From: an uncultured Acidobacteriota bacterium
Lineage (GTDB): Bacteria; Acidobacteriota; Terriglobia; UBA7540
Reading direction: 5' to 3'
Length of the DNA stretch: 64,000 nt
Assembly: GCA_963804755.1 (NCBI GenBank)
Contig: CAWDRP010000002.1
Coordinates: 118,179 to 182,178, forward strand
Shown in pieces: positions 1 through 64,000 of this stretch. Both the position numbers and the translations under genes were made by a program. The notes below the pieces were generated by a model. That model did no database searches. It saw only the letters and a list, made by a program, of their open reading frames with translations, and was not told where the DNA came from. Numbering within the stretch: the first letter of the stretch is position 1; each line of letters opens with the position of its first letter.

Positions 1-101
1 GCGGGTTGGCCGGCCCTGGAATTAATCTGCACGGGTGAGCCTCCAAGCCATTTTAACCCAGTCCTGTACTCTCGCGCCGCGTTTGGTTGGATTGTCTTCC
101 A

Positions 102-150
102 AGCCCGCGAAAGCGGGCGAAGTCCTTTAGCCCACGGCGCAAGCCGTGGG
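102..150. repeat. Solo REP-like double-hairpin module: GCCCGCGAAAGCGGGC followed by CCCACGGCGCAAGCCGTGGG, just 3' of the GH5 gene stop
   Basis: Two adjacent perfect short palindromes. The same ~50-nt module recurs at 9347-9403, 9532-9591 (inverted), 39816-39866 and 42331-42377 (inverted). Confidence 0.6.
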
Positions 151-215
151 TCAACCAGGCGCTGATGTCGCCGCTACGCGGCTTGCACGAACGGAGTCGC
201 TTAGGTTAGCCCCCC

Positions 216-1562
216 TCAGATTTCCATCCTTCTCTGAAGCACGCTCAGCAGGGGGCGGTCAAGTTGATGGCCGTGCCAGTCCTCGAACTTGGTGCCCGGG
301 CGTTCGGTATCGAGAATTCCGAAAGGTCCCCGGAAATTCCATAACGCCCAACCCGTGTGCAGGCTGTTGAGCACGTCCAGCGTGTCATCAAACCAGGCCA
401 GCACGACTTGCGGCGGAGTGTGCTTATACGCGCCCATCTCCCCGAAATGAATGCGAATGCCCTGCTGCGGCAGGCGGGCCCAGGGCTGGAATATCGCCGC
501 CAGGGCCGCGCGGTCGTAAACGCGCCCCTGCCGGTCCGTGAGTGGCCAGGTGGGCACCGGCGTGTCTTTGCTGACGAAACCGCGCGCCCACTCGCATTGG
601 TAGTGCGTCAACAGGGTGGGAATGTAAGTGTGGCAGTTTTGAATGACGCCGGTGTCAAAGAGCTCAGGTATGGGCGAACCCGCCACCGGATATCCGTCGG
701 TGACGATCAAGCGTTGCGGATCAACCGACCGAATCGCGTCAATGGCGGCGCGTGCCACCCGCACGTATTGGCGTTCGTGCTGCTGCTGGATTTCGCGGTT
801 TAAGGGATCATCGGGCTTGAGGGATTTGAGCTTGGTCTCCTCAGCCGCAGTCAGCCGGTACACGGGCTCGTTCACCAGGTTAAAGCTGAGGCGATCGGCA
901 GGTATGCTCTGGTAGCGTTTCGCAAAGTATGTCCATTGATGGACAAAGGCGTCCAGGGTGCGGGCATTTTCGTAAACGCTGGTCTGCTCCTCGGTGATGT
1001 GGATGCCCGTCAGAGCCTCGTCCATCCCGTCCAGAATGCATTCTCCCGGCGCCCTATGCAGGCCGATGTTGACGTGGATTCCATACTTCTCGCCCAGGCG
1101 GATGGCACGGTCGATGGGCTCAACACGCTTCTGGTCTATGGTCATCAAATCACTGCTGGTCCAGAAGCGGTAATCCATCGGCAGGCGGACAAAGTTGAAA
1201 CCCCAATCGCGTATCCAGCGAAAATCATCTTCCAGGAACATGCCGTCGTTCTTATAAGGGAAGTACCTCATCCAGTCCGGGTCCGTGGAAAAGTACTCGA
1301 GCAGGTTAAAGCCGAACCAGGCGGGATTCTTGACGGGCGACGTAGAGTTGTTCCCCGGTTTCCAGAGCGCATTTGGTGAAGGCGCGCTCGCTCCCCATAC
1401 GGCTGAGGGAAGAAGCGCGGCGGTGGCCGACACTGCCAATGTCTTCAGCATGAGGCGGCGGTCCAAAGTACCCGAGGAACACCCACTGTCACAGCCGTTC
1501 GTATTGCCGGCGACTGAGTGTTTTTGCGGGTCTTGGGATGACCATTGCCGAGTATATGTCAT
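216..1562 (-). CDS. Glycoside hydrolase family 5 (cellulase-like), secreted
   Basis: 448-aa ORF. Has the GH5 NEP catalytic motif (FNLVNEPV). The N-terminus carries RRLMLKTLAVSATAALL (Tat/Sec-like signal), so the true start may lie a few codons inside the ORF. Confidence 0.65.
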   Translation of the reverse strand: MTYTRQWSSQDPQKHSVAGNTNGCDSGCSSGTLDRRLMLKTLAVSATAALLPSAVWGASAPSPNALWKPGNNSTSPVKNPAWFGFNLLEYFSTDPDWMRYFPYKNDGMFLEDDFRWIRDWGFNFVRLPMDYRFWTSSDLMTIDQKRVEPIDRAIRLGEKYGIHVNIGLHRAPGECILDGMDEALTGIHITEEQTSVYENARTLDAFVHQWTYFAKRYQSIPADRLSFNLVNEPVYRLTAAEETKLKSLKPDDPLNREIQQQHERQYVRVARAAIDAIRSVDPQRLIVTDGYPVAGSPIPELFDTGVIQNCHTYIPTLLTHYQCEWARGFVSKDTPVPTWPLTDRQGRVYDRAALAAIFQPWARLPQQGIRIHFGEMGAYKHTPPQVVLAWFDDTLDVLNSLHTGWALWNFRGPFGILDTERPGTKFEDWHGHQLDRPLLSVLQRRMEI

Positions 1563-1689
1563 GAGAACTCCCCCCCTTCTCGGGCCAGCATTCTACACTC
1601 TTTCACATCTTCGGTTGAAAACATTCAAGAATCTGGGATAATCGCCGCGTGCGGTCTAACGGAAATTCACTGCTCAACCGGGAGAGTTT

Positions 1690-4600
1690 ATGCGTCGTCT
1701 ACTGATGGCAAGCCTGTTTGTGTTGTTTGCATCTAGCGTGACGTTCGCGGCGGACCCGGGGCCGTTGCTCCTGCAAAGCCCTACGCTCAGCAAAACGCAG
1801 ATAGCCTTCGCCTTCGGCGGCGACATCTGGATTGTCAACCGTGCCGGTGGTGACGCCCAGCGCCTGGTGACCGGCACCGGCGTGCTGAGTCATCCCATCT
1901 TCTCGCCGGATGGCACCATGATCGCCTACACGGGCAATTATGATGGCAATGATGACGTGTACGTGGTTGCCGCGAGTGGCGGTGAACCGCGCCGCCTGAC
2001 TTATCATCCCGGTTCCGATGTGGCCGTCGGCTGGACGAGCGATGGGCGCAATATTCTGTTCCGCACCACCCGCAGCAGCTACTCGCGTTTTGAGCGGCTC
2101 TACACCGCGCCTGCCACCGGGGGCTTCCCTACCCCGCTGCCCTTGCCCATGGGCGTGGAGGGATCGTACTCCCCCGATGGAACGCACCTCGCCTACGTGC
2201 CGCGCTGGAACCGGCGTCTCGGCGCCATTGATGCCTACGTCGCCATCAAACATTATCGCGGCGGTAATGCTGCTATCATCTGGATCGCCGACTTGGCGGA
2301 TTCCAGCATCACCCGCATCCCGCGCGAGAACTCGAACGATTTCAGCCCGATGTGGATTGGTGATCGCGTTTATTTCCTCTCTGATCGTGAGGGGCCCGTC
2401 ACACTATTCTCCTTTGACACCAAGACCCAGCAGGTGAAATCGCTAATCAAGAACGACGGCTTTGACCTGAAATCCGCCTCGGCCGGGCCGGGCGCCATTG
2501 TCTACGAGCGGTTCGGCTCGATTCACCTCTATGACCTGCATTCCGGCAAAACACACGAGGTGCCGATCAGCGTCGCGGGTGACATGCCGCAGGTGCGCCC
2601 GCATTTTGAGAAGATCACGAACCAACAGATTTTGAGTGCGGGCATTTCTCCCACCGGCGCCCGCGCGGTGTTTGAAGCACATGGCGAAATCCTCACCGCG
2701 CCCGCGGAAAAGGGCGATGTGCGAAATCTCACCAATACCCCGGGCGTAGAGGAGCGCGATCCCTCGTGGTCGCCCGATGGCAAGTCCATCGCCTACTTTT
2801 CCGATGAATCCGGGGAATACGCGCTTCACATCCGCGACCAGAACGGACTGGGAACCGTGAAGAAGATTGACCTGGGCAAGCCGCCATCCTTCTTCTATGC
2901 GCCCACGTGGTCGCCTGACAGCAAGAAAATCGCCTACAGCGATAAACGGCTGAACCTCTGGTACGTGGACGTCGATCATCCTTCGCCGATCAAGGTGGAC
3001 ACGGACCGCTTCGATTCACCTTTGCACGAATTTGACATGCAATGGTCACCCGACAACAAGTGGCTCACCTACACTCTGCAGCTCGAAAATCACATGCGCG
3101 CCGTATTCGTGTATTCGCTGGAAAGCCAAAAGACCACACAGGTTACCGACGGCATGAGCGACGCCCTTTATCCGGCCTTCGACAAAAATGGGAAATACCT
3201 CTACTTCACCGCGAGTACCAACATGGGGCTGAGCACCGGCTGGCTGGACATGACCAGCGAAGAGCACCCTGTGACTCGCAACGTCTACGTGGCGGTGCTG
3301 CGCAAGGATCTGCCTTCGCCGCTGGCGCCCGAAAGCGACGAGGAAAAGCCGGAAGCTGCCCCAAAGGCCGGGGCAGACAAATCCAAAGAGGAAGCTAAGA
3401 AAGCGGAAGCCGTTAAGGTGCAAATTGATTTTGATGGACTCAGCCAGCGCGTGCTCGCGTTGCCCATTCCCGCGCGTAACTATTATGGACTGTTTGCCGG
3501 CAAGGAGGGTGTTCTCTACGTCGTGGAAGGTCCACTGGTGGAAAGGGAGTTCGGCCCGCCTCACCTCACCGTGCAACGGTTTGAGATGAAGACGCGCAAG
3601 ACGGAAAAGCTGCTCGACGGCATCTCCGCATTCGACGTTTCCTTCAACGGTGAAAAGGTCCTCTACCGCGAGGGCGAGCATTGGTTTATTAATCCGGCGG
3701 ATAAAGCGCCGCAGTCCGGCAAAGGCATGTTGAACACTGGAGCGATGGAAGTCTACGTGGTCCCTCACGACGAGTGGAAGCAGATGTTCCATGAGGTGTG
3801 GCGGATCGAGCGTGACTTCTTCTATGATCCCCATTTCCACGGACTCGACTTGGAGAAAGCCGAGCAAGCCTATGCGCCTTTCTTGCCGGGAATCACCAGC
3901 CGCGCCGACTTCAATTACTTGCTGGGAGACATGCTGGGCAACATCAACGTGCTCCATATGTATGTGGGCGGCGGCAAGCATCCCGAGATTCAAGCCGTTC
4001 ACGTGGGTCTGCTCGGCGCTGACTACACCCTGGACAGCGGCCGCTACCGTTTTGCGCGGATCTTTAATGGCGAGAACTGGAATCCGCAACTCCACGCCCC
4101 GCTCACCCAACCCGGCGTCAACATGAAAGAGGGTGAATACCTGCTGGCCATCAATGGGCGCGACCTGACCGCGAACGACGAGATATACAGCTTTTTCCAG
4201 GAAACGGCGGGTAAGCAGATCGTGCTCAAGGTTGGCCCGCATCCGGACGGTTCGGGCTCGCGCGATGTAACCGTGATGCCTGTGGACGATGAGACCGCGT
4301 TGCGGGGACTCGCCTGGATCGAGGGGAATCGCCGCAAGGTGGACGAACTCAGCGGCGGGAAGCTGGCCTATGTCTATCTGCCCAACACCGCCGGCGGCGG
4401 TTACACCAACTTCAACCGCTACTACTTCGCCCAAGTCGGAAAGCAGGGTGCGGTGCTGGATGAGCGCTTTAATGGCGGCGGCCAGTTGGCGGACTATATC
4501 ATCGATTACCTGCACCGCCCCGTGATGAGCCTGGTGATGACCCGCGAAGGCGAGAGTTATTCCGAACCCGAGGAAGCCATCTTCGGCCCGAAGGCCATGA

Positions 4601-4983
4601 TCATCAATGAATTTGCGGGTTCCGGCGGCGACGCCATGCCCTGGTACTTCCGCAAGGCGGGCGTTGGGCCCCTCGTGGGCATGCGCACGTGGGGAGGCCT
4701 GGTAGGAATCGGCGGCTACCCCCAGCTTATGGACGGCGGCTCGGTGACCGCGCCGCGTTGGGCCATTTACGGCTTAAAAGGCCAGTGGGAGGTCGAGAAT
4801 CAAGGCATCTCGCCCGACGTTGAAGTTGAGCTGGACCCCAAACTGGTGCGCGAGGGCCATGATCCGCAACTCGAGCGCGCGGTGCAAGTGGTCATGGAGG
4901 CGCTGAAGAACCATCCCCTGCCCACGCACGCGAAACCGGCTTACCCGAACTATCACGACGTGCTGCCGGCGCCGGTGCGATAA
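1690..4983 (+). CDS. Tricorn-protease-like peptidase: TolB/PD40 beta-propeller repeats plus C-terminal S41 peptidase domain, secreted
   Basis: 1097-aa ORF with an N-terminal signal peptide (MRRLLMASLFVLFASSVTFA). Repeated IFSPDGT/WSPDGK PD40 motifs. C-terminal region is typical of the S41 tail-specific protease family. Confidence 0.8.
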   Translation: MRRLLMASLFVLFASSVTFAADPGPLLLQSPTLSKTQIAFAFGGDIWIVNRAGGDAQRLVTGTGVLSHPIFSPDGTMIAYTGNYDGNDDVYVVAASGGEPRRLTYHPGSDVAVGWTSDGRNILFRTTRSSYSRFERLYTAPATGGFPTPLPLPMGVEGSYSPDGTHLAYVPRWNRRLGAIDAYVAIKHYRGGNAAIIWIADLADSSITRIPRENSNDFSPMWIGDRVYFLSDREGPVTLFSFDTKTQQVKSLIKNDGFDLKSASAGPGAIVYERFGSIHLYDLHSGKTHEVPISVAGDMPQVRPHFEKITNQQILSAGISPTGARAVFEAHGEILTAPAEKGDVRNLTNTPGVEERDPSWSPDGKSIAYFSDESGEYALHIRDQNGLGTVKKIDLGKPPSFFYAPTWSPDSKKIAYSDKRLNLWYVDVDHPSPIKVDTDRFDSPLHEFDMQWSPDNKWLTYTLQLENHMRAVFVYSLESQKTTQVTDGMSDALYPAFDKNGKYLYFTASTNMGLSTGWLDMTSEEHPVTRNVYVAVLRKDLPSPLAPESDEEKPEAAPKAGADKSKEEAKKAEAVKVQIDFDGLSQRVLALPIPARNYYGLFAGKEGVLYVVEGPLVEREFGPPHLTVQRFEMKTRKTEKLLDGISAFDVSFNGEKVLYREGEHWFINPADKAPQSGKGMLNTGAMEVYVVPHDEWKQMFHEVWRIERDFFYDPHFHGLDLEKAEQAYAPFLPGITSRADFNYLLGDMLGNINVLHMYVGGGKHPEIQAVHVGLLGADYTLDSGRYRFARIFNGENWNPQLHAPLTQPGVNMKEGEYLLAINGRDLTANDEIYSFFQETAGKQIVLKVGPHPDGSGSRDVTVMPVDDETALRGLAWIEGNRRKVDELSGGKLAYVYLPNTAGGGYTNFNRYYFAQVGKQGAVLDERFNGGGQLADYIIDYLHRPVMSLVMTREGESYSEPEEAIFGPKAMIINEFAGSGGDAMPWYFRKAGVGPLVGMRTWGGLVGIGGYPQLMDGGSVTAPRWAIYGLKGQWEVENQGISPDVEVELDPKLVREGHDPQLERAVQVVMEALKNHPLPTHAKPAYPNYHDVLPAPVR

Positions 4984-5033
4984 GACAGGTGACAGGGGAA
5001 TCAGTATCGATGTTGACCGTAGGGGAGGCCGCT

Positions 5034-6260
5034 ATGAAACGTCGTTCCTTTTTGCAACTAGCAAGCGTGGGGGGAGCCGCGGGACTCGCGAATCTGCCCT
5101 CGGCGACAAAGGCCGCAACGCCGCCGCCCATGAAGATCACCCGCATCCGCTTCTACCTGAACCCGGCCTCCGGGCCGACGTTCAACCAGAGCTTCCACAT
5201 TGTCACCATCGAGACCGACCAGGGGATTACCGGCATCGGCGAAGGCGGCAGCAAAGACATGGTGGGGCAGTGCGCCGCCATGCTGATTGGCGAGAACCTT
5301 TCGCGCATCGACCATCTGTGGCAGATGATGTTCTGCGGCTACTTCTACCCGGCAGGCCGCGAGAAACTGGACGCATTGGGGGCGCTGGACCTGGCGTTGT
5401 GGGACATCAAGGGCAAGGCGCTGGGCGTGCCCGTGTACGACTTGCTCGGCGGGCTTTCGCGCGACCACGTTGAGTGCTATTCCACCGGATTCCCTTCCCA
5501 TGGCAGCTTGAAGGAAACGGCGCGCGCCTGCATCGAAGCGGGTTTCCGAGCCTTTCGCTACGCCACCGCGGACCCACCGCCGGGCCAGGCATTCAACTCG
5601 CATCAGGCGGTGGATAAGACCTACCAGGATTGTGTGGAGATTCGCGAGGGCGTGGGCAAAGACGGCGATTGGGCCCTCGATTATCACACGCGCCTTGATT
5701 TCCCGGATGCAGTACGGCTCAGCACGCTGATTGAGCCGCTGGCGCCTTATTTCGCGGAAGATCTGGTGCGCTCTGAAAACCCCGCCGTCTATCGTGAACT
5801 GCGCCAGCACGTCAAGGTTCCCATCGCTGTGGGTGAGCAGTTCGGCAGCAAATGGGACGTGAACGATCTCATCGAGCAGCAACTCATCGACTACGCGCGC
5901 GTCACCCTTCCCAACGTGGGCGGCATCACCGAGTACATGAAAATCCAGGCGCTCTGTGAGACCCACTATGTGGGATTGATCCCGCACTTCACCGGGCCGA
6001 TTTCGGAAGCCGCGCTGGTGCACGCGTGCTCGGTGTTTTCCGGGCCGGTCCTGATGGAAATGACCGGCGGCGGCCGCCATGACTACCCGCACCTGCCCGA
6101 ATGCTACGACTTCCACAACGGCAAGTTGTGGCCAAACCGCCGACCGGGATTGGGGGTAACACTTGACACCAAGCCGCTGCAACTGGCGGCCGAGATTACC
6201 GAACCCAAACGGCCCATCCCCATGTTTCATCGGCCGGATGGCTCGATTACCAATTGGTGA
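5034..6260 (+). CDS. Enolase-superfamily enzyme (mandelate racemase / muconate lactonizing enzyme-like dehydratase) with twin-arginine signal
   Basis: KITRIRFY...IVTIETDQGITGIGEG N-terminal capping domain and a TIM-barrel region. MKRRSFLQLASVGGAAGLA is a Tat motif. The ORF-track start at 4989 is a likely upstream extension. Confidence 0.7.
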   Translation: MKRRSFLQLASVGGAAGLANLPSATKAATPPPMKITRIRFYLNPASGPTFNQSFHIVTIETDQGITGIGEGGSKDMVGQCAAMLIGENLSRIDHLWQMMFCGYFYPAGREKLDALGALDLALWDIKGKALGVPVYDLLGGLSRDHVECYSTGFPSHGSLKETARACIEAGFRAFRYATADPPPGQAFNSHQAVDKTYQDCVEIREGVGKDGDWALDYHTRLDFPDAVRLSTLIEPLAPYFAEDLVRSENPAVYRELRQHVKVPIAVGEQFGSKWDVNDLIEQQLIDYARVTLPNVGGITEYMKIQALCETHYVGLIPHFTGPISEAALVHACSVFSGPVLMEMTGGGRHDYPHLPECYDFHNGKLWPNRRPGLGVTLDTKPLQLAAEITEPKRPIPMFHRPDGSITNW

Positions 6261-6356
6261 GCGAAGGTTTTAACATCGTTCGAGGAGTTCCAGAAAAGCA
6301 TCGCGGTCAATCCCAGCAGTTCGTATGAGGCCGGAAATGATGCCAGTTCAGGGGAG

Positions 6357-6668
6357 TTAAGCGCGGCACGGTAGGTTCTTCTCGAATCCGAATGGTATTG
6401 GGATGGAAATGGGAAAGGCATTTCGGATATTTCGCGGTTTAGCCTTGAAAGGCACAAATCCCAGTTCTTTCATGGCTTGGTCCAGAGTTCCACGTTCCAG
6501 ACAACTGGCGATGAACAACTCCGACGCCTCGACTAGATTAGCTTTGGCTTCTGCAAGGGTCCGGCCTTGCGTGGTAACGTCAAGCGGAGGGCAATGCGCA
6601 ATAAACCAGTCGCCCTCACGCTTGGCAACGCCGTAAAGTACGAAATTTGCTTGTACCACAACCCTCAT
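6357..6668 (-). CDS. HicB-like (UPF0150 fold) antitoxin-domain protein, orphan
   Basis: The N-terminal 65 aa (DWFIAHCPPLDVTTQGRTLAEAKANLVEASELFIASCLERG) fit the HicB/UPF0150 pattern. No HicA partner is adjacent. Confidence 0.3.
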   Translation of the reverse strand: MRVVVQANFVLYGVAKREGDWFIAHCPPLDVTTQGRTLAEAKANLVEASELFIASCLERGTLDQAMKELGFVPFKAKPRNIRNAFPISIPIPFGFEKNLPCRA

Positions 6669-6852
6669 CGGCTATTCCTCCCGGCTGCGGAACTCGCCTA
6701 TTGAGATGCGAGAGGTTGCCTTCTCAGTGACGCGGATTACTTCCTCTGCCGCTGAATGAGCACTATCCGAATACTATCACAAAGCGGAACGTCGGAGTTC
6801 AGCGCGGTCATTTCGTTTTACGGGCTCTTTTACCGGCGGACGTGGGCCCCGG

Positions 6853-9261
6853 TTACGGCGCCGCGAACGGGTCGGGCGGCGGCTTCAGCCGATATTCCTT
6901 CGGCGGCTCGGCGCCCAGTAGATAGCGCACGAAGTAGTCCCACCGTCTTCGCACCATGTACGGCTCATTGCCGAACCCATGCCGGCGGTTGGGCAGCAGG
7001 AGCAGATCGAAATCCTTATTCGCCTTAATCAACTCGTTCACCACCAGCAGCGTGTTATATGGCGGCACGTTGTCGTCGAGCGTGCCGTGGGCCAGCAGCA
7101 GGTGGCCCTTCAGGTTTTTGGCGATATTCTCGTTGGCTTGGTCGTCGTAGTTCGTAGCGCCGTCCGGTGAGCGCGTCAGCAGTCCCTGGTAGCGCTCGCC
7201 CCAATCGTCTTCGTACTCGCGATTGTCATGGTTACCGGCCTCCGAAATTCCCACCTTGAAGAAATCCGGGTAACGAAACATCGCGTCCGCCGCGGCGTAA
7301 CCTCCGCCAGAATGGCCATAAATGCCGGCGCGTGCGAGGTCGATCCACGGATAGCGCTGGGCCAGTTGAGTCATTCCGGCCACCTGGTCAGGCAGTGTGT
7401 TGTCACCCATGTTCCCGTAATAGGCGTCGTGGAATTTCTTCGAGCGCAGCGGATTACCCATGCCTTCGATCTCGACCACCACGAAACCGAGTTCAGCCAG
7501 AGCCTGTGCGTCACTGCGCGCGGACGCGAACGACCAGTTACCGACACTCCCTTCCTGCGGCCCGGGATAAATTTGGTTGATGATGGGATACTTCTTCTGC
7601 GGGTTAAGTCGAGTGGGTGCGAACATCAGGCCGTAGAGGTCGGTCGATCCGTCGCGCGCCTTAACCATGATCGGCTGGGGCGGTTTCCACCCGGTCGCCA
7701 GCAATTGGGAAATGTCGGCCTTTTCGATGGTCGTCAGGAGCTTGCCGTCGGACTGTCGTAGCACGGTGACGGGCGGAACGTCGGGCCGGGAGTAGCTGTC
7801 CACGAAAAAGCGCGCCGAGCGCGAGAAGCTGACCTCATGGTCGGCATCTTCCGGCGTCAACAGCGCGAGTCCCTGCCCATCGAGTCCCGCGCGATACAGA
7901 TGAGTGAAGTAGGGATTGCACCCGGGTTCCCGCCCGTCGGCCAGAAAATAGACCGTGCGCGCCTGCTCATCCACGCGCAATAACCGGGTGACCACCCAGT
8001 TGCCGGCGGTGATGCGGTCCTTCAGCGTTCCCGAACTCAGGTCATAAAGGTAGAGGTGGCCCCAATTGTCGCGCTCGGAGTACCAGATGTACTCGTTCGA
8101 GCCGAACAGGATGCGCCAGTTCACGCCGCCCTGTCCAGATTCGTACTGCGTCGCGACGCGCTCTTCCATGACGTCCCGAACGCGGCCGTTCGCGGCGTCG
8201 GCAATCCGCAGTGTCTCCTGTTTGTGGTCGCGCGAGGTGGAGAGGAAAGCCAGCCGTGTTGAATCCGGACTCCACTGAACGTCCGTCCAATTACCCGCCT
8301 CCTCAAATGGACCATCCGGGCAGGCGACGTCGTCGCACAGTGAGGACCGGTGAGGATCGGGCGCCATCCGCAGGCGAATCACCTTCGGCGTTTCCACCTC
8401 GATGATGACGCGCTGAATGGTGGCTATTACGTCATCGCCCGGCAGCGGGTACTTCCACGCTTGCAGCGCCGGATGGCCCACCTTGGTCTCAACCAGGTAC
8501 ATCTCGCCCACCTTCCGTTGGTCCTGCTGAAAAGTGGCGATCTTCTTCGAGTCCGGCGACCACATCAGGATCGGCCGGTCACTTTTCTCCCATCCCGCGT
8601 TGTCCAAGGCGTACGAGAAGTCCTTGATGCCGTCGGTGGTGAGCTGGGTCTCTTTGCCGCTGGCCACATCGCGCACCCACAGGTTGTACTCGCGTATAAA
8701 AGCCACTTTCTTCTTGTCCGGCGAAGACACCTCGTTGCCCACGCCGCCCCGCCGCCCTTCCCTGCCGGCTGCTCCTTTCGCGCTGCCCTCCTCAGTACAG
8801 ACCCGGCCCTGGCGGTCGCACTGGAACCGGCGGGAGCCGACGTGAAGCGAAACAGATTGGCCATCGGCCGAGAATTCGATTTCGCGGAACGGAAGCTTGT
8901 TCGGCTCGTAAGTCTTGCCTGCCGCCCGCGAAAGAGCCGCTGACAGCCTGGCGTGATCGAAAGCCGGCTCCTTGGCGAGCTTTATGGGGTCAAAGACTAC
9001 GAAGTGCACGCCATCGGCACTGACATCGCGGTACCACAAACGCTCGTCGCTGGTCCACGCGGGCCGCACCGCGTGATACACCAGCGGCTCCGTGTTGTAC
9101 CCCATGAATCTCTCGGCGCGCGCGTAATCGGCAGCGGTTACGACACCAGGCGCCACCGCGTCCTGCGCGCTGACAGACAATCCGATCGGAAAGACGAGCA
9201 ACATCAGCAGTAGTACCAGACAGTGACAATTGCTTTTGAACGGTTGCAAGCGCATAAGCAT
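6853..9261 (-). CDS. S9 family peptidase (DPP IV-type N-terminal beta-propeller plus prolyl-oligopeptidase alpha/beta hydrolase), secreted
   Basis: 802-aa ORF with a signal peptide. GHSGGGY nucleophile elbow (GxSxG) and DPP-IV-like propeller repeats. Confidence 0.8.
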   Translation of the reverse strand: MLMRLQPFKSNCHCLVLLLMLLVFPIGLSVSAQDAVAPGVVTAADYARAERFMGYNTEPLVYHAVRPAWTSDERLWYRDVSADGVHFVVFDPIKLAKEPAFDHARLSAALSRAAGKTYEPNKLPFREIEFSADGQSVSLHVGSRRFQCDRQGRVCTEEGSAKGAAGREGRRGGVGNEVSSPDKKKVAFIREYNLWVRDVASGKETQLTTDGIKDFSYALDNAGWEKSDRPILMWSPDSKKIATFQQDQRKVGEMYLVETKVGHPALQAWKYPLPGDDVIATIQRVIIEVETPKVIRLRMAPDPHRSSLCDDVACPDGPFEEAGNWTDVQWSPDSTRLAFLSTSRDHKQETLRIADAANGRVRDVMEERVATQYESGQGGVNWRILFGSNEYIWYSERDNWGHLYLYDLSSGTLKDRITAGNWVVTRLLRVDEQARTVYFLADGREPGCNPYFTHLYRAGLDGQGLALLTPEDADHEVSFSRSARFFVDSYSRPDVPPVTVLRQSDGKLLTTIEKADISQLLATGWKPPQPIMVKARDGSTDLYGLMFAPTRLNPQKKYPIINQIYPGPQEGSVGNWSFASARSDAQALAELGFVVVEIEGMGNPLRSKKFHDAYYGNMGDNTLPDQVAGMTQLAQRYPWIDLARAGIYGHSGGGYAAADAMFRYPDFFKVGISEAGNHDNREYEDDWGERYQGLLTRSPDGATNYDDQANENIAKNLKGHLLLAHGTLDDNVPPYNTLLVVNELIKANKDFDLLLLPNRRHGFGNEPYMVRRRWDYFVRYLLGAEPPKEYRLKPPPDPFAAP

Positions 9262-9346
9262 TCTTGGGTAATTCTCCTATCTCGGACGACGCACGATTAT
9301 CCATATGGGCGGCCCCGGAGTCAAAGCCGACACAAGGCTATAAAGC

Positions 9347-9591
9347 CACGTCTGAAAAGCCCGCGCAGTGGGCGCCGTCCTTTAGCCCACGGCGCAGCCG
9401 TGGGATAAAGGTAGCGATGAGAATCTGAGCCCCGGTAGGGGCGACGTCTGGGCGCCGGCAGGGCGGAGATTGAACCACGCGCGAGACCTGACGCCGCCCC
9501 TACCGGGGCTGACGAATCGGTGGGCGCGACCGGTGTCCCACGGCTGCGCCGTGGGCTAAAGGACGGCGCCCGCTGCGCGGGCTAAAATCGA
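9347..9591. repeat. REPIN/MITE-like composite element: two inverted REP-like double-hairpin modules (~36-bp terminal inverted repeats) flanking a 130-nt core with its own 15-bp perfect palindrome
   Basis: Left end AGCCCGCGCAGTGGGCGCCGTCCTTTAGCCCACGGC. The right end is its reverse complement. The core has GCCCCGGTAGGGGCG ... CGCCCCTACCGGGGC. A second composite copy lies at 39816-40010. Confidence 0.6.
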
Positions 9592-9740
9592 TGTCGTGTG
9601 AAGCTGTGGTGTGGGCAAGACGAAGTTTGTGAGACAAAGAGCAATGAGTGCTGATAACCATGGAGGAACGGAGACGCAGGGGGCCGCGGGTCCAACCGGC
9701 ATTCTCTGCGTCTCAGAGTCTGAAGGATCAAAGCAGGTGA

Positions 9741-12029
9741 TTAGTGATGTCCGCCACCACCGCCGCCGGAGAAGCCACCCCCGCTGCTGTGGCTGCCGCC
9801 CGCCGAGGAACTCGCGCCGCTGGAGCGTGCGCCACCGGAGTAGCCACCGCCCGAACTGCCGCCGTGGGAACCGCCTGTGGAGCCATGGGCCGCGACCACA
9901 GCGCCTGAACCGCCGCCGAACGAGCGCGAGCCGCCAGGGTTACTAATAACCGGAGCGCCGCCACTCGAGCCGCCGTGCCTTCCGCCTCCAGTAACAGCAC
10001 TGCCGCGAAACTCACCCGGTGTACCCCGCACAGCAAGGTGGCCTCCCAGCGTCGCGCCCTGGAATGCCCGCAACGGCGCGTGGCCGGCATGATGACTTGC
10101 CAGCAGCGCGCTCTCCTTTGCTGCATCACCCCCCATCAGGATGGTGGAAGGCGCACCGTGGTGTGATGCGAAGCTTGAACTCGAGCCACGGGTCGTCGCC
10201 GATGCTGCCGCCGACGCCATCGCTGCGCCCGTCCCTTGCGGAGAGGGTCCAAAAGGCGGTCGGTCGATCCTGCTTCCCTGCGGGGGCAGAACGCGGGTGG
10301 CGATTTGCGCCGTAATCATTTGGCCATTCTGGAAGGCCGCAGTGGGCACTCGGATCATTTCGGCTGACCTGATGCGGGGACCCGCGCCGGGAGGATGAAT
10401 GCCTACGGGTGGCCGGGGTCCGGGGCGGCCCGTCCCCGGGAATCCAGTACTGCTGCCCGAACCTAGGGGCCGCCAGCCGATCCATCCCGGTCCCATATAC
10501 CAACTGACCAGCGAACCTTCCCAAAGCCCGCATGAGTACATCGGGTTCATCCAATACCAACCGAAGCTCGCGTCGAAATCCCAAAGCCCGCAGTGGTCAG
10601 TCACCCAGCCCCATGGGTCGGCGGAAATCCACGCCCAGCCGTAGCCCGAGTACCATGACCACATCCCATTCGTATAAGGCGACCAACCGGCCAGGGAGTA
10701 AGGCGACCAGCCGAACCTGCCACCGGCAAGCGAAACCCACTCACCGTAGGTGTTCAGGTCACCCCAGCCATAGCTTGTCCCCATCGGATGCACGGCCTCG
10801 TCCATCGCCGTAAGCTCTGCCTGCTTGTCCCGTGCCTCCGCCCACTGGTCCCAAGCGTCCTTCACAATTCGCTTCGGGGAGTTGACGGCCATTTCCGTGC
10901 CGCCTATTCTGCGTTCGAATGTCTTGCCTTCAGTCAGACTGGAAGACACCCCCGGCGCGTCAACATCCACCGAGCCATTGAAAACTTCCACGCGAAAGTG
11001 GTCCTGATCAAGGTCGGTACGGAACTCGCATTTGCCACTCGCCGTCACAACGGCGTCCGCAATCTTGACGCGGGTGGCGCCACTGTACTTGGGGAGAAAG
11101 TGGATAACGCCATCCGCTCCACGCTGTTTGGCCGCGGACGCGAAATTGTGTTCGGGCACAAAGTGGAACGTGCCATATCCCTGTTCAAAGGTCATGCCGT
11201 TCAGCTTGTTGCCGTCGGCATCCAGCGCCAATTGGTGGAAGAGCAATTGCGATTGCTCGCCGATGCGCGCCGTGGACCCGTTTTCAAATTCCACTTCGGC
11301 ATAACCGCCGGCGTCGGTGGAAAGCTCGAACCCCTCCTGAATGGGCGTATTCAGCAACGCCTTGGCTGGTTCCGCGGTGCCGGGCCGCTTGAGCATCACC
11401 GCGCCGCTCACGAAGCTCAGGCGAACCACCCTGGCATGCGATTTCGCAACCTCCGCACCCGGCGATGGCACGTACTCCAGATCCTCCCCCTTGCTCACCG
11501 TAAGGGAGTTGGCGTGTGCCGAGATCGAAACGGCGCCTGACGACACGTACAGGGTCACCTTCCCGGAATTGAAACCGACCAGGAATTGGGCTTTCCCCGA
11601 AGGGGTCAGCGTGGCGTCAGCAACCTTCACCTCGTACCCAGGTTGACGTTCAGATGCAAAGCGAAGGTTGATGTATCCCTTTTCCAAGGCGACCTGGCTC
11701 GGTTGGCCGCCATTGGCCTCGCTACTGAATTGGCTGAATTGCGCGGTGGTGAGTCCCTGGAGTTGAAGGGTGGATCCGTTCGCAAGCGCCACGGCGGCTG
11801 CACCCCCACTCGCCGTTGACAGCTCAAGGCCGTCTTCAATGGGCATGTTCACGGTTGCCGGGATCTTCTCCGCGGCGCCCGCGCGCGTAACCGTCACTTG
11901 GCCGCTCAGCGAAGTAAGCCGCGCTGAGTCAAGCTGGGAAGAACCTTGCTGAGAAAAGAGAGCTGCCGGCAGGAAAAGCAGCCCCGCGACTACAACCACG
12001 AGTACACGACGTACGCAATCGTATCTCAC
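9741..12029 (-). CDS. Secreted FecR-domain protein, paralog A: two FecR-like domains, a Trp/Gly/Tyr-rich module, a Pro-rich linker, and a long Gly/Ser low-complexity tail ending GGHH
   Basis: Alignment with the paralog start at 13739 places a GTG start (VRYDCVRRVLVVVVAGLLFLPAALF signal) preceded by GGAGG. The ORF track extends it to 12173. FecR-type motifs are VVRLSFVSGAVMLKRPG...PIQEGFELSTDAGGYAEVEFENGSTARIGE. The W-rich block is YGWGDLNTYGEW...GWSPY...PGWIGW. Confidence 0.6.
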   Translation of the reverse strand: MRYDCVRRVLVVVVAGLLFLPAALFSQQGSSQLDSARLTSLSGQVTVTRAGAAEKIPATVNMPIEDGLELSTASGGAAAVALANGSTLQLQGLTTAQFSQFSSEANGGQPSQVALEKGYINLRFASERQPGYEVKVADATLTPSGKAQFLVGFNSGKVTLYVSSGAVSISAHANSLTVSKGEDLEYVPSPGAEVAKSHARVVRLSFVSGAVMLKRPGTAEPAKALLNTPIQEGFELSTDAGGYAEVEFENGSTARIGEQSQLLFHQLALDADGNKLNGMTFEQGYGTFHFVPEHNFASAAKQRGADGVIHFLPKYSGATRVKIADAVVTASGKCEFRTDLDQDHFRVEVFNGSVDVDAPGVSSSLTEGKTFERRIGGTEMAVNSPKRIVKDAWDQWAEARDKQAELTAMDEAVHPMGTSYGWGDLNTYGEWVSLAGGRFGWSPYSLAGWSPYTNGMWSWYSGYGWAWISADPWGWVTDHCGLWDFDASFGWYWMNPMYSCGLWEGSLVSWYMGPGWIGWRPLGSGSSTGFPGTGRPGPRPPVGIHPPGAGPRIRSAEMIRVPTAAFQNGQMITAQIATRVLPPQGSRIDRPPFGPSPQGTGAAMASAAASATTRGSSSSFASHHGAPSTILMGGDAAKESALLASHHAGHAPLRAFQGATLGGHLAVRGTPGEFRGSAVTGGGRHGGSSGGAPVISNPGGSRSFGGGSGAVVAAHGSTGGSHGGSSGGGYSGGARSSGASSSAGGSHSSGGGFSGGGGGGHH

Positions 12030-12312
12030 GGCCGGCCTCCTGCGGAGATTATACACCCGGCTTCTATATTGATGGACGAAACAGGATGGAGACGGGTTGC
12101 AGTTCTGAAGGCGAGATTCCGATGCGGCAGAAAATGCGCGAAGCGCCTGGGAGTGCGGCCGCGAAGCTGCCACCTTTGCCGTGGTTCTGGTCTTCTCAAC
12201 GAACGCCAGAAGCGGCAGCTTCGCGGCCGCACTCCAAGGCGCTTCGCGCAGGTATAGAACTCAGTTCTTTCTTACTAGAATTCGTGAGCGCCGGCCCAAC
12301 CACTACGCGGCG

Positions 12313-12500
12313 TTAGTGGTGCGCGCCGCTACTTGTGCTTGGGCCAGAACCGGCCGGACGCCCGGCGCCGGAGGTGCCAGAAACGGCCATGCTGGGCGAC
12401 GAGTTGACTGAATTGGCGCCGCCAACGCGCCCGTTCGAGATCGCCCCGCCCTCCATACCACCTTGGCGAGCAAACGCCGCCTGCTGTCCATGGGGCAACT
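12313..12500 (-). pseudogene. C-terminal stub of a FecR-family paralog (B): Gly/Ser tail ...LPHGQQAAFARQGG...GAHH
   Basis: Matches the C-terminus of the 13988-15625 paralog (LPHGQQAAFARQGG...SSSPSMAVS...GGHH) at protein and DNA level. The upstream body is missing. Confidence 0.5.
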
Positions 12501-12685
12501 GACCAACCAGCCGGTACGCTGCCATGTCTCCGCCCGGCTGCCTTCCCTGTGGCAAATCTCTCAGTTCGTCCCTTGCGTCCCACTCTCGGTTATATGTTGC
12601 TTCTGGTGTCATTTCTACGCCGCTATCCATTTCTTCCAAGTGGAGGGCCGGAATCACTCCCGGCCCCGCCACCGCAAGACACGCG

Positions 12686-13444
12686 TTATTGCCCCTTCGC
12701 CCAGCGAGTGTCTTGGTCAGTCCACCTCTTAAGGTCGTCTGCATCTGGTACGATGCCGGCGTGCTTGTAGACAGCTCCCATCACCACACTGGGCTTGTCG
12801 GCCCGGTAGTCACTAGAAACGCTGAAAAGGGCCGGATCGGGCTCCTCGTAAACCAGACTGTCCGCCTTCTGCTCCATGATTACGTTCCCCTCTTCGTCTA
12901 CCGATTGGTACGCAAGGATCCAACACCCGAGACCCGGTGCCGTTTTTAGGGTAACCACGTGTGGCTTAGTTGCCTCCACGTCGTCTGTAATGACAGCAAC
13001 ACGCTCCCCCAGTATCCTGTCCCATCCCCTAAATGTTTGGTTGGCTGAAACACAGTTGGAGCCGGAATTATTAAATCTCCTGAGGAGAGCACCCGCCATC
13101 ACTTGCGGACTTTGCGCCGGATAGTTGATAACCATGCCCACGCTGTCCATGGTCCTAACATTTCTTCCGTCTGAGAACTGTATGTAACGACTGACTTCAT
13201 TCGCTTTTCCCGGAAAGAGACTCCGCTGCATCACGTTGCTGCCGTCTGCTCTGTAGCCCGCAGTTATGTGGTCGATAACTTGGCCCTGGCTGTACAGGGT
13301 GGCCTTCAGCGTAAACGGCCTGACGGTCACCGCTCCTACCGTCGATTGCGCGCGCACGCGAGTTGGTAGGTGGTTCCCCACCAACCAACTCACCACAATA
13401 GCTAGGATACTGATTGCCGCCAAAACCAGCGTCCGTATTTTCAC
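12686..13444 (-). CDS. Hypothetical signal-anchored protein (252 aa) occupying the place of the missing body of FecR paralog B
   Basis: Clean 252-aa ORF with an N-terminal hydrophobic helix (MKIRTLVLAAISILAIVVSWLV). I recognise no domain. It is flanked by the N- and C-terminal stubs of a disrupted paralog. Confidence 0.4.
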   Translation of the reverse strand: MKIRTLVLAAISILAIVVSWLVGNHLPTRVRAQSTVGAVTVRPFTLKATLYSQGQVIDHITAGYRADGSNVMQRSLFPGKANEVSRYIQFSDGRNVRTMDSVGMVINYPAQSPQVMAGALLRRFNNSGSNCVSANQTFRGWDRILGERVAVITDDVEATKPHVVTLKTAPGLGCWILAYQSVDEEGNVIMEQKADSLVYEEPDPALFSVSSDYRADKPSVVMGAVYKHAGIVPDADDLKRWTDQDTRWAKGQ

Positions 13445-13550
13445 AGTTGAAATCCTCCGGTTCGCTAAATTCTTAGTCTCGACTTAAGGCCCCGGCCGTC
13501 AACAGGGGAGACCGCATATGTTGAAACACGACAAATCCAGATCAGAGAGA

Positions 13551-13739
13551 TCACCGCAAGCTTGAATTGTGTTGGGACAGCACTCCGCAAACCGACGTCA
13601 GCCGCGCTGAACCAAGCTGGGAAGAATCCTGTTGCGAAAAGAGAGCTGCGGGTAGGCAAAGCAGCCCCGCGACCACAACCACGAGTACACGACGTATGCA
13701 ATCGTATCTCACGGTCGGCCTCGTGCGGAGATTATACAC
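13551..13739 (-). pseudogene. N-terminal stub of FecR-family paralog B (signal peptide only, then stop)
   Basis: MYNLRTRPTVRYDCIRRVLVVVVAGLLCLPAALFSQQDSSQLGSARLTS is near-identical to the N-terminus of paralog A. The reading frame closes after 62 aa. Confidence 0.5.
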
Positions 13740-13987
13740 CCGGCTTCTATATTGATAGACGAATCAGGATGGAGATGAGTTGCAGCGTTGAGAGCAAGAT
13801 TCCGATGCCGCGAATAATGCGCGAAGCACCTTGGAGTGCGGCCGCGAAGCTGCCGCCTTCCTGGTTCGTTGGGAAAAGCAGGAACCGCGGCAAAGGCGGC
13901 AGCTTCGCGAACTCCAAGGCGCCTCGCGCAGGTATAGAACCCGGTTCTACCACCATTCCTGAGCGCGGGCTCGGCCACCACGCGGCG

Positions 13988-15625
13988 CTAGTGGTGCCCG
14001 CCACTGCTTGAGCTTGATGGACCGGCGCTGGCTGCGTGCCCGGCGCTAGAACTAGAAACGGCCATGCTGGGCGACGAACTCACTGAACTCTGGCCGCCGC
14101 CGGCCTGCCCTCCGGACGTCGGGCCCCCCTGGCGAGCGAACGCCGCCTGCTGTCCATGTGGCAGCAAGGTCGGCCCGCCCGCGGTGCGCGAGAATTGCGG
14201 TCCGCCCACTCCCTTTTGGCCTTTCACGCCGGCAAAAGCATCGCCACGAAATTCACCCACGCCGCCACCCACCGCGTACAGACCGCCCAAGGTTGTTCCC
14301 ATGCGCGCCCGCAGTGGCTGATGGCTGGAGTGCCCCCCCTCAAGCGCAAGTTCCTTCTCCCCTGCGCCTCCCATGAGAATAGAACTCGGCGCGGACGAGT
14401 GTACGGCGCCCGCCCGGGGGGTGAACAGCGCTGCCGTACTCCCCGAGAGCGGCGTGCCGGAAAGCAGCGCTCCGGCGCCGGGTTCGAAAGGCAGCGTCCG
14501 GATCCTGGTTCCCACCGTCACCGGCACATGGTTCACCGTCTCTGGGCTCACCGCCAGTCCGTTTTGAACAACGCCACCCGGAACGGTGGTGACGATGCTT
14601 TGACCCGCCACCCCAAGCGCACCCTGCGGCGCCCAGCCAATCCATCCTGGCCCTGAATACCAACTGACTAATGCTGGGGAGAAGGCCCCCATATTCCCGG
14701 GTGTCCAGAACCAGCCGAAGCCGGGTGAGAAATCCCAATTGCCGTAATGGTAAGGCAGCCAGCCCCACGGCTCACCGGAGATCCACGTGTAACCCATTCC
14801 CGGATACCAATTCCACATCCCCATCGTATACGGCGACCAGCCGGCCGCTGCGAACGGCGACCAGCCATACCCGAACCCGGGGAAGTACCCCCATTCGCCG
14901 TACGCGTTGAGGTCGCCCCACCCGTAAAGAGGCCCCGTGGCCGGCACTGCCTGATCGTTGAACGACAACTGGGTTTGAGTGTCGCGCTGCGATGTCCACT
15001 TATCCCAGGCATCTTTGGCGATTCCCTGCGTTTCGTTCATCGCCATTTGCTGGGACGCCGTATCAAATTCCAGCACCTTTTCCTTGCCCAATTTCGCGGT
15101 CTTCTGGTTGGGCGCGGCAGCTTCCACGGAGCCTGAGAATACTTCCACCCGTGCTTTACCGCGGTCAAGGTCGGTGCGGAATTCGGTCTTGCCGTTCGGG
15201 GTCAGTGTGGTTTCGGCAATCTTCACGCTGTACGCATCGTGGTGTTCCGGCAGAAGGTGAAATGTTGCGTACCCCTGTTCAAATGTGATGCGGTTCAGCT
15301 TGTTTCCCTGCTCATCCATCGCCAGTTGGTCGAAGTTCACCTTGGAGAGCTCGCCCAAGCGCGCCGTCGAGCCGTTCTCGAATTCCACCTCAGCGTAGCT
15401 TTGGGCGGAAGTCGAAATCTCGAACCCTTCCTGGATGGGAGTGTTTACCTGCGCCTTTGCCCATTCCGTGGAGGTCGGCCGTTTCAGGGCCACGGTGCCG
15501 CTGACGTAGCTCAACCGCACCACCCGCACGTGCGATAGGTTTTGTTGGGCAAAAGCAAAGGTGGATAATCCGAAGATCCCGAGAACCAACAACTGAAACC
15601 CATGACGTAAGGCCTTGCTATTCAT
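13988..15625 (-). CDS. Secreted FecR-domain protein, paralog C: one FecR-like domain, Trp-rich module, Gly/Ser tail ending GGHH
   Basis: A start at MNSKALRHGFQLLVLGIFGLSTFAFA is preceded by a GGAGG ribosome-binding site. The ORF track extends to 15754. Same module order as paralog A. Confidence 0.6.
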   Translation of the reverse strand: MNSKALRHGFQLLVLGIFGLSTFAFAQQNLSHVRVVRLSYVSGTVALKRPTSTEWAKAQVNTPIQEGFEISTSAQSYAEVEFENGSTARLGELSKVNFDQLAMDEQGNKLNRITFEQGYATFHLLPEHHDAYSVKIAETTLTPNGKTEFRTDLDRGKARVEVFSGSVEAAAPNQKTAKLGKEKVLEFDTASQQMAMNETQGIAKDAWDKWTSQRDTQTQLSFNDQAVPATGPLYGWGDLNAYGEWGYFPGFGYGWSPFAAAGWSPYTMGMWNWYPGMGYTWISGEPWGWLPYHYGNWDFSPGFGWFWTPGNMGAFSPALVSWYSGPGWIGWAPQGALGVAGQSIVTTVPGGVVQNGLAVSPETVNHVPVTVGTRIRTLPFEPGAGALLSGTPLSGSTAALFTPRAGAVHSSAPSSILMGGAGEKELALEGGHSSHQPLRARMGTTLGGLYAVGGGVGEFRGDAFAGVKGQKGVGGPQFSRTAGGPTLLPHGQQAAFARQGGPTSGGQAGGGQSSVSSSPSMAVSSSSAGHAASAGPSSSSSGGHH

Positions 15626-15869
15626 GGTCGGCCTCCTGCCTGGAGATGAGGGCATTATACGACATTTCCATGTTTGCTGCTGCAAGTATCTTCCCGTACT
15701 TTGCCTCCGGTCAAATCCTGTACTGTCACGCCGCAATCTGCCGCTCCCCTGCATTCCCCATTGCCTTCCTGCTCAAACCATGGGACTCTGTGGTGCCTCG
15801 CGCGGTGGCGAGCTTGCCTCGCCACATGGCGTCATAGGGGCAAGGTTACCTCGCACCAGGACGGTAGTA

Positions 15870-17189
15870 ATGCCGTCTCCGCATCGTATGGATACCATCA
15901 TTAACTCCGTTGAGAAAACCCGTATCCGTTGGGTCCTGGTGGTATGGGTCTCCTTTATGGGGGCGATCAGTTTCCTCGACCGGGTCAACATCTCCATTGC
16001 CGGGCATTCGATATGCCAGGATTTCCACCTGGCCGACATGCAGCTCGGGAAGATCTTCAGCGCCTTTTTCATCGGCTACGGGCTGTTCCAGGTAGCCGGA
16101 GGCTGGACGGTTGACCGCCTGGGGGCGCGCCGCACGCTGCTCTTGGGCGCCGCGTGGTGGGCCGGCTTCACCGCTCTTACGGCCAGCTTTCCCGCCGGGA
16201 TCGCACAGGCATTCTTGATGATCTGGTCGGTGCGATTCCTGCTGGGCATGGGCGAGTCCGTGATGTACCCGAGTTCCAACCGCTGGATGGCGAATTGGAT
16301 ACCCACCGCCGAGCGTGGCCTCGCCAATGGCCTGATCTTTGCCGGCGTCGGCGGGGGCTCGGCCCTTGCACCTCCGATCATTCGTTACGTCATGGTGCAC
16401 CTGGGTTGGCGCTCGTCCTTCTGGGTATGCGCCGTGCTGGGATTGCTGGCCGGCGCGGCCTGGTATGGGATGGCGCGCGACCATCCTGACCAGCACTCGT
16501 GGGTGAACGATGCGGAGAGAAAGTGGATTCATCAAGGCATCCCACAAGCCGATCCCATTCAGGCGCCTAAACTCTCGTGGGCCACTATTCTCGGAAGCAA
16601 GGACGTTTGGGCACTCACCCTCAGCTACTTCTGTTACGGATACACGCCCGCGATATTCTTCACGTGGTTCTTTATCTACCTCACCCGCGTCCGTGGCCTG
16701 AACCTCCAAACCGCGAGCTACCTCGGTATGTTGCCCTTTATCGCCATGGCGGTGGGGTCGGCGTTGGGCGGCTGGATTGCCGACGCCGTGTGCCGCCGAC
16801 TGGGGCGCCGGTGGGGGCGTTGCGGTGTGGCCGCCTTCGGCATGGTCGGCGCCGGGGCGTTTATGGCGGCGGGTTCGCAACTGTCCACCGCCGCCGCAGC
16901 CAGCGCGATTTTGGCGTTGGGCGCCGGTTCGCTCTACCTCGCCCAAAGCTCGTACTTCGCGCTGTCCGCCGATTTCGGCAAGGGCTCCGCCGGATCGCTC
17001 TCCGGTTTTATGAACATGGGCGCGCAAGCGGGCGGCGCCGTCACCGCCGTCACCACGCCCGCTATTGCCGCGCATTTTGGCTGGACCGTGTCATTCTTAA
17101 CCTCCGCCGCCTTCTGCGCCGTGGGCGGCATCCTGTGGCTGTTTATCAATCCCAATTGCTCACTCCCTCCCCGTAAGCCACGCATGTAG
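15870..17189 (+). CDS. MFS transporter, anion:cation symporter (ACS, hexuronate/galactonate-type) family
   Basis: 12-TM pattern. GWTVDRLGARRT MFS signature and YPSSNRWMANWIPTAERGLANG, typical of ACS-family sugar-acid permeases. The ORF-track start at 15615 overlaps the divergent gene, so an internal ATG was chosen. Confidence 0.7.
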   Translation: MPSPHRMDTIINSVEKTRIRWVLVVWVSFMGAISFLDRVNISIAGHSICQDFHLADMQLGKIFSAFFIGYGLFQVAGGWTVDRLGARRTLLLGAAWWAGFTALTASFPAGIAQAFLMIWSVRFLLGMGESVMYPSSNRWMANWIPTAERGLANGLIFAGVGGGSALAPPIIRYVMVHLGWRSSFWVCAVLGLLAGAAWYGMARDHPDQHSWVNDAERKWIHQGIPQADPIQAPKLSWATILGSKDVWALTLSYFCYGYTPAIFFTWFFIYLTRVRGLNLQTASYLGMLPFIAMAVGSALGGWIADAVCRRLGRRWGRCGVAAFGMVGAGAFMAAGSQLSTAAAASAILALGAGSLYLAQSSYFALSADFGKGSAGSLSGFMNMGAQAGGAVTAVTTPAIAAHFGWTVSFLTSAAFCAVGGILWLFINPNCSLPPRKPRM

Positions 17190-17307
17190 CCGTCAGTTTG
17201 GCTGCGGCTCTGCCGCGCTGTGCCTCAGCGCCTAATGGACTTCTCTCCGCGCCAGTGCTACTCTGGCAGCCGCAAAATTCGGATTCATAGCAAGGAGGCC
17301 TACCATC

Positions 17308-18555
17308 ATGACGACCAAAGCAGGTGATCCCCATGCAGAACACGGCCGCAGCGGCCTGAATCGGCGTGCATTCCTGTCCGGCGCCGGGGCGGCGACGGCA
17401 TTCAGCATCATGAAGCCGGGACTGGCGCGTGGCTCGCAAGTCAGTTCCAAAATTGCGCTCGGCTCCATCGGCTGCGGCAGCCGCGGGACGTGGATTGCCG
17501 GCCTTTTCCAAAAGCACGGCGGATACGAAATCAGCGCGGCCGCGGATTACTTCCCGGACCGGGTGAATGCGTTCGGCGACAAGTTCAATATTCCCGCATC
17601 CCGGCGGTTCACGGGCCTGAAGTGTTACCAGAGATTGCTGGATGCCAAGGTTGACGCCGTCGCCATCGAAAGCCCCCCCTACTTTCACGCCGAGCAGGCC
17701 GCCGCTGCGATTGATGCGGGCGTGCATGCGTACCTCGCCAAGCCGATGGCCGTGGATGTCCCCGGCTGCCGCAGCATTGAAGCCAGTGCGAAGAAAGCCG
17801 GGGAAAAGAAGCTTGCCTATCTCATTGACTTCCAGACGCGCACCGATCCCTTTTACCAGGAAGCCATCCGGCGCGTGCAACAGGAAGGCGACATTGGCCG
17901 CATTATCAGCGGCGAGGCGTCGTACGTGGCGGGCTCTCCGTGGCCAAAGATGATCCCCAACCTGATGGTGAATCCGCAGGATCCGGAACGTCGGCTGCGC
18001 GCGTGGGGCATCAGCCGGGCGCTTTCGGGCGACATCATCACCGAGCAGAACATCCACGCCATCGACGTGATGACCTGGATTCTCGATCAGCATCCGGTTA
18101 AGGCGCTGGGCACCGGCGGCCTGAAGTCCCGTACGATCGGCGACGTGTGGGACTACTTCTCGGTGATCTTCTGGTTCCCCAACGACGTGCTGGTCACGTT
18201 CTACTCCAAGCAGTATGGCCAGGGCGCAGACGATATCCGCTGCCAGATGTTCGGCACGGAAGGCGCCATCGACACGCACTACGCCGGCGATGTGGGGATC
18301 AAAGGCAAGGTGATTTACGCCGGAGGCCGCGACAGCATGCTTTACGCCACCGGGGCGGTCCGCAATATCGCCACCTTTTACGATCAGGTTACATCCGGCA
18401 AGCTCGACTACTGTACGGTGGCGCCGGCGGTGCGCAGCAATCTCGCCACCATCCTCGGCCGGACCGCTGCCTATAAGCAGGCGGAGTTCACTTGGGATGA
18501 ATTGATGCAGTCGGAAGAGCGCCTCGACCCGCACCTGGTGGGGTTGAAGGAATAG
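17308..18555 (+). CDS. Gfo/Idh/MocA family NAD(P)-dependent oxidoreductase with Tat signal
   Basis: RRAFLSGAGAATAFS twin-arginine signal. N-terminal Rossmann segment and AKP variant of the family EKP motif. Likely co-transcribed with the upstream MFS gene. Confidence 0.8.
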   Translation: MTTKAGDPHAEHGRSGLNRRAFLSGAGAATAFSIMKPGLARGSQVSSKIALGSIGCGSRGTWIAGLFQKHGGYEISAAADYFPDRVNAFGDKFNIPASRRFTGLKCYQRLLDAKVDAVAIESPPYFHAEQAAAAIDAGVHAYLAKPMAVDVPGCRSIEASAKKAGEKKLAYLIDFQTRTDPFYQEAIRRVQQEGDIGRIISGEASYVAGSPWPKMIPNLMVNPQDPERRLRAWGISRALSGDIITEQNIHAIDVMTWILDQHPVKALGTGGLKSRTIGDVWDYFSVIFWFPNDVLVTFYSKQYGQGADDIRCQMFGTEGAIDTHYAGDVGIKGKVIYAGGRDSMLYATGAVRNIATFYDQVTSGKLDYCTVAPAVRSNLATILGRTAAYKQAEFTWDELMQSEERLDPHLVGLKE

Positions 18556-18581
18556 ACCAGGCCGGAGTCCGGCGTACACAA

Positions 18582-18980
18582 TCACACCCAAAGGGTGTTC
18601 AGTTCGCTCGCTACGCGTTCAAAATCTCTGTCGCTGGTTACCAAGGCGGCTTTGCGGGAACGGGCTAGGGCGCCAGCGAAAGCATCTGCGTAAGGCAGGT
18701 TGTATCTACCTTTGAGGCTCGCAGCTTCCTCCGTGAGCTGCATGTCGGCGTCCACTACTTCAATGGGGAGTTGGGCGATTTCAAGCAGTTTGGCGCGCGC
18801 GATTTTCTCGCCACGCGCGCGCCAGAGCGAGTAATATACCTCCCCCCAATTGACCACACACATCGCCAGCGGCCGCTCGGCGTCAGCGGCCTTGGCCAAC
18901 AACTCCTCCACCTTAGCGGCGCCGGCGCGGTTCTCGAAAAACGTCATGAGCGCGCTCGCGTCCAGCACGTACGTCGTCAT
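18582..18980 (-). CDS. vapC: PIN-domain toxin VapC
   Basis: 132 aa starting MTTYVLDASALM (PIN signature D). Overlaps the upstream antitoxin gene by 4 nt (ATGA). Confidence 0.8.
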   Translation of the reverse strand: MTTYVLDASALMTFFENRAGAAKVEELLAKAADAERPLAMCVVNWGEVYYSLWRARGEKIARAKLLEIAQLPIEVVDADMQLTEEAASLKGRYNLPYADAFAGALARSRKAALVTSDRDFERVASELNTLWV

Positions 18981-19213
18981 AAAGCGCGCTCCCGCTGCCG
19001 CTCCTGCAACAGTACGTCGAGCGCCGAGGGCTCGCCCTCTAGCGAGCCGCGCAGGCTCCGGATGAATTCGCGGGTGACGGGTTGCAAGATCATGCGCCTC
19101 CCATCCTCTGAAAACACCACCACGGTACCCTTTTTGATCGCAAACCTCCGGCGCAGCCGCGCGGGAATCACGAGTTGACCCTTGGACGTCACCACGCTGG
19201 TTTCGAGCTTCAT
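18977..19213 (-). CDS. vapB: AbrB/MazE/SpoVT-type antitoxin VapB
   Basis: 78 aa, MKLETSVVTSKGQLVIPARLRRRF swapped-hairpin motif. Immediately upstream of vapC. Confidence 0.7.
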   Translation of the reverse strand: MKLETSVVTSKGQLVIPARLRRRFAIKKGTVVVFSEDGRRMILQPVTREFIRSLRGSLEGEPSALDVLLQERQRERAL

Positions 19214-19324
19214 AGGTCACATCTCCTGATTATTGGATACCACACCACGATATGTAAGTCAAATTATTATTATCTTACTTCAAGGATAATGTAGCCCGGC
19301 AGGGACCAGGAGCGAGCCGGTACG

Positions 19325-22057
19325 CTATGTCAGCACCACTTCCAGCGGATGATCGGGCGTGACCGTAATTTCCCGGTCGAAGCTAATGATGCGGCGCGTG
19401 GGCTCCGTTTTCAGGCTTGCCTGCAACGCGTCCTCCCCCAGGCGCGCCGAAACCTTGTTGAATGGGCCTTTGGTGACGCCGTTCACCGCCAGCCGCGCTA
19501 CGGCGACTCTGCCTTCCGTGACCTGAACTTCCACGCGCTGCTCCTGCGGCTTGAGCGTGTGGGTGAAGCTGCCCCATCCCGACGGCACCGACCAGAAGCA
19601 GCGGAACGCCTGGCGGCGCGTGCGCGGCATCACGGTAAGTTCGCGCTCGGATGCGGAGTAGCGGAAACCGCTCCAGGCAAGGAAGCAGGCCCAACTCGCC
19701 AGGGCGCGCGCGTAGTGGTGGCCGCATTCCTGCTCGTTCCAGGGATTACGCCGCTCCCCGTCATGCCGGGCGCGCGTCGATTCCACAACGTTCAGCGCCT
19801 CCGTCATCAAGCCCTCGAACGCCAGCGACGCCGCAAACTGGTAATCCAAGCCGGTCCAAATCTCACCGAAATAAGGGAACGGAATCTCCGGCCGTTTGCC
19901 CAGGGGATACGTAGCCACCACCACGCCGCCTTCATCATTGAGGGCGTAGGTGCGCTGAAGATCAACATGCTCGCTCAGGTCCGGCCGGTAGTTGTATTTG
20001 TAAACCGACTTCAGCGCGGCGCGCACGTGCGCTTCATCCAACAGATAGCCAAGGCCCGCCACATGCGCCTGCATTTGGCCCAATAACTGGTCCGCCAGGC
20101 ACGCGTCGCCCATTTGATATTCCGGTTTCAGTGTGTCGCCTGCCCCCATCCCTACGCGGGTGCCGGGAGCGATTTGGTCGGCGGGCCGTCCTTCGACTTT
20201 TTGGATGTAGTACTCGCCGTTGAACAGGTTCTGGTCAAACCAGCGGCTGCCTTTTTCGAAAAGCCGCCGATACTCTGCTGCCGATTCCTGATCGCCAACC
20301 TGGCGCGCCATCTCCTCGCCCGCGCGCAAGGCGCCCAGGTAGTAAATCCCACAGAGGGGATTGGGGCCGTAGAACTCCACGTCGTACGTGTTGTGTTGGA
20401 CGCCCTCGGCAACGCCATCACGGTTCGCGTCCCAACCATTTTCGACCCAGGCGAATTCCAGCGCGCGCTTGGCGTTGGGCCACAGCCGGCGCAGCCAATC
20501 CGTATCACCGCACAGCCGCCATTCGCGGTAGAGCTTGATGAGGCAGCCCATCTGGCCGTCGGCTGCGGCCCGCGGCCAAATCTGCTTGCCGTCGGGCAGA
20601 TACGAGCGGAAGCCCATCAGCCCGTTCGCCTCGGTGTTGCGCAGGAATTCCGATTCGCGCAGAGAGTGCGCGAGCGTCGGGAAAAGCTGCGCGGTGGCCT
20701 GCTCGTAATTCCAGACGTGCGTGCAACTGCCGTGGCAGCAGCCCTGGTGATCGTTGCACCCTTCGAAGCCGTGGAACTCGCCATCGGCAGTGCGGAAGCA
20801 CGTGTTCACCCGCAACGTAGAAAGCGTGCTGGTGGCCGCATCGAGCACCGCCGGCGGCAAGGTGGATCGTTCCATCGCTTCCGCAAACGACCGGGTGCGC
20901 GCTTCGAGTTGGGGCAGTTGCTCAGCGGCTTGTCGAGCGGCCTCCCAGGCGTTGGCAAAACGTTCCGTGTAAGCGTTGCCCACAATCGTACTGCTGGGCA
21001 CCGCTTCCGGAGCGGGCCAGCCGCAACGTTCCGGCGTGCGATTGGGGAAATGCCAGGCAAGCAGAAACGTGACCGCCGCCTGGCCGCGCGCGGCAATGGT
21101 CTGCGTCACCGCCAGGGAACTCACGGGCATCGCCGCGGGACCACGGGAGTCCAGCGCGCCATCGTCGCTGAAATCATCCCAGAACGTCAGCACTCCATTC
21201 CACCACCCGGCCTGCTTCCAGCCGCGCAGATAAGAGACGCTGCCCGCAGGGGCTCCCGCCACACACAACGCAAACGAGCCCTTGAAAGGATCGAAAGACG
21301 CGAGAAACGGGTTATCCATGTACAAACCGCTCAGATCCGCCGCCTCCCGAAAAGCCGCTTGCCGGCCCGCTTTACCCACGGGGTTCTCGATGCTCCAGGC
21401 CAGGCCGACCCGGGCGGGAGCATCGTTGGGATTCCGGATCGCATATCGCAGTACTGCAAGGGGCCAGCCCGAGGCGTCAACATCCAGCGGAACGAGCGGG
21501 TTGAAAGCTTCCAGGGCAACCTGCACGGGCACGTGGGGATCACTGAAGGCAAGGCGCGCAACCGGGTATGCGCCCGTAAACGTGGCTTCCGCAAAACGCG
21601 GCAGACCGGGAGCATTGTCGGAACCGAGGCCGCTGGAGTTCCGGTCATACGGCGGTTGGAGGCGCGATTCCAGAACGCGCGTCGCCGGCTTCTGGTCTCC
21701 CACCTTGGCCCAAATCGCCGGGAACGCGTAACTCAACTCGTTTCCCGCGTCCGGCCGGTTGAAGATTTCCCAGTCGCGCAGTTGGCCGCGCCCGCCGAGT
21801 GAAATGGTGCCCGTGCCGATGCCCCCCAACGGAAAGGCGATCATCTTCAGGTTGCGCCCGGTGAACACACGGGGGAACTGCACGCGACTGGGGCCGGTTG
21901 CGGAGGGCGACGGCGCCGATCTCTGATTGCCGGCCGCCTTCGCGGCTTGACCGGCTAAGGCGGGGGCGCCTAAGGTCGCACTGAACGCCCCACCGGCAGC
22001 CACCTCCTTGAGGAAATCACGACGAGCGTAGCGCTTCCGACCCCGTTTTTCGGACAT
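19325..22057 (-). CDS. Glycoside hydrolase family 116-like (GBA2-type beta-glucosidase/glucosylceramidase) with Tat signal
   Basis: The N-terminal domain motif GGIGTGTISLGGRGQLRDWEIFNRP and a large (alpha/alpha)6-type C-terminal domain fit GH116. The start was moved to MSEKRGRKRYARRDFLKEVAAGGAF (Tat motif), which is preceded by AGGAG. Confidence 0.65.
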   Translation of the reverse strand: MSEKRGRKRYARRDFLKEVAAGGAFSATLGAPALAGQAAKAAGNQRSAPSPSATGPSRVQFPRVFTGRNLKMIAFPLGGIGTGTISLGGRGQLRDWEIFNRPDAGNELSYAFPAIWAKVGDQKPATRVLESRLQPPYDRNSSGLGSDNAPGLPRFAEATFTGAYPVARLAFSDPHVPVQVALEAFNPLVPLDVDASGWPLAVLRYAIRNPNDAPARVGLAWSIENPVGKAGRQAAFREAADLSGLYMDNPFLASFDPFKGSFALCVAGAPAGSVSYLRGWKQAGWWNGVLTFWDDFSDDGALDSRGPAAMPVSSLAVTQTIAARGQAAVTFLLAWHFPNRTPERCGWPAPEAVPSSTIVGNAYTERFANAWEAARQAAEQLPQLEARTRSFAEAMERSTLPPAVLDAATSTLSTLRVNTCFRTADGEFHGFEGCNDHQGCCHGSCTHVWNYEQATAQLFPTLAHSLRESEFLRNTEANGLMGFRSYLPDGKQIWPRAAADGQMGCLIKLYREWRLCGDTDWLRRLWPNAKRALEFAWVENGWDANRDGVAEGVQHNTYDVEFYGPNPLCGIYYLGALRAGEEMARQVGDQESAAEYRRLFEKGSRWFDQNLFNGEYYIQKVEGRPADQIAPGTRVGMGAGDTLKPEYQMGDACLADQLLGQMQAHVAGLGYLLDEAHVRAALKSVYKYNYRPDLSEHVDLQRTYALNDEGGVVVATYPLGKRPEIPFPYFGEIWTGLDYQFAASLAFEGLMTEALNVVESTRARHDGERRNPWNEQECGHHYARALASWACFLAWSGFRYSASERELTVMPRTRRQAFRCFWSVPSGWGSFTHTLKPQEQRVEVQVTEGRVAVARLAVNGVTKGPFNKVSARLGEDALQASLKTEPTRRIISFDREITVTPDHPLEVVLT

Positions 22058-22178
22058 TTTATCTCCTGCAATCAAAACAAGAAAAAAGCGGCCCTTTGTT
22101 TTCATCAACATCGCCGGATGCACCTTCATTTTTTGTAGCAAAGCCGGAAGGCAAGCCTGCAACCTCAGCAGAGAAAAT

Positions 22179-22206
22179 CTGGCACCTGACACCTGGCACC
22201 TGACAC
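22179..22206. promoter_or_regulatory. 14-bp tandem direct repeat CTGGCACCTGACAC x2 in the divergent GH116 / TonB-dependent-receptor intergenic region
   Basis: A perfect tandem duplication read directly in the sequence. Candidate operator for a shared regulator. Confidence 0.3.
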
Positions 22207-22486
22207 CTGTTCTTCCCTCCTCGCAATTCGGCGACACACCAGCCGCCGGTTGCCGAACCACAGAGTTCTAGCCTATATTCTTGGGAGAGGTCAAGCAAAA
22301 TCGTTGGAACATCAAATTCAAACTGAGCCACTACCAAAAATCATCGCGCGCGTGCATCGGCGCCCACGTTCCGATACAATAAGTTTTCGGGGTGCTGCCC
22401 GAGCGTATTCGGGTTCAGATTCAAATCCTGCTTCAGCAACCCTGTCCACGTACGGGCTCAATCATGGGTGGACCGGGCATGGGGTG

Positions 22487-24799
22487 ATGCCTGTGTTGAC
22501 GTCTCGACGAAACGCCAGGGCATGGGCGTTCGTTGCGCTGCTGCTCGCGAGCGCTGCGGCCGGGCGCGCCCAGGAAAAGACGTTTTTCCAAATAGAAGGG
22601 GTCGTTCGCGATAGCTCCGGAGCCCCGGTGCCGGACGTTGAAATCACCCTCAGCGGCGAGCATTTTCGCGCCCTCCAGAGGACCGATGGCGAGGGACGAT
22701 TCCAATTCCGCAATGTACCCGTGGCGTCGGGCACGATCAGCGTGCAAAGCGGCGCATTCAACCCCGTTCAACAGCACTGGGAGGCTCGCTCCCCAGGTTC
22801 CCAACCGTTGGAAATTACACTGGTCCCGAGGACGGTTGCCGCACGGGTGACGGTAACGGCCACCCGCACCACACAACGTGTGAGCGATACGGCCGCGAGT
22901 GTTGCGGTGCTGGATCACCAGGACCTCGCCACCAGCGGAGGGATTACGCTGGATGATACGCTGGGCGAAATTCCCGGATTCATGCTCTATCGCCGCAATG
23001 GCAGCCTGACCGCGAATCCCACATCCCTCGGCGTCTCGCTACGCGGTGTCGGGACCAGTGGCGCCAGTCGCGCGCTGGTGATTTCCGACGGTATCCCACT
23101 CACCGATCCCTTCGGGGGCTGGGTCTATTGGGACCGCATCCCGGAAACCTCCGTGAGCGCCGTGGAGGTGGTCGAGGGCGGCGTTTCCGACCTCTATGGG
23201 GGCGATGCGCTGGGCGGCGTCATCAACGTCATCCCGCGCCGGCTGCGCGAATCCTCCCTGTCACTCGAGACGTTCTACGGCAACGAAGAGACACCGGATG
23301 CGTCGCTGACCGGCAGCCTTCGTGCCGGCCCCTGGATGGCGGATATTTCCACCGAGGGTTTCCACACCAACGGCTACGTTTCCGTGTTGCCGCCACTTCG
23401 CGGCTCCGTCGATACGCCCGTAGCGTCTGAGCACTTCGTCGGACAGCTCACACTCGAGCGCCTCTTCGCCGGGCAGAACCGCGCCTTCGCGCAGGGGTCG
23501 ATCTTTGAAGATGCGCGGAAGAACGGCACACCGCTGCAAAACAACGACACCCGCGTGCGCCAGCTTGCCGGGGGTGCAGACTGGCAGTCGGCCGCGGCCG
23601 GCTCCATGACCCTGCGCCTCTACGGCGGCCCGGAAGACTACGACCAATCGTTCTCCTCGATTGCCGCCAACCAGAACAGCGAGACGCTCACGGACATCCA
23701 GCGGGTGCCCTCGTACCAAGCCGGACTTTCAGCCGGGTGGACACGCACCGCGGGCATTCACCAGACGCTGGCGGCCGGCTTCGATGGGCAGGAGGTCCGG
23801 GGCGCCAGCGACGAACTGCTGTACTCTGCCGGCGCCGTTCCCTCCGCCGTGGGTGCAGGCGGACGGCAGCGCTTGTGGGGTATCTACGGCGAGGACATCG
23901 TCCGCATCAACACCCGCTGGCTGATCACCGGCGGCGCGCGCGTGGACGACTGGCAGAATTACGACGCGCTTTCCGTCACCCGGCCGCTGGCCAGATCCGG
24001 GCCACTGCAAGTAACGAACTACGCCGCGCGGTCCGCGCAGGCGTTCAGTCCCCGGCTTTCCACGCTCTTCCGCGCCAAGGGAAACATGGTGATCCGCGCT
24101 TCCATGTATCGGGCGTTTCGTCCTCCGACGCTGAACGAACTCTATCGGAACTTCCGCCAGGGAAACACCGAGACGCTGGCCAACAGCGCCCTGACCGCCG
24201 AGCAACTGACCGGGGCGGAAGCCGGCGCCAGTTACACGGGATGGCACGAGCGGCTCAGCCTGCGCGGCACCTTGTTCTGGAGCGACATCAGCCGCCCCAT
24301 CGCCAATGTGACGCTCTCCACCACGCCGAACCTGATCACGCAGCAGCGGCAAAACCTGGGGGAGACGCGTTCCCGCGGCATCGAACTGGAGGCGGAAAGC
24401 AGCCCGACCCCATCGGTTACCTTGTCCGGCGGCTACCAATTCGTGGACGCGACCGTTACCCGTTTTCCCGCTGAGGCATCATTGGTGGGCCTGCTGGTTC
24501 CGCACGTGCCGCGGAATGACCTCACCTTCCAAGCCCGCTACTCGCGCCCGCACCGCCTAACTGCTTCTTTACAAGGGAGCTTCATCGGCTCGACGTTCGA
24601 CGATGTCCTGAACACGCTTCCCCTGTACCACTATTTCCTGCTGGATGCACTGGTTTCGCGCCCGCTACGGCACGGGATGGAGGTCTTTGTGGCCGGCGAG
24701 AACCTTTTCAACCAGCGCTACGACGTGGCCCGCACGCCCTTCCTCACCAATGGCCCTCCCGTTTTATTTCGGGCGGGTTTCCGGCTCATGATCCGTTAG
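22487..24799 (+). CDS. TonB-dependent receptor with N-terminal carboxypeptidase-regulatory-like (CarboxypepD_reg) domain
   Basis: Signal peptide, a CarboxypepD_reg-like beta-sandwich, plug-domain motifs (DTLGEIPGF...GVSLRGVG...ISDGIPLTDPFGG) and a long beta-barrel. This architecture is typical of Acidobacteria/Bacteroidetes TonB-dependent receptors. Confidence 0.8.
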   Translation: MPVLTSRRNARAWAFVALLLASAAAGRAQEKTFFQIEGVVRDSSGAPVPDVEITLSGEHFRALQRTDGEGRFQFRNVPVASGTISVQSGAFNPVQQHWEARSPGSQPLEITLVPRTVAARVTVTATRTTQRVSDTAASVAVLDHQDLATSGGITLDDTLGEIPGFMLYRRNGSLTANPTSLGVSLRGVGTSGASRALVISDGIPLTDPFGGWVYWDRIPETSVSAVEVVEGGVSDLYGGDALGGVINVIPRRLRESSLSLETFYGNEETPDASLTGSLRAGPWMADISTEGFHTNGYVSVLPPLRGSVDTPVASEHFVGQLTLERLFAGQNRAFAQGSIFEDARKNGTPLQNNDTRVRQLAGGADWQSAAAGSMTLRLYGGPEDYDQSFSSIAANQNSETLTDIQRVPSYQAGLSAGWTRTAGIHQTLAAGFDGQEVRGASDELLYSAGAVPSAVGAGGRQRLWGIYGEDIVRINTRWLITGGARVDDWQNYDALSVTRPLARSGPLQVTNYAARSAQAFSPRLSTLFRAKGNMVIRASMYRAFRPPTLNELYRNFRQGNTETLANSALTAEQLTGAEAGASYTGWHERLSLRGTLFWSDISRPIANVTLSTTPNLITQQRQNLGETRSRGIELEAESSPTPSVTLSGGYQFVDATVTRFPAEASLVGLLVPHVPRNDLTFQARYSRPHRLTASLQGSFIGSTFDDVLNTLPLYHYFLLDALVSRPLRHGMEVFVAGENLFNQRYDVARTPFLTNGPPVLFRAGFRLMIR

Positions 24800-25082
24800 C
24801 CGTCCAGAGGTGTTCGAGAACGCCAGCCTGTCAGCGCCGAGATAAAAGGAAGCCAGTTTCATCAAGTTGAGCAAACCAGCTTTTTGAGACCCCCCTCGGC
24901 GGAAACACGGTAAGAACTCGATATCAGAAAATCCAACGGTCAGAAAGACACTGAGATGGCTACCCGCTTCCACTGTCGCTGCCATGACCCAAGGGATTTC
25001 GCTCCTGCTTGCAGATTAATCGGGACAGTGCTATGGTTAGTGGTGTAAGATAAAGATTACAAGCAGTCTGCCGATAAAATGT

Positions 25083-25409
25083 GTGGAAGCAAAGCGGAGA
25101 AAGCGAAAAACGTACAAGACCGAAGATGGGACTGAACCCATCTTAGATTGGATGAAGGGTGTCCGACATCTTCCGCAAGTTCTTTCCAGGGTCTTTGTAT
25201 GTTTAGACCGGGCCGAAGCTGGGAATTTTGGGGACCATAGAAGCGTCAGAGAAGGGGTAATCGAGTTGCGGATTGATTTTGGACAGGGGTACCGTATTTA
25301 CATCGGCGTAGATGCGGACGACATCATACTGCTCTGGGGAGGAACCAAGAAGACCCAGGATGCTGACATTGAGACGGCGTTAAGATTTTGGAGAGACTAC
25401 AATGCCTAA
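25083..25409 (+). CDS. RelE/HigB-superfamily addiction-module killer protein (TIGR02683-like)
   Basis: GVIELRIDFGQGYRIYIGVDADDIILLWGGTKKTQDADIETA matches the family core. Overlaps the downstream HTH antidote gene by 8 nt. Lies in a local AT-richer stretch. Confidence 0.7.
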   Translation: MEAKRRKRKTYKTEDGTEPILDWMKGVRHLPQVLSRVFVCLDRAEAGNFGDHRSVREGVIELRIDFGQGYRIYIGVDADDIILLWGGTKKTQDADIETALRFWRDYNA

Positions 25410-25806
25410 GAGAACTGGCGATTACGATAGTTGGATGCTTGGAGAACTGACCGACCCTCGACTTGCGGCCAGCTATATAAACGCTGCCATGTCTGAAGAC
25501 CCAAGCTTGCTGAAGGTCGCTCTGGGGAATGTCGCGAAAGCTCACAGTATGAAGAAAATTGCGAAAGAGGTTGGCGTTGCGCGAGAAAGCTTATACACGA
25601 GCCTATCCGAGTGCGGAAATCCAACGTTATCCAACCTCATCGCCATCCTAAAGGCTGTCGGCCTAGCTATGGAGGTTGTAGCGCGGGTGCCGGAAACTCA
25701 AAACAACGCCTCCATTTCGAAGCGCCAGCCGCCGGGCGGATCACGCAGGAAATGGCGAGGTTCCTCCATTGGTTCGACCGAGGACCGGAGGTTGACCCGC
25801 TATTGA
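25402..25806 (+). CDS. HTH addiction-module antidote protein (HigA/TIGR02684-like)
   Basis: IAKEVGVARESLYTSLSECGNPTLSNLIAILKAVGL is the family HTH region. The C-terminal 35 aa of the ORF may be a read-through extension. Confidence 0.65.
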   Translation: MPKRTGDYDSWMLGELTDPRLAASYINAAMSEDPSLLKVALGNVAKAHSMKKIAKEVGVARESLYTSLSECGNPTLSNLIAILKAVGLAMEVVARVPETQNNASISKRQPPGGSRRKWRGSSIGSTEDRRLTRY

Positions 25807-26209
25807 AGGCCGGTATGGCGCAGTTGTGGTTCCGTCCCAAACCTTGTTCCGTTCATACGCTTCGTAGCGAGACGCCAATTTGGCTACAAACTTATCGGCT
25901 TCGCCTACACGGAGGTCCACCATAATCCCATTAGCCCCTGCTATCTCCATTTATAACCGAAGCACGGTCAACACGAAGAATGGGATATACGCCGAACACG
26001 AAGCACTTTCAACCAGTGATGAACTTCCTACCCAGGGACTAATTATCGGCTGGAGTGAACCCGCCGTCACGCAGCAAACACCGTCAAGGCGGTCGGCCCT
26101 ACCGGTGGGCTGAGGTCCAACATTATAACCTCTGCCACCCATGCAAACGTATTGATCAGCGCTTTTGGCTACCCCGGAAAGCGGGTATACTGCAACTGAG
26201 GAAAGTCCA

Positions 26210-26512
26210 ATGACCGTCACGTTGGGGCTACCGGACGACTTGGCTTCCGCCTTCACTTCTTCGGGCCAAGACCTTGGGCGCGTTACGCTCGAAGCTCTTG
26301 CTCTCGAAGGATACCGAACCGGGCGGTTGACGGAAGCTGACGTCCGACGAATCCTGCGCTTCGAGACCCGCATGGAGGTGCATGGCTTTTTGAAGGAACG
26401 CAGGGTTGCTCTGCACTATACGGTCCAAGATCTTGAACACGATCGCCAAGTCGCGCGGCTCGCCCACAATCAGCGACAGGAAGAATCGATTGAGAACCGG
26501 CTTCTCAAATGA
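26210..26512 (+). CDS. UPF0175-family antitoxin (partner of DUF3368 PIN-like toxins)
   Basis: MTVTLGLPDD...LEALALEGYRTGRLTEADVRRILRFETRMEVHGFL...ALHYTVQDLEHD fits UPF0175. GAGGAAAG ribosome-binding site. Confidence 0.6.
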   Translation: MTVTLGLPDDLASAFTSSGQDLGRVTLEALALEGYRTGRLTEADVRRILRFETRMEVHGFLKERRVALHYTVQDLEHDRQVARLAHNQRQEESIENRLLK

Positions 26513-26581
26513 TCGTTATTGCCGATACGAGTCCAGCCAATCATCCCATTCTGAAACCCACACCACAGGAGACTTCCATCC
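26509..26581 (+). pseudogene. Truncated DUF3368 (PIN-like) toxin remnant: only the first ~17 codons (MIVIADTSPANHPILKP) survive
   Basis: The canonical DUF3368 N-terminus overlaps the UPF0175 stop by 4 nt, as in intact pairs. The frame then degenerates into the signal-peptide region of the PQQ dehydrogenase. Confidence 0.4.
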
Positions 26582-26621
26582 ATGCCCGATCGATTCAACC
26601 GCCGCAGGTTTCTGAAGCACA

Positions 26622-28469
26622 GTGCCTCAACCGTTCTCGCCGCGTCGGCATGGAGTGCGCCCATCGTCGCTGCCCGGCCCCTCAGGTTCCAGTCCCAACC
26701 GTGAGTGGCGCGTCTATGGCGGCAATCCCGCGGGGACCAAGTATTCGCCGCTCGACCAGATCAACCGTTCCAACGTGCACAAACTTCAGGTTGCCTGGAC
26801 GTATCACACCGGCGACAGCCGCCTGAAACCCGCCACCACCATCGAGTGCAATCCGCTGGTCGTGAACGGCGTAATGTACCTCACCACGGCGCAACTGAAG
26901 CTCTGCGCGCTCGAGGCGGACACGGGCAAACCCGACTGGCAATTCGACCCGTTCGAAGGCATGGAGGAGGACATGCCGCGCGGCGTGAATCGCGGGGTGG
27001 CATACTGGGAATCCGGCAACGACCGGCGCATCCTGTTCGTGGCGCGCGCCCGGCTGTTTGCCCTCGACGCCCGAACCGGCAAGCTCATTCGCGAGTTCGG
27101 CCAAGGCGGCAGCGTGGATCTGACGCACGGCCTCGGCCGCAACATCAGCGGCTTGACCTACGACGTCACCTCCCCGGGCATCATTTACAAGAACCTGATC
27201 ATCCTGGGATCGATGTGCGGGGAGGGTCCGGAGCCCGCCGCGCCCGGCCACATACGCGCCTTCGACGTCCGCACGGGCGTAATGGCCTGGATCTTCCACA
27301 CCATTCCCCGTCCGGGAGAGTTCGGCAACGACGGTTGGCAAGGCGATTCCTGGCGCACCACGGGGGGCGCCAACGACTGGGGTGGAATGACGCTCGATGA
27401 GAAACGCGGCTGGGTGTTCGTTTCCACCGGCTGTGCGGCGTTTGATTTCTACGGCGGCCAGCGCCTGGGCACAAACCTGTTTGGCAATTGCGTCATCGCG
27501 CTGGATGCCGCCACCGGCAAGCGCATCTGGCACTACCAGGTGGTGCATCACGATTTGTGGGACCGCGACCTTCCCTGCCCCGCTGCCCTGGCAACGCTGA
27601 AGATCGGCGGCAAACGTGTGGACGCCGCCGTACAGCCCACCAAGTTCGGTCAGCTTTTCGTGCTCGATCGCGAGACCGGCAAGCCCGTGTTCCCGGTGGA
27701 AGAGCGGCCGGCGCCGCCCTCGGACGTGCCCGGCGAACAGGCATCGCCCACCCAGCCGCAGGTATTGCAGCCGCCGCCTTACACGCGCCAGGTTTTCACG
27801 GAAGATGACATCACCAATATCTCGCCGGAAGCGCACGCGTACATTCTCGACAGCTTCAAGCAACATCGCAGCGGCACGTGGCAACCGCCGAGCTTGCAGG
27901 GAACCATCGTCTTTCCCGGCTTCGACGGCGGCACGAATTGGGGCGGCGGGTCGTTCGATCCCACCACCGGCTGGTATTACGTCAATTCGCACGATGAGCC
28001 GTATATCATGACCCTGGTACAAGCCCCGGAAGGCTCCGGCTATCCTTACGCGCACACCGGCTACAATCACTTTCTTGATCAGGAGGGGTACGCGGCCATC
28101 AAACCGCCCTGGGGACAGCTCACCGCGTTTGACTTGAATCGAGGGGAGATCGCATGGCAGGTGGTGCTGGGCGAGTTCAAGGAATTAACCGCGCGCGGCC
28201 TCCCGCCCACCGGCACGCAGAACATCGGTGGGTCCATCGTAACGGCCGGCGGCATTGTTTTTGTTGGTTCGACGCAGGATGAGATGTTCCGCGCGTTTGA
28301 TAAGACCACCGGCAAGGTGTTGTGGAAAGCGCAACTGCCCGCGGGCGGCTATGCCACACCATGTACCTTCGAAGCCAAAGGCAAGCAGTACGTCGTCATC
28401 GCGGCCGGCGGCGGGGGCAAGATGCGCACGCGCTCCGGCGACGCCTTTGTGGCGTTCGCGCTCCCCTGA
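26622..28469 (+). CDS. PQQ-dependent dehydrogenase (quinoprotein 8-bladed propeller, glucose/alcohol dehydrogenase family). The Tat signal peptide at 26582-26704 is in a different reading frame.
   Basis: YGGNPAGTKYSPLDQINRSNVHKLQVAWTYHTGD and repeated W-containing propeller blades. In the neighbouring frame, 26582-26704 encodes MPDRFNRRRFLKHSASTVLAASAWSAPIVAARP (twin-arginine signal). That frame stops 20 codons before the EWRVYGG start of the mature domain. Confidence 0.75.
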   Translation: MPQPFSPRRHGVRPSSLPGPSGSSPNREWRVYGGNPAGTKYSPLDQINRSNVHKLQVAWTYHTGDSRLKPATTIECNPLVVNGVMYLTTAQLKLCALEADTGKPDWQFDPFEGMEEDMPRGVNRGVAYWESGNDRRILFVARARLFALDARTGKLIREFGQGGSVDLTHGLGRNISGLTYDVTSPGIIYKNLIILGSMCGEGPEPAAPGHIRAFDVRTGVMAWIFHTIPRPGEFGNDGWQGDSWRTTGGANDWGGMTLDEKRGWVFVSTGCAAFDFYGGQRLGTNLFGNCVIALDAATGKRIWHYQVVHHDLWDRDLPCPAALATLKIGGKRVDAAVQPTKFGQLFVLDRETGKPVFPVEERPAPPSDVPGEQASPTQPQVLQPPPYTRQVFTEDDITNISPEAHAYILDSFKQHRSGTWQPPSLQGTIVFPGFDGGTNWGGGSFDPTTGWYYVNSHDEPYIMTLVQAPEGSGYPYAHTGYNHFLDQEGYAAIKPPWGQLTAFDLNRGEIAWQVVLGEFKELTARGLPPTGTQNIGGSIVTAGGIVFVGSTQDEMFRAFDKTTGKVLWKAQLPAGGYATPCTFEAKGKQYVVIAAGGGGKMRTRSGDAFVAFALP

Positions 28470-28590
28470 GCGCCCGACGTACCGCCGGCATCCCTTCGCT
28501 TTGCTTAGCGCAGGCCTGCCGACGCTGGAGTTTCTGCAATTTGCTTTGTCGCTTGGAAACGGCGGCGAAATCAAACGATAATTCTATCCC

Positions 28591-29136
28591 ATGAGATCAT
28601 CAGGCCTTTGGGTTAAACGCCAGCCGATTCTCGCCGTGATCGCGGCAGCTGGGTTTACAGCACTCACGGGAACGGGCAGACTTGGACCCCAGGACAAGCC
28701 GCCCGCGCCGCAGAATGCGAAACCGCAGCCCCTGCCGTTCAGCCACAAGGTGCACACGCAGTTTCTGCCGGCGTGCCTGGATTGTCACCAGGTTGCGTTC
28801 GACGGCTGGACCATGATGTATCCGCCGGAATCCAAGTGCATGACCTGCCATGCCACTGTCAAGGCGGACAGCCCCGCCATCAAAAAACTGGCAGAATACG
28901 CGGCGCAGAAGAAGCCCGTGCCCTGGGTGCAAATCTACAAGGTGCCGGACTATGTTTATTTTTCCCACCGGACCCACACCCAGAAGGCGAAACTGGATTG
29001 TGAAGCCTGCCATGGTCCGGTTCGAGAACGGGACGTGGTGACAAAGGAAAAACCCATCTCGATGGCGGCCTGCATCGCTTGCCACAAGGAAAAGGGCGCC
29101 CCCACCGGCTGCCGCACCTGTCACGACACCATTTGA
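28591..29136 (+). CDS. Pentaheme c-type cytochrome (five CxxCH motifs), secreted or membrane-anchored
   Basis: CLDCH, CMTCH, CEACH, CIACH and CRTCH in 181 aa. N-terminal hydrophobic segment. Immediately downstream of the PQQ dehydrogenase, so a likely electron acceptor. Confidence 0.8.
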   Translation: MRSSGLWVKRQPILAVIAAAGFTALTGTGRLGPQDKPPAPQNAKPQPLPFSHKVHTQFLPACLDCHQVAFDGWTMMYPPESKCMTCHATVKADSPAIKKLAEYAAQKKPVPWVQIYKVPDYVYFSHRTHTQKAKLDCEACHGPVRERDVVTKEKPISMAACIACHKEKGAPTGCRTCHDTI

Positions 29137-29151
29137 TCCGGCGGCGAGGCC

Positions 29152-30162
29152 CTATGGCGCGGGGTAGGTCTTTGAGTATCCATTGCGGCTATTGGTGACC
29201 GTGAACTCGCCATCGGGTTTCGCCGAGAGCTTGATCCAGCTCACCTTGGCGTCCTGATCCACGTTGACAATGAAAGGCTCGGGCGCGTTGTTCTCCTTGC
29301 CGGCATTCTGGGCGTAGTGCAACTGCCAGACGTCTTGAATGCCCGGCGAGGTGCGAATGGTGTGCAAGGCTTCGGCGGAGCCGCCCTTGGTAGCGCCGTT
29401 ATTCGTGATGGCCACGCGCGGCCGCAGCGCATGCACGAGCGCGGGGCAGTTGGACAAATCCAAACCGTGGTGGGTGCTCAAATAGACGTCCACGGTCCCA
29501 ACCTTGTTGATGGGGCAGGCAAGCTGCATTTCCTTGTTCCACGTCAGGTCGCCCAGATCGATCATGCGAAATCTGCCCAACGTAATCAGCATCCCGATGG
29601 ATTGAGCATTTTCAGAGGGATCGGTCTCCCGCGGTTTCGTGGCCGCACAAGTGGCATTCGCCTCTCCTGCCCCCGGCAGCGGCCGCAGGATTGCCTGGCC
29701 CGCCGCGGTCAAGACGTGCACCTGGATTCCCTCTACGGGGATCGTGTTGCCCGCTCGGACAATCAGGTGGGACGCGCGGTCGCGGACGGCCACATAAGAA
29801 GGATAGAGTCCGACGGCTTGCGGATCCGTGTCTACTCTTCGGCCGTGATCCACGTAGGTGGCGATGGGGATGCGCTCCGCGAGTTGCGGCACACCTCCCA
29901 CATGATCCATGTGGAAGTGGGTAATCACCACGTAATCGAGGCGAGTGACGCCCGCGACCTTGGCCACGGCAACAATGCGGTCCGCATCGCGGCCGTTGAA
30001 ATCCCCCCAACCGGTATCCACCAACATCGACTGCCCGGACGGCGAGACGAAGAGCGTGGATTGCCCGCCTTCCACGTCAATGAAGTACACATCAAGGGTG
30101 CCCGCCGCCCGCAGCGGCGCGCTAAGAAATGCCAGGATGACAATCAGGAAAAGTTTGCGCAA
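29152..30162 (-). CDS. MBL-fold metallo-hydrolase, secreted
   Basis: HFHMDHVGG (HxHxDH) zinc motif plus a signal peptide. Confidence 0.75.
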   Translation of the reverse strand: MRKLFLIVILAFLSAPLRAAGTLDVYFIDVEGGQSTLFVSPSGQSMLVDTGWGDFNGRDADRIVAVAKVAGVTRLDYVVITHFHMDHVGGVPQLAERIPIATYVDHGRRVDTDPQAVGLYPSYVAVRDRASHLIVRAGNTIPVEGIQVHVLTAAGQAILRPLPGAGEANATCAATKPRETDPSENAQSIGMLITLGRFRMIDLGDLTWNKEMQLACPINKVGTVDVYLSTHHGLDLSNCPALVHALRPRVAITNNGATKGGSAEALHTIRTSPGIQDVWQLHYAQNAGKENNAPEPFIVNVDQDAKVSWIKLSAKPDGEFTVTNSRNGYSKTYPAP

Positions 30163-30226
30163 GGGCTTAGTATCCTAACCGAAGAAGAGTAGGTAGAAAT
30201 TGGAGGCCTGCCGGCACGATTCAGAT

Positions 30227-30439
30227 TCAGAGCAGTTTCCGGAATTCGTCAATGCTGAAGCCTGCATCACGGACGATCCCTGCCATGGTGATGGCGTTGA
30301 CCGGGTTGTGGCGCGGTATCGTGACTTTGCGGCCACCATTTGTCATTACGACGTGCTTGCCCTGTCGCACGATTCGAAACCCGGCCTTTTCGAGGGCGCG
30401 AACAGCAGTCAGGTGGTTGACTCCGGGCAATTTTGCCAC
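30227..30439 (-). CDS. hicA: HicA mRNA-interferase toxin
   Basis: 70 aa, ...GFRIVRQGKHVVMTNGGRKVTIPRHNP... (HicA/YcfA signature). Confidence 0.8.
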   Translation of the reverse strand: MAKLPGVNHLTAVRALEKAGFRIVRQGKHVVMTNGGRKVTIPRHNPVNAITMAGIVRDAGFSIDEFRKLL

Positions 30440-30441
30440 GA

Positions 30442-30639
30442 CTAACCTGCAACCTCGACTTCCCGAACCTCCGCTCCGTCGCTTTGCTGGACGTCAGCGT
30501 CCAAATACTCGCGGATTGCGTCGCTGATATTGGCCAAAGCTTCTTCGCGGGTCGTCCCTTGTGACCAACAGCCCGGCAAGCTTGGTGCGCAGATGGCGAA
30601 CCCCTCTTCCGATGGGTAGAGTATGACTTTGACCTTCAT
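30442..30639 (-). CDS. hicB: HicB antitoxin (UPF0150)
   Basis: 65 aa, VILYPSEEGFAICAPSLPGCWSQGTTREEALANISDAIREYL. Lies 2 nt upstream of hicA. Confidence 0.75.
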   Translation of the reverse strand: MKVKVILYPSEEGFAICAPSLPGCWSQGTTREEALANISDAIREYLDADVQQSDGAEVREVEVAG

Positions 30640-30713
30640 TTGAAACTCCTGCCCAAAGTATACCGAAATGCCATCGCAGCGTCCAACGCCTCATGGAATT
30701 CATCGGTGAGGAT

Positions 30714-31178
30714 TCAACCGGAAACCGTGTCAATGGTGATGTGCTCGCTGACGTCATAACCGGCGTAGTAGAGCTCAACCATCAGCTCCGGCCGCTCCTT
30801 GGCCAGCGCCGCCCGCGCTCGCCGTAGGTCTTCTTCCTGGCGCTGGCGCGGCTGCGTGGAAGAGTGGAGGTGAACCGGCAGTTCCTTGTACCAGCCACAA
30901 TCCTGGTGCTGGATCAGAATGAGCCGCTTCAGGTCATGTGCTTCTACGAGGAACCGAAACCACTTCCAGCCCGCCCAGGAGAACTTCGGGAGATATTCCA
31001 CCAGCGTCAGGCATTGCGGACCGCCGGGCAGCACCAGCAAATCGTAATTTTCATTGAGGTTCAGCTTGGCATTCAGGAACTCGTGAAATCCCGCCTGGAA
31101 GCGATGGTCGCTGCAATAGATGGCCAGCACTTCCGCGTCGTTATCGTGCAGCGTGGACGAGAGTTGGAGGCTCGGCAT
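30714..31178 (-). CDS. Small beta-carbonic-anhydrase-like protein (CxDxR ... HxxCG zinc-site motifs), last gene of the nfeD-flotillin operon
   Basis: YCSDHRF (C22-x-D-x-R) and HQDCGW (H91-x-x-C94-G) with spacing close to that of the beta-CA zinc ligands. Only 154 aa, so a divergent or minimal form. Confidence 0.4.
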   Translation of the reverse strand: MPSLQLSSTLHDNDAEVLAIYCSDHRFQAGFHEFLNAKLNLNENYDLLVLPGGPQCLTLVEYLPKFSWAGWKWFRFLVEAHDLKRLILIQHQDCGWYKELPVHLHSSTQPRQRQEEDLRRARAALAKERPELMVELYYAGYDVSEHITIDTVSG

Positions 31179-31198
31179 AGGTTGTGTCTCCGGGGGAA

Positions 31199-32803
31199 TT
31201 AGCTGCTCACCTGGTGCGCGGCGCCAGCTTCTTTCTTCTCGACATGTTCTTCCACCTGGGGTGGCGCCGGTTTCAGCGACGCCGGCAACTGGGCTTCCAG
31301 GCCGAGCTGTGCCAGGACCGAAGGCACGTCCAGCCCCAACGCCTGGAGCTGCTGGAGCAAGCTGAACACCAGCGCCGGCCCCGTTTGCGCGATCCGCCCA
31401 ATACCGCCGGTGCCGTTGGCTGCGCCGTTGCCCTGCTCAATTACCACCACCTTATCAATATTGCCGAGCGGCGCCGCGACAGCCCCGAACACGCCCGCCG
31501 ACGCTTGCAGGACGCTGGGTAATTTCTCGAGCAGCGTTTGCAGTTTCGCCGCGTCGTTGAATTGGCGCCACGCCTCCGCCTTTTTCAGGATCGCCTGGGC
31601 TTCTGCCACGCCTTGCGCTTCGATGGCGCGCGCCTGCGCCAACCCCATGGCCTCGATCTTCGCCGCTTCGGCGCGGCCCTCTGCCTCCACCGCTGCCGCG
31701 CGGCCCAGTCCTTCCTGCGTCAGCTTTGTCTGCTGCGCTTCGGCCAGGGCGATTTGCGCGGCCTTTTGGCCTTCCGCCTCCAGGATGGCCGCCTGCTTTT
31801 TCGCCTCCGCGCGCACAATAGCGGCTTGCCGCTCCGCCTCCGCCGCTTTGATCACCGTGGCTTCCAGTTCCTTCTGTTTGCGCAGGACCTCCTGCTCCTG
31901 CACGGCGATCTGTTCCTGTGTGCGGGTCTTCTCCACGCGCACTTCTTCCGCCACCACCGCCTGCTTCGCTTTCGCCTCCGCCAGGGGTCCGGCCTGTGCG
32001 GACTTGGCCTTTTCCATTTCAATTTCGGCCTGGTATTGGGCCTGCCTCACCTGGAATTCACGATTCGCGCTGGAAATGTTGGCGTCCGCGTCGAACTTCG
32101 CCTTTTCCCCTTCCTGCATCGCCAGGGCGGATTTGATCTTCGCGTCGCGCGTGGCCTCTGCTTCACCAATCGTGCCGTCGCGTTTGACTTCCGCCGTGCG
32201 CTTCTTGCCCAGTGCGTCCAGGTAGCCTTCCTCGTCGCTGATGTCCTGAATCGTCAGCACGTCCACGCCAATGCCCATGCGTTCCAGGTCGAGGGTGGCT
32301 TCGGAGGTCAGCTTCTGGGCAAAACTGGCGCGATCACTGTTGACCTCTTCCACAGTCAGAGTGCCGAGAATGGATCGCAAGTGGCCTTCCAGCGTCTGGA
32401 AAATGACCTTCTGGATGGTATCGTGCGTCATGCCCAGAAAGCGTTCGGCGGCCGCCGCGAGCGACATATCATCGCCCTTGATCTTCACGTTGGCCACGGC
32501 CTTCACGGAAATGGGCACGCCCTTCAGGGTATAGGCGCGCTTGATTTCCAGGGGAATGGTAATAACGTTGAGAGACAGGTAATCCACCTGCTCCAGCAGC
32601 GGCCAGCGGAAGGCCGCGCCGCCCCGCACCATCCGGTAGCCCACGATACGGCCGTCGGGCAGCTTGTGTTTGCGCCCGCTGAAAATCGCCACGGCGTTGG
32701 GCGGCACTTTGATGTAGTTCTTGGCAAAACGGGAAATCGCCAGCAGCAGCGCAATGGCGGCAATCGCCGCCAGGACGATAACAAAGGGCGGAAATGATAG
32801 CAT
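31199..32803 (-). CDS. Flotillin-like SPFH/band-7 protein (FloT/YqiK type)
   Basis: N-terminal TM, SPFH domain, then a long Ala/Glu-rich coiled coil (AEAERQAAIVRAEAKKQAAILEAEGQKAAQIALAEAQ). Confidence 0.85.
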   Translation of the reverse strand: MLSFPPFVIVLAAIAAIALLLAISRFAKNYIKVPPNAVAIFSGRKHKLPDGRIVGYRMVRGGAAFRWPLLEQVDYLSLNVITIPLEIKRAYTLKGVPISVKAVANVKIKGDDMSLAAAAERFLGMTHDTIQKVIFQTLEGHLRSILGTLTVEEVNSDRASFAQKLTSEATLDLERMGIGVDVLTIQDISDEEGYLDALGKKRTAEVKRDGTIGEAEATRDAKIKSALAMQEGEKAKFDADANISSANREFQVRQAQYQAEIEMEKAKSAQAGPLAEAKAKQAVVAEEVRVEKTRTQEQIAVQEQEVLRKQKELEATVIKAAEAERQAAIVRAEAKKQAAILEAEGQKAAQIALAEAQQTKLTQEGLGRAAAVEAEGRAEAAKIEAMGLAQARAIEAQGVAEAQAILKKAEAWRQFNDAAKLQTLLEKLPSVLQASAGVFGAVAAPLGNIDKVVVIEQGNGAANGTGGIGRIAQTGPALVFSLLQQLQALGLDVPSVLAQLGLEAQLPASLKPAPPQVEEHVEKKEAGAAHQVSS

Positions 32804-32816
32804 GGTTCACCTCCCG

Positions 32817-33026
32817 GAGTTCGAAACTCGAAACTGGAAACTCGAAACTGGAAACTCGAAAATCGAAATTCGAAAATCGCACCAAGATCTAGGCCTAACG
32901 CTCGAAGTTCGGAAATCGGATTTGCCTGATTTCAGGCTCAACCCTTAACCTAATCTCGTTGCGAACTGCCAGCTTCGAGTTTCGATCTTCGAATTTCGAC
33001 TTTCCAGTTTCGAGTTTCGACCTTCG
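32817..33026. repeat. Heptamer-array hairpin: about 9 tandem NNCGAAA/CTGGAAA heptamers facing about 8 inverted copies across an ~85-nt loop, between the nfeD stop and the flotillin ribosome-binding site
   Basis: Read directly from the sequence: TTCGAAACTCGAAACTGGAAACTCGAAACTGGAAACTCGAAAATCGAAATTCGAAAATCG ... CTTCGAGTTTCGATCTTCGAATTTCGACTTTCCAGTTTCGAGTTTCGACCTTCG. The 3' arm on the mRNA strand ends CUCCGGGAGGUGAACCAUG, so it abuts the flotillin ribosome-binding site. Confidence 0.6.
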
Positions 33027-33593
33027 TCATTTCTCTGTGGCCGCGGCCTTTTGCTCCGCGCGATCTACCAGGACGACCTCTCCGACGATCGTGCTGATTC
33101 TTACCAGCGTGTTGACGGGAATCTCTTCGTTGGTTGCAGCGCGGGCCACCTTTTCCACCACCGTATCACCCAGCGTGCAGCGCACCTGGCCCATTCCACC
33201 CGGCGGAATCGCGACACTCACCTGGGCCATATTGCCCACCAGGTCGCCCGTCCGGACGTGGCTGGACGCTTGTTGGCTGTACAGGAAACTGGCGAAAACG
33301 TAGATTATGCCCGCGAACAGCACTCCGCCGCCGAAGCCCATGGCCGTGCTCGCACCCACCCCAAATCCGATGTGAATTCCAATGGCGCCAAAACTTCCAA
33401 ACGCGGTGACGAAGACGCTCAAAATGCGGCTGCTCAGCAGGCTGGGACCGGCGCCATGACCGTCGGCGTCGTGGCTGAAATCTCCATGTTCGAACAGGTC
33501 GCCCAGGACAGAACTGCCGAGCAGAAAAACAAAACCAAACACCGCGATGGCAACGAAGGTGACAAATGCCGATGTGCTTGCGAGCAGGATCAT
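33027..33593 (-). CDS. NfeD-family membrane protein (partner of flotillin)
   Basis: Three to four TM helices, then a C-terminal OB-like segment (VRCTLGDTVVEKVARAATNEEIPVNTLVRISTIVGEVVLVD). Directly upstream of the flotillin gene. Confidence 0.7.
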   Translation of the reverse strand: MILLASTSAFVTFVAIAVFGFVFLLGSSVLGDLFEHGDFSHDADGHGAGPSLLSSRILSVFVTAFGSFGAIGIHIGFGVGASTAMGFGGGVLFAGIIYVFASFLYSQQASSHVRTGDLVGNMAQVSVAIPPGGMGQVRCTLGDTVVEKVARAATNEEIPVNTLVRISTIVGEVVLVDRAEQKAAATEK

Positions 33594-33825
33594 GTCAATG
33601 GCCTCTGAATCAGGAGAATCCGTTGCACCTCGCGCAAAGGAATGGGGCAAACTACGCCAGCGAGGGCTACTCTAAGGCCGCGGCGCAGCGAAGTCAAGGC
33701 GGGTTCGCGGCAGGCCGTGTTGACATGCTAAAGACAGGCGGGTTCGCACCGGGGTGTGCAATACGAAATTAGAAATAGGATATCGCTTGATCAGATGGCC
33801 CCGAAGGGGCTAGCCATGAGAGGGC

Positions 33826-33999
33826 TTAAGGAGCAGGATACATAATCCAGCCGAGCACCAGCGCCACGACGACAAACGTTACAAACACGCGGGCGCCGTA
33901 TAAAATCCGGCCGCGCGGGTCATCCTTGCTCAGCAGGCCGAACCCCACCGAGACAAGGAAGGCGAACAAACACATTGCGGGAAAGTGTTGGAGAGGCAT
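33826..33999 (-). CDS. Small two-TM membrane protein (57 aa)
   Basis: MPLQHFPAMCLFAFLVSVGFGLL...VFVTFVVVALVLGWIM. The start lies 9 nt downstream of the CAGTGAA heptamer hairpin. Confidence 0.3.
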   Translation of the reverse strand: MPLQHFPAMCLFAFLVSVGFGLLSKDDPRGRILYGARVFVTFVVVALVLGWIMYPAP

Positions 34000-34007
34000 T
34001 TTAGAAA

Positions 34008-34137
34008 CCAGTGAACAGTGGACAGTGAACAGTGAACAGGAAAAACCAGTCCACTTTCTATCTTCCACTGTTCATCAAAACCACTGAACAGCGGACACGC
34101 AAAGTCTGTTCACAGTCCACTGTTCACTGTCCACTGT
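34008..34137. repeat. Heptamer-array hairpin (CAGTGAA/CAGTGGA x4 facing TTCACTG/TCCACTG copies, ~70-nt loop) between the stop of the 138-aa membrane protein gene and the start of the small membrane protein gene
   Basis: CCAGTGAACAGTGGACAGTGAACAGTGAACAGG ... CTGTTCACAGTCCACTGTTCACTGTCCACTGTC. Confidence 0.55.
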
Positions 34138-34140
34138 CTT

Positions 34141-34557
34141 TCAGGGCTTTCGCCCATTCGCGATGTCGTACGCGTCGAGAATCGAGAGCGTGTTCAGCAT
34201 GCCGGCGGCCACGAGGAAGGCCGTGCCGAAATCGGCGCTCACAAACAGCGGATTGCCCCCGCCATAGCCGAAGAACCGGGCCGCGGGCATGGCAATGCCC
34301 ACGCACAACTCGCCGAAATAACCCAGCGTTTGAAGATAGGCTCCCGAACCGGTAGTGAAAAACTCGCCTTGCATGCCAAGGCCCAGCAGGAACGTTGATA
34401 CAATCGCTGCGAAAAGGATCAGCGCGCGCCACTTGCGGCCCAGCAGCAAATGGCCCAGGCCCGGCACCAGCCACGCTGCCACGCACAAACGCACCAGCGC
34501 GGCCGTTTTGGGCGGTGCGGGACGGGAAACGGTTTCATGAGCAGTTTTGTTGGCCAT
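34141..34557 (-). CDS. Hypothetical 4-TM membrane protein
   Basis: Hydrophobic segments throughout. I recognise no family. Confidence 0.4.
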   Translation of the reverse strand: MANKTAHETVSRPAPPKTAALVRLCVAAWLVPGLGHLLLGRKWRALILFAAIVSTFLLGLGMQGEFFTTGSGAYLQTLGYFGELCVGIAMPAARFFGYGGGNPLFVSADFGTAFLVAAGMLNTLSILDAYDIANGRKP

Positions 34558-34603
34558 AGGTCTGCGCCATCACATCGACTTTGACCTTCCAACCTAACAC
34601 ACC

Positions 34604-35785
34604 TTATCCGGCTGCGGCAAGGATGGGCACGATCTCGTTTTGGATTTCCCCCGTTACACATGCATCGCGCGCCCCGGTAAAGACATTCACTTCGCTGCGG
34701 ACGCCGAAGTCGTGCATATAAATCCCAGGCTCGACAGAAAAGCAGAGGCGGGAAACGATCCGGCGCTCATCGTGGGTTTCAAAATTGTCCATATTGGCGC
34801 CGTTGCCGTGCACGTCTTCGCCAATCGAATGGCCGGTGCGGTGCACAAAGAACGTGCCGTAGCCGTGTCGCTCGATCACGTCGCGCGCCGCGTCATCAAC
34901 CTCATAACCGTGGAGGATGCGCCCGGCTTCCAGCGATTTCTGCACCAGATTGATGGCCGCGTCGCGCGCCTCACGCACCACGTCGAACACCTTCGTGTAT
35001 TGCTCAGGAACCTTCTCGCCGACGTACCCCATCCAGGTAATGTCGAAATACACGGCGCCGGGCTTTTTCAGCTTGCCCCACACATCCAACAGCACCAAAT
35101 CACCCGCGCGTATGGGCTGCGACCCCTCGCGCGAGGGCGAATAATGCGGATCAGCGGTGTGGGCGTTGACCGCCACGCAAGGTGGTTCGTCAGCGATCAC
35201 GTTCTTTGCCTCAAAGAGCCGCACCATTTCCTGCTGCACTTCGTATTCGCCAATCTCTTTGCCGGCGCGCACCGCCTCGCGAATGGCCGCGAACGCCTTC
35301 CGCACCGCCTCGTGCACCACCTGCCCCGCCGCCAGATGCGAGTGCCATTGCTCGTCGGTCCAGCACGCCTCAAACTGCTGCACCAGGTCCGCCGAGGAAA
35401 CCACTTCCACGCCGCAACTCGTCACCAGTTCCACCGTGCCGGCGTCCACCAGCCCCACGTACGGAATATTATTCAGCGCCGAGTATTGCATCGCCACCCG
35501 CCGCTTGCCGTGCAGCAGCCGGCTGAGCCCTTCGCGTTGCTCGCGCCACGAAGAATAACGGTCTTCTGTACCCGGCAAGCTCGCCAGGTTGTGCGCCTCA
35601 ATGCGGTGAACTAACTTCCCCGGCTCCCCTTCCCACGGAATCAGATAGTACCACCGGCGCGTACACATGGGAGGATTGAGGTTGAGCACTCGATACGCAA
35701 TGGGGTCCCGGCGGTGGTGGTCATAAAAGAGCCAGCCGTCAAGTTTGGCTTCACGCAACGCTGTCTGAATGTCTTCGAGGTTCAT
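34604..35785 (-). CDS. M24-family metallopeptidase (Xaa-Pro amino/dipeptidase type)
   Basis: Pita-bread fold motifs DITWMGY, HRTGHSIGEDVHG and an N-terminal creatinase-like domain. Confidence 0.8.
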   Translation of the reverse strand: MNLEDIQTALREAKLDGWLFYDHHRRDPIAYRVLNLNPPMCTRRWYYLIPWEGEPGKLVHRIEAHNLASLPGTEDRYSSWREQREGLSRLLHGKRRVAMQYSALNNIPYVGLVDAGTVELVTSCGVEVVSSADLVQQFEACWTDEQWHSHLAAGQVVHEAVRKAFAAIREAVRAGKEIGEYEVQQEMVRLFEAKNVIADEPPCVAVNAHTADPHYSPSREGSQPIRAGDLVLLDVWGKLKKPGAVYFDITWMGYVGEKVPEQYTKVFDVVREARDAAINLVQKSLEAGRILHGYEVDDAARDVIERHGYGTFFVHRTGHSIGEDVHGNGANMDNFETHDERRIVSRLCFSVEPGIYMHDFGVRSEVNVFTGARDACVTGEIQNEIVPILAAAG

Positions 35786-35906
35786 GCGGTTCCTCCCGTA
35801 AGATTAGACAGTAGGCAGAAAGCAGTAGGCGGAAAGCAGTATGTGGTCCCATGGTTGCGCGGGTTGGACCGCGTCGTATACTCTCGAACGGTACGACCGC
35901 CGAGCG

Positions 35907-36332
35907 TCACGGCTTGCGGCCGGCAAGCTGGTATACCACGAGGTTTAAGCCAGGAATATCCTCGAAATCGTGACGATTTCGCGTCAGTAGGCAGCAGGCG
36001 TATTGCAGAGCCTGACTTGCCAGCCAGAGGTCCTGGACGCGGTAACGATGCTGCCGACCAGCCGCCTTGATTTGGGCAGCGAGACTGCCGAAAATTCCTC
36101 CTGTGGTGCCATCGATCGTTAGAAGAGGTCTACGCTCCAGGCGACGCAGCGCAGCAAGTCGCTTCTGGCGAATCCCAGGATCGGGCGCAATCTCCGCACC
36201 AAATCGCATCTCGGCGACGGTCACCGGCGAGATAAACACCGGCTCGCCGCGAGTGAGCACCTCAACTTCGGCCGCAGAGAGTACTCCACGCTCTATGTCT
36301 ATCAGTACGCACGTGTCGATCAAGAAGCCCAT
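35907..36332 (-). CDS. vapC: PIN-domain toxin VapC (second pair)
   Basis: MGFLIDTCVLIDIERG...LTRNRHDFEDIPGL. Confidence 0.75.
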   Translation of the reverse strand: MGFLIDTCVLIDIERGVLSAAEVEVLTRGEPVFISPVTVAEMRFGAEIAPDPGIRQKRLAALRRLERRPLLTIDGTTGGIFGSLAAQIKAAGRQHRYRVQDLWLASQALQYACCLLTRNRHDFEDIPGLNLVVYQLAGRKP

Positions 36333-36595
36333 GGGTCACGAACGCCGTTGTCCAGCCGATCTCCCTTCCACGGACCCTTCCGGCCGTCCGCTTCCCATGT
36401 CGAGCCGACATCTTCGGGAAGCGTCCGATAGAGATCAGACAACGCCTCAAGAGCTGTTTGGTGTACTGGACCCGGAAGTAGACGTGCCACCTGGCGCCGG
36501 TTTCTCTCGATCACGATCTCCTGGCGCTCAGTCGCCAATTCGTCCAAGACCCGGCTCAAATTCCGTGCCAACTCCGTAACAGTAATGATCTTCAA
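36320..36595 (-). CDS. Phd/YefM-type antitoxin (second pair)
   Basis: MKIITVTELARNLSRVLDELATERQEIVIERNRRQVARLLP. Overlaps vapC by 13 nt. Confidence 0.65.
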   Translation of the reverse strand: MKIITVTELARNLSRVLDELATERQEIVIERNRRQVARLLPGPVHQTALEALSDLYRTLPEDVGSTWEADGRKGPWKGDRLDNGVRDPWAS

Positions 36596-36752
36596 TCACT
36601 CACCTCGATGCGGGAAATCTGGTCATATCAAATTCTACCACGATCTAAAGCCGCAACCACCAATTGGGCGCTCGGGTTCGGCCCTCGTTTGAAAAAGTCT
36701 ATTTGACTCACCCGACAGGAAGTGTGACACTCAACTAAGCGGAGGGACCGCC

Positions 36753-36932
36753 ATGCATCCGGGAATAACGATGCACAAGATTCCTGTTAAAGGAACAGCG
36801 GGACTTCTCTTTACCGCAGGCGTGGTTGCCGCGACTCTGGTATCGCTTCCTCAGGCCCGATGGTTCCTTGCCTTAAGCCTGCCAACCGGCATCATTATTG
36901 GAATTATCCTACGCTTGACCCGCCGAGACTAA
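36753..36932 (+). CDS. Unlisted small ORF: 59-aa two-TM membrane protein
   Basis: ATG preceded by GCGGAGGGACCGCC (GGAGG, 6-nt spacer). Translation MHPGITMHKIPVKGTAGLLFTAGVVAATLVSLPQARWFLALSLPTGIIIGIILRLTRRD. Absent from the ORF track only because it is under 60 aa. Confidence 0.3.
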   Translation: MHPGITMHKIPVKGTAGLLFTAGVVAATLVSLPQARWFLALSLPTGIIIGIILRLTRRD

Positions 36933-36957
36933 GTGCTTATCTGCGAACCCTGTTCTT

Positions 36958-37893
36958 CTAATTCTCCGAAGGCCTCTCGATGTGCTCGATGACGAGGTAT
37001 TCCACGGGGCCCTTGGCCGGTTTCAGCTTCAGACCGAGCTGTTGCTGAAGCGCCGTAAAGATGGAGGGCCCGGATTGGATCTGAGGAGCGTCATCCGTTT
37101 CCAGTGGGCGCTGCCTCGCATACTGGAGCTTGATGTAGCAGAGGCCCTTGATCCCGGTTTGATCCAGCACCGGCCGGCCGCTTGACCATGTGCACCAATC
37201 TGCCAATCGGGCCATGGTCGTGTATGCCTGGAGACATGCACACCCTGGCGGACACGGCGTGCGCTGGGCGGCGGGCAGTACCGTGGCAAGTTCTGGAGAT
37301 AAAGAGGTTGGAAACTTGGCTCCCGCCTTGTCCGCCACCAAGGCATAAACGGGACCTACTCGGGTCTCGCGCCTTACCTTCAGCTTGAACCGGTCCGCAA
37401 AAAGGGACTGAAGCATCAGCAACATTGGCTGCCGATAGCCGCAACTGCCGCGGAAAAACGCTTTGCCACAGGCTTGACCAAAACTCGCGGCGAGCGAGTC
37501 GTCGACCTTCCCGTCAAAGTCGTATCCTTCGTATCCGAACGCTGAGTCATGGATCCAATCCGGTCCCCCCACCAGTCGATCATCTCGCACTTGCAGAAGA
37601 CCAAATTTGCCCAGGTCCTGCCCGTAGGCAATTTCAATGAGGCGTGCGGTCAAATAATTATGGGCGCTAAACCTCCCCGGTAGGACACGGAACGATTCGT
37701 TTTCCCGCGGGTTGCTCCGCCTGACGGACGTAATCTCGAACGAGGGCTGGGCCGCGCCGGCGGTCGGCTCGGTTTGCGCGGGGATTGGCCGGACGAGGGC
37801 CTGAGCTAAGGCAGCAGCCAAAAGCACGGATCGCCAGAGGTGGCTAACCGGGGTAGTGCCAGCCCATATCGCTGACCCGTTATTCGTGTTCAT
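36958..37893 (-). CDS. TIGR03435-family (Acidobacteria 'soil-associated') secreted protein
   Basis: PSFEITSVRRSNPRENESFRVLPGRFSAHNYLTARLIEIAYGQD...GGPDWIHDSAFGYEGYDFDGKVD matches the TIGR03435 N-terminal pattern. Confidence 0.6.
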   Translation of the reverse strand: MNTNNGSAIWAGTTPVSHLWRSVLLAAALAQALVRPIPAQTEPTAGAAQPSFEITSVRRSNPRENESFRVLPGRFSAHNYLTARLIEIAYGQDLGKFGLLQVRDDRLVGGPDWIHDSAFGYEGYDFDGKVDDSLAASFGQACGKAFFRGSCGYRQPMLLMLQSLFADRFKLKVRRETRVGPVYALVADKAGAKFPTSLSPELATVLPAAQRTPCPPGCACLQAYTTMARLADWCTWSSGRPVLDQTGIKGLCYIKLQYARQRPLETDDAPQIQSGPSIFTALQQQLGLKLKPAKGPVEYLVIEHIERPSEN

Positions 37894-37957
37894 GATTTAC
37901 CCTTCTTTCCTGTGCGCCGGCAGCAGGGCCAAAGGCCGCTCGGACCTATGCGACGGT

Positions 37958-39238
37958 CTACTCACCTGCTTCCGGTTCACCGGGCCTCAGAGCCTTATCG
38001 TAAATAAACATCAGCACGGCGCCCATCAGACCCACACCTGTCACCACCCACCACATCTGCCGCGGGCGGTGCAGGACGTCGCCGAATTCATGGAGAAGAT
38101 ATCCGCCCAAAGGGCCGGCAATGAGATACCCAATCGCAATGGGAAGGAACGCGTAACCCATGTAGAGCCCTTGCTGGCCGGAAGGCGCCAGGCGCGAAAT
38201 GTATTCGTAGTACCGCGCCGATTGGGTCATTTCGCCAAGCGCCAACACGATCAGTGCGGCCACCAAGCCGGGCGTAGAGGGAAAGAAAACCAAAATCAAC
38301 CACGCCAGGCTGGAGATCACCAGCCCCAGGGTCATCGCCGGGAACGTAGGGATCTTCCGCGTCACATAGCTGACCAGAATCTGGAAGCAGATCACCGCCA
38401 GGGCGTCAACGGAAAGCACCAGGTCGGCATTCGCATTGGGGTCGACGTAGCCGCGCAAGAACAGCGGCGCAGAGATGAACTCCTGCCAGAACACAATATA
38501 GAAACTCGAAAATATCAGCAGGAACAGAACGAACCGGAAATTGGCCAGCACCACAACCATATTCTTCAGGGCGTGCGCAACACTCGCTACCTTCTGTTCC
38601 TCAGATTTCGCGGGCTCGCGGAAAAACACCAGCGTAACGAGAAACATCAAGAACACACTCACGGCGGAGACGCGAAAAACGTTTTCGATGCCCCAGCCCA
38701 GTCGTTTGCGCACCAGCCACGCCACGAGGGGACCCAGCGTGCCGCCAATGTTCACGATCGTGTAATAAATGGAATAACCAATCGAGCGAACGTTCTCCGT
38801 GGAAGCGCGCGCCGTGGTGCCCGCCACGCACGGCTTCACCACCGCCGGCCCCAGCGCCGGAACCATCAGAATGGCGAACACCAGCCACTTGTCGCCCATG
38901 GCTTGGCGCGTGGCCTGCATCCACGTCGCGGAAAGAGAACCCAGCAGGAAATAGCCCACCGTCATCACCAGGTACGCAAACATCAGGGCACGGCGAAAAC
39001 CAAAACGGTCGGCCAGCGTTCCGCCCAGCACCGGCAAGAGCCACACAACGAAGCCGAAGGTCCCCATCATCCAGCCGGCAAGTTCTTTTGAAAAGTGCAG
39101 TTGCTCGGTGAGGTAAATGGCCAGAACGGCGCTGGCGGCATAGTAAGCCAGGCGCTCAAAAAGCTCGGTAGTATTCGCCACCCAGAAAGCCCGCTCGAAG
39201 CCAGTGCGAATTTCAGCCAGCCGGTCGGTGAAGCTCAA
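37958..39238 (-). CDS. MFS transporter of the proton-dependent oligopeptide (POT/PTR2)-like type
   Basis: ELFERLAYYAASAVLAIYL (ExxERFxYY signature), 12 TM. TTG start with a GAGGAG ribosome-binding site. Confidence 0.65.
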   Translation of the reverse strand: MSFTDRLAEIRTGFERAFWVANTTELFERLAYYAASAVLAIYLTEQLHFSKELAGWMMGTFGFVVWLLPVLGGTLADRFGFRRALMFAYLVMTVGYFLLGSLSATWMQATRQAMGDKWLVFAILMVPALGPAVVKPCVAGTTARASTENVRSIGYSIYYTIVNIGGTLGPLVAWLVRKRLGWGIENVFRVSAVSVFLMFLVTLVFFREPAKSEEQKVASVAHALKNMVVVLANFRFVLFLLIFSSFYIVFWQEFISAPLFLRGYVDPNANADLVLSVDALAVICFQILVSYVTRKIPTFPAMTLGLVISSLAWLILVFFPSTPGLVAALIVLALGEMTQSARYYEYISRLAPSGQQGLYMGYAFLPIAIGYLIAGPLGGYLLHEFGDVLHRPRQMWWVVTGVGLMGAVLMFIYDKALRPGEPEAGE

Positions 39239-39260
39239 AAGTTTATCTCCTCAGAATCAG

Positions 39261-39482
39261 TCGCGAGTGACAAGTGACGAGTGACAAGCAGGCAAAACGC
39301 GCACCTCGGATGAAGTCGGTCGTCACCAGGCAATCGGCAATCAACAATCGGCAATCTCGTCATTCGCCACTTGTCACTGGATGCGAAAAACGAACTCCAA
39401 AAGTCGAAGCGCGATTTTCGATTTTCGATTTTCGAGTTTCGGTCCTAGTGACTCGTCACTTGTCACTTGTCACTCGTCACTA
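39261..39482. repeat. Heptamer-array hairpin: GTGACAA/GTGACGA x4 facing the inverted array across a ~155-nt loop that itself carries CAATCGG x3 and CGATTTT x3 tandem heptamers. Sits between the yggU stop and the POT transporter ribosome-binding site.
   Basis: TCGCGAGTGACAAGTGACGAGTGACAAGCAG ... TAGTGACTCGTCACTTGTCACTTGTCACTCGTCACTA. The right arm encodes the last 6 codons of yggU (VVTSDK*). The left arm ends 4 nt before the GAGGAG ribosome-binding site of the transporter. Confidence 0.6.
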
Positions 39483-39768
39483 CCTTTCCGATCCGCTCAA
39501 TGCTTTCCTCCGCCGAGCGTCCCGCGATGCGCAGCAATTTGCGCCGCGACTTCTGGCCGGAAACGATCACGACGCACGCTTGGGGCAGGCGCAACTCGCG
39601 GGCAAAAAAACGGACGCACGCGTCATTGGCCTGGCCTTCCGTCGCGGGGGCGTGCAGTTCCAGGCGCAGTTCGCCGGATGCGTCCACGGTCAACCGCTCG
39701 CGCGCGGCACGGGGCTTCACCCGGAGCCAAAAGGTTACGTTCTGGCCTTCTACTTTGAAGTTGGCCAT
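39463..39768 (-). CDS. yggU: YggU/DUF167 family protein
   Basis: MANFKVEGQNVTFWLRVKPRAARERLTVDASGELRLELHAPATEGQANDACVRFFARELRL is the DUF167 core. The ORF-track start at 39813 is a likely upstream extension. Confidence 0.7.
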   Translation of the reverse strand: MANFKVEGQNVTFWLRVKPRAARERLTVDASGELRLELHAPATEGQANDACVRFFARELRLPQACVVIVSGQKSRRKLLRIAGRSAEESIERIGKVVTSDK

Positions 39769-39815
39769 TGAGTTGGCGTTGGGTTTTCCCATTTTCGAAT
39801 TTCGCTGTTCCATGC

Positions 39816-40010
39816 AGCCCGCGAAGCGGGCGTCGTCCTGTAGCCCACGGCGGAAGCCGTGGGACAGCCGTCACGCCAGCCGAGTGGTTAGCTCCGGCAG
39901 GGGCTGGGCGCCGCCAGAGCCGAAATTGGACCACGCGTGACCGGACGCCGTCCCTGCCTGGGCTGAAATTCTCATCGTAACCTTTATCCCACGGCTTCGC
40001 CGCGGGCCTC
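39816..40010. repeat. Second REPIN/MITE-like composite element (left REP-like module intact, right module internally deleted, core homologous to the 9347-9591 element in inverted orientation)
   Basis: AGCCCGCGAAGCGGGCGTCGTCCTGTAGCCCACGGCGGAAGCCGTGGGA at the left end and ...TTTATCCCACGGCTTCGCCGCGGGCC at the right. The core CTGGGCGCCG...GAAATTGGACCACGCGTGACC...GCTGAAATTCTCATCG is related to the first element. Confidence 0.55.
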
Positions 40011-40148
40011 GAGTTTCTACATTTTTGTGTCGCAGAGCTGCTTAGCAGGAGCCATTGGCCACTGCGCGACAAGGGCGTTATATGGCCAAGTGGGTTAGAC
40101 CACCGAGCCGTGGAGTATCCAGAGCCGGGAAACACCGCGTTACCAGGT

Positions 40149-40568
40149 CTAGGTCCAGGGATTCAAGAGGGCCTTCAATATCGGATGAAAGTGTGCAGTG
40201 TTGCGGGTTACAAGGGTTAATTGGTAAACTTGGGCAGTGGCCGCGAGCAAGGCATCCATGGCTTCGACTGGCCGCCCCGCCGCCTCGCTCTTTGCCACCA
40301 ACTTGCCGCAGGCGTCGGCGATAGCCGCATCAATGCTCAGAACCCTCCCTTCGAATCGCGTCGGCAGATCATTCTCCAGCCATGCTCTCAACTGTTTTTG
40401 ACGCCGGCCCGTGGCGATGCGCTCGACGCCATGCCGCAGTTCTGCGAGAGTCACCACGCTGAGAAACACCTGGTCTTCGTCTGTACCGGCCAGCCACGCC
40501 ACGACGCCCGGATTAGGCCGTGGCTTCACCCATTCGGAGACGACGTTGGTATCGACCAGAAAACTCAC
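40149..40568 (-). CDS. vapC: PIN-domain toxin VapC (third pair, FitB-like)
   Basis: MSFLVDTNVVSEWVKPRPNPGVVAWL...LVTRNTAHFHPI. Confidence 0.8.
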   Translation of the reverse strand: MSFLVDTNVVSEWVKPRPNPGVVAWLAGTDEDQVFLSVVTLAELRHGVERIATGRRQKQLRAWLENDLPTRFEGRVLSIDAAIADACGKLVAKSEAAGRPVEAMDALLAATAQVYQLTLVTRNTAHFHPILKALLNPWT

Positions 40569-40819
40569 AGTTCCGCCTTGCGAACGCCACCGCGCAGGCG
40601 TTCAATCTTCAGTCCCGACCGCCTCAGGGGCGACGACGCAAAGAACTCCACCAGGTTCCCCTGGCGCCGGGTCTTGCGCTCCCATTGGTCAGCAGCAACT
40701 ACCACGGCAGCCTTGCGTCCGTTGCGCGTAATGGTTTGCGGCCCCAGGGATCGCGCCTTTTCGATAACTTCGCTGAATTTCGCCTTGGCTTGGGCGACTG
40801 TCCATGCATCCACTCCCAC
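40565..40819 (-). CDS. vapB: VapB/Phd-type antitoxin (third pair)
   Basis: 84 aa. 4-nt overlap with vapC. Confidence 0.65.
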   Translation of the reverse strand: MGVDAWTVAQAKAKFSEVIEKARSLGPQTITRNGRKAAVVVAADQWERKTRRQGNLVEFFASSPLRRSGLKIERLRGGVRKAEL

Positions 40820-41152
40820 GGTGTAACCTCCCTGCGGTTGCAGTTAATATAGTCATGATAGTCATTTTGATCTCGCGAAAGCAAGCGTGAATGAAACACG
40901 CGTCGGGACGGCCGCGTGGGAGCGCGGTGGTTTGGGCGTTTCTCGGCAACTTGGGTTATGGATGATTTCTTCGCTTCGCAAGACTGTAGCCACGGTCAGT
41001 GCTCGACCGACCCTGGGCTCTTCCTTGAACTCGGCAGGTGGGCGGTGTTAATCTACGTGCGTGTCGAACGTCCGCTGCCTATTCCTGTCTGATCGAGTTT
41101 TGCTCTTCGGAAGACTCCTGGAAAGCAACTGGCTGAGGCGTCGCCAGGTAAC

Positions 41153-42124
41153 TTGATGGCTACAGATGACCCCGGCCCCGCTACACGCAGCGCTTGGACA
41201 CCGGACCGACAGCCTTCGGCCAGCGCGCCGGTTCCCTCCGATGCCACCGTATACAGTTTCTCGCCCGAACTCGCGTGGATAATGTTCGCGTGCGTCGTAT
41301 TCAGTACGGGGATGGCGATCGGTGTGCTTGCCTGGGGCATCGTCCAGCCTGCACAGTGTTCCGTTCTGCTTCTGCTTGCTTGCGTTGCTGTATTCGCACC
41401 TATGGCGGTTTTCGGCTTTCAGTCGTTTCGCAGGCTTCGAGACAGCGTCGCCGTCAATGACGAAGGGTTGTGGTATTTGCCCCGGAACGGGAGTCCCAGG
41501 TTTCTGGCATGGCGCGACGTTGCCACCGTACGCGCGGCCGATACCGCTCAACGCCTGGTGTTAAGCGATGCATACGGCGAGCGCGTGATCCGGCTGGAGT
41601 ATCAACTTGACAAGTTTAACCAACTGCGCGAATTCGTCGTCGAACATACTTCGGCTTCTTCGCAGGGGCGTGGGTCGGCCACCCCTAGCGTGTTTCATCA
41701 TTCTTGGATAAACAAAGGGATATTTTTGTTCCTTCTGGTTGTGTCCGGCATCCCCCTTTCGCTATTGATTCGTCGTGGGGACCCACATGCCCTCCAGGCG
41801 CTTGGCGTCATGGCTGTGATATGTCTCGGGTTATTTATTCGTGATCCGTCTCGAGTCCGCCTCGAGTCTCACGCCGTCATAATCGAATACCCTGGCTGGA
41901 GGCGCTCGATTCCGTACAATACAATTATCGGGATCGAGCTTACCGCGATGCAAAACCGCGGCAACACGTGGGCAGTGGTTCTGATTCGTCGCAAGAAAGG
42001 CCGCCCGATACGGCTCATAAGATTCAACGAGGGCTCCATCGTGCTCCGCGAAGCGCTCGACTGCGCCTGGCGGGCCGCCGGCGGTGATCGGGCCAGTGGA
42101 CAGGGCGGAGGTTTAGCAAGGTAG
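41153..42124 (+). CDS. Hypothetical membrane protein with two repeated (TM hairpin + ~100-aa soluble) modules
   Basis: Internal duplication: a TM pair followed by a PH-like soluble segment, twice. No family assigned. Confidence 0.4.
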   Translation: MMATDDPGPATRSAWTPDRQPSASAPVPSDATVYSFSPELAWIMFACVVFSTGMAIGVLAWGIVQPAQCSVLLLLACVAVFAPMAVFGFQSFRRLRDSVAVNDEGLWYLPRNGSPRFLAWRDVATVRAADTAQRLVLSDAYGERVIRLEYQLDKFNQLREFVVEHTSASSQGRGSATPSVFHHSWINKGIFLFLLVVSGIPLSLLIRRGDPHALQALGVMAVICLGLFIRDPSRVRLESHAVIIEYPGWRRSIPYNTIIGIELTAMQNRGNTWAVVLIRRKKGRPIRLIRFNEGSIVLREALDCAWRAAGGDRASGQGGGLAR

Positions 42125-42330
42125 CGCGACGCTTTTTAAAGGTCCGAGATTCGTCCCCGATTACATCAAAAGCAGTGGACCGAACTGGTTCGCGCAACCG
42201 CGGGAGTCGGCGTGCTGGTCTCGGTGGCGTTCAGTTGACGAGAAGTCGGCTTACCGCTTCTCTGGCCCACGGGGGGATGTTCTTGGGCCCGGTCCGTGGG
42301 AAACCCCAGTAGAATGTAGAAACTCCAGTC

Positions 42331-42377
42331 CCACGGCTTCGCCGTGGGCTACAGGACGACGCCCGCTTCGCGGGCTT
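42331..42377. repeat. Solo REP-like double-hairpin module (inverted orientation) between convergent gene ends
   Basis: CCCACGGCTTCGCCGTGGGCTACAGGACGACGCCCGCTTCGCGGGC. Confidence 0.55.
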
Positions 42378-42470
42378 TGAAAGCGACCGTCGGGCTTATC
42401 CTAACGCCCACGGGGTCAGTGGTGAGGGGCGCATGATCCCTTTTATTAAATCTTACATGGCGTATCGTCC

Positions 42471-43184
<714 letters not shown>

Positions 43185-43275
43185 CGGGTTCGGGCGTGGC
43201 CGGGGCTACGCGAAGATATTTTGCATCTCGGGACAACAAAGACGTGTCATTCTATCACTCCCTTGCTCTATACGC

Positions 43276-43304
43276 TTGACAAAACCAACTAAATAGGCTA
43301 TAGT
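43276..43304 (+). promoter_or_regulatory. Consensus sigma-70-type promoter TTGACA-N17-TATAGT with no protein gene downstream
   Basis: cTTGACAaaaccaactaaataggcTATAGTatt. It diverges from yggS. No credible ORF follows for 1.2 kb. Confidence 0.45.
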
Positions 43305-44003
43305 ATTGGTCGATGGTTGCGGCTCGGCGTCTCGAAACCGGCGCTTCGGTACGGCCGGCGCCAGGGAAATCAGATCCGGGCATGGCTAGTCAAAAGGCGA
43401 ACATCGCGCAATACGCCCGGAGACACAATGTCCTCAGCACGTGCATCCTCCCGAACCTGAGAAGTTATTGAAAACACAAGGCCTGAAAACAGGTTTTTCA
43501 CCTCTCGAACCTGAGAACATAGTGAAAACACAACCAGTTAAGTCAAATATGAAAAAGTGAAAACGGCATGACACAATGTCCAGCCGGGCTAGCCGATAGC
43601 CTCCAGGCAGTCACCGCCTGGCACGAGCCCCCCGCCTCCATGCAGCCCGATCTTTGCTTCTCTTCGATCGTCTGGCCGTCCTTCTCTCCCGGTCCTCCAA
43701 CATCTTTGGCGGGACCCTGGGTTTTTGGCCAGGGCTTCGTCAAGGTCGCTTTTAGTGAGATCACAATGCATGCCTCCTTTTATCTCTTGGGAACTAATCC
43801 ATCAGATAACGGCATAAAAATTGCTAGCCGTACCGGATGGAGGTGTATCTTCTGCTCGGAATGGCGCAGCCCGGTAGGCTCGCGAGGCTCCTGGCCGCCC
43901 CTGACGCGCTCGGCCGCGGCTCCGCCACGTGCCTTTCCCCATGGCCTCAGCAAAAAACTCGCATCCCGCCGGCCCGCGGGGCGGCCCGCCGGGGGCCGTG
44001 GAA

Positions 44004-44082
44004 GCTCGAAATTCGAAACTGGAAACTGGAAACTGGACACGGCCTTGAGTTTCGAGTTTCCAGTTTCAAGTTTCGCTTTTTC
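44004..44082 (+). terminator. Heptamer-array hairpin (CGAAATT/CGAAACT/GGAAACT x5 facing an inverted array across an 8-nt loop) followed by a T5 run: intrinsic-terminator-like
   Basis: GGAAGCTCGAAATTCGAAACTGGAAACTGGAAACTGGA cacggcct TGAGTTTCGAGTTTCCAGTTTCAAGTTTCGC TTTTTCC. Confidence 0.4.
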
Positions 44083-44194
44083 CTAACCCTAACGCCACGG
44101 TCAGGGAAGGTGGACGGAAGAAAAAAAATTTACGAACGAAGCCACCAAGTTATTGAAAACAAAGGATCGCAGAACAAATTGACCGAAAAAAAGC

Positions 44195-44271
44195 GGACAT
44201 TTTGGTTTAAGTATCGGACATTTTGGTTCAACGTGGTGACATTTTGGCGTGGCCATGCAGCATTTTTCGGA
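44195..44271. repeat. Three perfect plus one degenerate GGACATTTTGG / GTGACATTTTGG direct repeats phased at exactly 21 bp, ~280 nt upstream of tmk
   Basis: Copies start at 44196, 44217 and 44238 (GACATTTTGG), with a GCATTTTTCGG degenerate copy at ~44260. Phasing at two helical turns suggests iteron-like or cooperative binding sites. Confidence 0.45.
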
Positions 44272-44547
44272 CACTTCGGCATGACGTGGTGACGTCTTGG
44301 ATGCCAACACCGAACGGGACCGGAAGAGGAGGACGGGCCATTTCCGACTTACCGATGTTTAGCGCTCCCACCGTCTGAACCGCCGCGACTTTGACGTGAC
44401 CCTGGGTTTTTGGCAGCCAGGCTTGTTTACCATGATCGGCGAGTGCTAGGATTCCAAATCTGGGATGACGAAACGCGAGGTTCTCACGAGCCTCGAACTT
44501 GGAGTCTCCATCCCTCCGCTTAACGCGAATCAGCGGTCCGAACCAAC

Positions 44548-45222
44548 ATGAATTCAGGCCTGTTCATCACCTTTGAAGGACTGGACGGCACGGGCAAGAG
44601 CACGCAATTGCGCCGCGCCGTTCAATACCTGCGCAAGTGCGGCCACACCGTGGTCGTGACGCGAGAACCGGGCGGAACGCGCACCGGAGAGCGCGTGCGC
44701 GACATCCTGCTGGCATCGAAAACGGAAAAGCTCGCGCCCCTGGCGGAACTGGCGTTGATGTACGCGGCGCGCGCCCAACTTCTGGATGAGGTGGTGCGCC
44801 CGGCGCTGGCCCGCGGCGACGTGGTGGTGAGCGATCGCTATAACACTGCGTCGTTCGCGTATCAGGGTTACGGGCGCGAACTGGGTACAGCCACCGTGCG
44901 CGCGTTTGACCGTGTGATTTGCGGCAACACCCAGCCCGACCTGACCATCGTCCTCGACCTCGATCCCGAGCGCGCGTTGGGGCGTGCGCTGGGACGCGAC
45001 GTCCGGCGGCGATCCCGCCATGGACGGTTCGAGGCGCAGGGCTTGGCATTTCATAAGCGTGTACGGGCGGGGTATCTGGCCATCGCTCGTGGCGCGCCGC
45101 AGCAGGTAAAGCTGGTGGCTACCGGCCAGCCGATTGGCCAGGTTCAGCATGAAATCCGCAACCTCATTGATGCACTCCTGATGCGCCGGGGCAGGAAGCG
45201 GCAGCCAAGCCACAAAGCTTGA
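44548..45222 (+). CDS. tmk: Thymidylate kinase
   Basis: FITFEGLDGTGKSTQ (P-loop) plus the DRY motif. Confidence 0.9.
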   Translation: MNSGLFITFEGLDGTGKSTQLRRAVQYLRKCGHTVVVTREPGGTRTGERVRDILLASKTEKLAPLAELALMYAARAQLLDEVVRPALARGDVVVSDRYNTASFAYQGYGRELGTATVRAFDRVICGNTQPDLTIVLDLDPERALGRALGRDVRRRSRHGRFEAQGLAFHKRVRAGYLAIARGAPQQVKLVATGQPIGQVQHEIRNLIDALLMRRGRKRQPSHKA

Positions 45223-45278
45223 CGCGGTGTTATACATTAGGTTATAACTATAGAGGATAGATCAACGAGCTGTCCTAT

Positions 45279-46358
45279 ATGGGCTTTGACTCCTTTATCG
45301 GCAATCCGCAAGCAGTAGCGGCGGTCCGCGAGATGCTGGCCGCCGATCGCGTGCCGGGGGCATTGCTTTTTGCCGGGCCCGAGGGAGTGGGCAAAAAGAC
45401 GCTGGCACGTATGTTCGCCAAGGCGATGGTGTGCGAGCGCGGCCCTTCGGATTTCTGCGATGAATGCCCGCGCTGCCGTAAGGCTGAGCAAATGCTAGCG
45501 GCCGGACAGGAGGATTTGGCGCGGCGCCGGGAGATCAAGGAATCTGCGCGCCGGGTTGAGGGGCTGGTTTATTTCGATATTCAGATCCTCGAGCCGCTGA
45601 CCAAATTCATCCTCACCGAACAGATTCGCCAGTTGCGCGCCATCGCGTACACGCGGCCGTTCGAGTTTCCACGCCGGGTTTTTATAATCGATGAAGCTCA
45701 AACCATTCATTGGCAGGCGGTTGACCTGCTGCTGAAAGTGTTGGAAGAACCCCCGGAAACGACGCGGTTCATACTGATTTGCCCGAACGCCTTTGAGTTG
45801 CGACCGACCGTCCGGTCCCGCTGCATGCGCATGACCTTCCAGCCGGTTGACCAAGCGCTGATCGAAGACCTGATATCGCGCGAGCGGGGTTTTACCGGAC
45901 CCCAGCAGGCGCTCGCCGCGCGGGTGGCGGCAGGCAGCGTGGCTCGGGCGCGCCGCTTCGACCCCGCCGACTACGCGCGCCGGCGCCAGCCCTGGGTGGA
46001 TTTCCTGGAGGCCATAACCCGCCGGGGCGCTCCCGGCGCCAACCCGGACTGGCGGCCGGTGTTTGACTCGGCGCGCGCTCTGGCGGAGGATCGCGATGAT
46101 TTCGAAGGAACACTGAAGGTTGGCTACTCCCTGCTCTCCGATCTACTGCATGTCCGGCTCGATCAGGCGTCAGACGCCGTGGTGAATGTTGATCTCGCGG
46201 CGCGCCTTCAGGGCTGGGCGTCCAAGCTGGCGCTCAGCGGCATCGAGCAGCTTAAGGCCGGCCTTGACCAAGCTTGCCGCCTGCAAATCCGCAACGTAAA
46301 TCCCCAACTTGGGTTTGAGACCCTGGGTATCGACATCCGATCATCCCTGGCCGATTGA
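45279..46358 (+). CDS. holB: DNA polymerase III delta-prime subunit
   Basis: ALLFAGPEGVGKKTLARMFAKAMVCE...CDECPRCRKAEQ (zinc module), AAA+ clamp-loader layout. Follows tmk as in many bacteria. Confidence 0.85.
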   Translation: MGFDSFIGNPQAVAAVREMLAADRVPGALLFAGPEGVGKKTLARMFAKAMVCERGPSDFCDECPRCRKAEQMLAAGQEDLARRREIKESARRVEGLVYFDIQILEPLTKFILTEQIRQLRAIAYTRPFEFPRRVFIIDEAQTIHWQAVDLLLKVLEEPPETTRFILICPNAFELRPTVRSRCMRMTFQPVDQALIEDLISRERGFTGPQQALAARVAAGSVARARRFDPADYARRRQPWVDFLEAITRRGAPGANPDWRPVFDSARALAEDRDDFEGTLKVGYSLLSDLLHVRLDQASDAVVNVDLAARLQGWASKLALSGIEQLKAGLDQACRLQIRNVNPQLGFETLGIDIRSSLAD

Positions 46359-46723
46359 TCGTCGAGGCGGGCGACGAAGGCCGGTGGGCGCGATTTCTGA
46401 CGACCGGCAGCCGAAACTTCGCTGCGTCGGGCAACGATGGACATCCGCCACGCCATCCAATTCTATGAATCCCGAACGGCCAGCGCTGTTGGTTCAAAGA
46501 CCAGACTGGGCACCGATCCCGGCCAAATCCATTGCGGGCCGCGTTCGCCTGTGTTATTGTTCACATCATCCGCGGTTGTGTTCCTTTCACGGAATTTTTT
46601 TGTTGACCGTATGAAACCTGGACACCGGGTGGAACGTCTCAGCTAACAGAGCCGATCCGCATCTTTCGCCGGGATACGTTCGGAATCCGTGCCCGTTCGT
46701 TAGGGCTTCAGGAGCAAATCAAC

Positions 46724-47101
46724 ATGAATCGACGATTGATCCGTCCAACCCTGTCTGACGTACAGGATCAACTGGGCGCACGCATGCAGCGCAAGAAACC
46801 CGCTCCACCTGACCAGACCAACGCCGAAAACTTCTATTATCTGAAGCAAATGCAGGCTCGCACGCCAATGGTGGTCGTCTTGGATCAGGGGGAAACCATC
46901 CGGGGGGTAATCGAATGGTACGATAAGAATTGCATTAAAGTGCACCGTTCGAATGAACCCAATCTCCTGGTTATGAAGTCGTGCATCCGGTTTATGTACA
47001 AAGAGGGAGATGTCCGCAACGGCGGTAACCACGAAGGTGAGATCCATAACCCGCCAGAGGATAGATCAGGCGGAGTAGTCGGCTCGAGTCACGCCCGATG
47101 A
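46724..47101 (+). CDS. Sm-fold protein, divergent Hfq-like RNA-binding protein with an extended C-terminal tail
   Basis: Helix then 5 strands: AENFYYLKQMQART / PMVVVLDQGE / TIRGVIEWYD / KNCIKVHRSN / EPNLLVMKSC / IRFMYK. This parallels Hfq ([27 protein letters not shown]...QMVYKHAISTV) with YKH replaced by MKS. AGGAG ribosome-binding site. Confidence 0.4.
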   Translation: MNRRLIRPTLSDVQDQLGARMQRKKPAPPDQTNAENFYYLKQMQARTPMVVVLDQGETIRGVIEWYDKNCIKVHRSNEPNLLVMKSCIRFMYKEGDVRNGGNHEGEIHNPPEDRSGGVVGSSHAR

Positions 47102-47394
47102 TCTGCCATGGCACAAAAACGCGGCGTAGGGCTTGAATTTCAGCTCAGGGGCAAGGAGGACGATCCGGTGAAGCGCAATCGCCACCGGGTGGGGTGTTCC
47201 TTCGCCCCCCCGTCTCGCATCGCACTTGACAGCCTGGCCGCGCCTCGCCTAGCATTAGCCTGTACATGAATGTCTCACTGCATGGATTCCATCGTGAAAA
47301 TCGCTCCTTTTACGCTATGTTAATCTGCAAAGGGTTCGACGCGTGCGGCGGCCTTTAGCAAGGTTGCTTCGCGCCGGCGCAATGTGCGGCGGCA

Positions 47395-47760
47395 GTGGTT
47401 TTCGCCATTTTCTTTCTTACAGTTGCAGCCCGGGCGCAGGAGGAAGAAAAACCCAAGATTCCAGGCCTGGACAAGATCATCAGCGCCAACGAGCACTTGC
47501 TGTTCACCGGCACTGTCAAGTCAGTGGACGAAAAGCATAACATCCTGAGCGTCAGCTCTGAGGTGGGCGTGGATACGGAGATTTTTCCTATCAAGCACGG
47601 CACCCGCGTCGAGACTGCTGACGGGTTCAGGAAAAAGCTGGATGTTCTTTCCCCTGGCACCCGCGTCATGGTCTACTACGACCAACGGGCAGACCACCGG
47701 ACGGTAACCCGCATCGAACTGTTCGCCAGCGAATCAAAGAAGAAGGAGCCGCGCTCTTAG
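47395..47760 (+). CDS. Hypothetical small secreted protein
   Basis: GTG start and an N-terminal hydrophobic segment (VVFAIFFLTVAARAQ). No family recognised. Confidence 0.3.
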   Translation: MVFAIFFLTVAARAQEEEKPKIPGLDKIISANEHLLFTGTVKSVDEKHNILSVSSEVGVDTEIFPIKHGTRVETADGFRKKLDVLSPGTRVMVYYDQRADHRTVTRIELFASESKKKEPRS

Positions 47761-47802
47761 CCGCCTCGCGACGGTTCGGCGCCTCATCCCCACAGAATCA
47801 TT

Positions 47803-48937
47803 ATGCGCATCGGAATCACCTGCTATCCCACCTATGGTGGAAGCGGCGTAGTTGCGACCGAACTCGGCATTGAACTGGCCGCACGTGGGTATGACGTTCA
47901 CTTTATCAGCTATGCCATGCCGGTGCGGATCACCGAGGCCTCGGACCACATCCACTTCCATGAAGTGGAGATGATGAACTATCCGCTGTTTGACCACCCT
48001 CCTTACACCTTGGCCCTCGCCACCGCCATGGCCAACGTGGCCGTAAATGAATCGCTCGATCTGCTGCACGTGCACTATGCGATTCCGCATTCGGTGAGCG
48101 CCTATCTGGCGCGCGCCATGCTGAAGCCGCGCCGCCTGCCCTTTGTCACCACCCTGCACGGTACGGACATCACCCTGGTCGGTTTGGATCGTTCGTATCT
48201 CCCCATTACCCGTTTTTCCATCGAGGAAAGCGATGCCGTAACGGCCATCTCCGAATATCTCCGCGACGTCACGCTGCGCGAGTTTGACATTGGGCGGCCC
48301 GTTGAAGTCATTCCCAATTTCGTTAACTGCGATATTTTCAGTCCTGCTGACGGCAAATGCCGGCGCGAGGAATTTGCGCCGGCGGGGGAAAAGGTGTCTG
48401 GTGCATTTGTCAAACTTCCGGCCTGTCAAGCGCGTCTCTGACGTCGTGGAAATCTTCGCCCTCGTTCGCCGGGAAATGCCCGCCAAGCTTCTGATGATCG
48501 GTGATGGGCCGGACCGGACGGTGGCTGAATGGATGGTCCGGGAAAAGAAGCTCAGTCCGGATGTGATTTTCCTCGGCAAGCAAAACCAGGTGCAGGACTT
48601 GCTCAATTGCGCGGACGTATTGCTGCTGCCCAGCGAGATCGAGTCGTTCGGCCTGGCGGCGCTGGAAGGCATGGCGTCAGGCGTGCCTGCCATTTGCTCC
48701 CGCGTGGGGGGTGTGCCGGAGGTAATCCGCGATGGGATCGAGGGATTTCTGGTGAATGTCCGCGACGTTCAAACCATGGCGGCACGGGCCATCGAAATCC
48801 TTGCCGATCCCGAACGGCAGAAAGAAATGTCCCGGGCCGCTCGCCAGCGCGCCCTGCGCCAGTTCTGCAGCAAGAACATCATTCCTCTCTACGAAGATCT
48901 TTATCGGCGCGTACTCCAGGACGACAAAAAGCAGTAG
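47803..48937 (+). CDS. GT4 glycosyltransferase, BshA-like (N-acetyl-alpha-D-glucosaminyl L-malate synthase type), with an apparent 1-nt frameshift near 48385
   Basis: [36 protein letters not shown] is a near-canonical BshA N-terminus. Frame 1 (47803-48441) carries ...[31 protein letters not shown]. Frame 2 (48284-48937) continues with [23 protein letters not shown]...LLMIGDGPD. The junction follows a GGGGGAAAAGG homopolymer stretch. Confidence 0.7.
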
Positions 48938-48948
48938 GCAGTAGCTTT

Positions 48949-49677
48949 CTACTTGGGCGTCACTTCTCCTTCGTAGTGCTCTCTCCAGGCTCGGTTGTAC
49001 CGATCCACGTAGTCAGCATCGATGTTGAACTTGATGAGGACGCCGGAGTCTTTGGAAATCCAAGCCGTTCCCTTGCAATCCTTGATGGTGGACAATACCA
49101 TACGCGCTGCTTTCAGGCCCACTTTCTGCGACGGAGTAGCCGCGGAGGTATCAAAGGTATACTCATCCGCCGGGGCGAGTCCCACCAGATCGGCGACGGG
49201 CGGCGTCGCTACGCCGGATGCCACCGCGATCACGAGGTTCGGATTGGTCAGGGTTCCTAGCGTCGTCACGTTCGCCATGGCCCAGTTCGTCTCGTCTCCC
49301 CATTTAGCCTTGATTTCCCTCTTGGTTGAGCCGCGCGTCTCGACCAGATCGAGTTCCTCGGGAGAGATGTCCGCCTCCAAAGCCACGGGGGCCACCAGCG
49401 GTTGCTGGGTCTGGTCCGCTGCGAATCGGTCGTCGATGTTTTCCTGACCTTTAAAGCTAAAGTGGAATGATGTAGTGGGCTTGTTCATTGCATCAATCAG
49501 CTTGGTGGCGCCGTTGTTCAGCCGCCGAACGTCGGTCATATTCGGCCCGGAGGCCTCGAACGACGACGAAGGATTCGTGGTGGGTCCGGCTTTCTTGCTG
49601 CACCCTAACAAAGCACCCGCCACCATCAAGCCCGCAAGTGTCGCCCACACCCTCCTATATGATTTTACTCGGTTCAT
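48949..49677 (-). CDS. Hypothetical lipoprotein
   Basis: Signal plus lipobox (ALLGCSKK). Confidence 0.5.
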   Translation of the reverse strand: MNRVKSYRRVWATLAGLMVAGALLGCSKKAGPTTNPSSSFEASGPNMTDVRRLNNGATKLIDAMNKPTTSFHFSFKGQENIDDRFAADQTQQPLVAPVALEADISPEELDLVETRGSTKREIKAKWGDETNWAMANVTTLGTLTNPNLVIAVASGVATPPVADLVGLAPADEYTFDTSAATPSQKVGLKAARMVLSTIKDCKGTAWISKDSGVLIKFNIDADYVDRYNRAWREHYEGEVTPK

Positions 49678-50027
49678 TTTGCTTCAGCTCCCATCCCTCT
49701 AAGTACGCCCATAGCGCGGAAAAACTCGTGGGGCATTCTATGCGGAACGAGAGAAGCGCGCAACTGGTGTGGCGCCGTGCTGGTGTGGCGCCGTGCGGCG
49801 CCGTCGGGTATGCGATACTAAATTCAAGGCGTCGTGAGAGACCAACCCAGAAATTGAGAAGGTTCGTGGTGTGAAATTGTAAGGCGGGCGCCAGAAGCCG
49901 TGAATGAATGAACCGTTTGACGCAAAGGCGCCAGGACACAAAGGAGACGCTCGTTTTTCTCAGCGTTCCTTTGCGTCCTGGCGTCGTTGCGTGACTTGTT
50001 TCCTTGGCCGACGAGCAAGGAGCTAGC

Positions 50028-51692
50028 TTACTTCGTGGACATCTCAACCTTTGACCGTTCCGCGTAGAGGGTCAAGCTGGGCGTGATGGGCGTAATCTGG
50101 AACGGCAGCTTCTCACTGGCGTCGGCGACCGCTACGCCCTTCCGGGTGGTAAAGGCGAGCGATCCGTCCCAGGCATTCACCTGCACCCGTGACCCCAGCG
50201 GCAGCGCGGCAATCTGAGTCACGTCCTTGGGCGCCAGGGTGGGAGAGGTATCGATGAGCGCCGCCATGCGGAGCAGCTTCTGGCTGCCCTCGGTTAACCC
50301 ATTGCCCAGGTGAGCTCCGAACAGGTGCGGCACATTGGGAGAGGCAGCGGCGGCCGCGCGCAGAAACAGGCCGGCGTGCGCAAGGTTGTCTTTGTAAGGG
50401 GAATTCTTCAGAAACTCAATTCCCTTGGCATCTGCGGCCGCTTCATCTTCGGCGCTGCGGGCCAAATCCAGGCTGGCAAGCAACTCCTCGTCGGTCACTA
50501 ACATGCGGTCATTGAAGGCGTACTTGGTATCCAGTTTCTGTCCCAGCGAAATGTGCGCCAGTTCGTGGGCAAGGATCATGGCCAGGCTCGCCTCATCGGG
50601 TAGAACGTCGATCAGTCCCCGGCTCACGACAATCGTGAATGCCAAACTGAACGATTCCAGGGATGAAGTCTCCATCACCCGGCACTGAAGGGGAGGCAGG
50701 CTGTCAAGATGGTTGGTCACCCGCAGGTTGCTGACCACGGTTTCCAGCACCTTATCCACAGATCCCGGTGGTGCGATAAGGCGCGCTTTCTCCAGCCGGT
50801 CCAGCACGTTGCGCTCTGCTTCCATACTCAAGAACCGCTTGCTCTCAACGGGGCTCAGATCCGCCCCATGGTCGCTGCTGTCCCGGACCGGCGCGGGGGC
50901 CTCAACCTGAATATTCGTCCACTCCTGCTGCTGGCGGCGCGCCGAGAGGTCGTATCCCCACAGCCGCGTCTCTGACTTGAAGCGCAGCCGATCGCCCAGA
51001 TCTGATTCCTCGCTGTAAATGTAGACAGGCAGCCACAACCCCGGTTGAAGATTCTCCCGCCAGCAATCAAAGTGAACGTAAAAATTGAGGCGGGGCGGAT
51101 GGAGCCGTGTGCCGTTCAGCCGAACGATGGCATAGCTATGGTCCTCAACCCAAATGCGCCCTTTGAAAACTCCCGTACCTCCTGGTTTCCGGGGATGGAC
51201 GTCAAAAGCCAGGCAGCGCACGTCGCCCAAGTATTCCCAGCGGACCGGCTCGAATATGTAATGTTGCCGATCAAAACTTCCTGAGTCGACCGTCAACGAT
51301 TCCAGCGCAAAGTAATCCGGACGAAGATGCCGGCGCAGCGTGTGGTTCTCCCAACCGGCGTTGGGATCATCAATAAACGAAGTCTCCTTCGCTCCTTTAT
51401 CAGGATTGAACCGACCGAGAAAAAGGGCGTCGTTCTTGGCGATATCTCCCAACTGGGCGTCCTGCTGATAGTACTGAATGTACGTCTCGATCCGAGGCGA
51501 GAAGTCCATTATCTTGTGGCTGTACTGGTTCTCGGTGGCGATGACGTGATTGATAATGCTGGTCAGTTCTGGGGACTCCGGCTGCACGCCCGGTTTTTGA
51601 CTGCCCGTTTTACCCATCCCGGTCACAGGGAGCACCATCACAAACACCAAAGCAGCACTCCACATGGCTCGTCTGACTTGAAATATTGGCAT
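50028..51692 (-). CDS. M48-family zinc metallopeptidase, secreted
   Basis: HELAHI (HExxH) in ILAHELAHISLGQ. Signal peptide. Lies 14 nt downstream of tonB. Confidence 0.75.
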   Translation of the reverse strand: MPIFQVRRAMWSAALVFVMVLPVTGMGKTGSQKPGVQPESPELTSIINHVIATENQYSHKIMDFSPRIETYIQYYQQDAQLGDIAKNDALFLGRFNPDKGAKETSFIDDPNAGWENHTLRRHLRPDYFALESLTVDSGSFDRQHYIFEPVRWEYLGDVRCLAFDVHPRKPGGTGVFKGRIWVEDHSYAIVRLNGTRLHPPRLNFYVHFDCWRENLQPGLWLPVYIYSEESDLGDRLRFKSETRLWGYDLSARRQQQEWTNIQVEAPAPVRDSSDHGADLSPVESKRFLSMEAERNVLDRLEKARLIAPPGSVDKVLETVVSNLRVTNHLDSLPPLQCRVMETSSLESFSLAFTIVVSRGLIDVLPDEASLAMILAHELAHISLGQKLDTKYAFNDRMLVTDEELLASLDLARSAEDEAAADAKGIEFLKNSPYKDNLAHAGLFLRAAAAASPNVPHLFGAHLGNGLTEGSQKLLRMAALIDTSPTLAPKDVTQIAALPLGSRVQVNAWDGSLAFTTRKGVAVADASEKLPFQITPITPSLTLYAERSKVEMSTK

Positions 51693-51706
51693 CTTATTCT
51701 CTCCGA

Positions 51707-52774
51707 TTACGTCGCCTGGTCCGCCAGCCGGAACTCAATGCGTAACGTCGCTGGAAAATCCACCGGCTTGCCATCTTGATGGGCCGGCTTGAAACGAATC
51801 TGCGAGGCAGCTTGTTCCGCCGCCTGGTCGAGCCCATGTCCTAACGACTTGAGAACTTCTAGAACGCGGATTCCACCTCCGGCCTGGAAGACCACAGAAA
51901 GGGTGACTTCACCTTGAATCCCCAATCGGCGTGCCTCGTCGGTGTAAGTGGGGGAAGGCTTGGAAATTACCTCGACGGGCTGGAAATCCACGGGCGCGTG
52001 CGCGGGCAGACTTTTCAGTGGAAATTGCGCAATTTGGGCCACTTTCTGGAACCCACCCACCGCCACTCCGGAACCACTTTGAGCCTGGCCATATCCCCGG
52101 TTGGCGACCCCGTTAGCAAAACCGGCGCTGGCCACCACTCCGCGAACACCGTGAGCTCCGCCTGTTCCATTTCCGTAACCGGGGCCGTCTGGAAGCCCGA
52201 AGGCCCCCAACTTCGGAACATTGCCTGCGCTGTCGCCTTTTGCCTGCCCGCGGAATCCCTGCGGACTTCCAAACCCTCCCGTCTGCACTTGGTCCGCCGG
52301 ACGTTTGGTGGTCACTTGGTTCGATGCGCTATCGAACCCGCCCGTTAGCACAACGGTCTCCATCTTTTGAACTTTAGGGGACGGATCAACCTGGGCAAAC
52401 ACCGGGGTCGGCGAGGGCGGGGGTGGAGCGGCGAGAACCAGCAAGGGAGCCTTGGGTTCAGCCTTCGGAATGTTAGGATTAGGCGCTACGTAGACAGGCG
52501 CATCCGGGGTCGGGGGAGGATCCAGTTTCGGCAGAAGTACGCGCGCCACCCTGGGTACAGGCCGCACCACCGGCGCCGGTCGAGTCAAGGTAGGCATCAG
52601 AAGCATGACGTAATGCCGGGCGCTGACTCGCAACTCCTGCGGGAACAACATCCCAAGCAGAACAGCCACGGTGATCGTGGCCACTTGAACCACCAACCCG
52701 CTCATCATTGAGATAGTTAGCCGTGTTCGACCTTCCGATAAGTTGTCCAAGGTGCTGAACATTGCCGGCGACAT
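51707..52774 (-). CDS. tonB: TonB-family energy transducer (N-terminal TM anchor, Pro-rich spacer, C-terminal TonB domain)
   Basis: Pro-rich PPPTPDAPVYVAPNPNIPKAEPKAPLLVLAAPPPPSP. C-terminal GEVTLSVVFQAGGGIRVLEVLKSLGHGLDQAAEQAASQIRFKPAHQDGKPVDFPATLRIEFRL. Confidence 0.75.
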   Translation of the reverse strand: MSPAMFSTLDNLSEGRTRLTISMMSGLVVQVATITVAVLLGMLFPQELRVSARHYVMLLMPTLTRPAPVVRPVPRVARVLLPKLDPPPTPDAPVYVAPNPNIPKAEPKAPLLVLAAPPPPSPTPVFAQVDPSPKVQKMETVVLTGGFDSASNQVTTKRPADQVQTGGFGSPQGFRGQAKGDSAGNVPKLGAFGLPDGPGYGNGTGGAHGVRGVVASAGFANGVANRGYGQAQSGSGVAVGGFQKVAQIAQFPLKSLPAHAPVDFQPVEVISKPSPTYTDEARRLGIQGEVTLSVVFQAGGGIRVLEVLKSLGHGLDQAAEQAASQIRFKPAHQDGKPVDFPATLRIEFRLADQAT

Positions 52775-53352
52775 AGATTCCCCCTCAGGGCAAAGGCTCT
52801 TACCGAGCTGATTCTGAGAACCCGGGCTCAGTATCGACCGATGGGGACAAAAGTACAACCATTTCGGACGGACACCTATAGTACCAGGGTACTACCTTCG
52901 ATGTTAATGGTTTTCCAAGGACATACAAAATACTGTGTCCCCAGAACAAATTCATACTACATATAGACGCCATTGGGCCCGTTGAGACCGATGCCAACGC
53001 CCGTCCCCGTCTAGGGGATGGATACCCTCAAACTGAGTTCAAGGGTTAGGGAGTGGCGGCCCAACGAAACCAGAGCCGGTGCTCTGGCTTGCACTTGCCT
53101 ATTTCTATCCTACCAGAGTTTTGGTCGATTTAACAACCGCATACAAAGATACTGGGTGTGCGACAGTAAAATCGATCTGAAATACAAGGGAGGGACACCA
53201 AAAACATAGGGCAAATAAACCCAGCCGATGCCCCAAAGCGCAGAATTCCGCCAATCAAACGAGGGTCAACTTCTTTGAATATCATTGTGCCTTGGCGTTC
53301 TTGCGCGAAATTGTGGACTTTTCCAGGGCTTCGAACCCCCGCGCCACCTACG

Positions 53353-54255
53353 CTAACCATTTCGATAGCGCAAAAGCACCTCCCGCGCCGTCGTCCAATG
53401 CATACCGGGATAACAGCCGTTGTCCAGCGGGTTCAGCTTGGCCCGGCCGCAAAACATGTTGCGCATATATTGCATCCCCTGCCAGGCGGGGTAGAGTCGC
53501 GTCCCCCCCGGGGCGACGGCGCGCGCAACCTTGATTAGCGCGCCGAGCATCCCCAGGCTGCCGGCGCGGAACAGGCGAAACTCCTTCCCGATTACCTCAC
53601 TGACCCCCGCAGCCAGTTCCCGGGCGCTGAGTTGGTCGCCGGCGATGCGAAGAAAGCGCGGGGTGGAACGATCGAGGGCCGCGCTCGCCGTGAAGGCGGC
53701 CGTGTCATCAACTGTCGTAAAGTCCATGCGTTGGTCCGCGTCTCCCCAATACAGGACTCGTTTTCGTTTGAAAAGAATCAGCGGCATCTGGCCGGTCAGC
53801 ATTTCGGCAAACGCACCGTTGAAAATCGTGGTCGCCGAGATGGGACGGTTATCCAAGCGCTGATGGAATTCCCGGCGCAAATCGAGATTGCGATTCTCTC
53901 CGGGTGGAAGCTTGGTGAAATCGATCGAGAAGTCGGAGGGGATAAATCGGGGGACGCCCGCCTTGACCGCCGCCTCGAGCAGCACCGTCTGCGTATCCAC
54001 AATGACGTCGCGCAAACCCGCCAGTGCAGAAACCACACACGCTGCACCCGAGCATGCCGGCGCGAGTTGCGATACGCTGCTCATGTCAACGGTAGCAACG
54101 GTTACGCCAAGGTCCTGCAGCCGCTGACGCTTGTCGCGCGCCGTCCCGTCCCGAACCAGTGCTGTTACGCTGGCTCCCCGCTCGAGCAAAGCTCGCACGA
54201 TGCGGCCGCCAAGATTGCCGGTACTTCCTGCCACGACGATCGTCGAGTGATTCAT
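53353..54255 (-). CDS. NmrA-like / atypical SDR NAD(P)H-binding protein
   Basis: IVVAGSTGNLGGRIVRALLERGASVTALVR Rossmann motif. Confidence 0.75.
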   Translation of the reverse strand: MNHSTIVVAGSTGNLGGRIVRALLERGASVTALVRDGTARDKRQRLQDLGVTVATVDMSSVSQLAPACSGAACVVSALAGLRDVIVDTQTVLLEAAVKAGVPRFIPSDFSIDFTKLPPGENRNLDLRREFHQRLDNRPISATTIFNGAFAEMLTGQMPLILFKRKRVLYWGDADQRMDFTTVDDTAAFTASAALDRSTPRFLRIAGDQLSARELAAGVSEVIGKEFRLFRAGSLGMLGALIKVARAVAPGGTRLYPAWQGMQYMRNMFCGRAKLNPLDNGCYPGMHWTTAREVLLRYRNG

Positions 54256-54773
54256 GTCGCCAAGATTACAAGATTCGCGAGCCGTTGCAAAGGGGGTGTA
54301 CGTGAGGGAAAACCCCAACCCTGTACCGAAGCGACTACGTTACAGGCTGGCAACCGCCCGCGCCACAATTCTAGTCGTCGATCGGTCGGGATGAGAGTGG
54401 CAGCTTCTGGTTTGCCTTCGTCAATCGCTTCAATGTCCGCACGCATTTAAAAACGTAGAAATCTGAACAGATGCCGGGAGGAGAGTGGATCAGCACCATC
54501 GCCGTAGGCGCGTTTGGGTTTGAGTGTCAGCGCCTCTCAATATCATAGCGTGCGCCGAATTTCTTAATGCCGAAAAGCGAAAAACCCCAAAAGTCTCTGG
54601 AAAGCGAGACTCTGTGCCTGGTGGTAATGAATTGCAGTTTACCCGGCGTGCCGGTGCGTTTGTAGAGTGTGCCGCTTCCGGAGAGTATACTGTTGAGCAT
54701 TCCGGGTCGGATGGCAGTCCTGGTTGAATGCCAAGCGAATGAGCGACAAGGTGGACGCCGAAGCGAAGGGAAT

Positions 54774-55628
54774 ATGACGCTGACGATAAAACAGAAAGCG
54801 CAGGTGGCGGGCTTACTCGTTGCGCTCATGGTGTCCCCATGTTCATTCGGCGATATGAAGGGCAAGCTGGAAATGCACTATTCGTATACGATTGCCCCGC
54901 CCGGCGTTCAAAAGGAGTCAACACTGGTCGAGGTCTTTTACGTTCAGGGGAGCGCGCGGCGAAAAGACCAAGGGGGTAAGGTTGGCACGCGTTCTGCTGT
55001 CATCCGCGATTGCGACAGTGGCAAAGGGTACTCGGTTGATCTCGTTCGCAAGGAGTACTGGGAGCTGAGGCCCCTCCGCGAGTCCAACTACGACTATCTA
55101 CGAGATCTTTATCACGGAACCTCTCCCAGTCTGTCAGCCAAGATGCCGAGGGTTATCGTCAGAAGCCTGACGGTCGAGAGTGGGGAACCGCGCGTGCTCT
55201 TCGGCCGCGCTGCCCACCACTTCGTAACCACTGCGAAGGAGTTCCTGGGCGATTCGGAGCAGGTACTCCACGCGGAGGAGACCATTGAGGGATGGTATTG
55301 GCCCGGGGTTCGGCCCTTTAGCGAGGCCTGCATGCCGGCGGATCTGGCCGCTCAGCCTTTCGCCTGGATTGGGGAACCGGATCCCATTACTGATGCTGTG
55401 CCGGTTTTTCGACACACTGGACCCTCCCCCATCGGTTTCCCCGTTGAGGAAACGCGGACCCTTCGGACCAAGCCCGCCCGGGGGGGTAGCGAATGGACGA
55501 CCCTCACTGTTGTAGGTAGACTTATTGAGTTCTCAAATAGCCCGCTCGATCCTTCGCTCTTTCAGATTCCGAGCGGGTTCGCAAGAGTGCCACGCCCGCA
55601 GTTCTATAAGCTGAACGAGCGTAAATAG
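54774..55628 (+). CDS. Hypothetical secreted protein (285 aa)
   Basis: Signal peptide MTLTIKQKAQVAGLLVALMVSPCSFG. No recognisable domain. Confidence 0.4.
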   Translation: MTLTIKQKAQVAGLLVALMVSPCSFGDMKGKLEMHYSYTIAPPGVQKESTLVEVFYVQGSARRKDQGGKVGTRSAVIRDCDSGKGYSVDLVRKEYWELRPLRESNYDYLRDLYHGTSPSLSAKMPRVIVRSLTVESGEPRVLFGRAAHHFVTTAKEFLGDSEQVLHAEETIEGWYWPGVRPFSEACMPADLAAQPFAWIGEPDPITDAVPVFRHTGPSPIGFPVEETRTLRTKPARGGSEWTTLTVVGRLIEFSNSPLDPSLFQIPSGFARVPRPQFYKLNERK

Positions 55629-55899
55629 CGGGTAGCGTGTAGGGCATCGCCGCAGGCGCGTTCGGGAACGGCAGGATTTGGTAGGATGAATTCCCGGAGG
55701 CGTACAACGTTGTGCTGCAGGCTGTCGAAGTGGTGGAAACCGCCACAATATCTTTAAAGGAGACGGTGCTTAAGCCCTCCAGCGCCACGTTTCGCACCAG
55801 CTCTTCATGCCCGTCGGAGAAGACTTTGTAAGCAACGAGGGCCATCTGGGCGGGCCCCCCACCGGCCTGTCCCGGCATAAAGCCTTCTTAACAATGGGA

Positions 55900-56547
55900 T
55901 CAGCTTGTGATGGATGACGCGATAGGCTGGAGGACTTTCGCCGTGGTGACGGTGCGAACGCCGGCCGCCTGCAATTCCTCCAGCGTCTTGCGCCCACCCT
56001 CTTCGGTGATGGGTTGGATGGCGTCGACCACGAGTTCCACATCGAAACTTCGTTGACGCAACGCCAGCGCCAGGGCGCGCACGCAGTACTCCGTCGCCAC
56101 GCCAAACACCACCGCCCGGCGTCGGCCCAGCGCCTGCAGGATAGCGTCAAAGTTGGGGTTGCCCTCCATAGAATAGATGGGCTTTTCCACGATGAACTGA
56201 CCCACCCAGCGCGCGGGAGGTTGGAAGGCGCCGCGCTGGGCAGGAATAACCTCCGGGGCGGGAAAATGCGTTTCCGGAATGCGCTTCTGCCCGGGAGTGC
56301 CCACGACGCAATGGGGCGGCCAGGTTTTGAACTCGGGATCGTCAGGCTGGTGTGCGTCGGCCGTGGAGATCACCGGGACATCGTTCTCGCGCGCCCACCG
56401 CATTAAGCGTTGGAGATTGGCCACGATCTGTTCCGCGCCCGGAACGTAAAGCCGCCCGTCCGGCCGCATGAAATCCACCTGCGTATCGACATCGAAAAAA
56501 ACCAGCGGCGCACTGGGGACGGATCTGTGTCCGGCATCGGTATTCAT
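55900..56547 (-). CDS. pncA: Isochorismatase-family nicotinamidase
   Basis: FFDVDTQVDF (Asp), VATEYCVRALAL (Cys nucleophile region). Lies 17 nt downstream of pncB. Confidence 0.75.
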   Translation of the reverse strand: MNTDAGHRSVPSAPLVFFDVDTQVDFMRPDGRLYVPGAEQIVANLQRLMRWARENDVPVISTADAHQPDDPEFKTWPPHCVVGTPGQKRIPETHFPAPEVIPAQRGAFQPPARWVGQFIVEKPIYSMEGNPNFDAILQALGRRRAVVFGVATEYCVRALALALRQRSFDVELVVDAIQPITEEGGRKTLEELQAAGVRTVTTAKVLQPIASSITS

Positions 56548-56564
56548 CGTGGAACCACCACCAT

Positions 56565-57920
56565 TCAGTGAGATGACTTCACCGCGCCAAAGTGGTGTAT
56601 GTGAATGTCTTCCAGCAACTGCTCGAGTTTGGCGCTTTTTTCGACGCGATACGCGGGCGCCCCGCGCAATGCGCGGTACGCTTCCGGCAAGCGGGAAAGA
56701 TTGGCGAGGGTGCGCTCGCGAATTTCTTTCACCGGGGGCGCCGGTCCCAGGCGACTTCCGGCGCGCATGACCGGTTCGAGCAGGGGCGATGCTTGGGGAT
56801 AATCTTCGTCGGCGCAAGCAAGCAGGTCATGATGGTATTGCCCGTCACGGGAAAAACGGAAAACCTGTTTGCGGCCGGGCCAGTAAACCTTCTCCTCGCT
56901 GAATTTGGTCTTGGGCTCCACCACGCCGCCGCTTTCCGTCTCCACCAGTTTATAAACCACACTCAAGGCCGGCACGTCGCGCGAGGTCACCATTTCCGTA
57001 CCCACGCCGAAGGAATCAATCGGTGCGCCATTCGCCACCAACGCCTCGATCTTGTATTCGTTCAAATCGCCGCTGACCACGATCTTGGTGTCGCCCCGGC
57101 CGTGGCGGTCAAGAATCTGGCGAACGTGCCGCGTTTTTTCCAGCAGATCGCCACTGTCAAGCCGCACGCCCGGCACTTTGGTCTCCAGCGTAGCCGCGAT
57201 CTGTGCGCCCACCAGGGGATCGTAAGTGTCAATCAGCAGGATGGCCGAATCGGGAAAGGTCTCAAGCAGTGCCTCAAAGCTGCGCCTTTCGCTGGGAAAT
57301 ACCTGTGTCCAGGAATGCGCCGCCGTGCCCGCCAGGGGCAGATCGTAAAGCGCGCCCGCCAGCACGTTGGAGGTGGCCAAGCAACCGCCCACGCACGCCG
57401 CTCGGGCAGCTCGCACTCCCGCTTCCGGCCCGTGCGCCCGGCGCGTTCCGAATTCCAGAACGCTGCGCCCGCCGGCCGCCCGCACCACACGCGCCGCCTT
57501 CGATGCCACCAGGGTTTCGTAATGGATCACCGACAGCAGATACGTTTCCGCGATCTGGGCCTCCGCCACCGGGGCCGTCACCTGCATCAGGGGCTCTTCC
57601 GCAAAGACCACCGTGCCTTCTTGCACCGCGTGAACGTCGCCGTTGAAACGAAACTCCCGCAGGTAGTCAAAGAATTCCGGCGAAACGGTGTGAAAGGCCG
57701 GCTGTTCCAGCAGGAAGCGCACATCATCGTCACTGAACCGCAGGTTTTCCAGGTAGGCAAGCGCCGAATCAAGGCCCGCCGCCACCAGGTACGAGCGCTG
57801 TGACGGCAAATGTCGCACAAAGAGCTCGAATGTAGCGCGGCAGTCAATCCGATGCTCAAAATACGCCGCCGCCATCGTCAATTCGTAAAGGTCTACCAGT
57901 AACGCTCGATCAGTGTCCAT
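56565..57920 (-). CDS. pncB: Nicotinate phosphoribosyltransferase
   Basis: LVDLYELTMAAAYF... NAPRTase family throughout. Start placed at MDTDRALL. Confidence 0.85.
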   Translation of the reverse strand: MDTDRALLVDLYELTMAAAYFEHRIDCRATFELFVRHLPSQRSYLVAAGLDSALAYLENLRFSDDDVRFLLEQPAFHTVSPEFFDYLREFRFNGDVHAVQEGTVVFAEEPLMQVTAPVAEAQIAETYLLSVIHYETLVASKAARVVRAAGGRSVLEFGTRRAHGPEAGVRAARAACVGGCLATSNVLAGALYDLPLAGTAAHSWTQVFPSERRSFEALLETFPDSAILLIDTYDPLVGAQIAATLETKVPGVRLDSGDLLEKTRHVRQILDRHGRGDTKIVVSGDLNEYKIEALVANGAPIDSFGVGTEMVTSRDVPALSVVYKLVETESGGVVEPKTKFSEEKVYWPGRKQVFRFSRDGQYHHDLLACADEDYPQASPLLEPVMRAGSRLGPAPPVKEIRERTLANLSRLPEAYRALRGAPAYRVEKSAKLEQLLEDIHIHHFGAVKSSH

Positions 57921-58062
57921 TGCAGGGGTCCTTCGCCCAAAACCCAAGGGCAGTCCAGTATGTCGCCACGAACCAAAAGCAGTCAAGCATGGGGACGGCC
58001 CCCCGCCCCGCTCCTCCTTCCAGTAAAGGGATTCGAAAAGCAAAGTGAGTCGAATCGCACTC

Positions 58063-58926
58063 TCACACGCTCAACACCGGGCAAGGAGCGTCCCGAACCA
58101 TGGCGTAGACCAGATCTCGCAAGCGTCCCTGGGCGCCCGGTTGCGAACTTCTACCCATGATGAGCACGTCCGCGTGCAGTCTGCACGCCGCCTGGGCTAG
58201 CGCGTCCTTGACAGGGCCAACAACGATTAGCACGCGAGCATGGGAGCCCAAAGTCCTTTGCAGTTCTTCAATGCGTTTCCGGGCCGCTCGCTTTTCCACC
58301 GATTCCACACGCTCTTCGAGGTCCAATTGAACAGGCAGCCCGCGTTCAGCAGCGGGAATGGCATGAATGATGGTGAGGTTGGCGCGAACAGTTTCCGCAA
58401 GCGCTGAGGCACAGCGAAGCACACGCCCCGAATCCGCGCCCAATCCAATCGTACAGACCCATTCCCGATGCTCAAGCCCCCTGGGCGATATAGTTTCCGC
58501 ATGTTGCGTGGTCAGGACTAAACTGTCGGCATCGTTCAAAACCTTTGCCGTGGTGGATCCAAGGAGCATCCTGCGGAATACTCCGGCATGGGTAGGCATG
58601 ACGATCAACTCGAAACCGCGCTCCCGCGCGATCGTGGAGATTTGAGCGGCTGCTTCTCCCAGCGCCAGTAATCTTGGTGTCTTGCGCACTGGGAATTCCG
58701 AGGAAAGGTACGATTTAAGTCTGTCGCAGGCGCATTTTTTGCGGTCCTCTTCGATGTCCGGCACGGGGCGCGCCAGCGGCTCGAATCCCGCAGCAGAAGG
58801 CTCGAGAACGTTCAAAAGGGTTACTTTGGCAGCCAGCATCGTTGCCGCGCGATTGACGAAGGGCCCCATGGCATCGCACGAGGCCGAGAAATCCACCGGG
58901 AACAGAATCTTCTGAATCTTCAGCAT
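58063..58926 (-). CDS. Universal stress protein, tandem UspA domains
   Basis: Two Usp domains (ILFPVDFS... and ...VLSV ends). Confidence 0.75.
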   Translation of the reverse strand: MLKIQKILFPVDFSASCDAMGPFVNRAATMLAAKVTLLNVLEPSAAGFEPLARPVPDIEEDRKKCACDRLKSYLSSEFPVRKTPRLLALGEAAAQISTIARERGFELIVMPTHAGVFRRMLLGSTTAKVLNDADSLVLTTQHAETISPRGLEHREWVCTIGLGADSGRVLRCASALAETVRANLTIIHAIPAAERGLPVQLDLEERVESVEKRAARKRIEELQRTLGSHARVLIVVGPVKDALAQAACRLHADVLIMGRSSQPGAQGRLRDLVYAMVRDAPCPVLSV

Positions 58927-58988
58927 AGACCGATTCCTAATTGGGAGGCTGGTCCGGGTCGCCTGCACCGCTCCAAGCGCTCCAAGCG

Positions 58989-59279
58989 TCAGCGCATTGC
59001 GGCACCAGCCTCCGAAAAGGGTTCAATCATTTGCTCATCGACGTAGCACCATCCCCAGTCCTCGCCGGATTCGAGTGATCGCATGATAGGGTGATGCGTC
59101 TTGTGAAAGTGCTTGGTGGCGTGCCGGTTCTTTGAAGAGTCGCAGCAGCCGACGTGGCCGCAGGTCTCGCAGATACGAAGATGAACCCACAAGTCGCCCA
59201 GTTTTAAACACTCCTCGCACCCATCGGTGTTGGGCGATGGGTGACGTATTTGGTCAACATGTGAACAGATCTGTGGCAT
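58989..59279 (-). CDS. UBP-type zinc-finger (zf-UBP) domain protein
   Basis: C-x2-C ... WVHLRICETCGHVGCCDSSKNRHATKHFHKTHHPI ... WGWCYVD matches the zf-UBP Cys/His scaffold. Confidence 0.7.
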   Translation of the reverse strand: MPQICSHVDQIRHPSPNTDGCEECLKLGDLWVHLRICETCGHVGCCDSSKNRHATKHFHKTHHPIMRSLESGEDWGWCYVDEQMIEPFSEAGAAMR

Positions 59280-59291
59280 TTCATTCCTCCA

Positions 59292-60776
59292 TTAAGCAGT
59301 GGCGGCCGGGGTAGTGGGCTGGGTTATGGGCAAGTAAATCTGGAATCGAGTATCTCCGGGGTGCGAATCAACGCGGATTTCGCCATGGTGGTTTCTAATG
59401 ATGCGGCACGCCGTGTCCAGCCCCAGCCCCGTTCCCTCTCCTATCGCCTTGGTGGTGAAGAAAGGCTCAAAAATGTGCGGCAGAACTTCGGGAGGTATCC
59501 CTGGCCCGTTGTCTCCAACCTCCACAAGCACGCGATCAAGTTCCTGCGCGGTTCGCACCCTCAGCTCGCCCTTGCCATTCATGGCTTCGATGGCGTTAGT
59601 GATCAAGTTGGTCCAAATCTGGTTCAACTCACCGCCGTACGCGCAGATCTTGGGCAGATTTTTGGCATAATCGCGGACAACATGGATTCCGCCTTTCAAG
59701 CGGTGGTGAAGCATCGTCAGAGTGTTCTCGAGCCCCTGATGCAGATCGATTTCCTGCATCGATGCCTGGTCCATATAGGAGTATTCCTTGATGGCGCGAA
59801 CCAGGTCCGAGATGCGCCGGGTGCTGATCTCAATCTCGCTGATCAGTTTCGAGATGGTCAAAATCGAGGTGATGCGGGTGAGGGCATCGCACAGGACGTC
59901 GTCGCCAACTTGGGTGGCCAAAGCTTCCAATTTCGGTACTTCGACGCCCGCATCAGCAAGTACTGGCGCGACCTCCCAAGCATCCGGAAGATGGCGTCCC
60001 TCCAGCCAGGTGGTGATACGCTCTTCGCGATCACTTTGAACGAGGGGATCGGCGGGAACGGTGGGAGCTTCCAACGCCTCCCCCTCGAACCGGATAATCA
60101 GTTCGCGTTGTTCGCCGGAAAGTGCATGGCGGGCCAGCCGAATGCCGGCATCGCGCACCGTCACGAGCGCCTCACGAAGGCTGGCAGTTGCCCGTTGCGC
60201 CGCAGCGGCCGGGTTGTTCAGCTCATGCGCCAACCCTGCGGAAAGCTTGCCAAGCGCCGTCAACTTCTCGCGTTGGGTGTCAATCCGGGTGGTCTCACGG
60301 ATGCGGTCTGCCATTATCGCCACCAAACGCGGACCGAGCGGAGGGATGCGCTGCATCATCTCCGGGAAAAACCTTTTGTGAAGGCGCACGATGCGAGTAG
60401 GCATTACAGCGCGCGCCGTGCCGCTGAAGTGCGTCAGTCGGGAGTATGGGAGCAGGCCCGTAACTTGGCCGGCGAAGGCGACATAAATAGACCCCTCCGC
60501 TTCGCTCCCTCGCTGATAGCGTATCTCGCCTTCCAGAACCACGTTCAGATACTCCACCGGGTCGCCCGGACGGACAAGAATGGCACCCGCCTGGTAACGG
60601 ACTTCCTCAAACCTTTCGGCGAGCCAGGCGAGCTGCTCCGGCGTGAGGTCTGAGAAGACTTCGATCTTGCGCAGGTCCTCAATCAAACCGCTCCGCGTTA
60701 CGCTATTAACGTTCTCGGCCAAGTTACACCTCACTGAGGTATTGATGGGTGAACTGTACGGCAATTGAGCCTTCAC
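59292..60776 (-). CDS. Cytoplasmic sensor histidine kinase with an N-terminal cyclic-nucleotide-binding (CAP effector-like) domain
   Basis: cNMP-binding beta-barrel (VFSDLTPEQLAWLAERFEEVRYQAGAILVRPGDPVEYLNVVLEGEI), HisKA (LAHELNNP) and HATPase (GTGLGLDTACRIIRNHHGEIRV). The start may lie ~20 codons inside, because the ORF overlaps the upstream gene by 53 nt. Confidence 0.75.
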   Translation of the reverse strand: MKAQLPYSSPINTSVRCNLAENVNSVTRSGLIEDLRKIEVFSDLTPEQLAWLAERFEEVRYQAGAILVRPGDPVEYLNVVLEGEIRYQRGSEAEGSIYVAFAGQVTGLLPYSRLTHFSGTARAVMPTRIVRLHKRFFPEMMQRIPPLGPRLVAIMADRIRETTRIDTQREKLTALGKLSAGLAHELNNPAAAAQRATASLREALVTVRDAGIRLARHALSGEQRELIIRFEGEALEAPTVPADPLVQSDREERITTWLEGRHLPDAWEVAPVLADAGVEVPKLEALATQVGDDVLCDALTRITSILTISKLISEIEISTRRISDLVRAIKEYSYMDQASMQEIDLHQGLENTLTMLHHRLKGGIHVVRDYAKNLPKICAYGGELNQIWTNLITNAIEAMNGKGELRVRTAQELDRVLVEVGDNGPGIPPEVLPHIFEPFFTTKAIGEGTGLGLDTACRIIRNHHGEIRVDSHPGDTRFQIYLPITQPTTPAATA

Positions 60777-62394
60777 CCACGCCCGATGCTACTCGTTTCA
60801 CCGAACCGTGGCGGACGTCGCCCGCGGCAAAGATGCCCGGCACACTGGTTTCCGGCCAGTAGGGATCCCGGCTCAGGGGCCAACTTGCGGGCCATTTGCC
60901 GTCGCGCATCAGGTCCGATCCAGTCAGAATAAAACCCCGCTCATCACGCTCCACCACGCCCGCTAGCCATTCCGTAAGAGGTTCGGCGCCAATAAATATC
61001 GCCAGCATGTTGGTGGGCGCCTTGAACGTTTCGCCGCTCGTGTCGCAGCAAATGGAAATGGCTTCGAGGTGGTCCTGGCCGTGGGCTTCCACCACCCGGC
61101 AGTGCGTTTCAACCTGGATATTCGGCGTTTTCTTGATCTGGTCGATCAGGTACTGCGACATCGACGCGGAGAGCGACTCGCCACGAACCAGCATCACGAC
61201 TCGCCGGGCGTACTTGGAAAAATACATCGCCGCCTGTCCGGCCGAGTTCGCACCACCCACAATGTAAACGTCCTCCCCGCGGCACGACATGGCCTCGGTC
61301 ATGGCTGAGCCGTAGTAAACACCGGCTCCTTGCAGACGCTCGGCGCCAGGCACGTTAAGCTTGCGGTAGGAGACACCCGTGGCAATCAGGAGGACTTTGC
61401 AACCGATGTTCACTCCCCCTTGTAATGTGACCGTGCGGGAAGGGCCTTCCACCGTCACACGGGTGACTTGTTGGGGAGATAGAATCTCGACGCCGAAACG
61501 CCGGGCCTGGGCGACTGCGCGACGTGCCAAGTCGCCGCCGCTCAATCCGGAAGGAAACCCCAGATAATTCTCAATGCGGGAGCTCATTCCCGCCTGCCCG
61601 CCGGGAGCGTCCATTTCAATCAGCACCGTGCGCAGTCCCTCGGATGCTCCGTATACCGCCGCCGCCAATCCGGCGGGCCCGCCGCCGGCGATCACCATAT
61701 CGTAGAACGCGATCTCGGGACTAACGCGCAGGCCGAGTTTTTCCGCTATTTGGGTGATGGTAGGAGTCGTCAAGGAGGAACCATCGGGAAAAAGCACCAT
61801 CGGTAGGGACGAAACTTCCGCGCCTGCCGCCTCGATTAAACTATGGTGCTCGGAACTCTGCCCTGCCGTCTCCACGTCGACCCATTGATAAGGTGTTTGG
61901 TTGCGCGCCAGAAAATCCCGGATGACGTAAGATTGAGGAGACCAGCGGGTACCGAGAACACGTACGCCCTCAAAAGGCGGCCGGAACGATGCGGTCCAGT
62001 CTCCCAACAGGTCATCGAGCACCGGGTAGAGGTTCTCTTCCGGTGGATCCCACGGCTTCAGCAGATAGTGGTGAATTCGTGCCTCATTAATGGCGCGAAT
62101 CGCCGCGTCGGTATCCGCATAAGCGGTCAAGAGAACGCGCTTGGCGTCCGGGAAAAGATCCATCGCTTGTTCGAGGAATTCCACGCCGGTCAACTGCGGC
62201 ATCCGCTGATCGGCCAGAAGCAAAGCTACGGAAACATTCCGACGCTTGAGCCCGCGCAGCGATTCCAGTGCAACCGCGCCAGAGTCCGCGCGCAAAACTC
62301 GAAACCGGTCTGCATACCGGCGCCGAAGGTCCCGCTCGATAGCCCGCAGTACCTCGGGGTCATCATCAACTGTTAATAAGACAGGTTTCTGCAT
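60724..62394 (-). CDS. Response-regulator receiver fused to a thioredoxin-reductase-like FAD/NAD(P) flavoprotein that lacks the CxxC redox centre
   Basis: REC (LLTVDDDPEVL...LLLADQRMP...KPWD), a middle thioredoxin-like segment, then a TrxB-like domain (VIAGGGPAGLAAAVYGAS...VYIVGGANSAGQAAMYF...GIFAAGDV). MTEAMSC sits where the CATC of TrxB would be. Confidence 0.75.
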   Translation of the reverse strand: MQKPVLLTVDDDPEVLRAIERDLRRRYADRFRVLRADSGAVALESLRGLKRRNVSVALLLADQRMPQLTGVEFLEQAMDLFPDAKRVLLTAYADTDAAIRAINEARIHHYLLKPWDPPEENLYPVLDDLLGDWTASFRPPFEGVRVLGTRWSPQSYVIRDFLARNQTPYQWVDVETAGQSSEHHSLIEAAGAEVSSLPMVLFPDGSSLTTPTITQIAEKLGLRVSPEIAFYDMVIAGGGPAGLAAAVYGASEGLRTVLIEMDAPGGQAGMSSRIENYLGFPSGLSGGDLARRAVAQARRFGVEILSPQQVTRVTVEGPSRTVTLQGGVNIGCKVLLIATGVSYRKLNVPGAERLQGAGVYYGSAMTEAMSCRGEDVYIVGGANSAGQAAMYFSKYARRVVMLVRGESLSASMSQYLIDQIKKTPNIQVETHCRVVEAHGQDHLEAISICCDTSGETFKAPTNMLAIFIGAEPLTEWLAGVVERDERGFILTGSDLMRDGKWPASWPLSRDPYWPETSVPGIFAAGDVRHGSVKRVASGVGEGSIAVQFTHQYLSEV

Positions 62395-62403
62395 AATGAC
62401 ATA

Positions 62404-63669
62404 TCACCAAAGCTTGACGTGCGGTTCCACTGACATTCCGGGCCTGAGCGGATGCGCGCGATCCTGGCCTTTATCGAACACGATCTTTACCGGAATTCGC
62501 TGCACGACCTTCACGTAATTTCCCGTGGCGTTTTCGGGTGGTAGTAAGCTGAAACGGGCTCCGCTGGCGCCCGCAATGTTGAGAACATGCCCATCGTAGG
62601 TGCGATCATAGGTATCGACGGAAATCCTGACGGGCTGGCCGGGCCGCATATACTTCAGTTGGGTTTCCTTGAAATCGGCGGTCACCCAGATATTCTGGCT
62701 GTCCAAAGGGACGATCGTCATGAGTTGCTGGCCCGGCGATACGTTCTGGCCCGGCTGGACCGAACGTTGCCCCACGACCCCGCTGACGGGCGCCACGATG
62801 GTGGTGTACTGCAAGTTCAATTCCGCTTGGTGCAAGACGGCCAATGCCCGCTGCGTCTCGGCGGCCGCTGCGCGCGCCCGGGAGTTTTGGACCGAAATCT
62901 GCTGCGGGCGAGTCTCCGCATATTGCAACTGTGCTTCAGCTTCCGCCAGCCGGGCGCGGGCCTGAGCGACGGACTGTTCCGCTCTGGCGGCATCGGCCTG
63001 CGAGCCCTGGACAGCGGCGGCGGTGGCCTTCTCGCTATCGACGGCTTGAGTATAACGTTGCTGAGGAATCTCATCCTTAGCCGCCAGTGGCTTGAACCTG
63101 TTCACATCGTCCTGCGCCTTTAAATCGTTCGCTTCGGCCTGTAGCACCGCTGCCTGCGCGGCGTCGAATTGGCGTTGCGCGGCCTCGAGGCCGGCAGTGG
63201 CATTTTGGATGTCCGCTCGAGCGCTGGAAAGCTGGCTGGAAGTGTTTACGGAAGTGAGCGGGACGGTTGTAGCACTAGCTGCCGCACTTGCCTGATCGTT
63301 CGCGAACGTGGCAGTGGCATTGGCCACCGCGACACGGAAGTCTTCCGGATCAAGTTGCACCAACACGGTGCCGGCTTCGACGTATTGGTTATCGTCGACG
63401 GTCACGCGCGTTACATACCCCGAGACACGGGAGCTGACGGGGTAGATGTAACCGTCGATCTCCGCGTCGTCGGTTGACTCCCAGGCGGCGAAGTGCCGAT
63501 ACAGTAGAACCGATGCGACGCCAATCACGAGCACAACCGCCAGGATAAGTAATACCTTTCGTAACTTCCGCGGGCGTGCAGGCGGTTTTCCCGGGCCCAC
63601 TCCGGTGCCCGATAACTTTACGTCACCGGTCCTCTGTGTGTCTCGAACCTGTGTCACTGCGTCTGCCAT
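62404..63669 (-). CDS. HlyD/EmrA-type periplasmic adaptor (membrane fusion protein)
   Basis: N-terminal TM, coiled coils, YVTRVTVDDNQYVEAGTVLVQLDPEDF hairpin and lipoyl-like regions. Confidence 0.8.
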   Translation of the reverse strand: MADAVTQVRDTQRTGDVKLSGTGVGPGKPPARPRKLRKVLLILAVVLVIGVASVLLYRHFAAWESTDDAEIDGYIYPVSSRVSGYVTRVTVDDNQYVEAGTVLVQLDPEDFRVAVANATATFANDQASAAASATTVPLTSVNTSSQLSSARADIQNATAGLEAAQRQFDAAQAAVLQAEANDLKAQDDVNRFKPLAAKDEIPQQRYTQAVDSEKATAAAVQGSQADAARAEQSVAQARARLAEAEAQLQYAETRPQQISVQNSRARAAAAETQRALAVLHQAELNLQYTTIVAPVSGVVGQRSVQPGQNVSPGQQLMTIVPLDSQNIWVTADFKETQLKYMRPGQPVRISVDTYDRTYDGHVLNIAGASGARFSLLPPENATGNYVKVVQRIPVKIVFDKGQDRAHPLRPGMSVEPHVKLW

Positions 63670-63671
63670 AT

Positions 63672-64000
63672 TTACCTCACTCCCAAATATTGAAGCGCGG
63701 ATTGCTCGGCGACCCCGAGCGCCTCCGCGAGTGAGAGTTTTGCCTCGTTAAACGCGTAGAGGCTTGAGATGTAAGATTGATTGGCGGTGGCTACGGATTC
63801 CTGCGCTTGAACCACTTCGAGATTGTCCGCCACACCCGCTCTAAAGCGGTCCCGGGCTTGGGCCAACGTCTGGTCGGCAAGATCGATGTTGCTTTTGCTC
63901 ACCGCCACCAGATCGGTTGAGGACTTGAGGTTAAAGAAGGCGGTGCGCACTTGATCGTCGATCTTCCCTTCAAGATCCGCGAGTTCCGCCTTGCGTTGTT
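63672..64000 (-). CDS. TolC-family outer membrane efflux protein, C-terminal part (gene continues beyond the window end)
   Basis: ...DLADQTLAQARDRFRAGVADNLEVVQAQESVATANQSYISSLYAFNEAKLSLAEALG is a TolC/OprM C-terminal repeat. Confidence 0.6.
   Translation of the reverse strand, partial: QRKAELADLEGKIDDQVRTAFFNLKSSTDLVAVSKSNIDLADQTLAQARDRFRAGVADNLEVVQAQESVATANQSYISSLYAFNEAKLSLAEALGVAEQSALQYLGVR

What the first reader, a model, noticed from the sequence alone, without database searches (positions are those of the whole stretch)
9741..15754. Tandem array of secreted FecR-domain / Trp-rich / Gly-Ser-tailed paralogs
Three head-to-tail copies on the minus strand share an unusual modular architecture. 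Each has a signal peptide, one or two FecR-like beta-sandwich domains, a conserved ~110-aa module packed with Trp/Gly/Tyr (YGWGDLNxYGEW ... GWSPY ... SWY ... PGWIGW), a Pro-rich linker, and a 100-250-aa Gly/Ser low-complexity tail ending in ...GGHH. About 450 bp spanning each 3' end, intergenic region and next 5' end is duplicated at DNA level (about 11880-12330 versus 13590-14040), showing recent tandem duplication. There is no adjacent ECF sigma factor, so this is not a FecI/FecR anti-sigma pair. The Trp-rich module and the HH-terminated tail match no family I can name.
Basis: partly seen in the sequence, partly recalled or inferred. Interest (0 to 1): 0.7.

Follow-up and report, generated by a model that had tools for sequence, protein, structure and literature searches.

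The report
Paired secreted FecR–DUF6600 envelope proteins
Two neighbouring genes of a soil acidobacterium encode exported proteins of a very large, catalogued but never-studied family (FecR domain plus the tryptophan-rich DUF6600 module plus a floppy Gly/Ser tail ending in His-His); the supposed third copy is only debris around a small inserted gene.

Summary
The sequence features are real, but there are two intact genes, not three. A is 9741-12029 (762 aa, two FecR domains). B is 13988-15625 (545 aa, one FecR domain). The "middle copy" is a signal-peptide stub and a tail stub around an unrelated orphan 252-aa gene.

That gene sits on a 1,087-bp insertion flanked by a ~590-bp duplication of the B-tail/intergenic/A-start junction. 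A 95%-identical relative lacks the insertion.

The B→A pair is ancient (48% aa identity) and is conserved as a pair in at least eight other Terriglobia MAG loci. It is not a recent tandem duplication.

The Trp-rich module is Pfam DUF6600. It has 11,502 clusters at 50% identity, and the members named by their sources are all Acidobacteriota. A confident AlphaFold model (pLDDT 94) shows a PupR/FecR-like β-sandwich, a helix and about four 25-residue Trp β-hairpins with no close solved homologue.

The low-complexity tail is hypervariable, yet its end is almost invariant: GGHH here, and a basic cluster family-wide.

A-type genes carry a conserved ECF-σ-like promoter (GCAAC-N17-CGTC). No anti-σ domain or σ gene is present.

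Function is unknown. The best guess is a non-enzymatic envelope binding/tether protein. This is a new member of a known, uncharacterised kind, of moderate interest.

The parts
13988..15625 (-). Gene B (545 aa). Signal peptide aa 1-26 (AFA|QQ), FecR β-sandwich aa ~31-200, helix ~206-223, DUF6600 Trp-hairpin module aa 238-334, structured extension to ~aa 395, conserved motif aa 412-462, LPHGQQ at 488-493, Gly/Ser tail ending GGHH.
   Evidence: ORF and translation. Pfam. 1709 homologues, orthologues 57-97% identical. Conservation map. AlphaFold pLDDT 94.1, pTM 0.92 for aa 28-400.
9741..12029 (-). Gene A (762 aa, GTG start preceded by GGAGG). N-terminal hydrophobic helix, two FecR domains (aa ~30-190 and ~196-395), DUF6600 aa ~424-524, Pro-rich stretch, conserved motif aa 626-676, ~100-aa Gly/Ser tail ending GGHH.
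   Evidence: Start codon and RBS conserved in nine loci. A-type orthologues in L001, L003-L008, L014 and L024.
14624..14914 (-). DUF6600 module of B: three clear ~25-aa repeats plus a partial fourth, G-x-W-x-Φ-x-P-G-x-G-Φ-x-W-x-P-(x4)-W-x-P-Y. Each repeat is a β-hairpin.
   Evidence: Pfam 79-82 bits. Repeat register by hhalign of sub-alignments, P 1e-5 to 1e-6. Hairpins in the model. Family consensus.
12498..13584 (-). 1,087-bp insertion absent from the close relative L014. It carries an orphan 252-aa gene (12686-13444, GTG start, GGAGG RBS, N-terminal hydrophobic helix).
   Evidence: blastn against L014. An independent Logan contig, L016, is 100% identical across both junctions. Only one distant homologue exists, P0284 at 57% identity, in a different context.
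13585..14163 (-). Repeat copy S1: functional end of B's tail, intergenic region, non-functional signal-peptide stub of an A-type gene (GTG at 13712, stop at 13551).
   Evidence: 92% identical to L014 9463-10045.
11902..12497 (-). Repeat copy S2: non-functional tail stub (12313-12498, ends GAHH), intergenic region, functional start of A.
   Evidence: 78% identical to L014 and 77% to S1.
12075..12100 (-). ECF-σ-type promoter-like element GCAAC-N17-CGTC, about 45 nt upstream of A's GTG. A duplicate lies at 13758-13783 and now points at the inserted 252-aa gene.
   Evidence: Motif positions conserved while spacer and flanks diverge in all nine A-type loci. Matches the published ECF class (AAC in -35, CGT/CGTC in -10; PMC5758882). 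Not tested experimentally.
15654..15664 (-). Conserved TGTCGTATAAT (σ70-type -10-like) about 28 nt upstream of B's ATG.
   Evidence: Conserved in B-type upstream regions of L001-L008 and L014. Unique in the window.
12135..12250 (-). Long GC-rich hairpin (48-nt arms) followed by UUUUCU, between the tail stop and the A promoter; probable terminator. A partly deleted copy lies at 13818-13930 after B.
   Evidence: RNA fold -98.3 kcal/mol, z -11.6. Present in L014 but not in L001-L008. Not dispersed in the window.

Best explanation
**What it is.** A conserved pair of separately transcribed paralogues encodes Sec-exported, non-enzymatic cell-envelope proteins of the FecR-DUF6600 family, which is hugely expanded in Acidobacteriota.

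**Anatomy.** Each protein has a rigid head and a long tail.
- The head consists of one (B) or two (A) FecR/PupR-type β-sandwiches, a connecting helix, and a sheet of about four Trp-zipper-like β-hairpins (DUF6600).
- The tail is disordered, acid-poor and Gly/Ser/Pro-rich. It evolves freely except for two short motifs and its extreme end, GGHH-COOH.

**Inferred mechanism.** The head docks on an envelope partner, either a protein as in FecR-type sensors or a glycan via the aromatic sheet. The tail acts as a flexible tether whose His/basic terminus contacts an anionic or metal-bearing component.

**Regulation.** B appears to be driven by a σ70-type promoter and ends at a strong hairpin. A appears to be driven by an ECF-σ-type promoter, which would place it in an envelope-stress regulon.

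**Local rearrangement.** In this strain a 1.09-kb segment carrying an orphan gene was inserted between B and A, together with a ~590-bp duplication of the junction. The duplication leaves both genes intact and hands the orphan gene a copy of A's promoter.

**Confidence by part.** Shown: gene structure, family membership, fold of the head, conservation of the pair, conservation of the terminus, and the insertion (confidence ~0.9). Inferred: export, disorder of the tail, promoter class and the binding/tether mechanism (confidence ~0.25).
For: - **Domains:** Pfam FecR plus DUF6600, above the curated cut-offs.
- **Head fold:** AlphaFold with 123 diverse sequences gives pLDDT 94.1 and pTM 0.92 as one rigid body.
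- **Tail disorder:** pLDDT is below 30 from aa 402 onward in the full-length model.
- **C-terminus in B orthologues:** terminal H in 113/115, HH in 108/115, G at -3 in 99/115, and a third His at -10 to -13 in 94/115.
- **C-terminus in A orthologues:** they also end in GGHH.
- **C-terminus family-wide:** at least two of the last four residues are H/R/K in 92/116 representatives and in 103/109 of a second clade.
- **Family size:** 11,502 clusters at 50% identity.
- **Pair conservation:**
- **Promoter element:** GCAAC-N17-CGTC is conserved upstream of all A-type genes while the surrounding sequence diverges. It fits the ECF class described in PMC5758882.
- **Insertion:**
- **No catalytic domain:** no catalytic family is detected in Pfam or NCBIfam.
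Against: - No experimental datum exists for any member; full-text searches for DUF6600 and PF20245 found no papers.
- No conserved partner gene emerges in the Terriglobia loci beyond the paralogue itself.
- The signal-peptide call is by eye. A's -3/-1 positions are poor for signal peptidase I, so A may stay membrane-anchored.
- The promoter assignment rests on a 9-nt motif that occurs about once per 64 kb by chance. Conservation is therefore the only support.
- The tail's net charge in this clade is only mildly basic.
Confidence: 0.5

Rival explanations
1. They are orphan periplasmic sensor modules of a cell-surface-signalling (FecR/PupR-like) pathway. They would bind the signalling domain of a TonB-dependent transducer and act on an unlinked ECF σ/anti-σ pair.
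For: - A-type genes have an ECF-like promoter.
- TonB-dependent-type outer-membrane proteins lie nearby in L014 and L023.
Against: - There is no cytoplasmic anti-σ domain; the FecR domain starts right after the signal peptide.
- No σ gene lies in the window or the syntenic locus.
- The neighbouring receptors carry CarboxypepD_reg and Plug domains but no STN signalling domain.
- DUF6600 and the tail have no counterpart in FecR systems.
Confidence: 0.1
2. They are surface or matrix structural/adhesive proteins. The aromatic hairpin sheet would bind polysaccharide (EPS, peptidoglycan or plant glycans), and the Gly/Ser tail would embed in the matrix, by analogy with Leptospira FecR-domain adhesins or choline/glucan-binding repeat proteins.
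For: - Weak sub-threshold NCBIfam similarity to LipL45 and Lsa33.
- 30% aromatic residues in regular ~25-aa hairpin repeats.
- GH116, MFS and sugar-dehydrogenase genes recur nearby.
Against: - LipL45 and Lsa33 scores are ten-fold below cut-off, and there is no lipobox.
- There is no Pfam hit to CW_binding, LysM, CBM or WXXGXW repeats even at E ≤ 10.
- No outer-membrane translocation signal was identified.
- The neighbourhood conservation could be inherited synteny.
Confidence: 0.15
3. They are periplasmic metal-binding or metal-buffering proteins. The tail, with its H-x(7-9)-GGHH terminus, GGH/HSGGG repeats and MMH motifs, would chelate Cu, Ni or Zn.
For: - Three near-invariant His residues sit at the C-terminus of an otherwise hypervariable tail.
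- His makes up 5% and Met 3% of the last 90-100 aa.
- A-type tails carry repeated GG[HYF]SGGG units.
Against: - In the wider family the terminus is Arg/Lys-rich, not His-rich; His is 0.7% in clade 2. The conserved property is therefore positive charge rather than metal ligands.
- No metal-resistance genes lie in the neighbourhood.
Confidence: 0.1
4. One reading: a recently expanded tandem array of three paralogues.
For: A ~590-bp direct DNA repeat spans a 3' end, an intergenic region and a 5' end.
Against: - Only two intact genes exist.
- A and B are 48% identical and form an old, widely conserved pair.
- The repeat flanks an insertion of unrelated DNA that the closest relative lacks.
- No remnant of a FecR or DUF6600 body lies between the stubs.
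Confidence: 0.02

Closest known systems
Pfam DUF6600 (PF20245) / 'FecR domain-containing, DUF6600 domain-containing protein' of Acidobacteriota
   Same: Both proteins score well above the curated cut-off. They have the family's usual layout: signal peptide, FecR, DUF6600 at about residues 200-340, then a low-complexity tail with a basic end.
   Different: Nothing material; these are ordinary members. The family has no known function, structure or literature.
FecR/PupR-type anti-sigma regulators of cell-surface signalling (e.g. PupR CCSSD, PDB 6OVK/6OVM; BDI_1681, PDB 4M0H)
   Different: There is no N-terminal cytoplasmic anti-σ domain, no adjacent ECF σ and no STN-domain transducer. These proteins add a Trp-hairpin module and a disordered tail that FecR lacks.
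Leptospira FecR-domain lipoproteins LipL45 / Lsa33
   Same: They are exported proteins built around a FecR domain without an anti-σ part. NCBIfam gives weak similarity, E 1e-9 to 1e-5.
   Different: Scores of 24-37 bits fall far short of the 350-420 cut-offs. There is no lipobox, and LipL45/Lsa33 lack DUF6600 and the tail.
Retention module of RTX adhesins (LapA / MpIBP region I, PDB 5IX9)
   Different: The score is below the cut-off of 50. The proteins here are Sec-dependent, not T1SS substrates, and have no RTX repeats.
β-hairpin repeat sheets such as RHS/YD repeats (YenB/YenC2, TcdB2-TccC3)
   Different: The similarity is only marginal, there is no YD motif and only about four repeats. No Pfam repeat family is hit.

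Membership tests
Pfam DUF6600 (PF20245) | Match to the family HMM above the gathering score (27 bits) | tested here: met
   A scores 57.0 bits and B 79.1 bits. The module alone scores 81.8 bits.
Pfam FecR (PF04773) domain | Match to the HMM above the gathering score (24 bits), and the FecR β-sandwich fold | tested here: met
FecR/PupR-type anti-sigma factor (cell-surface signalling) | N-terminal cytoplasmic anti-σ domain followed by one transmembrane helix | tested here: not met
   The hydrophobic helix starts at residue ~8-10 and the FecR domain about 10 residues after it. There is no room for an ~80-aa anti-σ domain.
FecR/PupR-type anti-sigma factor (cell-surface signalling) | Adjacent ECF σ (FecI-like) gene and a TonB-dependent transducer with an STN signalling domain | tested here: not met
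   No σ70_r2/r4 or STN family appears among the Pfam-annotated neighbours in L014, L023 and L024. phmmer with RpoE, FecI and SigW finds nothing in the window (a weak test).
Leptospira LipL45 / Lsa33 lipoproteins | NCBIfam model above cut-off (350 / 420 bits), and a lipobox | tested here: not met
   Scores are 24-37 bits. There is no Cys at the end of the signal peptides.
C-terminal sorting signals (PEP-CTERM, LPXTG, GlyGly-CTERM, MYXO-CTERM, T9SS CTD) | A signature motif plus a hydrophobic helix plus a basic cluster, or a folded ~80-aa CTD; detectable by NCBIfam/Pfam models | tested here: not met
   There are no Pfam or NCBIfam hits in the tails and no hydrophobic stretch in the tail sequences. 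Only the terminal basic/His residues resemble these signals.
RTX-adhesin retention module (NF033682) | Model above the 50-bit cut-off; T1SS substrate features | tested here: not met
   The score is 16.8 bits. An N-terminal Sec signal is present.
Known aromatic cell-wall/glycan-binding repeats (CW_binding_1, WXXGXW, LysM, CBMs) | Pfam HMM match | tested here: not met
   Only DUF6600 is reported for the module at E ≤ 10. HMMER filters may hide very weak hits.
ECF-σ-dependent promoter (for gene A) | AAC in the -35 and CGT(C) in the -10 with a ~16-17-nt gap, plus dependence on an ECF σ | tested here: inconclusive
   The sequence criterion is met and conserved in nine loci (class definition from PMC5758882). 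Dependence on a σ factor is not testable with these tools.

The most novel reading that the evidence does not exclude
FecR-DUF6600 proteins may be the visible part of an unrecognised, Acidobacteriota-wide envelope system. The Trp-hairpin module would be a new ligand-binding fold. The near-invariant basic/His C-terminus on a hypervariable disordered tail would be a new kind of C-terminal anchoring, sorting or ion-sensing signal. The A/B pair would work as a heteromer under ECF-σ control. A link to outer-membrane or LPS biogenesis is possible, because a second clade sits between the lptCAB-rpoN-pts cluster and an msbA-like exporter.
Probability: 0.2. Interest if true: 0.6.

Novelty: new member of a known kind. 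Interest (0 to 1): 0.35.

Why it matters
- **Why the family matters.** Acidobacteriota are among the most abundant soil bacteria, and their envelope biology is almost unexplored. This family numbers more than 11,000 clusters at 50% identity, often has several paralogues per genome, and has no assigned function.
- **What this analysis adds for experiments.** It gives a confident model of the head, which is a PupR-like sandwich fused to a Trp-hairpin sheet without a solved homologue. It shows that a disordered tail is selected only at its very end. It also proposes an ECF-type promoter for one paralogue.
- **The locus itself.** It is an ordinary member of the family. Its only peculiarity is a small strain-specific insertion.

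Tried and rejected
- **Shallow AlphaFold run.** With 35 close orthologues, DUF6600 came out at pLDDT ~25. This was an effect of alignment depth, not evidence of disorder; 123 diverse sequences fixed it.
- **afdb50 fold search.** It was unavailable, so no annotated structural neighbours were obtained from AFDB.
- **PDB sequence search.** No hit at E ≤ 1.
- **PHROGs.** No hit for B or the 252-aa ORF.
- **Literature.** Searches for DUF6600, PF20245, and FecR with Acidobacteria returned nothing relevant.
- **ECF σ in the window.** None found by phmmer with three reference σ factors.
- **A wider regulon.** Scanning 394 kb of related DNA for the GCAAC-N17-CGTC motif gave only A-type genes plus likely chance intragenic hits. 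The motif is absent upstream of B-type and clade-2 genes.
- **HH tail as a shared sorting tag.** In 394 kb, only DUF6600 genes or their frameshifted fragments carry it. The sample is small and biased.
- **Intergenic hairpin as a dispersed REP/MITE.** Rejected, because it is not found elsewhere in the window.
- **Rfam.** Nothing above gathering score in 9400-16200.
- **Assembly artefact for the insertion.** Made unlikely by an independent Logan contig identical across both junctions.
- **Conserved operon partners in Terriglobia.** None found beyond the paralogue; MFS, GFO and GH116 recur only among closer relatives.

Full report
**What is in the sequence**

The minus strand of 9741-15754 holds two intact genes.
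- B is 13988-15625 and encodes 545 aa. Its ATG is preceded by AGGAGG.
- A is 9741-12029 and encodes 762 aa. Its GTG is preceded by GGAGG. The start and RBS are conserved in nine related loci.

Pfam finds FecR (PF04773) in both genes, twice in A. It also finds DUF6600 (PF20245) exactly on the Trp-rich module; all scores are well above the curated cut-offs. NCBIfam gives only far-sub-threshold similarity to the Leptospira FecR-domain lipoproteins LipL45 and Lsa33 and to the LapA retention module. The region after DUF6600 matches no Pfam or NCBIfam model.

**The "third copy"**

No third paralogue lies between B and A. Three-frame translation and tblastn show three elements instead:
- a 53-codon stub of an A-type signal peptide (13551-13712);
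- an unrelated 252-aa ORF (12686-13444) with its own RBS and N-terminal hydrophobic helix;
- a ~60-aa stub of a B-type tail (12313-12498, ending GAHH).

A metagenomic contig about 95% identical to the window (L014) has B and A directly adjacent. Against it, window 12498-13584 is a 1,087-bp insertion. L014 positions 9463-10045 (end of B's tail, intergenic region, start of A) are present twice in the window, at 13585-14163 and at 11902-12497.

An independently assembled Logan contig (L016) is 100% identical across both junctions, so the structure is not an assembly artefact.

The two repeat copies have diverged unequally. The copy attached to B is 92% identical to L014. The copy attached to A is only 78% identical, and the two copies are 77% identical to each other. 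The duplication is therefore not very recent, or one copy arrived from a diverged source. The mechanism cannot be decided; candidates are Campbell-type integration of a circle carrying homologous sequence, or insertion into a pre-existing junction duplication.

The inserted gene is an orphan. Its only relative is a 57%-identical protein in a different context.

**The pair is old and conserved**

A and B share 48% identity over the second FecR domain, DUF6600 and the tail motif. B has 1,709 homologues in the 5.8-billion-protein set. The best 120 are about 545-aa FecR+DUF6600 proteins, 57-97% identical, and the few that sources name are Terriglobia.

In Terriglobia MAG contigs, the B→A tandem recurs in L001, L003-L008, L014 and L024. 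Each gene has its own orthologue there.

No other neighbour is consistently conserved. A divergent MFS transporter, a Gfo/Idh/MocA dehydrogenase and a GH116 enzyme recur only in the closer relatives. The downstream genes vary.

**The family**

A phmmer scan of 1.84 billion representatives with the 133-aa module finds 11,502 clusters at E ≤ 1e-3 and 5,402 at E ≤ 1e-10. In most, the module sits at about residues 200-340, that is, after one FecR domain.

A second clade of 700-790-aa proteins has members that sources name Acidobacteriota. In three loci that differ greatly in protein sequence, this clade lies between the lptC/A-lptB-rpoN-hpf-hprK-rapZ-EIIA-HPr-EI cluster and an msbA-like ABC exporter. 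This is suggestive, but it may be inherited synteny.

No paper mentions DUF6600 or PF20245, and no solved structure is detectable by sequence.

**Structure**

With 35 close orthologues, AlphaFold modelled only the FecR domain. With 123 diverse sequences, residues 28-400 of B gave pLDDT 94.1 and pTM 0.92. The model contains:
- a long β-sandwich;
- an 18-residue helix;
- four β-hairpins spaced about 25 residues apart;
- a few further strands, reaching about residue 395.

Sequence profiles of the hairpin units align in register, with P values of 1e-5 to 1e-6. The consensus is G-x-W-x-Φ-x-P-G-x-G-Φ-x-W-x-P-x4-W-x-P-Y. DUF6600 is thus a short array of Trp-zipper-like hairpins packed on the FecR domain, without a close solved homologue.

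**The tail**

In B orthologues, conservation stays high through two motifs:
- APxSILMGG…KE…PLRxRxGTTLGGxYAVGGxVGEFRG (aa 412-462);
- LPHGQQ (aa 488-493).

Conservation then collapses to about 35-40% in the Gly/Ser-rich end, yet the terminus itself is fixed:
- H at -1 in 113 of 115 orthologues;
- H at -2 in 108;
- G at -3 in 99;
- G at -4 in 89;
- a third His at -10 to -13 in 94.

A-type orthologues also end in GGHH. Family-wide, the end is basic rather than specifically His-rich: HH, HR, RR, RH, KH, and GRGRR or RNRK in clade 2. At least two of the last four residues are H/R/K in 92 of 116 representatives and in 103 of 109 clade-2 proteins.

In 394 kb of related DNA, only DUF6600 genes carry such tails. 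The tails have no hydrophobic segment and match no known C-terminal sorting model.

**Transcription signals**

Upstream of every A-type gene, GCAAC-N17-CGTC is conserved about 45 nt before the GTG, while spacer and flanks diverge. The motif is absent from B-type and clade-2 upstream regions.

It fits the ECF-σ promoter class: AAC in the -35 and CGT/CGTC in the -10. One example is the B. subtilis σV promoter, GCAAAC…CGTC (PMC5758882). The motif alone is expected about once per 64 kb by chance, so conservation is the evidence and σ dependence is untested.

B-type genes instead have a conserved TGTCGTATAAT. Between B and A, in this lineage only, lies a 48-bp-stem hairpin followed by UUUUCU (-98 kcal/mol, z -11.6), a likely terminator. 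B and A therefore look like separate transcription units.

The junction duplication left a second copy of the A promoter at 13758-13783. That copy now faces the inserted 252-aa gene.

**Interpretation**

The most likely reading is a non-enzymatic envelope binding/tether protein pair. The rigid head would bind a partner. The disordered tail would act as a tether whose basic/His terminus makes a second contact. One paralogue would be under ECF-type control. Only the anatomy is shown; the mechanism is inference, with confidence about 0.25.

The rivals considered are an orphan cell-surface-signalling sensor, a glycan-binding matrix protein and a metal-binding tail. None is excluded, but each lacks a defining feature or is contradicted by the family-wide pattern.

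**Verdict**

This is an ordinary member of a large, catalogued but unstudied family, carrying a small strain-specific insertion. Interest is moderate and lies mainly in the family rather than in this locus.

Noticed in passing
window 12498-13584 (gene 12686-13444, minus strand): An orphan 252-aa gene with an N-terminal hydrophobic helix was inserted between B and A. It has no Pfam, NCBIfam or PHROG family. Its only relative is 57% identical and lies next to cytochrome c and iron-trafficking genes in other contigs (L017, L018). It now sits downstream of a duplicated copy of gene A's ECF-like promoter (13758-13783).
   Followed up: partly
window 12135-12250 and 13818-13930; L014 9696-9812: An unusually long GC-rich inverted repeat (48-nt arms, -98 kcal/mol, z -11.6) followed by UUUUCU lies between B's stop and A's promoter. 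It is present only in this lineage. L008 has a different long palindrome at the same place. It is not repeated elsewhere in the window.
   Followed up: partly
window 9537-9583 (+), between gene A and the S9 peptidase gene: A sub-threshold Rfam match to the Acido-Lenti-1 RNA motif (27.9 bits against a gathering score of 37; E 0.0028; full-length model match).
   Followed up: no
L020, L021, L022 (gene at 8001 to ~10100-10400 in each): A second clade of FecR-DUF6600 proteins (700-790 aa) lies in a conserved housekeeping block, between lptC/A-lptB-rpoN-hpf-hprK-rapZ-EIIA-HPr-EI and an msbA-like ABC exporter, followed by yicC-gmk-rpoZ-coaBC-era. This may hint at an envelope/LPS link, or it may be inherited synteny.
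   Followed up: partly
window 11950-12029 and orthologous positions in L001, L003-L008, L014: The first ~25 codons of A-type genes (VRYDRIRRVLVVVVAGLLF…) are conserved almost base for base across loci whose proteins are otherwise ~55% identical. That is unusual for a signal peptide. The -3/-1 positions are poor for signal peptidase I, so this helix may be a retained membrane anchor or may carry an RNA-level signal.
   Followed up: no
L013 10001-11637 and L024 8944-11329: In these MAG contigs the B-type (L013) or A-type (L024) gene is split by a frameshift, so the Gly/Ser…GGHH tail appears as a separate ORF. These are probably homopolymer or low-complexity assembly errors rather than biology.
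   Followed up: no
window 18582-19220 (-) and L014 16208-16781: PIN-domain (VapC-like) toxin genes, with a PhdYeFM antitoxin in L014, flank the locus. They are unrelated to the finding.
   Followed up: no

What the first reader, a model, noticed from the sequence alone, without database searches (positions are those of the whole stretch)
12313..13739. Middle paralog gutted: an unrelated 252-aa signal-anchored ORF sits between its N- and C-terminal stubs
Only the first 62 codons (13551-13739) and the last ~60 codons (12313-12500) of paralog B remain. These are the signal peptide and the ...LPHGQQAAFARQGG...HH tail. The ~1 kb between them is replaced by an intact-looking ORF (12686-13444) with no similarity to the array. 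This looks like a gene replacement or insertion-deletion event inside a paralog array. The inserted ORF could be newly acquired cargo or a newly emerged gene.
Basis: seen in the sequence. Interest (0 to 1): 0.55.

Follow-up and report, generated by a model that had tools for sequence, protein, structure and literature searches.

The report
Cargo gene inserted with duplicated gene junction
A soil acidobacterium gained one small secreted-protein gene, together with a divergent second copy of the boundary between two neighbouring genes; this leaves two gene "stubs" that look like a gutted third gene but are not, and it is an ordinary though neatly resolved strain-specific insertion.

Summary
A 53-62-codon signal-peptide stub (13551-13739) and a ~60-codon C-terminal stub (12313-12502) flank an intact, unrelated 252-aa ORF (12686-13444).

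The "gutted middle paralog" reading does not hold. The two stubs belong to one ~590-bp direct repeat. Each copy holds the last ~60 codons of the upstream FecR/DUF6600 gene C, the intergenic hairpin, and the promoter, leader and first 41 codons of the downstream gene A.

Fifteen related Terriglobia genomes have only C directly followed by A. The closest relative (L070, ~95% nt identity) shows the empty site: the window equals L070 plus exactly one 1683-bp unit, with nothing deleted.

The repeat copy next to C, which includes the head stub, is the native junction (92.8% to L070). The copy now attached to A, which includes the tail stub, is divergent (80.7%), and its substitutions are mostly synonymous.

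So the native head of A was severed from its body. A now uses a divergent promoter and signal peptide. The cargo gene sits behind the native A promoter.

The cargo is not a new gene. It has a 57% homologue and about 246 distant relatives, and its confident model has a LolA/RseB-like fold. Interest is modest.

The parts
13988..15754 (-). Gene C: FecR + DUF6600 protein. The ORF is 588 aa; the likely start gives ~545-550 aa. The gene is intact.
   Evidence: Pfam FecR 2.3e-11 and DUF6600 3e-22. It is 97% identical to P0158 of L070, with an identical tail.
13588..14169 (-). DR2, the native copy of the C-tail/intergenic/A-head junction. It holds the C tail (13988-14169), the hairpin, the promoter and leader, and the head stub.
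   Evidence: It is 92.8% identical to the single junction of L070, with 97% in the tail. Site patterns: DR1 odd 93, DR2 odd 23, L070 odd 18.
13818..13930 (-). Long GC-rich hairpin just downstream of the C stop codon; a likely terminator or REP-like element.
   Evidence: RNA fold gives -83.6 kcal/mol. It is present in L070 and absent from the more distant relatives.
13731..13738 (-). Extended -10-like TGTATAAT, the native promoter element of A. It now lies upstream of the head stub and ORF252.
   Evidence: It is identical in DR1, DR2 and L070. Thirteen relatives carry TGTAAAAT at the same place. Function is inferred.
13551..13712 (-). Head stub: the native signal peptide of A (MRYDCIRRVLVVVVAGLLCLPAALFSQQ...). 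It is cut off from the body of A at ~13588 and runs 12 more codons to a stop.
   Evidence: DR2-specific changes fall in its Shine-Dalgarno site (13723 G>C), in the spacer (13715) and at a Phe>Cys in the signal peptide (13657).
12503..13587 (-). U: a unique 1085-bp segment with lower GC, carrying the cargo gene together with its own Shine-Dalgarno site and 3' hairpin.
   Evidence: There is no other copy in the window or in the fetched loci, and no similarity to A or C. GC3 is 62.8% against 69-79% for most neighbouring genes.
12686..13444 (-). ORF252: an intact gene for a signal-anchored or secreted protein with a LolA/LolB/RseB-like half-barrel fold. GTG start; GGAGG at 13454-13458.
12639..12674 (-). 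GC-rich hairpin right after the ORF252 stop codon; possibly the cargo gene's own terminator.
   Evidence: -34.2 kcal/mol, z = -3.4.
11905..12502 (-). DR1, the divergent second copy of the junction. It holds the tail stub (12313-12502), the hairpin (12135-12250), TGTATAAT (12048-12055), the leader, and the head now used by A (GTG 12029).
   Evidence: It is 80.7% identical to the L070 junction and 79.7% to DR2. Identity switches sharply to native sequence (60/60) immediately after 11903. The divergence has a coding signature: tail pN 0.20 and pS 0.46; head pN 0.057 and pS 0.28.
12313..12502 (-). Tail stub: a C-type C-terminal ~62 codons (QLPHGQQAAFARQGG...GAHH*), lying in the divergent copy.
   Evidence: Its best match among the 120 C homologues tested is the C/L070 tail, at only 63% aa identity. 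It has in-frame indels relative to C.
9741..12029 (-). Gene A: a FecR(x2) + DUF6600 protein. The body is native (93-100% identity to L070 in 60-nt windows over most of its length). The promoter, leader and first 41 codons come from the divergent copy.
   Evidence: Pfam; sliding identity against L070.

Best explanation
The ancestral locus is a two-gene tandem: MFS transporter, then C, then A. C and A are both exported FecR/DUF6600 proteins.

In the window's lineage one 1683-bp unit sits exactly in register inside this pair. The unit consists of U, a 1085-bp foreign segment carrying one complete gene (ORF252), plus J', a ~600-bp divergent second copy of the C-tail/hairpin/promoter/A-head junction.

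The result is the order C body, native junction ending in an orphaned native A head (the head stub), U, J' starting with an orphan C-type tail (the tail stub), then native A body.

This geometry is what a single-crossover (Campbell-type) integration of a circularised unit produces, or an equivalent unequal homologous exchange. The crossover would lie near the head end of the junction. J' was already diverged when it arrived, having come from a related lineage or from a paralogous C'/A' pair.

Functional consequences (inferred):
- C keeps its tail and terminator hairpin.
- A stays intact but is now driven by the imported promoter, leader and signal peptide.
- ORF252 lies behind the native A promoter and ahead of a terminator-like hairpin. 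It has its own Shine-Dalgarno site and signal sequence.
- ORF252 is probably exported to the periplasm, where its LolA/RseB-like half-barrel would bind a hydrophobic ligand or partner.

Shown: the anatomy, the empty site, which copy is native, the intactness and family of the cargo gene, and its fold.

Inferred: the recombination mechanism, the source of J', transcription from the duplicated promoter, and the biochemical role.
For: The repeat is a single one on one diagonal, spanning tail, intergenic region and head.

Thirteen relatives have a C tail (..LPHGQQ..GGHH*) followed 116-551 bp later by an A head (RPAVRYDRIRRVLVVVVAGLLFLPAALFSQQ), with no third gene and no ORF252. L072 is the same.

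The close relative L070 aligns 8431-12045 to window 17196-13585 (94.8%) and 11463-14426 to window 12497-9568. Its single junction therefore matches both repeat copies, and the window has exactly one extra unit.

Three-way comparison: L070-DR2 92.8%, L070-DR1 80.7%. Site patterns are 93 (DR1 odd), 23 (DR2 odd) and 18 (L070 odd). The body of A is 60/60 identical to L070 directly after the repeat ends.

The divergence of DR1 is mostly synonymous. In the tail there are 20.7 synonymous and 26.3 non-synonymous differences on 44.5 and 129.5 sites. In the head there are 10 and 5 on 35.8 and 87.2 sites. J' therefore evolved as part of working genes, not as a decaying remnant in place.

DR2-specific changes hit the stub's Shine-Dalgarno site and signal peptide, which fits recent orphaning.

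U carries a Shine-Dalgarno site and a 3' hairpin. ORF252 is collinear with a 57% homologue that lies in an unrelated context. Its GC3 is about 10 points below most host genes, and the same is true of its homologue in its own genome.

Independent assemblies confirm both junctions.
Against: No donor carrying J' or U-J' was found. Two metagenome DNA scans gave 0 hits, and no C homologue in the database has a tail closer to the tail stub than C itself.

The inferred crossover must lie within the last ~12-25 nt of a ~590-bp homology. This is a priori unlikely (about 4%) and rests on 4 informative sites.

The polymorphism could equally be read as an excision in L070 from an older J-U-J' ancestor.

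A short patch (GATTGC.TACGTCG) is shared by DR1 and DR2 but not by L070. Explaining it needs gene conversion or a heteroduplex patch.

Promoter and terminator roles are consistent with the sequence only. The consensus scan did not call a sigma-70 promoter at this site.
Confidence: 0.6

Rival explanations
1. A third, hybrid paralog B, with an A-type head and a C-type tail, existed as a working gene for a long time in this lineage. Its interior was then replaced by U. L070 later lost the remnant by recombination between the repeats.
For: A long period as a working gene would explain the mostly synonymous divergence of the stubs and the in-frame indels in the tail. Related genomes do carry extra paralogous loci, for example L043.
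Against: None of 15 relatives has a middle paralog. There is no trace of a FecR/DUF6600 body in U. The model needs three events. It also needs the L070 deletion to end within ~12-25 nt of the very point where U begins. The repeat boundaries coincide exactly with the ends of U, which is expected for a one-unit insertion but not for an independent internal replacement.
Confidence: 0.12
2. The junction was tandemly duplicated in place and filler DNA (U) was captured at the new joint, long ago. The two copies then diverged in place, and L070 secondarily excised the unit through repeat recombination.
For: The geometry J-U-J is what a tandem duplication with a filled joint gives. Both copies are each other's nearest relatives compared with the 13 distant genomes: 85% and 72% against 62-65% and 50-54%.
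Against: A tail stub that had been neutral since the event should show pN about equal to pS. The observed values are 0.20 and 0.46. That is 26 non-synonymous and 21 synonymous differences against an expected ~35 and ~12, a hand chi-square of about 8.5. The head stub carries fewer derived changes than the working A head (3 against 9). About 20% repeat divergence would have to pre-date a split of only ~5%, with the empty allele regenerated precisely.
Confidence: 0.15
3. The structure is an assembly chimera, in which a repeat-induced misjoin between co-occurring strains placed U between two junction variants.
For: The source is a metagenome-assembled genome. A related organism carrying the ORF252 homologue occurs in the same sequencing runs.
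Against: Two further assemblies from different samples reproduce the head-stub/U, U/tail-stub and J'/native-A-body joins at 99.9-100% identity. The repeats are only ~80% identical, which is too divergent to confuse an assembler.
Confidence: 0.02

Closest known systems
Campbell-type (single-crossover) integration products and tandem units that can be excised by recombination between their repeats
   Same: A cargo segment is bracketed by direct repeats of the target sequence. It differs from the empty allele by exactly one unit. Both flanking genes stay intact. The repeat copies are mosaics of a resident and an incoming version.
   Different: No plasmid, phage or recombinase is involved. The repeats are ~20% diverged. 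The origin of the circular or linear intermediate is unknown.
Displacement arrays of Rhs, CDI and T6SS effector loci, where homology-anchored insertion leaves orphan gene fragments (PMC5361080 and the Rhs C-terminal displacement work cited there)
   Same: Incoming DNA carries its own copy of a conserved gene end. The resident copy of that end is pushed aside and survives as an orphan stub next to the new cargo.
   Different: Here the 5' end (promoter plus signal peptide) is displaced, not a 3' toxin tip. There is a single event rather than an array. No toxin or immunity genes are involved. The homology-facilitated illegitimate recombination proposed there normally deletes recipient DNA rather than duplicating it.
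The LolA/LolB/RseB(MucB) half-barrel superfamily (the comparison for ORF252)
   Different: There is no sequence-level match to any Pfam, NCBIfam or PDB family. Sequence identity to the structural matches is 4-14%. Extra C-terminal helices are present. The ligand or partner is unknown.
Tandem FecR/DUF6600 gene pairs of Terriglobia
   Same: C and A are clear orthologues of a pair that is conserved next to an MFS transporter in many genomes.
   Different: The stubs contain neither domain. No sampled genome has three such genes at this locus.

Membership tests
FecR/DUF6600 paralog (the supposed middle gene B) | Presence of the FecR (PF04773) and DUF6600 (PF20245) domains | tested here: not met
   The stubs and ORF252 have no Pfam hit, whereas A and C have both domains. 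Profile comparison of the ORF252 family against C gives probability 0.05%. There is no remnant in U.
FecR/DUF6600 paralog (the supposed middle gene B) | A third gene at the syntenic position in related genomes | tested here: not met
   C is directly followed by A in 13 GTDB relatives, L072 and L070.
One-unit insertion flanked by target duplication (Campbell-type product) | Direct repeats of the target flank the cargo, and the empty allele differs by exactly repeat plus cargo with no deletion | tested here: met
   The L070 junction 11463-12045 aligns to both repeat copies. The window has 1683 extra bases.
One-unit insertion flanked by target duplication (Campbell-type product) | One repeat copy is resident-type and the other is incoming-type | tested here: met
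   L070-DR2 92.8% against L070-DR1 80.7%; site patterns 93/23/18.
One-unit insertion flanked by target duplication (Campbell-type product) | A circular intermediate or donor allele can be demonstrated | not testable with these tools
This needs read-level data or PCR.
Transposable element (IS or MITE) | Transposase, terminal inverted repeats and a short target-site duplication | tested here: not met
   There are no terminal inverted or short direct repeats at the ends of U. The only ORF has a LolA-like fold.
Plasmid or phage cargo | Homologues on known plasmids or phages | tested here: not met
   tblastn found no match in 72,556 plasmid records or 50,697 phage records.
LolA/LolB/RseB superfamily (ORF252) | Unclosed beta-barrel fold | tested here: met
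LolA/LolB/RseB superfamily (ORF252) | Sequence membership of a curated family (LolA, LolB or MucB_RseB Pfam models) | tested here: not met
   No Pfam or NCBIfam hit for ORF252 or for the relatives tested. The only exception is an extra POTRA domain in one longer relative (P0127). There is no PDB sequence hit.
LolA/LolB/RseB superfamily (ORF252) | Binding of a lipid, lipoprotein or anti-sigma partner | not testable with these tools
   This needs biochemistry.

The most novel reading that the evidence does not exclude
The 1.68-kb unit may be a recombinase-free, self-propagating cassette. In this reading, a cargo gene is permanently coupled to a copy of the conserved C-tail/A-head junction. The unit can loop out by RecA recombination between its repeats. 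It can then re-enter any related genome that has the C-A pair. Each time it would swap the promoter and signal peptide of A and place the cargo under the resident A promoter.

A weaker variant is that the RseB/LolA-like cargo protein works together with the FecR-domain proteins it landed between.
Probability: 0.12. Interest if true: 0.55.

Novelty: new member of a known kind. Interest (0 to 1): 0.3.

Why it matters
The case shows how two gene stubs around a foreign ORF can mimic a gutted paralog. The real event was an insertion that duplicated a gene boundary and left both neighbours intact.

It gives a cleanly resolved natural example in uncultured Terriglobia of three things: gene gain without mobile-element machinery, the swap of a gene's promoter and signal peptide for a divergent copy, and capture of a resident promoter by new cargo.

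It also flags an uncurated family of about 250-aa exported proteins, with 246 cluster representatives, that has a LolA/RseB-like fold.

None of this overturns current understanding.

Tried and rejected
- Two exact DNA-pattern scans of metagenome contigs for the lineage-specific leader and head found nothing. A SNP in L006 explains one of the misses.
- The first AlphaFold run, with 2 sequences, was unusable (pLDDT 35). It was rescued with a 74-sequence alignment.
- The afdb50 fold library was unavailable.
- The word-index search with the family alignment returned few members.
- The contexts of four family members from different loci show no conserved neighbourhood and no FecR genes (L001/L002, L065, L066, L067/L068). 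A functional link to the array was therefore not pursued.
- Rejected as explanations for U: an IS or MITE, plasmid or phage origin, homology of ORF252 to FecR/DUF6600, and remnants of a paralog body in U.
- The 143-aa ORF (12313-12744) as a real gene was considered unlikely. It overlaps the ORF252 3' end and hairpin and has no convincing Shine-Dalgarno site.
- An integron-cassette reading of the hairpins was considered. The repeat ends lie more than 200 bp from the hairpins. No attC core-site or integrase search was run, so this is a judgement, not a test.
- No paper mentions DUF6600.
- Rfam gave nothing at the gathering threshold in the window.

Full report
**1. What is in the sequence.**

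On the minus strand the region reads as follows:
- Gene C, 13988-15754, with FecR and DUF6600 domains.
- A short signal-peptide ORF, 13551-13739.
- An intact 252-aa ORF, 12686-13444.
- An ORF whose last ~62 codons form a G/S-rich ...HH tail, 12313-12502.
- Gene A, 9741-12173, with FecR and DUF6600 domains.

A and C are 48% identical.

**2. The two stubs are one repeat.**

Self-BLAST and alignment show a single direct repeat on one diagonal: DR1 11905-12502 and DR2 13588-14169. Each copy contains, in order:
- the last ~60 codons of an upstream gene;
- its stop codon;
- a very stable hairpin (-98 and -84 kcal/mol);
- a conserved TGTATAAT motif;
- a GGAGG-type ribosome-binding site;
- the first 41 codons (the signal peptide) of a downstream gene.

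Identity is 74% in the tail, 76-80% in the spacer and hairpin, 85% in the leader and 87% in the head.

Between the copies lies U (12503-13587, 1085 bp). U has no similarity to A or C by BLAST or by profile comparison and no terminal repeats.

**3. Related genomes.**

A scan of GTDB species genomes with protein A returned 57 Terriglobia and Acidobacteriota loci.
- In 13 of them both orthologues are present. C, ending ..LPHGQQ...GGHH*, is followed 116-551 bp later by A, beginning ..RPAVRYDRIRRVLVVVVAGLLFLPAALFSQQ.
- The head stub is therefore A-type and the tail stub C-type. The repeat is a duplicated C/A boundary.
- No genome has a third gene or ORF252 at this position.
- The two window copies are each other's closest relatives: 85% and 72%, against 62-65% and 50-54% to the other genomes.

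**4. The empty site.**

A protein search with C found P0158, 97% identical, on a 110-kb JGI contig. The locus fetched from that contig (L070) has the order GFO, MFS, C, a 400-bp gap, A, then an S9 peptidase.
- L070 8431-12045 aligns to window 17196-13585 (94.8%).
- L070 11463-14426 aligns to window 12497-9568.

The single junction of L070 thus matches both repeat copies. The window equals L070 plus exactly 1683 bp (U plus one junction copy), with nothing deleted. L072, whose C is 79% identical at nt level, is also empty.

**5. Which copy is native.**

In the three-way alignment the L070 junction is 92.8% identical to DR2 (tail 97%) but only 80.7% to DR1. Site patterns are DR1 odd 93, DR2 odd 23 and L070 odd 18. 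Immediately after the end of the repeat, the body of A is 60/60 identical to L070.

So the copy attached to C, including the head stub, is the resident junction. The copy now attached to A, including the tail stub, is a divergent version (J'). Two things follow:
- The head stub is the original head of A, severed from its body.
- A now uses the promoter, leader and signal peptide of J'.

**6. How J' diverged.**

Differences between the copies are mostly synonymous:
- Tail: 20.7 synonymous and 26.3 non-synonymous differences on 44.5 and 129.5 sites (pS 0.46, pN 0.20).
- Head: 10 and 5 on 35.8 and 87.2 sites (pS 0.28, pN 0.057).
- The indels in the tail are in frame.

The tail of C is 100% identical in protein to that of L070, so most tail changes lie on the J' branch. 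J' therefore evolved as part of working genes, not as a dead remnant in place.

Changes specific to DR2 include G>C in the stub's ribosome-binding site (13723, invariant in 13 relatives, L070 and DR1) and Phe>Cys in the signal peptide (13657). These fit recent orphaning.

No C homologue in the database has a tail closer to the tail stub than C itself (63% aa). The source of J' is therefore unidentified. It could be a related lineage or a paralogous pair elsewhere in the same genome.

**7. Mechanism (inferred).**

A one-unit difference in exact register, with one resident and one incoming repeat copy, is the signature of single-crossover integration of a circularised unit, or of an equivalent unequal homologous exchange.

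The few informative sites place the crossover in the last ~12-25 nt of the homology. This is unlikely a priori and is the weakest point of the model. Excision in L070 from an older insert-bearing ancestor gives the same pattern and cannot be excluded.

A comparable logic has been proposed for Rhs and T6SS effector arrays, where homology-anchored insertion displaces a resident gene end and leaves it as an orphan (PMC5361080). Here it is the 5' end that is displaced.

**8. The cargo.**

- **Gene structure.** ORF252 starts at GTG 13444, with GGAGG nine bases upstream. A GC-rich hairpin follows its stop codon (z = -3.4).
- **Closest homologue.** ORF252 is collinear over its full length with P0002 (57% identity). 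P0002 lies in another Terriglobia genome between a cytochrome c gene and an ABC ATPase gene, with no FecR genes nearby. dN is 0.30 against dS 1.9.
- **Wider family.** An exhaustive HMM search found 246 cluster representatives at E<=1e-3, mostly 240-290 aa. The members tested have no Pfam, NCBIfam or PDB sequence match, apart from an extra POTRA domain in one longer relative. The members whose contexts were looked up lie in unrelated neighbourhoods.
- **Likely location.** The N-terminal hydrophobic helix and two invariant cysteines suggest an exported protein.
- **Composition.** GC3 is 62.8% against 69-79% for most host genes. P0002 shows the same deficit in its own genome, which fits a gene that moves between genomes.
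- **Not plasmid- or phage-borne.** No plasmid or phage homologues were found.

**9. Reliability.**

Independent contigs L069 (100% identity, 13689-12221) and L006 (99.9% identity, 13226-11097) confirm both ends of U and the join of J' to the native A body.

**10. Verdict.**

It is wrong on the central claim: there was no gutted third paralog and no deletion, and the gene is not new. This is a strain-specific insertion of a known general kind, resolved in unusual detail.

Noticed in passing
window 43728-44403 (and L001 3417-4066): A ~680-bp block is 86% identical between this genome and the genome carrying the 57% ORF252 homologue. No gene is called there in L001. The window has only short ORFs (up to 172 aa) there, and no Rfam family reaches threshold. 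It may be a conserved non-coding RNA or a repeat element.
   Followed up: partly
window 12135-12250 and 13818-13930: There is a ~115-bp near-perfect palindrome (-98 and -84 kcal/mol) downstream of the C-type stop codons. It is present in L070 but absent from the 13 more distant relatives. It is a lineage-specific REP-like or terminator element.
   Followed up: partly
window 9358-9583: A nested inverted repeat lies just downstream of gene A. The outer arms are 59 nt (9358-9416 and 9525-9583, 92% complementary) and the inner arms are 24 nt (9428-9451 and 9487-9510).
   Followed up: no
window 9741-9800 and 13988-14050; tails of C orthologues in L010-L037: Every C orthologue ends in a low-complexity G/S-rich tail terminated by ..G(G/x)HH-stop, and so does the window's gene A. 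This is a conserved C-terminal His-His motif of unknown role in FecR/DUF6600 proteins.
   Followed up: no
window 9741-12029 (gene A): A contains two FecR-like modules. Residues ~45-207 and ~211-400 both align to C residues ~32-200. A therefore arose from a C-like gene with an internal module duplication.
   Followed up: no
window 6853-9261: An S9 (DPP-IV type) peptidase gene follows A in the window and in L070. It is absent from this position in the 13 more distant relatives, so it is an older lineage-specific gain at the same locus.
   Followed up: partly
window ~4983-5024, 6261-6850, 18555-19366 versus L070: There are further strain-level differences from L070. L070 has a PIN/PhdYeFM toxin-antitoxin pair (L070 18208-18781) that the window lacks. 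The window has ~590 bp (6261-6850) and a ~0.8-kb segment (18555-19366, a 212-aa ORF) with no counterpart in L070.
   Followed up: no
L002/L069 (ERR11596056) and L003/L007 (ERR12036783): The organism carrying ORF252 and the organism carrying its 57% homologue P0002 occur in the same sequencing runs, so the two lineages co-exist in the same habitat.
   Followed up: no
L072 (ENA ERZ25039587 contig_54219): Many genes in this contig are split into 2-4 fragments (Glyco_hydro_42, MFS, Tricorn, the A orthologue). This suggests frameshift-rich long-read assembly errors rather than real pseudogenes.
   Followed up: no

What the first reader, a model, noticed from the sequence alone, without database searches (positions are those of the whole stretch)
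32817..33026. Large hairpins built from tandem 7-nt repeats placed between a stop codon and the next ribosome-binding site inside operons
Four loci carry inverted arrays of tandem heptamers forming 30-55-nt arms. They are GAAACTN-type at 32817-33026 and 44004-44076, GTGACAA-type at 39261-39482, and CAGTGAA-type at 34008-34137. In three cases the structure starts within 0-3 nt of an upstream stop codon (nfeD, yggU, the 138-aa membrane protein). It ends 4-9 nt before the ribosome-binding site or start of the next gene on the same strand (flotillin, POT transporter, small membrane protein). For flotillin, the 3' arm runs into CUCCGGGAGGUGAACCAUG. The heptamer periodicity allows many alternative pairing registers, a slippery and tunable stem. 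Position and architecture suggest a cis-acting element controlling translation initiation or segmental mRNA stability of the downstream membrane-protein cistron. I know of no described element class built from 7-mers like this. The six-frame ORFs running through them (heptad peptides such as FEFRSSNFDFPVSSFDL) are artefacts.
Basis: partly seen in the sequence, partly recalled or inferred. Interest (0 to 1): 0.7.

Follow-up and report, generated by a model that had tools for sequence, protein, structure and literature searches.

The report
Heptamer-repeat hairpins between acidobacterial genes
The 7-base repeat hairpins are real, but they belong to a known and still unexplained kind of bacterial repeat (tandem heptamer arrays, often in inverted pairs), here found in soil Acidobacteria, and they look like generic, dispensable spacer-fillers behind stop codons, not dedicated switches for the downstream genes.

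Summary
All four loci carry tandem heptamer arrays. Period 7 is the only repeat period from 4 to 12 with strong arrays in the window, and the inverted arrays fold far better than shuffles (z -5 to -7.5). Three sit in same-strand gene junctions, flush with the upstream stop codon. The fourth lies in a 1.5-kb gene-poor stretch.

The organism is an uncultured Terriglobia (Acidobacteriota). In 2.2 Mb of related DNA I found 496 heptamer arrays. 83% are intergenic. They come from many unit families and often form inverted pairs.

Evidence against a dedicated regulator:
- The arrays are missing from many orthologous junctions in relatives.
- They change by 7, 14 or 21 nt.
- They carry no RNA-strand signature (G·U 66 vs A·C 81).
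- They leave the Shine-Dalgarno site unpaired.
- They are not specific to any gene class.

Evidence for positional constraint:
- Hairpin-type elements favour same-strand junctions (28/621 vs 4/323 junction types, p=0.007).
- They hug stop codons (59% within 15 nt).
- One junction keeps a heptamer hairpin in nearly every genome, although the unit sequence differs.

Equivalent arrays are already described in cyanobacteria (STRR), Xanthomonas (GGGAATC, with inverted pairs) and Beggiatoaceae (TAACTGA). My verdict is a new member of a known kind. The most likely action is a generic, REP-like intercistronic stem-loop.

The parts
32815..33026 (-). Inverted GAAACTN heptamer arrays between the NfeD-like gene and flotillin. 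The 5' arm on the mRNA is 33026-32981, the unique spacer is 32980-32882, and the 3' arm is 32881-32815. The stem base touches the stop TGA (33029-33027) and the SD GGGAGGTG.
   Evidence: the spacer has no other copy in 2.2 Mb
34007..34139 (-). Inverted CAGTGAA/CAGTGGA heptamer arrays (arms 34139-34106 and 34045-34007) around an inner hairpin. The element lies between the DUF6677 stop (34143-34141) and the ATG (33999) of a conserved 57-aa membrane protein.
39259..39483 (-). Nested composite element. The outer GTGACNA arms are 39483-39445 and 39289-39259. Inside lie AAAATCG units (39441-39409), an extra GTGAC-type copy (39379-39356) and ATTGCCG units (39356-39329). The 5' arm encodes the last six codons and the stop of YggU. 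The 3' arm ends a few nt before GAGGAG and the TTG start of the MFS/POT gene.
44001..44080 (.). Tight GAAACTG hairpin (32-nt arms, 8-nt loop). It is not in an operon junction but in a 1468-nt gene-poor stretch between a PLP-enzyme gene (42471-43079, -) and tmk (44548-45222, +).
22177..22210 (.). Unpaired CTGGCAC/CTGACAC array (4.4 units) in the divergent spacer between a GH116 gene and a TonB-dependent receptor gene.
35809..35841 (-). Unpaired array of alternating CAGTAGG/CAGAAAG units, immediately upstream of the SD and ATG (35785) of the M24 peptidase gene.
31199..32803 (-). Flotillin (Band_7/SPFH plus Flot domains), the cistron downstream of element 1.
33027..33650 (-). NfeD-like membrane protein, so named by position and layout only because it matches no family. 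It is the cistron upstream of element 1. The likely start is 33593.
33826..33999 (-). Conserved 57-aa two-TM protein, the cistron downstream of element 2. It has no obvious SD.
34141..34557 (-). DUF6677 protein, the cistron upstream of element 2.
37958..39238 (-). MFS/POT-type transporter, the cistron downstream of element 3. It has a TTG start.
39463..39813 (-). YggU/DUF167 protein, the cistron upstream of element 3. Its C-terminal tail and stop are supplied by the array.

Best explanation
These are local members of a lineage-wide population of heptanucleotide simple-sequence arrays, like cyanobacterial STRRs and the Xanthomonas GGGAATC repeats, in uncultured Terriglobia (Acidobacteriota).

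Shown here:
- The arrays are strictly 7-periodic, come in many unrelated unit families, and are overwhelmingly intergenic.
- They grow and shrink in whole units (7, 14 and 21 nt).
- They differ greatly in load between related genomes.
- About half have a complementary partner array nearby, giving 30-75-bp imperfect palindromes.
- The hairpin-type elements accumulate in same-strand gene junctions right behind the upstream stop codon. Some of these junctions were originally overlapping (TTGA) or under 40 nt long.

Inferred:
- The arrays arise by replication slippage.
- The two arms are kept alike at the DNA level, for example by template switching within quasi-palindromes. RNA-level selection is not the likely cause, because mismatches are strand-symmetric.
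- The elements are co-transcribed with the operon and fold into a long stem-loop whose base brings the upstream stop codon next to the downstream SD. This is why they are tolerated in tightly coupled junctions.
- Their effect on expression is generic and REP-like. A stem within 15 nt of a stop codon hinders the terminating ribosome on the upstream cistron. A long stem is also a barrier to 3' exonucleases and a plausible RNase III substrate, so the two cistrons become uncoupled in translation and stability.

They are not dedicated riboregulators of the downstream membrane-protein genes.
For: - Period specificity: 200 period-7 arrays against 0-28 for periods 5, 6 and 8-11 in 1.36 Mb; 296 against 0-35 in a further 0.83 Mb.
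- Intergenic location: 83% of 496 arrays, in DNA that is about 18% non-coding.
- Many unit families.
- Whole-unit indels between 96-99.4% identical contigs: 7 nt (L051/L083), 14 nt (L018/L116), 21 and 7 nt (L037/L038), 7 nt (L133/L141).
- Dispensability: the nfeD-like|flotillin spacer is 163 nt with arrays (30/97) and 39 nt without. The yggU|POT spacer is 139 nt with arrays (29/66) and -4 nt without, a TTGA stop/start overlap.
- No gene specificity: 16 of 25 well-sampled junction types carry arrays somewhere, and the chance is independent of baseline spacer length.
- No RNA-strand signature: G·U 66 vs A·C 81, p=0.25; the sense fold is more stable in 41 cases and the antisense fold in 39. DNA and RNA folds are equally significant.
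- The SD lies outside the stem.
- Stop-proximal geometry: median 11.5-16 nt from the stop against 46-62 nt from the start; 47/80 hairpins lie within 15 nt of the stop and 26/80 fill the spacer from stop to RBS.
- Hairpins favour same-strand junctions: 28/621 vs 4/323, p=0.007.
- Genome-level propensity: array load is over-dispersed (chi2/df 4.6; 19 loci with no array against 2.1 expected).
- Precedent: in Xanthomonas, 70 of 186 GGGAATC sites are inverted pairs, 89-93% are intergenic, they lie on average 28 nt from the upstream ORF, mostly between same-strand ORFs, and they vary between species (PMC4692102).
- REPs within 15 nt of a stop stall ribosomes (PMC12306157, citing Liang et al.).
Against: - No transcript data exist, so co-transcription, folding in vivo and any effect on expression are all inferred.
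- One junction (DUF6677|57-aa ORF) keeps a heptamer hairpin in almost every genome sampled while the unit family changes. That looks more like maintained function than drift.
- The bias of hairpins toward same-strand junctions could reflect selection for an RNA role, not mere tolerance.
- The sample covers two syntenic neighbourhoods, not whole genomes.
- Gene calls come from my own simple caller.
- Repeat copy numbers in short-read MAG assemblies may be wrong. One contig (L081) ends inside an array.
- Why the unit is 7 nt is unexplained.
Confidence: 0.55

Rival explanations
1. One reading: a dedicated cis-acting RNA hairpin whose slippery, length-tunable stem controls translation initiation or segmental stability of the downstream (membrane-protein) cistron.
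For: - The elements run from the stop to the RBS in three operon junctions.
- Hairpin-type elements are enriched in same-strand junctions.
- A heptamer hairpin persists at the DUF6677|57-aa ORF junction across lineages, and the sequence just 3' of it, before the ATG, is conserved.
- 7-nt indels do alter stem length.
Against: - The SD is not paired within the heptamer stem.
- Orthologous junctions lack the element in many relatives, some of them close.
- Array-free nfeD-like|flotillin spacers are no more structured than controls (median z -1.06 vs -0.25, p=0.24).
- There is no G·U excess on the sense strand.
- Downstream genes are of all kinds, including tmk-adjacent genes, peptidases and glycosidases.
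- The fourth locus is not in an operon.
Confidence: 0.15
2. The arrays are multimeric binding sites for a lineage-specific protein that measures 7 nt per subunit, for example a cold-shock-domain, S1-like or other single-strand binder, or a DNA-binding factor. The hairpin potential would then be secondary.
For: - The period is strictly 7 across unrelated unit sequences.
- Array load is a genome-level trait, as expected if a trans factor is present or absent.
- Some unpaired families are oriented with the sense strand (AACTGAC 7:0, AAGGCAG 7:0).
- In some lineages NACTGAN arrays run right up to an ATG that lacks an SD (L122, L133, L141, L145). This matches the TAACTGA repeats, for which S1, Csp or CsrA binding was proposed (PMC4679880).
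Against: - The unit sequences are too diverse for one sequence-specific binder.
- Most families show no orientation bias.
- About half of the arrays are self-complementary pairs, which would compete with single-strand binding.
- No candidate protein was identified.
Confidence: 0.15
3. The elements are transcription terminators or attenuators separating transcription units.
For: - They are long stable stems just after stop codons.
- The fourth locus is followed by CTTTTT.
Against: - None of the arrays is picked up by the terminator scan, and terminator-like sites are not enriched (18 found vs 16.6 expected).
- The stems are A/U-rich, and the three operonic elements have no U-tract.
- Arrays are depleted in convergent spacers, where terminators are expected (6/172 vs 58/621 junction types, p=0.011).
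- They interrupt junctions that are translationally coupled in relatives.
Confidence: 0.07
4. The elements are mobile: MITEs, or REP-like units moved by a RAYT or IS200-type transposase.
For: - They have an inverted-repeat architecture.
- Presence and absence at orthologous sites is patchy.
Against: - The spacers between arms are unique. They have no second copy in 2.2 Mb, even at orthologous sites.
- Arms are variable tandem arrays, not fixed terminal repeats.
- No target-site duplication is evident.
- Changes between close relatives are whole-unit indels within arrays, not gain or loss of whole elements.
Confidence: 0.03

Closest known systems
GGGAATC heptamer repeats of Xanthomonas and GGGGA(C/T)T repeats of Nostoc (Rehm et al. 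2015, PMC4692102)
   Same: - Both are tandem heptamers with degenerate positions.
- Both are about 90% intergenic.
- Many occur as nearby inverted pairs able to form stem-loops (70 of 186 sites in X. campestris).
- Both lie close to the end of the upstream ORF, mostly between same-strand ORFs.
- Both are found at the same junctions in related species but vary in length and sequence.
- No gene-class specificity has been found and the function is unknown.
- GGGAAYA/TTAGGGA arrays also occur in relatives of this window (L028, L029, L041).
   Different: - The units in this window are not G-rich, so they have no G-quadruplex potential.
- Many unit families coexist here.
- Divergent spacers are not depleted here (8.6% vs 9.3% of junction types), whereas convergent ones are.
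- The phylum is different.
- Nested composites of two families occur here.
STRR (short tandemly repeated repetitive) heptanucleotides of heterocystous cyanobacteria (Mazel et al. 1990, as cited in PMC4692102; details from my own knowledge)
   Same: Both show several unrelated heptamer families per genome, tandem arrays in non-coding DNA including operon spacers, and high copy number. The function of both is unexplained.
   Different: STRRs are cyanobacterial and are usually described as direct arrays, not stop-to-SD palindromes. The original paper could not be read here.
TAACTGA direct repeats of Beggiatoaceae, Cyanobacteria and Bacteroidetes (MacGregor 2015, PMC4679880)
   Same: Both are heptamer arrays in intergenic DNA. 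In some relatives of this window, NACTGAN arrays run in sense orientation right up to a start codon that lacks an SD, exactly the TAACTGA geometry.
   Different: TAACTGA sets are short (2-6 units), almost never inverted (1 of 170), and lie near the start codon. The elements in this window are inverted pairs that lie near the stop codon.
REP/BIME elements of enterobacteria
   Same: This is a resemblance in likely action. Both are abundant extragenic palindromes in operon spacers, and many lie within 15 nt of a stop codon, where REPs stall terminating ribosomes and lower upstream expression (PMC12306157). REPs are also known as mRNA 3'-end stabilisers (my own knowledge).
   Different: A REP is a fixed 20-40-nt palindrome consensus spread by RAYT transposases. 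The elements here are variable tandem heptamers of many families, with no consensus and no sign of transposition.
Intercistronic RNase III processing hairpins (e.g. phage T7 early mRNA; my own knowledge)
   Same: Both are long, imperfect double-stranded stems placed between cistrons of one transcript.
   Different: No cleavage data exist here, and the sequence is not conserved. This is an analogy only.

Membership tests
Heptameric simple-sequence arrays (STRR-type) | Tandem head-to-tail units of exactly 7 nt, in excess over other unit sizes | tested here: met
   Window: 6 strong arrays at period 7 and 0 at periods 4-12 other than 7. Related loci: 200 vs 0-28 and 296 vs 0-35.
Heptameric simple-sequence arrays (STRR-type) | Several unrelated unit families in one genome or lineage | tested here: met
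   The window holds GAAACTN, GTGACNA, CAGTGRA, GGCAATC, CTGRCAC and CAGWAGG units. More than 40 canonical units occur in relatives.
Heptameric simple-sequence arrays (STRR-type) | Strong preference for non-coding DNA | tested here: met
   411 of 496 arrays are intergenic, in DNA that is about 18% non-coding. Several of the 'coding' cases are spurious ORFs or gene tails.
Heptameric simple-sequence arrays (STRR-type) | Copy number changes by whole units (slippage) | tested here: met
   7-, 14- and 21-nt indels occur in arrays between 96-99.4% identical contigs. Assembly error cannot be fully excluded.
Xanthomonas-type inverted heptamer repeats | Two arrays of complementary units close together, able to form a stem-loop | tested here: met
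   111 pairs among 496 arrays. Folds have z -5 to -7.5.
Xanthomonas-type inverted heptamer repeats | Closer to the upstream ORF end than to the next start, mostly between same-strand ORFs | tested here: met
   Median 11.5-16 nt from the stop vs 46-62 nt from the start. Paired elements: 28/621 same-strand vs 4/323 other junction types.
Xanthomonas-type inverted heptamer repeats | G-tract units with G-quadruplex potential | tested here: not met
   The units in the window have no GGG tracts. Only some relatives carry GGGAAYA-type arrays.
TAACTGA-type start-proximal direct repeats | Sense-oriented direct repeats ending within a few nt of a start codon, usually without an SD | tested here: not met
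   The window elements are inverted pairs next to stop codons, and an SD is present at two of three downstream genes. The feature is met only in remoter relatives (L122, L133, L141, L145).
REP/BIME | Conserved 20-40-nt imperfect palindrome consensus repeated genome-wide | tested here: not met
   Only the heptamer arrays match between elements. No shared palindrome consensus exists and the spacers are unique.
REP/BIME | Associated RAYT (Y1) transposase | not tested
   Only 20 of about 53 window proteins were scanned against Pfam. None of them is a Y1 transposase. No whole genome is available.
REP/BIME | Extragenic stem-loop close to the upstream stop codon inside operons | tested here: met
   Distances of 0, 1 and -20 nt in the window; 47/80 hairpins lie within 15 nt of the stop in the sample.
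Intrinsic terminator | G+C-rich stem followed by a U-tract | tested here: not met
   No array is reported by the terminator scan. The stems are A/U-rich. Only locus 4 is followed by a short T run.
MITE | Multiple copies with a conserved internal sequence, fixed terminal inverted repeats and target-site duplications | tested here: not met
   Internal sequences have no second copy in 2.2 Mb.
Any Rfam family | Match at or above the family's gathering score | tested here: not met
   0 matches in the whole window. Only sub-threshold hits of 20-28 bits were found, to eukaryotic miRNA-precursor models and to sau-19.
Phase-variable contingency locus | An SSR within a reading frame or promoter spacing, so that unit changes switch a gene on and off, and hypervariable within populations | tested here: inconclusive
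   The arrays lie in spacers or gene tails, and unit changes do not shift the flanking frames. Contigs at least 99.6% identical showed no array indels, and changes appear at about 0.6-4% divergence. No population-level data were available.

The most novel reading that the evidence does not exclude
Heptamer palindromes are a selected, lineage-wide class of intercistronic devices in Terriglobia. A stem clamped between a stop codon and the next ribosome-binding site sets the expression ratio of neighbouring cistrons, by stalling termination, by RNase III processing, or by enabling re-initiation across the stem base. Slippage in 7-nt steps gives heritable fine-tuning. The strict 7-nt unit reflects a trans-acting factor, a polymerase or repair peculiarity or a 7-nt-footprint binding protein, that array-rich genomes have and array-free relatives lack. 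The near-universal heptamer hairpin in front of the conserved 57-aa membrane-protein gene would be the clearest selected case.
Probability: 0.15. Interest if true: 0.7.

Novelty: new member of a known kind. Interest (0 to 1): 0.38.

Why it matters
Why bacteria from several phyla accumulate tandem repeats of exactly seven bases has been an open question since 1990, and no function or generating mechanism is established. This window shows the phenomenon is also abundant in soil and peat Acidobacteriota, at about one array per 3 kb in this clade. I found no paper describing it there.

The comparative material is unusually informative:
- The same junctions occur with and without arrays.
- Formerly overlapping gene pairs are split by a hairpin.
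- Gene tails and stop codons are encoded by repeats.
- Two unit families form nested composites.
- One junction keeps the hairpin while the unit sequence turns over.

There are practical consequences too. These arrays break short-read assemblies, create spurious ORFs with heptad peptides, and can mislead start and stop annotation.

Tried and rejected
1. Exact-protein lookup of the flotillin to identify the source contig: not on record.
2. Rfam at gathering and at permissive thresholds: nothing meaningful.
3. Terminator and promoter scans: the arrays are not terminator-like, and no promoter-like site lies inside the three operonic spacers.
4. MITE or mobile-element reading: the spacers are unique.
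5. RNA-level selection test (G·U vs A·C on the sense strand, and sense vs antisense folding energy): no asymmetry.
6. 'The junction needs a hairpin of any kind': array-free nfeD-like|flotillin spacers are not more structured than control spacers. The DUF6677 junction looked structured only because degenerate heptamer arrays had escaped my detector.
7. 'Units supply stop codons in all three frames as a translational insulator': true for GTGACNA and CAGTGAA, but not general. The stop-bearing arm comes first in 20 pairs and second in 17, and 60 of 106 pairs have no stop codon at all.
8. Orientation bias of unpaired arrays: absent for most families.
9. Simple phylogenetic signal of array load: Mantel test not significant, although the window's own clade is the richest.
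10. Primary papers Mrazek 2007 and Mazel 1990 are not held in the library, so they are cited second-hand through PMC4692102.
11. The idea that the arrays grew from a mini-palindrome (TCGAAnnTTCGA) seen in short outgroup spacers is only an impression. It was not tested.
Full report
**What is in the sequence.** The four loci are as described.
- Tandem Repeats Finder reports period-7 arrays at every one of them.
- A uniform lag-identity scan over periods 4-12 finds strong arrays only at period 7: 6 arrays, 302 bp, and none at any other period.
- The arrays come as inverted pairs with arms of 30-74 nt at 78-87% complementarity. Several registers offset by 7 nt pair about equally well.
- Folded as RNA on the transcribed (-) strand, the three operonic elements give -111, -79 and -110 kcal/mol, with z-scores of -7.3, -7.2 and -5.35 against dinucleotide shuffles.
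- The fourth element gives -41 and -38 kcal/mol on the two strands, with z -5.6 and -5.1.
- DNA parameters give the same picture for locus 1 (z -7.55).
- Two further unpaired arrays lie at 22177-22210 and 35809-35841.

**Gene context.** All relevant genes are on the - strand.
- Pfam and NCBIfam identify flotillin (31199-32803), a DUF6677 protein (34141-34557), an M24 peptidase, an MFS/POT-type transporter (37958-39238) and YggU/DUF167 (39463-39813).
- The gene upstream of flotillin matches no family. It has a membrane-plus-soluble-tail layout, so 'NfeD-like' rests on position and layout only.
- The 57-aa ORF after the second element is a real gene. 48 distinct orthologues encode a conserved two-TM protein.
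- Element 1 starts 0 nt after the upstream TGA, and its 3' arm ends at the SD GGGAGGUG.
- Element 2 starts 1-2 nt after the DUF6677 stop and ends 10 nt before the ATG.
- In element 3 the array encodes the last six codons (VVTSDK) and the TGA of YggU.
- In the predicted fold of element 1 the SD is not part of the heptamer stem.
- The fourth element is not in an operon. It lies in a 1468-nt stretch without convincing genes.

**Where the window comes from, and how common the arrays are.** Flotillin relatives place the window in uncultured Terriglobia (Acidobacteriota) from peat and soil. The best match is 92-93% amino-acid identity. I fetched 80 genomic loci around flotillin and 80 metagenomic loci around the transporter. 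With the window this makes 2.2 Mb.
- Period-7 arrays number 200 and 296 in the two sets, against 0-35 for every other period tested.
- There are dozens of unit families.
- 83% of the 496 arrays are intergenic, although only about 18% of the DNA is non-coding.
- 111 inverted pairs were detected.
- Density is highest in the window's own clade, at 0.32 per kb.
- Density is strongly over-dispersed between loci. 19 loci have none, where 2.1 are expected.
- One 97%-identical contig is only 1366 bp long and ends inside the array, so the arrays break assemblies.

**Orthologous junctions.**
- nfeD-like|flotillin: arrays are detected in 30 of 97 genomes. The spacer is 163 nt with them and 39 nt without. 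Remoter Acidobacteriota have 0-31-nt spacers. Some close relatives carry a different G+C-rich sequence, or nothing.
- yggU|transporter: array-free genomes have the yggU stop overlapping the TTG start (TTGA; median spacer -4). Array-bearing genomes (29 of 66) read into the array, stop on a TGA inside it, and resume with SD and TTG after the hairpin.
- At that junction the outer GTGACNA layer, the inner GAAAWTC layer, both nested, or neither can be present.
- The elements are therefore insertions or expansions into formerly tight, translationally coupled junctions, and they are dispensable.
- DUF6677|57-aa ORF behaves differently. Nearly every genome has a heptamer hairpin there, built from different unit families (GTGACNA, CAGTGRA, GATTGAG, AATGATG). 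The few bases just before the ATG are conserved.

**Dynamics.** Between contigs that are 96-99.4% identical, the indels of 5 nt or more in or next to arrays are 7, 14, 21, 7 and 7 nt, plus one of 8 nt. Pairs at or above 99.6% identity show none. The arrays change by whole units, but they are not hypervariable in the way contingency loci are. The spacers between the arms are unique sequences with no other copy in 2.2 Mb. This argues against a mobile element.

**Positional statistics.** These use my own gene calls, with orthologous junctions collapsed to one type each.
- Any array: 58/621 same-strand, 13/151 divergent and 6/172 convergent junction types. Only convergent spacers are depleted (p=0.011).
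- Hairpin-type pairs: 28/621 same-strand against 4/323 others (odds ratio 3.8, p=0.007).
- Within same-strand spacers the arrays sit next to the upstream stop. The median is 11.5-16 nt from the stop and 46-62 nt from the next start, and 66 of 223 overlap or abut the stop.
- 47 of 80 hairpins lie within 15 nt of the stop, and 26 of 80 fill the spacer from stop to RBS, as in this window.
- The chance that a junction carries arrays does not depend on its baseline length. 16 of 25 junction types sampled in at least 5 genomes carry arrays somewhere. There is no gene-class specificity.

**RNA or DNA?** I took 80 unique hairpins in same-strand junctions and aligned the arms by Watson-Crick identity only.
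- Transition mismatches give G·U on the sense strand 66 times and A·C 81 times (p=0.25).
- Sense folds are more stable than antisense folds in 41 cases and less stable in 39.
- Transversion-type mismatches (155) are as frequent as transition mismatches. This is expected if unit variants such as TCG and TGG are shuffled between arms.
- So there is no sign that pairing is maintained specifically in the transcript. The palindromes behave as strand-symmetric DNA features.
- Array-free nfeD-like|flotillin spacers are not unusually structured.
- Stop-codon-bearing arms do not preferentially come first (20 vs 17).

**Most likely explanation.** The elements are heptameric simple-sequence arrays of the STRR kind.
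- Slippage generates and resizes them. The whole-unit changes are shown; the mechanism is inferred.
- The two arms are kept similar at the DNA level. Template switching within quasi-palindromes is an established mechanism that would do this, but that step is inferred.
- They are retained mainly just behind stop codons in same-strand junctions.
- There the transcript would fold into a stem whose base puts the upstream stop next to the downstream SD. That explains why formerly overlapping gene pairs tolerate a 140-220-nt insertion.
- The expected consequence is generic and REP-like. Stems within 15 nt of a stop codon stall terminating ribosomes in E. coli (PMC12306157). Long stems also block 3' exonucleases and are natural RNase III substrates (established knowledge).
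- If anything is regulated, the upstream cistron and the coupling between the two are affected at least as much as the downstream gene.
- Nothing about transcription or effect is shown here.

**Comparison with what is known.**
- Heptamer repeats are over-represented among bacterial SSRs, and a link to polymerase slippage has been proposed (Mrazek 2007, as reported in PMC4692102).
- Xanthomonas GGGAATC repeats match this case closely. There are 186 sites, 70 of them inverted pairs, 89-93% intergenic, on average 28 nt from the upstream ORF, mostly between same-strand ORFs, variable between species, and of unknown function.
- Cyanobacterial STRRs and the TAACTGA repeats of Beggiatoaceae, Cyanobacteria and Bacteroidetes are further members.
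- A Nostoc study reports modest effects of heptamer repeats on reporter expression (bioRxiv 10.1101/2022.06.06.494920).
- I found no paper linking heptamer repeats with Acidobacteria.
- The differences here are non-G-rich units, many coexisting families, nested two-family composites, gene tails and stops encoded by the arrays, and depletion in convergent spacers where Xanthomonas shows depletion in divergent ones.

**Verdict.** The feature is real and striking, but it is a new member of a known, unexplained kind.

**Caveats.**
- The sample covers two syntenic neighbourhoods.
- Gene calls come from my own simple caller.
- The contigs are MAG and metagenome assemblies.
- No expression data were available.

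Noticed in passing
window 43080-44547: A 1468-nt stretch without convincing genes lies between a PLP-enzyme (Ala_racemase_N) gene and tmk. The orthologous spacer in relatives is about 200-270 nt, so roughly 1.2 kb is extra here. It holds a near-consensus sigma-70-like promoter (TTGACA-17-TATAGT, 43276-43304, + strand) and three direct-repeat families: GGACATTTTGG-type at 44193-44300, CCTC.CGAACCTGAGAA..T.GTGAAAACACAA at 43447, 43501 and 44132, and CTTTGRCG.GACCCTGGGTTTTTGGC at 43704 and 44389.
   Followed up: partly
L096, L097, L101, L111, L108, L134, L140 (upstream of the transporter match): In array-free relatives the yggU stop overlaps the transporter's TTG start (..GGGAGGAAACGTTGAGC, TTGA), a classic coupled junction. 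The heptamer element in the window and in many relatives has split this overlap and replaced the YggU C-terminal tail.
   Followed up: yes
L122, L133, L141, L145 (just upstream of the transporter start): In remoter lineages, sense-oriented NACTGAN heptamer arrays run right up to the ATG with no recognisable Shine-Dalgarno sequence. This is the same geometry as the TAACTGA repeats described in Beggiatoaceae.
   Followed up: partly
L063:4262-4404 (Chloracidobacterium sp. UBA7656) and L062:5351-5382: The same nfeD-like|flotillin junction in a distant class carries a 15-unit GTCAGAA array followed by CGACTCT-type arrays, while lineages of intermediate flotillin identity have 9-26-nt spacers. This suggests independent colonisation of the same junction.
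   Followed up: no
L081 (1366-bp contig, 97% identical transporter): The contig consists of little more than the transporter gene, and its 5' end lies inside the heptamer array. These arrays evidently fragment short-read assemblies.
   Followed up: no
window 35907-36332 and 40149-40819: There are two PIN-domain genes. The second (40149-40568) overlaps a small upstream gene (40565-40819) by 4 nt, the usual layout of a VapBC-type toxin-antitoxin pair.
   Followed up: no
L054, L044, L033, L042, L049 (nfeD-like|flotillin spacers of 23-26 nt): The short outgroup spacers contain a mini-palindrome (for example TAACTCGAAGTTCGACGGGGAG) built from the same TCGAA/TTCGA core as the GAAACTC/GAGTTTC arrays. 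It could be the seed from which the arrays expanded, but this is an impression only.
   Followed up: no
L028:2954-2988 and 20725-20761; L029:1032-1058; L041:2055-2078 and 20640-20664: G-rich heptamer arrays (TTAGGGA, GGGAATA/GGGAACA) resemble the quadruplex-forming GGGAATC repeats of Xanthomonas. They occur in relatives alongside the non-G-rich families.
   Followed up: no
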